Part shown: positions 1 through 28,016 of the stretch, piece by piece
Layout: every line of letters starts with the position of its first letter
Numbering within the stretch: the stretch's first letter is position 1
Assembly (NCBI RefSeq): GCF_006345805.1
Contig: NW_021827532.1
Span: 1-28,016, forward strand
Reading direction: 5' to 3'
Source: Octopus sinensis
Taxonomy: Eukaryota
DNA: 28,016 nucleotides
Position numbers and translations under genes: made by a program
The notes under the pieces: model-generated
The model's input: only the letters and a program-made list of their open reading frames with translations
Told to the model about the DNA's origin: nothing
Database searches by the model: none

Positions 1-5
1 ATATG

Positions 6-36
<31 letters not shown>

Positions 37-705
37 GTATATCATTTGAATATATATTTGCATATATATATATATATATATAGAATATATATCTATATAT
101 ATATATATATATATATAATATAATATTGTATCTAGGTTAGTTGAATATGTTTCTGATATATATCCACTGCTGAACAACAAGGTGAAAAGGTATTGAAACA
201 ACATATGTGTCCAGTGCTTCCATCTCGACAGCGAAAGTGCTAGAAACATCAAAGTCTGTGATCCTGGCACTGGACAGAAATGGCGTTTTTATATACTTTT
301 AGGTGAAGGGAGAATTCTCACCACTGTGTGAACTGCTGTAAATTGCTTTTAACAATTGAAATATATATAACTAGAATAAAATTTGCATAATACTGGAAAA
401 TCTTTAATGAAGGGCAATATTAATATTAATTAATAATTCAGTAATGACACGATGATGTTGATGATGGTGATGACAAATAAATGGTAGTGACGGGGGTGGG
501 TGGATGTATTCAGTTTTAGACTGAAAAAATATAAAAATATTGAAAACAATTGTTTAGAAAAACGAAACATTTCAGATGGCCAGAATTTGTCGATGGAATA
601 GTTATCAGCATCTCACCAGTGGTCAAATTGGGAATGTCAGCACTTAAGAGGGAAAAACAAAATGCGAAACTGCTATCAAACGGATGCCATCTGCACTGAG
701 TATTA

Positions 706-797
706 GAAACACACAGACACACACACACACACACAGACACACACACACACACACATACACACAAACACACACACACATGCACACACACAAACACAGA
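706..797 (+). repeat. (CA)n microsatellite
   Basis: Read directly. (TA)n at 1-122 and (TCTA)n/(TA)n at 927-1170 lie nearby. Confidence 0.97.
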
Positions 798-986
798 CGT
801 GATGTGTTTGCCTGTAAACTCAAGTGGTTGCTAAGCAAAGGATGGGTGGACAAATTTTGTATCACAGAAATACAATGTTATTTATTTAACAAAAAACGAA
901 CCAATATTTTAGCACACACTAACTCATGTCTATCTATCTATCTATGTATCTATCTATCAATCTCTCTCTCTATATATATATGTATG

Positions 987-1018
<32 letters not shown>

Positions 1019-1484
1019 AAAGTACATACATGCATGTGTGTATATCATTCTACATATCGATAATTCAAAATGCATATATATATACATGTAAATATATATA
1101 TATAGATGTATATATATATATATATACGTTCAACAACGTTCTATATAATATATATATATATATATATTATATATGTAGGTCCGCGGTTGATCCGGGGTTA
1201 ACCACAGTAAGTAAGGTACTCAATACATAGCAGAGTAAAATTAATTTATTTATATAGAAGAGCTTCTACAGGACTAGTACTGTTTCATTCAAGAGAATCT
1301 TCAGGAAGCTATTTAACAGAATTGTATTAGCATTTATACATTTAGGCAGGTTTAAAGGAGTGGTGGTGGGGGACTTTTTTGGGGTAGGCATAGCGCAAAA
1401 TATCATACTTGGGGAGTGGTCAAGGAGTCAGTGGTAAGTTAGATGAAAGAATAGATAAATAAAAAAAAATAAAAAATAAAAAAA

Positions 1485-1550
1485 AAAGGTCTTAGGAGAA
1501 AAGGTAATAGGAGAAAAGCACCCCCGATTACCTTTTCTCCTAAGACCTTT
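1485..1550. repeat. Perfect 24-bp inverted repeat, 18-nt loop
   Basis: AAAGGTCTTAGGAGAAAAGGTAAT (1485-1508) pairs with ATTACCTTTTCTCCTAAGACCTTT (1527-1550). Confidence 0.95.
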
Positions 1551-1554
1551 CACA

Positions 1555-2384
1555 TATTGTATGTGCACGATGTATATGTGTATCGTATGTATGTATAATG
1601 TATAGAATGCATGGGTACAGTAGGAATATACGCATGTATATGGTGTGGTGTGGATGTAGCATGTAAAAAAATATATATATGTATAATGTTTGCATATATG
1701 ATGATATATATATATAATATATATATATGTATGTGCTTGTATGTGTGGTGTGGGTGTATTATATGTATTGTGTTTGTACGTATATGTGTATATACGTGTA
1801 AATGTATGTGTTTTTGTATGTGTATGTATGTATAAAATATTATATAATTAGGGCTTAGTAAAATAAAATAAATTACTTTGCCACATACTAAACTTTCTAG
1901 AAATAGCAGCCAATAAAGGGTTTTAGCCTCTTCCACTACTTAGAGAATTTTTTCCCTCTAACATTGTTTACTCAAAATAATAATGGTCCCTTTACATACT
2001 GAATTCTTGGTGAATCTGATTAATAACTAATTAACTTTACCCTCCCTTGTTGATACATATATATATATGTATGTGTGTACATGTATGTATATATATGTGT
2101 GTGTGTGTATGTGTGTATGTATGTATTTGTATATGTGTGTGTGTATATGTATGTGCGCGCGTGTGTGTGTATGCATGTGTATGTATATTTGTATATGTAT
2201 GTGCATGTGTATGTATATGTGTATATATATGTATATGTATGTATATATATGTATATATATATATATATATATGTATATGTATGTATATGTATGTATATAT
2301 GTGTGTGTATGTGTGTATTATGTACGTATTTATATAGATATGTAATTTTTGTATATATATGTATGTATATGCATCTGTCTGTGT

Positions 2385-2418
<34 letters not shown>

Positions 2419-2462
2419 GTGTATCATTATTGCGTATGTATACATGTATATGTGTATATGTA

Positions 2463-2497
<35 letters not shown>

Positions 2498-2511
2498 GTA
2501 TATATGTGGGG

Positions 2512-2553
<42 letters not shown>

Positions 2554-2667
2554 GTATATGTATATGTATATATATGTATATATGTATGTGTGTATGTGCG
2601 GTGTATGCGTATACGTGTATGTATGTATGTATGTGTGGGCGTATATTTGTATATGTATGTGTGAGTG

Positions 2668-2713
<46 letters not shown>

Positions 2714-2942
2714 TGGGGGTGTGTGTATGCGTATAAGTGCATGTAAGTATGGATGTATGGATGTATGTATGTATGTTTACGTATGTATGTGTTTGTGGTA
2801 TATTTATGTAGGTGTGTGTATGTATGTGTGTATATATGTATATACATATATATGTGTGTATATATGTTTGTGTATGTATATATATGTGTATGTATGTGTG
2901 TGTATATATATGGGTGTGTGTGTATGTATGTATATGTATATA

Positions 2943-2985
<43 letters not shown>

Positions 2986-3090
2986 ATATATATATATATA
3001 TATGTGTATATGTATGTGTGTGTATGTATATATATATATATAGGTATGTATCTGTATGTAGGAGTATATATATGTGTGTGTGTGTGTGTA

Positions 3091-3135
<45 letters not shown>

Positions 3136-3600
3136 GTATATTTATTGGTGTATATATATAGACTAGCCTCCTAAAGTGTAGACATGAATCTGTAGGTACG
3201 AGTACGTATGTGTATATACGTGAACGTATGTAGATGTTTGTATGTATGAATATAACGCGTGCGTACGTGTATGTGTATGAGTGTACGAATGGGTGTATGT
3301 ACGTGCTAATGAGTGTGCGTGCGGGAGGGAACGAGTACTTGCCTTCTAGTACAGACAATTTGGACATGCTGCCATCGCCAGGATCCTTAGCTCTAGCGAT
3401 CAAAGATAACAAAAGTAATAAATGAAGATAATAAAATTAAAATTAGGGAATGGGCCTGTATTGGATTGTGTATATATATATATGTATATATATACATATA
3501 TATATATGTATGTGTATGTGTGTATGTGTAGGTATGTATAGGCACACATGTGTACGTATGTGTGTGTGTATGTATATGTGTTTATGTATGTATGTGCACA
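1555..3600 (+). repeat. Compound (TG)n/(TA)n/(TGTA)n microsatellite field (main blocks 1555-1840, 2050-3160, 3465-3600)
   Basis: Read directly. Source of the spurious Y/I/V/C/H/T-rich ORFs. Confidence 0.97.
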
Positions 3601-4346
3601 CATTTTATTTTTTTATTTTTTATTTTTTTATTTATTATTTTTTTATTTTTTATTTTTTATTTTTTATTTTTTTATTTATCTATTCTTTCATCTAACTTAC
3701 CACTGACTCCTTGACCACTCCCCCAAGTATGATATTTTGCGCTATGCCTACCCCCAAAAAAGTCCCCCACCACCACTCCTTTAAACCTGCCTAAATGTAT
3801 AAATGCTAATACAATTCTTGTTAAATAGCTTCCTGAAGATTTCTCTTGAATGAAACAGTACTAGTCCTGTAGAAGCTCCTTCTATATAATAATTATATAT
3901 ATATAATATATAATATATATATATATTATATATATATATAACCATTCTATTTTCTCACTTGACCGCTGGTGCCAGAATTTTTTCTTGAATTTTATGTTAC
4001 CCTTATATTGATTGATTATTATTATATATATATATATATATATAATATTATATATATATATAATATATAATATAATAGCTATATATTACATATATGTATA
4101 TATATTTACATGTATATATAATATGCATTTTGAAAATCGATGTATAGAATGATATACACATATGCATAAAACTATATATGCATTATGCATATACGGGATT
4201 GTCAAGCTACTACTTCTGTTTGGTTAGTAATTAAAGAGATAACTTCTGTTTGGAAGTATTAAAGAGATAATTACAATGTTTGTGCTGAAAGAGAATCCTT
4301 ATTTGCCATAATTAGTCATCTTCATATTAAGGTGGCGGCTGACAGA

Positions 4347-4400
<54 letters not shown>

Positions 4401-5898
4401 TATATTATATACATATATGTATATAAATTTACATATATATATATATACATACACAAACGTACTCACACAATCTAAACTGTTGTGTGTATATGGAATAATA
4501 ATAAATTGTTATGCGGATGCTCACGTGAACAACTTAATGAATTAGTACCGTCTTTACCCTCTAATACCTGCATCTGACGTGTGAGTCCTGCGGCAAGTTA
4601 CACAGGGTGAACTGGACGCCCCTAAATATTCGAGGGTATGTTGTACTTGAGATAACCCATGTACATGAAAGTTACAATATGCTAAACACACATGGAGAGT
4701 AAACCACGTAGAATATCACTTTCATTCTTCTGCAAGTAGCAGAATAATTCAGTCCTGGATGTCATTTAATAAATTGATGGTTTATCTTGATAGTAAGGTC
4801 AGACTTATATTTCGGAGAGATCTATGAAAATTAAAATCCACATCATGTGATGCATTACAATAATTATTGAAGATGTAGGTTTCAGGACTAATGAATGTCC
4901 ATTACTTGAACATTTGCGCTATCAGCCCTGTCGTAGGCATTTGAGACAATGATATTCCATTGTCTCACTCTCTATCGTCTTAACCACGGAAAGGACACAA
5001 CACACATTGCAGTATAAGTGAATGGACGGGATGATCATGACCAAAACGCCTCTGATCATAGTCTTGTCACCAGTGAACAACAAGCATTCTTTAGAAACAA
5101 CTGAAATATATTCTGGGAAACGAGGAAAATTCATCGGGTTTGCATTTTAGTAACTAGAGAGATGAGGTTGTGTATTTGAGCAGATATCGCCATCCCAATA
5201 ATCGACAAAAACAATGGCTTTTGTTTTAGAAAAGCGTCATGTAGATAAGAATATTCTCTGGGTGTTGTCAGGACATATGAAAATTAAAGTTTTGGTAAAA
5301 TAAAAGAAGTCGAGAACACATGAAAATCGTGATTAGGGATGCTATTCACGATAACAAGGTCGTGATTTCAAATACAGACCCGAGAGGCGTATGGCGCGAA
5401 AGACACTTCATCTCATGTTACACAGTGACCATTTCAACACTTGACGTGTAGGAATGGTGGATAGCTGGAAATTGGATTTATTTTCCGGATATTAAAGAAT
5501 TCAGCCAATCACATACATCAAGGGAAAATACTGGCACTCTCGTTTAAAAAAAATATAGAGAATTATTACCACCGGGTATTTCATTCAGTATACTTATCGG
5601 ATAGCTGCTGGAACGTGAGACAAAAAACTTATATGAGGCAATAGAATATTCCGATAAGTGGATAAAACTTATTTAATTTCTTTTAAAAATTTCTTTTAAA
5701 AATTTAAAACTGAAGTCATATATACACACATTAATGTACACACACTCATACACACTCATATATTTGTCCGTATTTGTGCATGTATATATATCCTCATGCA
5801 TATTTATATACCATACATGATTACATATGACACCGCGTAGCAATTCTTTGTCCTGAAATCCTAGATTGCCGCTCATATAATGTTGTCTCTGACGTAGG

Positions 5899-6026
5899 TA
5901 CAAGGCCAGTGGTTATGTTTTTGTGGGGGAGGTGGACAGTCGAGTATTTGGACTTCAACACCTCTGAGAAGTGAAAGGCAAAGGTGAGTTCGACAGGAAA
6001 GGAACTCAGAACGCAAATAGACAAAT
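5899..6026 (-). mobile_element. Second-family SINE fragment, antisense (duplicated at 7101-7227)
   Basis: GTGAAAGGCAAAGGTGAGTTCGACAGGAAAGGAACTCAGAACGCAA is the reverse complement of the SINE body seen at about 13190-13235. Confidence 0.55.
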
Positions 6027-6144
6027 CAATTTTTGTTACTTTTCTTTTAAGATTTAACATTTGTATCTACACAAACACACATATATATGATTTATTTTCC
6101 CTCTTACGAGTGGATTAGGTAGACGGAAACCGAAAAAAGTTCTT

Positions 6145-6910
<766 letters not shown>

Positions 6911-7430
6911 ATGTACATAGATTCACACACTCATGTGCACACACACACTCATACACACACATATATTTGTGCGCGTTTGTGTATGTATATATATCCTCAT
7001 GCATCTTTGTATAATCATACATGATTACATATGACAACGCGCAGCAATTCTTTGTCCTAAAATCCTAGATTGCCACCTACTAAGTGGTTTCTGGATTAGG
7101 TACAAGGCCAGTGGTTGTGTTTTTGTGGGGAAGGTCGAAAGTCGAGTAATTGGACTTCAGCACCTCTGAGAAATGAAAGGCAAAGGGGAGTTCGACAGGA
7201 AAGGAACTCAGAACGCAAATAGTGAAATCAATTTTTGTTACTATTCTTTTAAGATTTAACATTTATACACACACACATATATATGATTTATTTTTCCCTC
7301 TCTCTCTATCTTTCTATAACTATGCAACTTAATAGAATAACTTTGTTACACGCACGTCAGAAATATTATTTAAATATTTGTTTGTCCTGTCCATTGTATA
7401 TATAGACTTATACATAAACACACATGCATA

Positions 7431-7578
7431 GACGTGGCTATGTGGTAAGAAACTTGCTCCGCAAGCACGTAGATCCAGATTCAGTTTCCACTGCATGGCA
7501 TTTTGGGAAATTGTTTTCTACTATAGTCTCGGGATGACCAAATTTTGTGAGTGGATTGGGTAGACGGAAACCGAAATT
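7431..7578 (+). mobile_element. tRNA-derived SINE, 5' head (octopus family containing GAGTGGATTTGGTAGACGGAAAC)
   Basis: A-box-like TGGCTATGTGG, a degenerate B box, a CORE-like TTGGGAAATTGTTTTCTACTATAG, then GAGTGGATTGGGTAGACGGAAACCGAAA. Matches my recollection of an abundant Octopus SINE. Confidence 0.65.
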
Positions 7579-7604
7579 TTATAGGTTCTGTTGATTTGGG
7601 GTAA

Positions 7605-9960
7605 TCCTGTATATGTTGAGCTAAAGGGTGAAAGCCGAGCTGAGGCGATTTTCTTCAAAGAATTGAATCTTTCAGGCAACGTCTCCCTGCGATTGAAGAT
7701 GGCAACTGAATTCTGTAAGCTGCTTCTTTCAAGAGATTTTCGTAATTCCATATATTTTCCCCCCATAATTCTGAAGTGGTTAATTCAATCATTTCCACTT
7801 CAAAACTATCCTGTATATTTGTTTTTGAGCCAAAATGTGAGAGATTAAATGAGTTCGTTTTCAAATCCCTCAAAGTCGGGTTTCATGAGAAATGAAAATA
7901 TAGGAGCATCTGTTTCGAAATATTTATCTCACTTGAAAATTCTTCTTTCAACGTTGCAATATATTTTTGAAGTTCGTTTTTATTAAATATTAAATCGATT
8001 TGAATAATCTTTTACATTTGGAAAGTATTTTTATGTATTGCTAAATTTATCACGCAAAAAAATCTGATTTTAACAAAATCCTTTCCAATATTCAAAAACA
8101 TCAAGTACTGTTTGACCTCTCTCTTGTAAATGCAAATTTTAATCATTCAAGTACCTGTCACTTAGAAGCATCAGTTTAAATAACCCGTCTTCGTTGTTCA
8201 ATTCTGGCAACTGTTTCCTTTCAAGAAATATTCTTCTAAGCATGATACAAATCTGTTCAAAACATTACCCCGACAAAGCCAACGGACTGTAAGGACCGTG
8301 CGATGCGAGTTGACAAGAATGGCTCTTTAGTACCACATCACACAGCCCTTACAATAAAGAGAAAATTGATAGTACCATCTATTTGCCAGATGGATAAAGG
8401 AGACAACCGCGTAGAATGATTAAAAGAAGATTTATTGATATGTTAACAGATGTGTCTGTGTGTGCATCATGTATACTGAACGATAGACATGCCGTCATGA
8501 GAACAGAATGTATGCGTTGGGTTCATAGATGTAGGAGACAATTAGAGGTATATGTTGAACGTGATGTCGTGGCTGTGATGCTGCTGCCTGGGTAACTTGT
8601 ACAGGAATTCATACTGGTTGTATATTTGTTGTTGACCCATGATGAAGTAATTCATGAACAGTGAAGTGTTGGAACCTGGGTGCATCGCTTGCAGAGCTGT
8701 GTACATAGAGAGATGATGTTGAAGACGTTAAGGACATGGTGATAGCGACGAAGATGGAGGTTGTTGGAATGCTGTTGGACAAAGTTGGTAAGTCTCTGGA
8801 ACTGGCTGTGTCTTTGTGGTCAGAGGCTAGTCCTTAAAAGGTCTGGAACCAAAAGACGAAAGGAGAAAAGGGGGAGCGTTTATAAGGAGAAGTAGGCCAA
8901 AACGGGGTAGAGAACAGGCTGACTCCGACTGGTTATACGCGGCAGTTTGGCGCGACAAATTGCGCCAATACCAACTAATCAGAGTAGTGGACAGAACGGG
9001 ATCCAAATAGCGGCAAAAGGCTAGCTGTTCCATGCTACTCTCGAATGCACGTATATATAATAAATGGGAGAGAGAATTTTAACCGAGTCTACGCTGCAGG
9101 ACTTTACTGTGAAGTGGAAGTCTGCATATTCGCTGTCCAGTTCCTGCAGAAGAGACTTAAATTGTCTGTGAGTCAGTGAAGAGCAAGAAACCATGAAGTT
9201 AACTATTTTAACAACAGTTTCCACGACAGAACTCAAGCTTTGTGACGAAAGTTTTGCAACTAAATTTTCCTGATGTACAATGCAATTAAAACACATTACA
9301 CTGCGTGTGTGATTTCAAGACGCTTAAAAATCTTTTTTTCCTTCCACCCACTGCACGTGCACCCAGTAGTAATACAAAATATTTTATTTGTATTAATGGC
9401 TTGATTTTCGAAATAATTTAGAAATGCAGTCAGAATGTCCTGTCCTGTAGATGTATTGGTAAGAGGAATAATCAAACAACATGATTCTTCGTAAATACGA
9501 TCATTGTCCCTGTATCTTGCAACAATTGCTAGGTGCGCCATGTCATTCACTTGAGTACTTTCATCGATAGGGGTCACTGAATGCAGCAGCTTTTTGTAAT
9601 CTAACTTTCTGTGTTATAATTATGTTTTCAGCTATATCAGTTACACGTCTCTCAACTGATCATGCAGAAGTTGTTATTTCTTGAATTCGAGACAGTATTT
9701 TTTCAGCGTTTGCTTAAACACTGAACAAAATTTTAGCAATTCTCAAAAAAGTTTTTTTGATAAATTCTCCGGCTGTAAAAGGTTTACCTTTCTCAGCTAT
9801 ACATTAAGCAATAGTCTAACTACATTATTTAGCTTCATTGTTGGTTCCAAGTATTTGAACAAAACCAGAAGTGCTTTTTTTGTAACTAGAAATAGCCCTT
9901 TTTATGACTTGCCTTTTATCAACAAAATTTTTTGGAAGATCGCGCTTTGACAGTTCCATT
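7605..9960 (-). mobile_element. Decayed hAT (Buster/Charlie/SPIN-like, GTF2IRD2-type) transposase, interrupted by a solo LTR
   Basis: Minus-strand motifs appear in the expected order: IAEKGKPFTAGEFIK, SVERRVTDIAE, IDESTQVNDMAHLAI (first catalytic D), TSTGQDI, FCITT(D)G, NCIVHQENL (CxxH), LTHRQFKSLLQELDSEY, VRWLCRGNVLNRF, and LPERFNSLKKIASARLSPFSSTY (dimerisation domain, truncated before CE). Many stops and frameshifts. Confidence 0.92.
8288..9098 (-). mobile_element. 811-bp solo LTR with 4-bp target-site duplication
   Basis: The insert starts TGTAAG and ends GCTGCA (TG...CA). It is flanked by GGAC at 8284-8287 and 9099-9102. Removing it and one TSD rejoins the transposase at V-R-W. On the minus strand, TATAAA (8879-8884) precedes AATAAA (8431-8436), the U3-R-U5 order. 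Confidence 0.8.
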
Positions 9961-10029
9961 TCAGATGATTGCAACAACGGTGAAAAAATATCAATGTTAA
10001 TTTATTGATGCATTTGGGCAAGTCTATGT

Positions 10030-10695
10030 CTGAATTGTCTGTGTGTTTTGGGTTCTGTTTCTTTTTCTTTTGGGTGTTCAGGCGACTACTTGCCATTTTG
10101 GTCTTTCGTCGTCCCTATCCGCGCAAGGTATGTCTGAGTGCTCCGAACAGGGGAGGGGCAAATCTTGTAGAGCTTTTTGGCGTTGTCCTATTCATAACGT
10201 TGTTGCGTTTTTGGTGGTGGGGACCGGGGTTGATGCTGTTGTTTTTGCTGCTGCCCGTGCTGCTGCGATTAGTGTTGCTGCTACTGTTATTCTTGATTTT
10301 GTAGCCACGATGGTCACCTGCCTCTGTTGGTGCTGTTGTTATTGTTGTTATTGTTGCTGTGGTGGTGGTGTTGATGATGTTGGCAAAATTGAGAGGCTCC
10401 TTTCTCTAATTTGTTGTGGGCAATAGAAGAATTTTAGATGATTTGTGTCCCCACACAGATGATACCGAAACCATCAGCTTTCAAAGGCCACGTGGAGGTT
10501 GGTGCCAAAGTGTGAATTTATGATATCTGGAATTGTGTCCAGACTTTGGGTGTCCATTTTCACCCACAATTTTAGGCCTTGACCCGAATAGTTTTGTTTG
10601 TAAAGTTTCCGCATCTGTAAGATGCTCGTTTTGACCTATATGTCCAAGAGGACATCTACCAGCAAGAATCAGCCGTCTATTTCTGGTGGTGTGTC
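10030..10695 (-). mobile_element. L1/Tx1-like non-LTR ORF1 remnant with a degenerate CCHC zinc knuckle
   Basis: Minus strand reads PPEIDG*...GQGLKLWVKM...IPDII...LHVAFES*WFR-YHLCGDTNHLKFFYCP (Cx2Cx4Hx5C with the first C>Y, 10420-10464). A T/A/Q-rich low-complexity tract and KWQVVA*TPKRKR follow, as in LINE ORF1 tails. Recognised by motif only. Confidence 0.55.
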
Positions 10696-11136
10696 TTCTT
10701 TTTTAGGGTCAAAGTGGATTGATTCCTTGCCTTCTCTTCATTTTTCTGTTATGTTTTTGTTGGTGCTGATGGTTGTGATGCTGTTGTTGTTGTTGCTACA
10801 ACTACTGCTGCTGCTGCTGTCTTTGCTTTGTTTCTCAAAAATATTAACAAGCGGAAGTGACAAAATGTCAAAACGGATGATGTAAGAACCTTTACTTGCC
10901 TCGATTTGGGAAGCCAGACTGAACTTTTTCTTTTTAAAATATAAATTTGTAGTTTTTAAAACTCAAAATTCGCCTTTAAGGGGCGAATTCTGGCCACCGC
11001 AGCTAGCCCCGCTTACAGCGAGATGGGTTCTGTGGTCAATAAAATTTTGAAAACAACATTGTAACAACAATTCTAAAGAAAACTTAGAGCTCCGAACAAC
11101 TAGTCTCCAAAACCGACACAATATAATAATAACAAT

Positions 11137-11320
11137 AAAGAAATGGAGAAACTTTCAAAATACAACGACCTGGAAATAGAGGTAACTCGAACGAGGAATC
11201 TAAAAACAAACAATTCCTATCATAGTAAGTGCATTAGGCATGATAACAAATTATTCAGACAAATACATAACAAAAACACCAGGATTTACAAACACATATA
11301 ACATACAGAAAATTGCATTG
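11137..11320 (+). mobile_element. R4/Dong-type non-LTR retrotransposon C-terminal restriction-like endonuclease fragment
   Basis: KEMEKLSKYNDLEIEVTR..NLKT / frameshift / TIPIIVSALGMITNYSDKYITKTPG..NIQKIAL matches the KExEKxxKYxDL...P(I/V)(I/V)(I/V)GALG...Q tail of REL-type LINEs. Confidence 0.75.
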
Positions 11321-11339
11321 TTGAATTATTCTTTTAGAT

Positions 11340-12113
11340 CAGTATTTCTCAACGAGGATATCAGAGGAGAGTTTCAGGGAGTCGCTGGCGATGTATCGTG
11401 ATGATCAAAAATCCAACCTGCTAAAATTTGGTTAGTGATTCAAACTGCAGACTCAACGCAAAATGGTCACATTTAATTCAAAGCGTTAAAAATGGTATGA
11501 AAACAATTGGTATGAGTTCACAAAGTCCAAGCGATTAATAGGGAAAAACCTTCCAGGCTACATCCCGAAAATTCATTTCTTTGCCGAATTTCTACAATGT
11601 TTACGGCGATTCGTCTTGCTTTTTTATTTTTCATGCAATTTACGCATGCTTGCACGCGTGGTGAACACAGTTCACGTCAAACAGCCGACTGAGTAAAGTT
11701 CACTATTCAATGCATGGGAGAAGGCCTAAACAAACACATTATCGATTTTTGCACTTGCGAACAGAAATAGCGCAGTTCAATTTTCATTCGCCTAAACTTT
11801 AAGTGACCCATGTTTGGTGGTTCTACGATTTGTTGGCTAGGAGGAGATGTGCCGGGAAGTAAAAGACACAGACACACACACAGATACACAGATAGACACA
11901 CAAGTTGAGTTTTATATATATAGATTTACGTTCATGCTTTATTCTTGTTTTCAGTAAAAAAAAGTAAGTAAAATGAAATCATGATAGTTTATTTAAGGAA
12001 AAACTTTGTATGAACGCCTCTAAAACTGGGGTACAGGAAAAATCCTTTGATACAATACAGTTGCTTGTGGGGTCCCATCGGATTTAACGACCCAACCGGG
12101 TTTACAACCACTG
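11340..12113. mobile_element. Possible hAT/Charlie-type MITE or two hAT ends
   Basis: The left end CAGTATTTCTCAAC and the right-end reverse complement CAGTGGTTGTAAAC are 10/14 identical, and both resemble Charlie TIRs. No matching 8-bp TSD (TTTTAGAT vs CGTATTTA). Confidence 0.45.
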
Positions 12114-12457
12114 CGTATTTAGGGTCTACGAAACTCATGGTTCGCTAGTTTTGTATATATATATATTAGACCCCCCTCCGAGTATGGTTACAGATGTGTG
12201 TAGGAGTGCGTTTGTGTTTGTGTGTGTGAGTTTGGTGTTTTCTTTGATATTATTACGCGTTAAAGCTATAATATTTTTATAAATTTCATCACACTAATTT
12301 ATCGAAATTTAATTTTTTAGCTTTAAATATCCAATCATGAAAACAAAAATATATTTGTCATGTGGAACAGGGGTGAATTTTAGTTCCTTCAGAGAATCTG
12401 CAATTTGAAGTTAATAACATTGAAATCTCTGACATTTCCTATTTTCTTCTTTTACAG
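11964..12457 (+). other. Possible 5'-UTR intron of the LRR gene
   Basis: A consensus donor A|GTAAGTA at 11964 is upstream of the strong acceptor at 12457. The ATG lies 20 nt inside the exon, so a non-coding upstream exon is expected. Pairing is not proven. Confidence 0.3.
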
Positions 12458-12477
12458 ATAAATCTACGCCTGGCAAT

Positions 12478-12668
12478 ATGTTTCACCACGTAGTATCATT
12501 TAGACGGTCTCTTGTGTTGATACTGTGTACGATATTGTTTTTGGAGACTCAAGCTGATTCAGATATATGCAAGATATGTACTTGCTATTCACTTACAACG
12601 AGTGTAAATTGTGCAAATCGCAATTTACAATCAATTCCACAACCAATTCCGACGAATGTTGAATATTT
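12478..12668 (+). CDS. LRR gene, first coding exon: signal peptide + LRR N-terminal cap (LRRNT)
   Basis: Acceptor TTTTCTTCTTTTACAG ends at 12457, ATG at 12478, donor TT|GTAAGT at 12669 (phase 2). Peptide MFHHVVSFRRSLVLILCTILFLETQA (hydrophobic signal) then DSDICKICTCYSLTTSVNCANRNLQSIPQPIPTNVEY-L, i.e. the CxxCxC-x8-C..L..IP..IP LRRNT pattern. Confidence 0.93.
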
Positions 12669-13125
12669 GTAAGTATTTGACACTTTCTACGTATTTTCCA
12701 CATCCAATATTTAAATTCTCATTGATATGTTCTCAGCTAATCGCTTATGCTGTTCATCTCACAGCTTTAAGCACAATCTTATGTTAGAGTAAAACAAATC
12801 GATATGTTACCTGCTGTGAAGTCAAATAAACTGTTTCTTACCATATTGAATTTATAATATATAACATCGCATACACAGAGATTGGATATGACTAGTATCT
12901 GACTTTGATTTCATTTGTCTGAACTTATCAAATCTTACGGTATATTCAATGAACGGACAGTATAAAAACTTTAGTGCTAAGAAAACGTGTATTCCACATA
13001 GTTATATTATATCATTAATTAGTTGAATTGTCGCTTATTATTACAGTAATATGATATAATATCAGTTGATCGTGTCACAGAATAATTGTTAATTATTGTT
13101 TGTGTTAATTTTATAATAGAATATG

Positions 13126-13330
13126 CAGCGAGCTATCAGAATCGTTGTGCACGCCAGACAAAATGTTGAGCGGTATTTCGTTCGTCTTTACGTTTCGATT
13201 TTAAATTCTGTCGAGGTTGACTTTGTTTTCATTCTTTTGGAGTCGGTAAAATAAATAGCAATTATCTCTGAGATCAATGTAAAGGACTTGTCCCTTTCCC
13301 AAAATTTCAGGTTTGTTCCTATGGAAGAAA
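13126..13330 (+). mobile_element. Second SINE family copy in intron 1
   Basis: GCAGCGAGCTATCAGAATCGTT...GCGGTATTTCG...AAATTCTGTCGAGGTTGACTTTG...GAGTCGGTAAAATAA resembles the common octopus SINE (GGCGAGCTGGCAGAA...GAGTTCAAATTCCGCCGAGGTCGACTTTGCCTTTCATCC), from memory. Confidence 0.6.
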
Positions 13331-13744
13331 TTATTATTTTTATAATTAAAAATGAAACAGATGGATTAAACAGCAGATAATGACGAGATCCGCTTAAATT
13401 ACCAAATTCTTAAAATACCTAAGTGAAGAAATCAAAATAGTGTTATTTTAACAAATTATGAGGAATTTATTTTTGATAGAATGTCATCAGTAAAATTTAC
13501 CCTATCATGAACACAATAAAACTTATTACAAAATTATGCAAGCTTAATTGAAGTTTCGGCTGATTGATGTATCCCCGTTCACCTGAAATCTTACGCAATT
13601 TTTAAGTAAATTATTAAAATTTAACGTCTCAAGAAATGGAATAGAATAAAAAAGAGAAATTATTTGATACATGCAATCATAACAAATACTCTGTTGCAAC
13701 ACATTGCTCTTCCAGGTGATTACTTCCAGTTAATTGGCTTGCAT

Positions 13745-13836
13745 CATTGCATTAATCACCTTAAACTTTCAGTTTTAATCAAATATTCATTAGAATATTT
13801 GATTAAAACTGAAAGTTTAAGGTGATTAATGCAATG
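13745..13836. repeat. Perfect palindrome: 44-bp arms, 4-nt loop (ATTA)
   Basis: 13745-13788 CATTGCATTAATCACCTTAAACTTTCAGTTTTAATCAAATATTC is the exact reverse complement of 13793-13836. Confidence 0.98.
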
Positions 13837-14084
13837 GATCAATTCATTCGATCAGATCTATTTCTCAAAACATTTGGAAGGTTTTGACAAAATGAGAAAT
13901 CCTAATGTAAAATAAAGAGAAAAGTTTCAATAATGGAATCCCTAAATCTCGTATAACTCAAGATGTTGAATAGTAAAGTTGAAGTTCTGTTTAATAAGTT
14001 AGATATTTTCATCGTTCATAACTTGAGCGAGGTTTGGCACAAATCATTTGACCGTCTAGCAGAATACATCACGTTCTGACACAC

Positions 14085-14230
14085 GGCAATCTGACTTCAA
14101 GTCCCGCCAAGGTCAACCTTGGGTCATTCATTTCCGAGATCAATAAAGAACCATAACAGTTCAATGAACAAATGCAACTATGAGGACCTCGAATAAGACA
14201 CCTTGCAGTATATTGTCCAGTTGTCTGTGA
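14085..14230 (+). mobile_element. Strongly decayed copy of the second SINE family
   Basis: CTGACTTCAAGTCCCGCCAAGGTCAACCTT...GAGATCAATAAA aligns loosely to the copy at 13126. Confidence 0.4.
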
Positions 14231-15044
14231 CCTGAGTTAAAATTACACACTTTTTATTTTACCGATTTTGGAGAAAGGATCATACAAGTTTTTTAACCCC
14301 TGCAAGATCTCCAATACTTGTGAGACAGATATCATTAATATTCCGTTTGAGCTGTTGCAGGTTAACCTTTACAGGAATGATTAACAGGGATGCTATTTAG
14401 GGGATGAAGGATTTAGCATAGATGGCTAATAATGGTAACAAACTGAGGTTTAATACAGCAAGAGTAAGGAGCAAAGGGCTAAAAAAAGACGAAAAAACTA
14501 AGGCAATGTATGTTGCCACATCCCTTTTTTAAATAACACCCTTAACCAGTTAAATCACCATGTAAGTTTGTTCTCCTTTGTAGCACATAACTCAAAATTA
14601 TATCAGGGTTTCCCCACTCTACCATCACCAATTCTATTAATAAATCCCTTTCTATTTCTGTTATGTTTTCCTTCCTAGTCTATTATTTCAGTCTTGAAGT
14701 TTTGGGGGTTTATTTATTTTTGTGAAGAACTTTTATGCATCAATTATGCAAAGGAGAGGAGTTTACTTTTGCAAAGATAAATTACTTTTGACAGCAAAGT
14801 GTAATAACAAATAGAATGCTCATTGGACAGAAACAAGATATTTATAAATAAAGCTGACTTCTGAGATGATAAAAATATCTTCCACTGAAAACTGATGTTG
14901 CAACGAAGGCTTTGTAAATCTAATTCAAATCACAAATATTTTGAACATCCATTCTTTTCTCATATTTTACATGCATGTGTGTTTTCCATTCATACTTTAC
15001 GTGGTGACTTAAATCTGTTTCATATCTTATATAATAAAATATCC

Positions 15045-15787
15045 GAAAATGCAAACAGAACCTTCGTGAAGACGAAAAGAAAGCCTTACAAACTGCAAAT
15101 TGACAATTTAATCATCCTAAACGAAACCGATTGGGGAAGGGTGATAGCAGTCACGGACCAAGACTACTATAAAGATAAAATATTGGAAACAGACTAATCC
15201 TGCTACAAGGAAGAACCAAGACACGCGGAGAAAGTAATAATGAATACACCCAAAATTAAGATAAATGAATACCAACGTTCGTTCACAGATAAAGAGAAAG
15301 ATTATTTATGCAGCTCTGTAATGAAAGAGAGTAATTTCTATGGATCACCCAAGATCTGCGAATGCTCCAAAATGCAAGGATCAGCATATAAAAATACTAA
15401 GACCTACTGACATCAAATTGAGACCAACAGTTGCTGGACCTTGAGCCCCAACACAACAACTGAGCCATCTTTTGGATATACTCCTCAAACCGTTGTGCCC
15501 ATTAATGCCCAGCTATACCCGAGACGATATGGATTTCATCAAACACATTCCACCCACTGTCCCAGAACGTACTATACTTAAAAGATTTGACTAATCTTTG
15601 TACAAATACATCACACTTTGGGCCTGGGAGCAATCAAACACTGGGTAGAAATCATAGCGGACGGATGGACGAACGCTTCAAAACGCATTTCCAAAGACAC
15701 ACACCTGGAACTAGAAGACAACACCTTTAGATTCGATAATAAACTGTATCGACAGATAAAAGGACACCACTACGGGGACGAGGTTCA
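15045..15787 (+). mobile_element. Penelope-like element reverse transcriptase remnant (pseudogenised) in intron 1
   Basis: Frameshifted translation gives KQNLREDEKKALQ, NLIILNETDWGRVIAVTDQDYYKDKIL (cf. IIIKxADKGxxxVxMDxxxY), FYGSPKI (FYGLPKIHK), KLRPTVAGP, LSHLLDILLKPL, RFD*SLY (SFDVxSLYT) and EDNTFRFDNKLYRQIKG (QxxGxxMG region). It contains stops and frameshifts. Confidence 0.9.
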
Positions 15788-16087
15788 CACACATACTCGC
15801 ACCCAGAGGTAGATATACATATGTGTGTATATTTCTGAGTGTATATGTGTGTATGTGCGTATATATGCATACATGTGCGTGTATGTGTGTGGAAGTGTGT
15901 GTTGGTACATAGAGAGGCGAAGCGGATACTCGAGGTTGTGCAAGTAAAGTAGGAAATAAACATGAAACGGCTGCCACATTAAGACATTCTTCTTCTCCTG
16001 CTGTTTCTTTTTTCTTCTACTTATTCTTCTTCTTCTTCTTCCTTTTCTTCGTTTTATTCTTTTTCTTCTCCTCCTTCTTCTTCCTCT

Positions 16088-16119
<32 letters not shown>

Positions 16120-16836
16120 TCCGTCTTCTTCTTCTTCTTCTTTTTCTTCTCCCTCTTCTTCTCCCTCTTCGTCTTCGTCTTCTTCTTCCTTTTCTTCTTC
16201 TTCTTTTTCTTCTCCCTCTTATTCTTCCTCTTCCTCTTCTTCTTCTTCTTTTTCTTCTTATTCTTTTTCTTCTTCTTTTTCTTCTCTGTACTTTCTGCTT
16301 AGTCACTGGTCTCTCTCTTTTACATTCTCTGCCAATTCTTCCTTTTATTCTCATCCTCCTGCTCTTCCTGCTCCTTCTGCTGCTACCCCAAGCTGCCCCT
16401 CCTCAGTCTTTCCTTCTTTTGTCCTCCTCCTAACCTCCCCACCTCTCCTCCCCCTCCGCCACCTCAACCTCCTCCTCACTCTCATTCGTCTTCTACTTCT
16501 TCTTCGTCTTCTTCTTCTTCTTTTTCTTCTTCTTCTTCTTCTTCTTCTTCTTCTTCTTCTCCTTCGTCTTCTTCATTTTCTTCTTCTTCTTCGTCTTCTC
16601 CTTCGTCTTCTTCTTCTTCTTCGTCTTCTCCTTCGTCTTCTTCTTATTCTTATTCTTCCTCTTCTTCTTCACCTCCTCCCCAATTCTCTTCCTTTTCTTT
16701 TTCTTCTATTTCTTCTTTTTCTTCTTCTTCGTTATCTTTCTCCTTTTTCTTCCTTTCATTCTCAAGTCACGGTGTTTGATATCGTATCACAAATATTTTC
16801 CATATAATCTATTTTACTCTTTCTTTACTGCTATAG

Positions 16837-16908
16837 ACGTCTTGGCAACAACAACATTGCCACCATCAAAGAAGGTGCGTTCACGGGGCTTTCGAATTTA
16901 AAAGAGTT
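16837..16908 (+). CDS. LRR exon A1 (72 nt, phase 2/2): (L)RLGNNNIATIKEGAFTGLSNLKE(L)
   Basis: CTTTACTGCTATAG acceptor, TT|GTAAGT donor, exactly 24 codons, in frame with exon 1, typical-class LRR consensus LxLxxNxIxxIxxxxFxGLxxLxxL. Confidence 0.95.
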
Positions 16909-17897
16909 GTAAGTTCGTTTAGTTTCTTGATACTATTTTCCGAAAGTAATAATTGATGCTGATATATAAGCTCACAAATGTATAAAATTTCAGACTGAAC
17001 CAAACAAAATCAATTCAAATTTGTAGAATGAACAAGATTTAGGAAGATACAAAGAGAATAGGGGAGAGCGAGACAATGTGAAAGAAAGAGAGAGAATTTT
17101 GGGGAGAAAGTGAAATAATAGGAAAAAATATAATGTTCCTTTATTGTAGTTGCTTTGTTTCAACTCGCATCTCAATAACTCAGTTTTGTTCCCCAAATTT
17201 CAATGATTTTGATATGAATTTGTATTAGAAATGGTAACGTTTGTGAGTTTACATGTTTGCATCTAATATTTTTATCTGAAGTATATGTGTATGTTCATAT
17301 ATAAGTGTAGTTCTGTGTGAAATGTGACTATATTATTCCTTTATTTTATATTTTGCATCCTCCTCCATTTCTTATTTCAATATTCTCCTCCGTGTTTCGA
17401 TATTATCATTCAACTTCGAATTTTGTCATTCACTTCACTTTATTTATGTAATAGAGCAACTGAAGTGGAAGCGGAAAATATATATTCGAATAATATAGTC
17501 ACATACATTCTATCTGTAAACCTGAAATACTTACTGTACTTGTAAGCTGGAATATTTGGCCTCATACAATTAAACTGCTGATATATTTCTTGTAAGCATG
17601 TGTTTTCTAATATTCTTGTGACAATGAAGCGATATGAAATAAATAATCTCTCCCACCATATTTCCCCAAGTGTGAATGGGAATATGTGTGATGTGAGTGT
17701 GCATATCGCATTCCGTCGTTGATACTATGAATATAAAAATGCGTATGAGTGCATTTGAATATGTTGATTTCTGATTCCGTATATTCCCTGATTTTTCAGC
17801 CATGTCTTCTCGCCCAAAATTTATCGATCTATCCTTGAATTATTTCCTGATATTTTAAGAACAATTTCAGTTTCGTCTTCAACACCATGATTTTCAA

Positions 17898-17928
<31 letters not shown>

Positions 17929-18558
17929 CTTCTTCTTCTTCTTTCCTACTTCTCTTCCTCCTCCTTCTCCTTTGTCCTCTTCTTCTTCCCCTTCCTCCTA
18001 CTCCTCCGCCTCCACCTATTTTCCTCTTATTCATTCTTTTCCTTCTTTTTCTTTTTCTCCTTCTTTTTTCATGCTTCTTCTTCTTCTTCTCCTATTACTT
18101 CTTCTTTTCCTTCTCTTCTTCTTCTTCTTCTTCTTCTTCTTTTCCTTCATCTTCTTCTTTTTCTCCTCACCGTCCTCTTGTACTTCTTCTATTTCTTCCT
18201 CCTCTTTTTAATCTTTTACATCTTCTTCTTCTAGTCTACACTCTGCACCTCCTCCTATTTTCCTCCCCCTCCTGCATCTCCTTGTCCTTCCCTGTCCTCA
18301 TCCTTCTTCACATCCCCTCCTCCTCCAACTCCTCCTTCTTCTACTTCTTCTCCCCCTCCACTTCCTCCTTGTCTTCTCCGTATCCCCTTCCCCTCCTCCC
18401 ATTCATCTTTCGCTTCTTCTTCTCCTCAATCTCTTTCCTCTTCCTCTTCTTCTCGTATTATTTTCCTATAATTTTGTCCCTTTTCATAAAGAACAATATT
18501 GAATATGTTATCGCAATTCACACTATGTCAATCTAACCAATATTGTTTCCTGCTTCAG

Positions 18559-18630
18559 ATATCTTTCCTACAATAAAATTTCAAGAATTGAAAAAGAGAT
18601 GTTTCAAGGCCTTCACAACTTAGAGAAATT
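18559..18630 (+). CDS. LRR exon C1 (72 nt, phase 2/2): (L)YLSYNKISRIEKEMFQGLHNLEK(L)
   Basis: TTTCCTGCTTCAG acceptor, TT|GTAAGT donor, 24 codons matching the LRR consensus. Confidence 0.95.
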
Positions 18631-19474
18631 GTAAGTTCTGTCAATGTTGTCGTTTATACATGAGGAATATACTGTCTTTAAATTTAATATCCCCTTATTT
18701 CCATGTTTTCTCACTCTCTATTACAGTAAATCATATTCAGTTCTCATATTCGTGTTATATTTATTTGATTGAGTCTGAACATGTCAATGACTGTCAGTTG
18801 ATAATTGTCTGCATAAAAATGTTATTCCTGCAAATATATATGTGTATGTTCATATGTATCTATGTATATGCACTATTAATATAAGTTTTAGCTACTATTT
18901 TCTTACATATTGTTCTCTTGATTCTGTGGTGCCGTGTGGTTATTTATCAACACTTCCACCGAGATAATTTTTTTGTTATTGTTGTTGTTGTTGTTTTGTT
19001 CTTCTTCTTGTAATGATCCTTTACCCCTCCTCCTCCACCTCCTTCTCCTCCATTTTCTTCTTCTTATTATTGCAATTCTCCTCCTCAACCTCCCCTCTTC
19101 GTCCTACTCATCATCCTTTTTCTTCAGTTTCTTCGTTCTCTTCTATTTTTCTTCTTCTTCATCTTCTTCGTCTTTTTCTCCTTACCTTCTTCATCTTCTT
19201 CATGTTCCTCTTCTTCTTCTACTTTTTCCTCTTCTTTGTCTTCTTCTTTTCCTTCTTATTCTTTTTCTTCTTCTTTTTCTTCTCTGTACTTTCTGCTCCG
19301 TCACTGGTCTCCCTCTTTTCCATTCTCTGCCAATTCTTCATCGTATTCTCAGTCTCCTGTCCTTCCTGCTCCTTCTGCTGCTACCCCCAGCTGCCCCTCC
19401 TCAGTCATCCCTTCCTTTGCCCTCCTCCTAACATCCCCGCCTCTCCACATCCTCGTCAATTCTCCTTCCTCTTC

Positions 19475-19506
<32 letters not shown>

Positions 19507-19680
19507 CTTCTTCTTCTTCTTCTTCTTCTTCTCCTTCTCCTTCTCCTTTCTAGTTCTTCTTCTTCTTCTTCTTCGTAATCTTTCTTCTTTTTCTTCCTTT
19601 CATTCTCAAGTCACAGTGTTTGATGTCGTATCACAAATATTTTCCATATAATCTATTTTACTCTTTCTTTACTGCGACAG

Positions 19681-19752
19681 AGTACTTGGTACCAACAACA
19701 TTGCAACCATCAAAGAAGGTGCATTCACGGGGCTTTCAAATTTAAACTACTT
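19681..19752 (+). CDS. LRR exon A2 (72 nt): (L)VLGTNNIATIKEGAFTGLSNLNY(L)
   Basis: CTTTACTGCGACAG acceptor, TT|GTAAGT donor; paralog of A1 (11 nt differences). Confidence 0.93.
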
Positions 19753-22518
19753 GTAAGTTCGTTCAGTTTCTTGATACTATTTTCCGAAAGTAATAATTGA
19801 TGCTGATATATAAGCTCACAAATGTATAAAATTTCTGACTGCACCAAAGAAAATCAATTCGAATTTGTAGAATGAACATGATTTAAGAAGATACAAAGAG
19901 AATATGAGTGAGCGAGACAATGTGAAAGAAAGAGAGAGAAAGTGAAATAATAGGGAAAATATAATGTTCCTTTATTGTAGTTGCTTTGTTTCAATTCGCA
20001 TCTCAATAACTCATTTTTGTTCCCCAAATTTCAATGATTTTGATATGTATTTGTATTAGAAATGGTAGCGTTTGTGAGTTTACATGTTTGCATCAAATAT
20101 TTTTATCTGAAGTATATGTGTATGTTCATATATAAGTGTAGTTCTGTGTGAAATGTGACTATATTATTCCTTTATTTTATATTTTGCCTCCTCCTCCATT
20201 TCTTATTTCAATATTCTCCTTCGTGTGTCGATATTATCATTCAACTTCGAATTTTTCATTCACTTCACGTTATTTATGTAATAGAGCAACTGAAATGGAA
20301 GCGGAAAATATATATTCAAAAAATATAGTCACATACATTCTTTCTGTAAACCTGAAATACTTACTGTACTTGTAAGCTGAATATTTCGCCTGATACAATT
20401 AAACTGCTGATATATTACTTGTAAGCGTGTGTTTTCTAATATTCTTGTGACAATGAAGCGATATGAAATAAATAATCTCTCTCACCAAATTTCCACAAGG
20501 GTGAGTGGGAATATGTGTGATGTGAGTGTGCATACCGCATTCCGTCGTTGATACTATGAATATAAGAATGCGTATGTGTGCATTTGTATATGTTGATTTC
20601 TGATTCCGTATATTCCCTGATTTTTCAGCCATGTCTTCTCGCCCAAAATTTATCATTCTATCCTTGAATTATTTCTTGATATCTTAAGAACAATTTGAGT
20701 TTAGTCTTCAACACCATGATTTTCAATATACCTTCTATCTTCTTCTTCTTCTTCTTCTTCTCTTCTTCTTCTTCTTCTCTTCTTCTTCTTCTTCTTCTTC
20801 TTCTTCTTCTTCTTCGTCTTCTTCTTCTACTCCCCTACTTCTTCTTCCTTTCTTCTTCTTCGTTTTCGTCTTTTTCTTCTTCTTCTTCATCTTCGTCTTT
20901 CTCTTCTTCGTCGTCGTCTTCTTTTTCTTCTTCTTCGACTTCGTCTACTTCTTCTTCCTCCGCCTCACCTCCTGCTCATCATCCTCCTCCTTTTTCTTCT
21001 ATTCTTCTTCATTTTCTTGTTCTTCTCCTTCTTTTAAACTATTCTTCTTCTTCTCCTCCTCCACCTCCTCCTCTTTCTTTTCTTCATCTAATTTTATTCT
21101 CTTCTTCTTCATCTACATTTACTTCTTGTAATTCACTTCCTCCTCCCACCACCCCACCCCCTCCTTTTTCTTCTTGTAATTCTCGTCCACCTCCACTCCT
21201 CTCCCTTCTTGCTCTTTTGTCTTCTTCTTCTTCTAATTCTTATTCTTATTCTCCTTCTTCGTCTTCTTCTTCTTCTTCTACTTCTGTTCCTCGTCTTCCT
21301 CCATCTTTTCCTTTTCTTCTTCTCTTTCTACCAAATCTTTTTTTCTTCGTCTTCTACCTCTTCTACACTTTATACTTCTTCATATTCTTCTCCTCCTCCT
21401 CTTTTCTGGTCTTCTTCCCCTTCATCCTCCTCCTCTTCCTTCTTCTTCTTCGTCTTCTTTTTTCTTCTTCTTTTTCTTCTTTTTCTACTTCTACTTCTAC
21501 TTCTCTTCCTCCTCCTCCTCCTCCTCCTCCTTTCTCCTTATTCTTCTTCTTCTTGTACTTCTCCTCCTCACCTTCCTCCTTATTTTTCTTTTTCTTCAAC
21601 TTCTCTTTCTTCTCTCATTTCTTCTACTCTTTCTTATTCTTCTATTTCTCATTACTTCTATTTACTTCTCCTCTTCCGTCTCTTTCTTCTTCATATTTTC
21701 ATTTTGTTATTCTCCTCCTCCTTCTTCTTCATTTTTTTCTTTTTCTCTAACTTCTTCTTCTTCATCATCCTCCTCCACCTCTTGCTTCCTCTTCCTTCTT
21801 CTTCTCTTACTTCTACTGCTTCCTGTTCTTCTTCTTCCACAACTACACCTCCTCCTTTTTCTTCTTCTGCTTCTTCTTCTTCTTCTTCTTCTCTTCCTCC
21901 TCCTTCTTCTTGTAATTCTTTCCTTCCCCTCCCCCTCCTTATCCTCTTTCTTCTTCTTGTTTTTCTTCCTCTCCTACTTCTTCTTTCTTCTACTTCTCCT
22001 CCTTCTCCTCCTCTTTCTTCTTCTTCTCATCTTCTTTTTTGTAAATCTCCACCTCCTTCTCCTCTTCCTCCTCCTTCTTCATCGCCTTCTTCTTCATCTT
22101 TTTCCTCTTCTTCTCCTTTTTCCTCTCTTTTACCTATTCTTCTTCGTCTCCTCACCCTCCTCCTCTTTTTAATAATTTACATCTTTTTCGTCTACTCTAC
22201 CCTCTGCTCCTCCTCCTATTTCCCCCACCCCTCCTTGTTCTACTCCGTCCTCAGCCTTTTTCCTCTCCTTCGTTCCTCCACCTCCAACTCATCCTTCTTC
22301 TAATTCTTCTCCCCCTCCACTTCCTCCTTGTCTTTTCCGTATCCCCTTCCCCTCCTCCCATTCTTCTTTGGCTTCTTCTTCTCCCTCAATCTCTTTCCTC
22401 TTCCTCTTCTTCTCGTATTATTTTCCTATAATTTTGTCCCATTTCATAAAGAACAATATTGAATATGTTATCGCAATTCACACTATGTCAATCTAACCAA
22501 TATTGTTTCCTGCTTCAG

Positions 22519-22590
22519 ATATCTTTCCTACAATAAAATTTCAAGAATTGAAAAAGAGATATTTCAAGGCCTTCACAACTTAGAGAAATT
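22519..22590 (+). CDS. LRR exon C2 (72 nt): (L)YLSYNKISRIEKEIFQGLHNLEK(L)
   Basis: Same splice sites as C1; one difference, ATG>ATA (M>I). Confidence 0.93.
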
Positions 22591-23609
22591 GTAAGTTCTT
22601 TCAATGTTGTCGTTTATACATGAGGAATATACTGTCTTTAAATTTAATATCCCCTTATTTCCATGTTTTCTCACTCTCTATTACTGTAAATCATATTCAG
22701 TTCTCATATTCGTGTTATATTTATTTGATTGAGTCTGAACATGTCAATGACTGTCAGTTGATAATTGTCTGCATAAAAATGTTATTCCTGCAAATATATA
22801 TGTGTATGTTCATATGTATCTATGTATATGCACTATTAATATAAGTTTTAGCTACTATTTTCTTACACATTGTTCTCTTGATTCTGTGGTGCCGTGTGGT
22901 TATTTATCAACACTTCCACCGAGATAATTTTTTTGTTATTGTTGTTGTTGTTGTTTTGTTCTTCTTCTTGTAATTATCCTTTCCCCTCCTCCTCCACTTC
23001 CTTCTCCTCCATTTTCTTCATCTTATTATTATTGCAATTCTCCTCCTCAACCTCCCCTCTTCGTCCTACTCATCATCCTTTTTCTTCAGTTTCTTCGTTC
23101 TCTTCTATTTTTCTTCTTCTTCATCTTCTTCGTCTTTTTCTCCTTACCTTCTTCATCTTCTTCATGTTCCTTTCTTCTTCTACTTCTTTCTCTTCTTTGT
23201 CTTCTTCTTTTTCTTCTTATTCTTTTTCTTCTTTTTCTTCTCTGTACTTTCTGCTCCGTCACTGGTCTCCCTCTTTTTCCATTCTCTGCCAATTCTTCAT
23301 CTTATTCTCAGTCTCCTGTCCTTCCTGCTCCTTCTGCTGCTACCCCCAGCTACCCCTCCTCAGTCATCCCTTCCTTTGCCCTCCTCCTAACATCCCCGCC
23401 TCTCCACCTTCTCGTCAATTCTCCTTCCTCTTCTACTTCTTCTTCTTCTTCTTCTTCTCCTTCTCCTTCTCCTTTCTAGTTCTTCTTCTTCTTCTTCTTC
23501 TTTGTAATCTTTCTTCTTTTTCTTCCTTTCATTCTCAAGTCACAGTGTTTGATGTCGTATCACAAATATTTTCCATATAATCTATTTTACTCTTTCTTTA
23601 CTGCGACAG

Positions 23610-23681
23610 AGTTCTTGGTGCCAACAACATTGCAACCATCAAAGAAGGTGCATTCACGGGGCTTTCAAATTTAAACTACTT
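23610..23681 (+). CDS. LRR exon A3 (72 nt): (L)VLGANNIATIKEGAFTGLSNLNY(L)
   Basis: Same splice sites as A2; two differences (GTA>GTT silent, ACC>GCC T>A). Confidence 0.93.
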
Positions 23682-26371
23682 GTAAGTTCGTTCAGTTTCT
23701 TGATACTATTTTCCGAAAGCAATAATTGATGCTGATATATAAGCTCACAAATGTATAAAATTTCAGACTGAACCAAACAAAATCAATTCGAATTTGTAGA
23801 ATGAACATGATTTAGTAAGATACAAAGAGAATATGAGAGAGCGTGACAATGTGAAAGAAAGAGAGAGAAAGTGAAATAATAGGAAAAAATAATGTTCCTT
23901 TATTGTAGTTGCTTTGTTTCAATTCGCATCTCAATAACTCATTTTTGTTCCCCAAATTTCAATGATTCTGATATGAATTTGTATTAGAAATGGTAACGTT
24001 TGTGAGTTTACATGTTTGCATCAAATATTTTTATCTGAAGTATATGTGTATGTTCATATATAAGTGTAGTTCTGTGGGAAATGTGACTATATTATTCCTT
24101 TATTTTATATTTTGCATCCTCCTCCATTTCTTATTTCAATATTCTCCTTCGTGTTTCGATATTATCATTGAACTTCTAATTTTGTCATTCACTTCATGTT
24201 ATTTACGTAATAGAGCAACTGAAGTGGAAGCGGAAAATATATATTCGAATAATATAGTCACATACATTCTATCTGTAAACCTGATGATAATACTACTGTA
24301 CTTGTAAGCTGGAATATTCGCCTGATACAATTAAACTGCTGATATATTCTTGTAAGCGTGTGTTTTCTAATATTCTTGTGACAATGAAGCGATATGAAAT
24401 AAATAATCTCTCTCACCAAATTTCCACAAGGGTGAGTGGGAATGTGTGATGTGAGTGTGCATACCGCATTCCGTCGTTGATACTATGAATATAAGAATGC
24501 GAATGAGTGCGTTTGAATATGTTGATTTCTGATTCCGTATATTCCCTGATTTTTCAGCAATGTCTTCTCGCTCAAAATTTATCGATCTATCCTTGAATTA
24601 TTTCCTGATATCTTAAGAACAATTTCAGTTTCGACTTCAACACATTCATTTTCAATATAACTTCTTTCTTTTCTTCTTCTTCTTCTTCTTCTTCTTCTTC
24701 TTCTTCTTCTTCTACTCCTCTACTTCTTTTTCCTTTCTTCTTCTTCGTCTTCGTCTTTTTTCTTCTTCTTCTTCTTCTTCGTCGTCGTCGTCGTCGTCTT
24801 CTTTTTCTTCTTCTTCGTCTTCGTCTTCTTCTTCTTCCTCCGCCTCACCTCCTGCTCATCATCCTCCTCCTTCTTTTTCTTCTCTTCTTCTTAATTTTCT
24901 TGTTCTTCTCCTTCTTCTTTTAAACTATTCTTCTTCTTCTCCTCCTCCACCTCCTCCTCTTTCTTTTCTTCTAATTTTATTCTCTTCTTCTTCTTCACTA
25001 CATTTACTTCTTGTAATTCACTCCTCTCCACCACCCCACCCCAACCTTTTTCTTCTTGTAATTCTCGTCCACCTCCACCCCTCTCACCTCTTGCTCCTTT
25101 TTCTCTTCTTCTTCTAATTCTATTCTTATTCTCCTTCTTCTCCTTCTTAGTACTTCTTCTTATCTACTTCTGTTCCCCGTCTTCCTCCATCTTTTCCTTT
25201 TCTTCTCTCTTTCTACCACTTCTTTTTTCTCGTCTTCTACTTCTTGTACACTTTATACTTCTTCATATTCTTCTTCTCCTCTCCTTTTCTCTTCTTCTAC
25301 CCCTTCATCCTCCCCTCTTTCTTCTTCTTCGTCGTCTTCTTTTATTCTTCTTTTTCTTCTTTTTCTACTTCTACTTCTACTTCTCTTCCTCCTCCTCCTC
25401 CTTCTCCTTCTTCTTCTTCTTCTTTTACTTCTCCTCCTCACCTTCCTCCTTATTTTTCTTTTTCTTCAACTTCTCTTTCTTCTACTTCATTTTCTTCTAC
25501 TTCTTCTTATTCTACTTTCTATTTCTTCATCTACTTCTCCTCTTCCGTCTCTTTTTTCTTCATATTTTCATTTTGTTATTCTCCTCCTCCTTCTTCTTCA
25601 TTTTTTTTCTTTTTCTCTAACTTCTTCTTCTTCATCATCCTCCTCCACCTCTTGCTTCCTCTTCCTTCTTCTCTTACTACTACTGCTTCCTGTTCTTCTT
25701 CTTCCTTTACCTCTACACCTCCTTTTTCTTCTTCTGCTTCTTCTTCTTCTTCTTCTTCTCCTCCTCCTCCTTCTTCTCGTAATTCTTCCTTTCCCCTCCC
25801 CCTCCTTATCCTCTTTCTTCTTTTTGTTTTTCTTCCTCTCCTACTTCTTCTTTCTTCTACTTCTCCTCCTTCTCCTCCTCTTTCTTCTTCTTTTCATCTT
25901 CTTTTTTGTAAATCTCCCCCTCCTTCTCTTCTTCCTCCTCCTTCTTCATCGCCTTCTTCTTCTTCTTTTTCCTCTTCTTCTCCTTTTTCTTCTCTTTTAC
26001 CTATTCTTCTTCGTCCCCTCACCCTCCTCCTCTTTTTAATAATTTACATCTTTTCGTCTACTCTACCCTCTGCTCCTCCTCCTATTTCCCCCATTCCTCC
26101 TTGTTCTACTCCGTCCTCAGCCTTTTTCCTCTCCTTCGTTCCTCCTCCTCCAACTCCTCCTTCTTCTACTTCTTCTCCCCCTCCACTTCCTCCTTGTCTT
26201 CTCCGTTTCCCCTTCCCCTCCTCCCCTTCTTCTTCTCCTCAATCTCTTTCCTGTTCCTCTTCTTCTCGTATTATTTTCCTGTAATTTTGTCCCCTTTCAT
26301 AAAGAATAATATTGAATATGTTATCGCAATTCACACTATGTCAATCTAACCAATATTGTTTCCTGCTTCAG

Positions 26372-26443
26372 ATATCTTTCTTACAATAAAATTTCAAGAA
26401 TTGAAAAAGAGATGTTTCAAGGCCTTCACAACTTAGAGAAATT
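26372..26443 (+). CDS. LRR exon C3 (72 nt): (L)YLSYNKISRIEKEMFQGLHNLEK(L)
   Basis: Same splice sites as C1; one silent difference, TCC>TCT. Confidence 0.93.
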
Positions 26444-28016
26444 GTAAGTTCTTTTAATGTTGTCGTTTATACATGAGGAATATACTATGTCTTTAAATTT
26501 AATATCCCCTTATTTCCATGTTTTCTCACTCTCTATTACTGTAAATCATATTCAGTTCTCATATTCGTGTCATATTTATTTGATTGAGTCTGAACATGTC
26601 AATGACTGTCAGTTGATAATTGTCTGCACATTAAAAATGTATTCCTGAAATATTATGTGTATGTTCATATGTATGTATGTATCTGCACTATTAATATAAG
26701 TTTTAGCTACTGTTTTCTTACACATTGTTCTCTTGATTCTGTGGTGCCGTGTGGTTATTTATCCATACTTCCACCAAAATAAATTGTTGTTATTGTTGTA
26801 GTTTTCGTTCTTCTTCTTGTAATTCTCCTTGTTCTTCTTCTTCTCCTTCTCCTTCTCCTCCTTTTCCTTTTCTTCTTCTTCTTCTTCTTCACATCCTCCT
26901 CCTCCTCCTTCCCCTTCTATTTCTTTTTCCTTTTCTTCTTTCTCTGCTTCTTCTTCTTTTTCTCCTCCTCCTCCTTCTTTTCTTCTTCTTCTTCTTCTTT
27001 TTCTCCTTCTTCTTCTTTTTCTCCTTCTGCTCCTCCTTCTTCTTTTTCTCCTCCTCCTCATTCTTCTTCTTCTTCTTCTCCTTCTTCGTCTCCTCCTCCT
27101 CCTCCTCCTCCTTCTTCTCCTTCTTCTTCTTCTTCTTCTTATTCTTCGTCTCTTCTACCTCCTTCTTCTTCTTCTTCTTCTTCTTCTTCTTTTTCTTCTT
27201 CGTGTTCTTCTTCTTGTTCCTCTTCTTCCCTTACTCGTTATATTTCCATATAAATTCTTTCTTCACATAATGAACATTATTCCATATTTCGTCGCAATTA
27301 CATACGATGTGAAACTAAGCAAGTTCTTTCCTGCTTCATATTCTTCTGAACGATGGACATTTTTTCGCATTCCTTAATATCTCGACGAAGCAACTAATGG
27401 ACTCTATTCATGATATATCCTTGAATGTGTCTGAGACATGAAACGACTGGGAATTATTTATCCGCATTGTCGAGATTAATTTCTTCTTCTTTTCCTTCTT
27501 CTTCTTCTCCTTCTTTTCTTCTTCTTCTTTTTCTTCTTCTTTCTTTTTTTCTTCTTCCTCCTCTTCTTCTTCTTTCTTTTTTTTCTTCTTCCTCTTCTTT
27601 TTCTTCTTCTTCTTCTTCTTTTTCTTCTTCCCTTCTTTTTCTTCTTCTTCTTCTTTCTTTTTTCTTCTTCTCCTTCTTCTTCTTCTTTTTCTTCTCCTCT
27701 TTCTTGTTCTTGTTCTTCTTCTTGTTCTTCTTCTTCTATATTAGCACTGAGGACATCCTCAATAAAATGAGTATTTTTGGTCACTCCAAGTTCTTCACAT
27801 GTTGTGTAGTGGACACTAAGGACTTGATTCCCTCTACCCATCTATTGACATCGATTTTGCTGGAGTATAATGTAATGAGATTGTCTGTGAAATGTGAAGT
27901 GAGGTCAACACGCGTGATCCGTGTCTCGTTCTTAGACTATATATTCTACCCCGCCAGATCACAGATTCTTAGACCACCCACCATCACTTCAGCAGTAAAT
28001 AAATGCACCACTGAGC

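What the first reader, a model, noticed from the sequence alone, without database searches (positions are those of the whole stretch)
16837..26443. Recently expanded, alternating LRR exon-pair array (A-C)x3 inside one gene
Seen: six 72-nt LRR exons alternate between two types, and each pair sits in a duplicated 3-4 kb unit whose introns are still about 95% identical by eye. The LRR solenoid is therefore growing by whole-unit tandem duplication. Inference: repeat number may be polymorphic, giving length-variable recognition receptors, analogous to variable-LRR systems elsewhere. I know of no description of this for a cephalopod LRR gene, but cannot check.
Basis: partly seen in the sequence, partly recalled or inferred. 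Interest (0 to 1): 0.72.

Follow-up and report, generated by a model that had tools for sequence, protein, structure and literature searches.

The report
Octopus LRR receptor gene's repeated exons
The six alternating 72-base leucine-rich-repeat exons are real tandem copies at the start of a gene from an octopus-only family related to adhesion GPCRs. The more striking result is family-wide: introns are about 95% identical between copies, while five surface-coding codons in each exon are almost randomised.

Summary
Six 72-nt, phase-1 LRR exons with AG/GT splice sites alternate A-C-A-C-A-C on the + strand, from 16837 to 26443. They sit in three colinear units of 2.8-4.0 kb, whose lengths differ mainly through (CTT)n tracts.

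They follow a signal-peptide + LRRNT exon at 12459-12668. The gene belongs to an octopus family built as LRRNT-LRRn-LRRCT-Ly6-like-HRM, with GAIN and 7TM in some members. NCBI names these proteins 'adhesion GPCR G6-like', 'slit-like' or 'LRRC4-like'. This is probably the octopus-specific adhesion-GPCR expansion of Ritschard 2019.

- The ~95% intron identity is not specific to these three units. The same intron is 91-97% identical to A-unit introns of four other loci in Octopus sinensis, so it dates a family-wide burst rather than a fresh local expansion.
- The only clearly recent event here is a ~1.3 kb tract, C1-intron-A2 ≈ C2-intron-A3, at 98-99% identity.
- Copy-number polymorphism could not be tested.

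New finding: divergence is concentrated in codons 1, 3, 4, 22 and 23 of each exon, the x positions of xxLxLxxN on the concave face. Pairwise difference there is 0.53, against 0.05 in introns. That points to strong diversification of the ligand-binding surface.

The parts
12459..12668 (+). First coding exon, with ATG at 12478. It codes the signal peptide and the LRRNT cysteine cap (MFHHVVSFRRSLVLILCTILFLETQADSDICKICTCYSLTTSVNCANRNLQSIPQPIPTNVEYL) and ends in phase 1 (TT|gtaagt). The acceptor cag| at 12458 implies a 5'UTR exon further upstream.
   Evidence: tblastn with P0002 and P0004 gives 88-91% identity over 64 aa. The sequence was read. The Pfam LRRNT match is below threshold, at 18.6 bits.
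16837..16908 (+). LRR exon A1 (LRLGNNNIATIKEGAFTGLSNLKE).
   Evidence: It is 84.7% identical to A2 and A3, and the differences lie in codons 1, 4, 22 and 23 plus four synonymous sites.
18559..18630 (+). LRR exon C1 (LYLSYNKISRIEKEMFQGLHNLEK).
19681..19752 (+). LRR exon A2 (LVLGTNNIATIKEGAFTGLSNLNY).
   Evidence: It is 97.2% identical to A3.
22519..22590 (+). LRR exon C2 (LYLSYNKISRIEKEIFQGLHNLEK).
23610..23681 (+). LRR exon A3 (LVLGANNIATIKEGAFTGLSNLNY).
26372..26443 (+). LRR exon C3 (LYLSYNKISRIEKEMFQGLHNLEK). This is the last family exon in the window, and the gene runs off the window's end.
18450..19790 (+). First copy of the youngest repeat tract: end of the A-to-C intron, C1, the whole C-to-A intron, A2 and ~40 nt beyond. 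The limits are approximate.
   Evidence: It is 98-99% identical to 22410-23720, against ~95% for the neighbouring A-intron.
22410..23720 (+). Second copy of the youngest repeat tract (C2, intron, A3). The limits are approximate.
15987..16730 (+). Sense-strand (TTC)n / CT-rich tract upstream of A1. Homology to the C-to-A intron of the later units starts inside it, at about 16030.
17899..18232 (+). (CTT)n tract in the A1-to-C1 intron (334 nt).
20732..22149 (+). Expanded (CTT)n / CT-rich tract in the A2-to-C2 intron (1418 nt).
   Evidence: It is colinear with 24661-26012, and a 300-nt stretch is 91% identical (family D9).
24661..26012 (+). Expanded (CTT)n / CT-rich tract in the A3-to-C3 intron (1352 nt).
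26808..27228 (+). (TTC)n tract after C3, where homology to the other C-to-A introns fades.
27229..27345 (+). Decayed remnant of the sequence that precedes C exons. The acceptor AG has changed to AT and no LRR reading frame follows.
   Evidence: Local alignment to 18448-18565 at about 75% identity.

Best explanation
What it is. The window holds the 5' part of one gene of a young, octopus-restricted family of cell-surface or secreted recognition proteins. The family's architecture is signal peptide, LRRNT, a variable run of 24-residue LRRs, a terminal LRR with LRRCT, a Ly6/uPAR-like Cys-rich module and an HRM domain. Some members continue into GAIN and a class-B 7TM domain.

How the array can grow. 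Each LRR is one 72-nt phase-1 exon, so exons can be duplicated, lost or skipped without breaking the frame. There are two exon types (A and C), each with its own conserved intron.

History of this array.
- The (A-C)x3 array arose by tandem duplication of A-C units during the burst that produced the whole family, at about 5% neutral divergence.
- U2 and U3 are sisters, because they share a CT-rich expansion.
- Later, a ~1.3 kb gene-conversion-like exchange made C2-intron-A3 nearly identical to C1-intron-A2.
- The long sense-strand (CTT)n tracts in every intron are the likely substrates for misalignment. They are also where an older O. sinensis assembly breaks.

Diversification. After duplication, change is concentrated in five codons per exon. 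These code the exposed residues of the xxLxLxxN beta-strand on the concave face, so the family is diversifying its ligand-binding surface. The copies in this window have not yet diverged there.

Shown versus inferred.
- Shown: the exon structure, the unit homology, family membership of the N-terminal part, and the pattern of divergence.
- Inferred: the C-terminal architecture of this particular gene, the mechanism of misalignment, the role of selection, and the biological role.
For: - Exons and splice sites.
- First exon.
- Units and their mosaic identity.
- Family membership: O. sinensis proteins P0002, P0003, P0004, P0012 and P0020 share the N-terminal exon and the A/C LRR types. P0079 is 82% identical over all 208 residues and also has (A-C)x3.
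- Architecture of relatives: O. vulgaris, O. sinensis and O. bimaculoides relatives carry LRRCT, a Cys-rich module and HRM. Pfam hits on record include GAIN PF26588, GPS PF01825 and 7tm_2 PF00002. My own scan gives 7tm_2 at 39.6 bits in P0081.
- Family-wide intron identity of 90.6-96.9%, against A-exon identity of 75-92%.
- Per-codon diversity: hypervariable codons 0.53, framework 0.074, intron 0.05. 13 of 15 hypervariable sites are polymorphic against 106 of 571 intron sites, Fisher P = 4e-8.
- Protein-level entropy is 2.1-3.3 bits at positions 2, 4, 5 and 24, and mostly below 1 bit elsewhere, in 57 A and 18 C distinct repeats.
- Intron variation is star-like: 36 of 48 sites are private, and the runs test shows no clustering.
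- The AF2 model is an LRR solenoid (pLDDT 72). Its strands cover the hypervariable positions, and the best structural match is chondroadherin at TM 0.77.
- All four O. sinensis loci stop at contig ends inside the array.
Against: - The rest of the gene lies beyond the window, so LRRCT, HRM, GAIN and 7TM are assumed from relatives.
- Several close relatives end without a 7TM domain, at a shared C-terminus (...TEDRTAETNF). This gene could therefore be secreted.
- There is no transcript evidence for the window's own exons.
- An ~18-fold excess of change at five codons is very high for point mutation plus selection alone.
- Framework synonymous sites of A exons look somewhat more diverged than the introns (pS 0.18 against 0.05). 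This is not significant (P = 0.07), but it leaves room for older exon lineages.
- Conversion versus unequal crossover for the 1.3 kb tract is decided only indirectly.
Confidence: 0.7

Rival explanations
1. Old exons, homogenised introns. The A and C exon variants are ancient and are kept diverse by selection. Introns and flanks have been made alike across units and genes by repeated gene conversion or a sweep, as described for MHC genes. The 95% intron identity would then say nothing about the age of the array.
For: - Exon and intron genealogies are decoupled. Two linked synonymous dimorphisms in A exons (CTT/CTG and GGT/GGA) are not mirrored in the intron identity matrix.
- Framework pS is 0.18, against intron divergence of 0.05.
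- The same hypervariable combination R-L-G-N occurs in window exon A1 and in L001's second A exon, although their introns are the least alike at 92.3%.
- Exon 1 of the window looks like a mosaic of L001-like and L002-like parts.
Against: - Intron variants are mostly private singletons spread evenly. There are no conversion-like patches (runs test P = 0.48) and no conserved blocks.
- The excess at framework third positions is not significant (P = 0.07), and two of the variable sites are CpG.
- C exons show no such excess: framework dS is 0.064.
- Conversion tracts would have to spare 12 nt at one exon end and 6 nt at the other, in every unit.
Confidence: 0.15
2. A truly recent and ongoing expansion. 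The third unit was gained very recently by unequal crossover, and unit number is still polymorphic in the population.
For: - C1-intron-A2 and C2-intron-A3 are 98-99% identical over ~1.3 kb.
- A2/A3 and C1/C2/C3 are alike even at hypervariable codons.
- A simple two-unit-to-three-unit crossover would duplicate exactly a C-intron-A block.
Against: - That model predicts that the middle A-to-C intron is near-identical to the third intron in its 5' part and to the first in its 3' part.
- Instead the middle intron is 95.4-95.5% identical to both. It has about as many private changes as the others: 20 of 65 typed sites.
- No population data are available.
Confidence: 0.1
3. Assembly artefact. One A-C unit, or two, were expanded by mis-assembly of repeats or by retained haplotypes.
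For: The region is rich in long microsatellites. An older O. sinensis assembly breaks in every homologous array.
Against: - The units differ by 4.5% in unique intron sequence and by 15% in exon A1 against A2. Their microsatellite lengths are 334, 1418 and 1352 nt.
- No full period is near-identical, which an artefactual duplication would produce.
- The closest O. sinensis gene independently has at least ten alternating A/C exons.
Confidence: 0.04

Closest known systems
Octopus-specific adhesion-GPCR expansion ('group 3' of Ritschard et al. 2019, PMC6408891). NCBI names for the same kind of protein are 'adhesion G-protein coupled receptor G6-like', 'slit homolog-like' and 'LRRC4-like' in Octopus vulgaris, O. 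sinensis and O. bimaculoides.
   Same: - The window's N-terminal exon and LRR types match proteins whose longer relatives carry HRM, GAIN/GPS and 7tm_2.
- The paper reports an octopus-only, co-localised adhesion-GPCR group with LRRs in 5 of 22 members. It reports branch-level positive selection and expression in axial nerve cord, suckers and skin.
   Different: - Identity of this family with 'group 3' is inferred from architecture and names. It was not tested sequence by sequence.
- The paper found no individual sites under selection. It does not describe the single-LRR cassette exons, the A/C alternation, or introns being more conserved than exons.
Ribonuclease inhibitor (RNH1), a solenoid of alternating A-type and B-type LRRs grown by exon duplication
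   Same: Two LRR types alternate strictly, and the array grew by duplicating the pair as a module. Exon duplication is stated in PMC10400534. The A/B pair-per-exon detail is from my own knowledge (Haigis et al. 2002).
   Different: RNH1 is cytosolic, with 28/29-residue repeats and both types in one exon, and it is old and fixed in number. Here there is one 24-residue extracellular-type LRR per 72-nt exon, in a young family with variable number.
Genes with one LRR per ~72-nt phase-1 exon: LGR4-6 and the glycoprotein-hormone receptors, and Slit (own knowledge)
   Same: They have the same exon-per-repeat layout and the same class of 24-residue, LRRNT-capped LRR. LGR4/5, LRIG1, TLR3 and LRRC15 are among the best sequence matches in the PDB.
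   Different: Those genes have fixed, conserved repeat numbers and diverged introns. None shows family-wide near-identical introns alongside hypervariable exon ends.
Variable lymphocyte receptors of jawless fish, and plant LRR resistance genes (diversification of the xxLxLxx face)
   Same: - Variation is focused on the concave beta-strand positions.
- The residue set there is rich in D, Y, W, R, N, G and E.
- Repeat number is variable.
- VLR structures are among the fold matches.
   Different: There is no sign of somatic assembly. Every exon here has normal splice sites within one germline gene. Any immune role is untested.

Membership tests
Extracellular 'typical' 24-residue LRR domain with N-terminal cap | Repeats matching LxxLxLxxNxL, with significant matches to LRR profiles | tested here: met
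   Pfam LRR_8 scores 170.8 bits against a cutoff of 27 on the spliced 208-residue product. PDB sequence matches to ALS, TLR3, LRIG1 and LGR4 have E-values down to 1e-68.
Extracellular 'typical' 24-residue LRR domain with N-terminal cap | Signal peptide followed by an LRRNT cysteine cluster | tested here: inconclusive
   A hydrophobic N-terminus and CxxCxC...C are present. Pfam LRRNT scores 18.6 bits, below its cutoff of 25.8. The AF2 model has low confidence for residues 1-39.
Extracellular 'typical' 24-residue LRR domain with N-terminal cap | Curved solenoid fold with a concave beta-sheet | tested here: met
   In the AF2 single-sequence model, pLDDT is 75-91 over the LRRs, with one strand per repeat. 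Foldseek gives chondroadherin at TM 0.77 and LINGO-1 at 0.70.
Adhesion GPCR (class B2) | GAIN domain with a GPS site | not testable with these tools
   This part lies beyond the window's end. In relatives, PF26588 and PF01825 are on record for P0063, P0064, P0070 and P0081. My own scan of P0059 gives GAIN below threshold, at 18.3 bits.
Adhesion GPCR (class B2) | Seven-transmembrane domain of the secretin/adhesion type | not testable with these tools
   No such exon is in the window. 7tm_2 scores 39.6 bits in the more distant relative P0081. Several close relatives end without it.
Octopus LRR / adhesion-GPCR-like family (this family) | Shared first coding exon (MFHHVVSYRRSL...TNVEYL) followed by A-type and C-type 72-nt LRR exons | tested here: met
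   The first exon is 88-92% identical at the protein level, and the 200 nt upstream of the ATG are 97-99.5% identical at the DNA level to L001-L004. The same exon types and intron types occur in L001-L004.
VLR-type somatically assembled LRR receptor | An incomplete germline gene completed by copying flanking LRR cassettes that lack splice sites | tested here: not met
   All six LRR units are ordinary exons on one strand, with AG acceptors and GTAAGT donors and in frame with exon 1.
RNH1-type alternating LRR array | 28/29-residue A and B repeats coded together in one exon | tested here: not met
   The repeats are both 24 residues long, with one per exon.

The most novel reading that the evidence does not exclude
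The family may be a germline-encoded, combinatorial recognition repertoire peculiar to octopuses. Three things would combine:
- dozens of young genes;
- each with a run of interchangeable single-LRR cassette exons whose five surface codons are driven apart about 18 times faster than neutral sequence;
- regulated skipping of cassettes, perhaps through the long (CUU)n tracts that flank every exon and resemble PTB-binding platforms.

Together these would yield many receptor surfaces per gene. That would be a functional analogue of Dscam, clustered protocadherin or VLR diversity, used for neural wiring, chemotactile sensing or immunity.
Probability: 0.15. Interest if true: 0.85.

Novelty: new variant of a known kind. 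Interest (0 to 1): 0.55.

Why it matters
Octopus genomes are known for lineage-specific expansions of recognition molecules such as protocadherins and GPCRs, but how these expansions diversify is poorly understood.

This locus shows a concrete mechanism:
- frame-neutral single-repeat exons multiply in tandem;
- change is then focused on the ligand-contact codons, while everything else, introns included, stays almost identical.

That gives a precise set of sites to test. Ritschard 2019 found no individual selected sites in this kind of gene.

It also has a practical consequence. These genes are truncated in the O. sinensis annotation, because the contigs end inside the arrays. Family size and domain content have therefore probably been undercounted.

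Tried and rejected
Searches that gave little or nothing:
- The word-indexed protein search with exon 1 alone returned only two proteins.
- Genomic look-ups failed for P0004 and P0079, which are not on record. The look-up for the O. vulgaris protein P0045 failed because its gene range of 105 kb is too long. No O. vulgaris locus could therefore be compared.
- The exhaustive representative search was swamped by giant LRR proteins. It added only P0175 and confirmed P0079 and P0069.
- Rfam found no RNA family in the window.
- Literature searches found no description of the exon array.

Ideas rejected:
- A simple hybrid-unit model, in which one unequal crossover turns two units into three. The first site typing suggested it. 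It fails because the middle A-intron carries its own private changes and is equidistant from both neighbours.
- Conversion patches in the A-intron. The runs test gives 27 observed runs against 27.6 expected.
- Conserved functional blocks in the intron. Diversity is even along its length.
- Further family exons, or a neighbouring paralog's 3' end, elsewhere in the window. None was found.
- The RefSeq isoforms as clean proof of cassette skipping. Several models join two A exons in mid-exon at AAG|GT, which may reflect reads from paralogs.

The species of the window could not be established. The best DNA match is O. sinensis contig VCDQ01007574.1, colinear at 89-96% identity.

Full report
**1. 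The observation**

Reading 15.8-20 kb and locating the exon cores gives six exons on the + strand:

| Exon | Coordinates |
|---|---|
| A1 | 16837-16908 |
| C1 | 18559-18630 |
| A2 | 19681-19752 |
| C2 | 22519-22590 |
| A3 | 23610-23681 |
| C3 | 26372-26443 |

- Each exon is exactly 72 nt, is preceded by a pyrimidine-rich acceptor ending in AG, and is followed by GTAAGT.
- Each begins with the last base of a Leu codon and ends with TT. All are therefore phase 1-1 and each codes one 24-residue leucine-rich repeat.
- The types alternate. A is LxLGxNNIATIKEGAFTGLSNLxx. C is LYLSYNKISRIEKEM/IFQGLHNLEK.
- Six-frame motif scans find no further LRR exon in the window. tblastn with eight family proteins finds none either.
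- Repeat finding and self-BLAST show three colinear units. A-to-A spacing is 2844 and 3929 nt. C-to-C spacing is 3960 and 3853 nt.
- The length differences come from the (CTT)n tract in the A-to-C intron: 334, 1418 and 1352 nt.
- Unique intron sequence is 92-99% identical between units.

**2. What gene this is**

- The spliced 144-residue LRR peptide hits short Octopus sinensis RefSeq proteins that all begin MFHHVVSYRRSLVLILCTILFLETQ....
- tblastn places that exon in the window at 12478-12669. There is an acceptor at 12458 and a phase-1 donor after ...NVEYL. The gene therefore starts here (a 5'UTR exon must lie upstream), runs through the six LRR exons and leaves the window.
- Cluster look-ups and a search with the C-terminal half of an O. 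vulgaris member reveal a large family in O. vulgaris, O. sinensis and O. bimaculoides.
- Its architecture is signal peptide, LRRNT, 1-10 LRRs of A and C type, and a terminal LRR with LRRCT (…NPIEKYEDGAFLFLPSI…NNLMKCGCH…). A Cys-rich module ending CCxGxLCN follows, which by my reading is Ly6/uPAR-like, and then an HRM domain.
- Some members continue into GAIN/GPS and 7tm_2.
- Several close members instead end at a common C-terminus without a 7TM domain.
- NCBI's names for these proteins vary widely: adhesion GPCR G6-like, slit-like, LRRC4-like, LRRC15-like, chondroadherin-like.
- Ritschard et al. 2019 (PMC6408891) describe an octopus-specific, co-localised adhesion-GPCR group. It has LRRs in 5 of 22 members, branch-level positive selection, no individual selected sites, and expression in axial nerve cord, suckers and skin. 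I infer, but did not test, that this is the same family.
- The spliced product is a standard LRRNT-capped extracellular LRR solenoid.

**3. The same arrays elsewhere**

- Four O. sinensis loci with the N-terminal exon were fetched as L001-L004.
- All four stop at a contig end 0.8-1.4 kb after the last annotated LRR exon. The ends fall next to a (CTT)n tract or inside an A exon. This explains the truncated 108-160-residue models.
- L002 is colinear with window 6318-19283 at 89-96% identity and carries A-C-A before its contig ends.
- The closest protein is P0079, at 82% identity over all 208 residues, with (A-C)x3 + C.
- P0079 belongs to an O. sinensis gene whose 13 RefSeq isoforms measure 409, 385, 361 and 337 residues. 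These are steps of exactly one LRR. Together they reveal at least ten LRR exons in the order A C A C A A C A C C, each with different surface residues.
- Some of these isoforms join two A exons in mid-exon at AAG|GT. I therefore treat them as a hint of cassette skipping, not as proof.

**4. How old are the window's units?**

- The 780 nt following A exons were aligned for the three window units and seven A units of L001-L004. All pairs are 90.6-96.9% identical. The window's own pairs, at 95.7-96.0%, are no closer than pairs between loci.
- Of 48 sites that vary among the window's three copies, 36 are private to one copy, with the other allele fixed in all O. sinensis copies. Only two mark U2+U3 as a pair.
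- The order of the private sites is random: 27 runs observed against 27.6 expected. Diversity is even along the intron.
- This is the star-like pattern of a burst of duplication followed by independent drift. The three units are therefore about as old as the family's expansion, not a fresh local event.
- U2 and U3 are nevertheless sisters. They share a ~1.1 kb longer CT-rich tract that U1 lacks, and A-to-C exon spacing in L002 (1782 nt) and L003 (1571 nt) is as short as U1's.
- One segment is clearly younger. From about 110 nt before C1, through the whole C1-to-A2 intron, to about 40 nt past A2, the sequence is 98-99% identical to the matching C2-to-A3 segment.
- A single unequal crossover that added a unit would also make the middle A-intron near-identical to its neighbours. 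It is not (95.4-95.5%). A ~1.3 kb gene conversion is the better reading.
- Repeat homology begins at about 16030 and fades at about 26800-27200, in both cases inside (TTC)n tracts. That these tracts promote misalignment is an inference from the known instability of GAA/TTC repeats.

**5. The unexpected part: exons diverge far more than introns**

- A exons are only 75-92% identical between units whose introns are about 95% identical. C exons are 82-93% identical.
- The nucleotide alignment shows that nearly all change sits in codons 1, 3 and 4 at the 5' end and codons 22-23 at the 3' end. These are the x positions of xxLxLxxN.
- Mean pairwise difference for A exons is 0.53 at these 15 sites, 0.074 in the other 18 codons, and 0.04-0.09 in the flanking intron. 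C exons give 0.28 against 0.046.
- Thirteen of the 15 hypervariable sites are polymorphic, against 106 of 571 intron sites (Fisher P = 4e-8).
- After Jukes-Cantor correction the excess is about 18-fold.
- At the protein level, 57 distinct A repeats and 18 distinct C repeats from 24 family proteins have 2.1-3.3 bits of entropy at positions 2, 4, 5 and 24, and mostly under 1 bit elsewhere. D, Y, W, R, N, G and E are prominent at the variable positions.
- In established LRR structures these positions line the concave ligand-binding sheet. The model's strands cover them.
- The same holds for exon 1. The 200 nt upstream of the ATG and the signal peptide are 97-99.5% identical among loci, while the differences cluster in the LRRNT loop.
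- In the window itself, A2/A3 and C1/C2/C3 are alike even at these codons. This is the best sign that their similarity is recent.

**6. Interpretation and rivals**

- The best-supported account is a young family that grew by tandem duplication of frame-neutral single-LRR exons and of whole genes. Occasional conversion between units followed, with strong diversification of ligand-contact residues.
- The main rival is that the exon variants are old and the introns were homogenised. The hints for it are two linked synonymous dimorphisms that are not mirrored in the introns, framework pS of 0.18, recurrence of the R-L-G-N combination in another locus, and a mosaic exon 1.
- Against that rival, the framework excess is not significant (P = 0.07), C exons lack it, and the intron variants show no conversion patches.
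- An assembly artefact is unlikely. No full period is near-identical, and the units differ in many private sites and in microsatellite length.
- Whether unit number varies among individuals cannot be said from one sequence.

**7. Comparison with what is known**

- Tandem duplication of LRR exons, alternating repeat types (RNH1; PMC10400534) and one-LRR-per-72-nt-exon genes (LGRs and Slit; own knowledge) are all familiar.
- Diversifying selection on xxLxLxx is classic for plant resistance genes and VLRs. VLR-type somatic assembly is excluded here by the ordinary splice sites.
- What I did not find described is this octopus family's exon architecture and its extreme contrast between conserved introns and hypervariable exon ends.
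- I rate it a new variant of a known kind, of moderate interest. It would rise sharply if combinatorial cassette use were shown.

Noticed in passing
window 27229-27345: A decayed copy of the ~115 nt that precede C exons, at about 75% identity. Its acceptor AG has mutated to AT and no LRR reading frame follows. It looks like a dead unit at the edge of the array, which hints at birth and death of units.
   Followed up: partly
L001 15914-15985 (O. sinensis VCDQ01006897.1): An A-type exon with the same R-L-G-N surface codons as window exon A1. It carries a 1-nt deletion that creates a stop. It is either a pseudo-exon or an indel error in that assembly.
   Followed up: no
L001-L004, last 120 nt of each: All four O. 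sinensis contigs that carry the family's first exon end inside the LRR array. The ends fall next to a (CTT)n tract or within an A exon, so the RefSeq models there (108-160 aa) are truncated.
   Followed up: yes
window 12278-12477, and the same region of L001-L004: The 200 nt upstream of the start codon differ at only 1-6 positions between the window and four other loci. The 5' flank is more conserved than the coding exon, whose differences cluster in the LRRNT loop.
   Followed up: partly
window 5882-6082 and 7084-7284: An 88% identical direct repeat of about 200 nt, separated by AT microsatellites. Copies at 90-91% identity lie upstream of the genes in L002 and L004. It is probably a dispersed repeat element.
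   Followed up: partly
window 9932/9935 versus L002 5140-7433: L002 has about 2.3 kb that the window lacks at this point. It is an insertion in one lineage or a deletion in the other, and was not characterised.
   Followed up: no
window 15987-27737, the introns of the array: Every LRR exon is flanked by long sense-strand (CTT)n / CT-rich tracts of 150-1400 nt, with GC skew down to -0.89. In RNA these would be (CUU)n runs, which resemble binding platforms for polypyrimidine-tract-binding proteins. A role in exon skipping is only an idea.
   Followed up: no
O. sinensis isoforms P0079, P0242, P0233 and others: Several RefSeq isoforms contain chimeric LRRs that join the first half of one A exon to the second half of another at AAG|GT. 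This is either use of a mid-exon site that is both donor-like and acceptor-like, or mis-mapping of reads from paralogs.
   Followed up: partly
window 1-7000: This region is very AT-rich (25-31% GC) and packed with AT, TG/TA and TATGTG-type microsatellites, for example 2064-3139. No family exons lie here.
   Followed up: no
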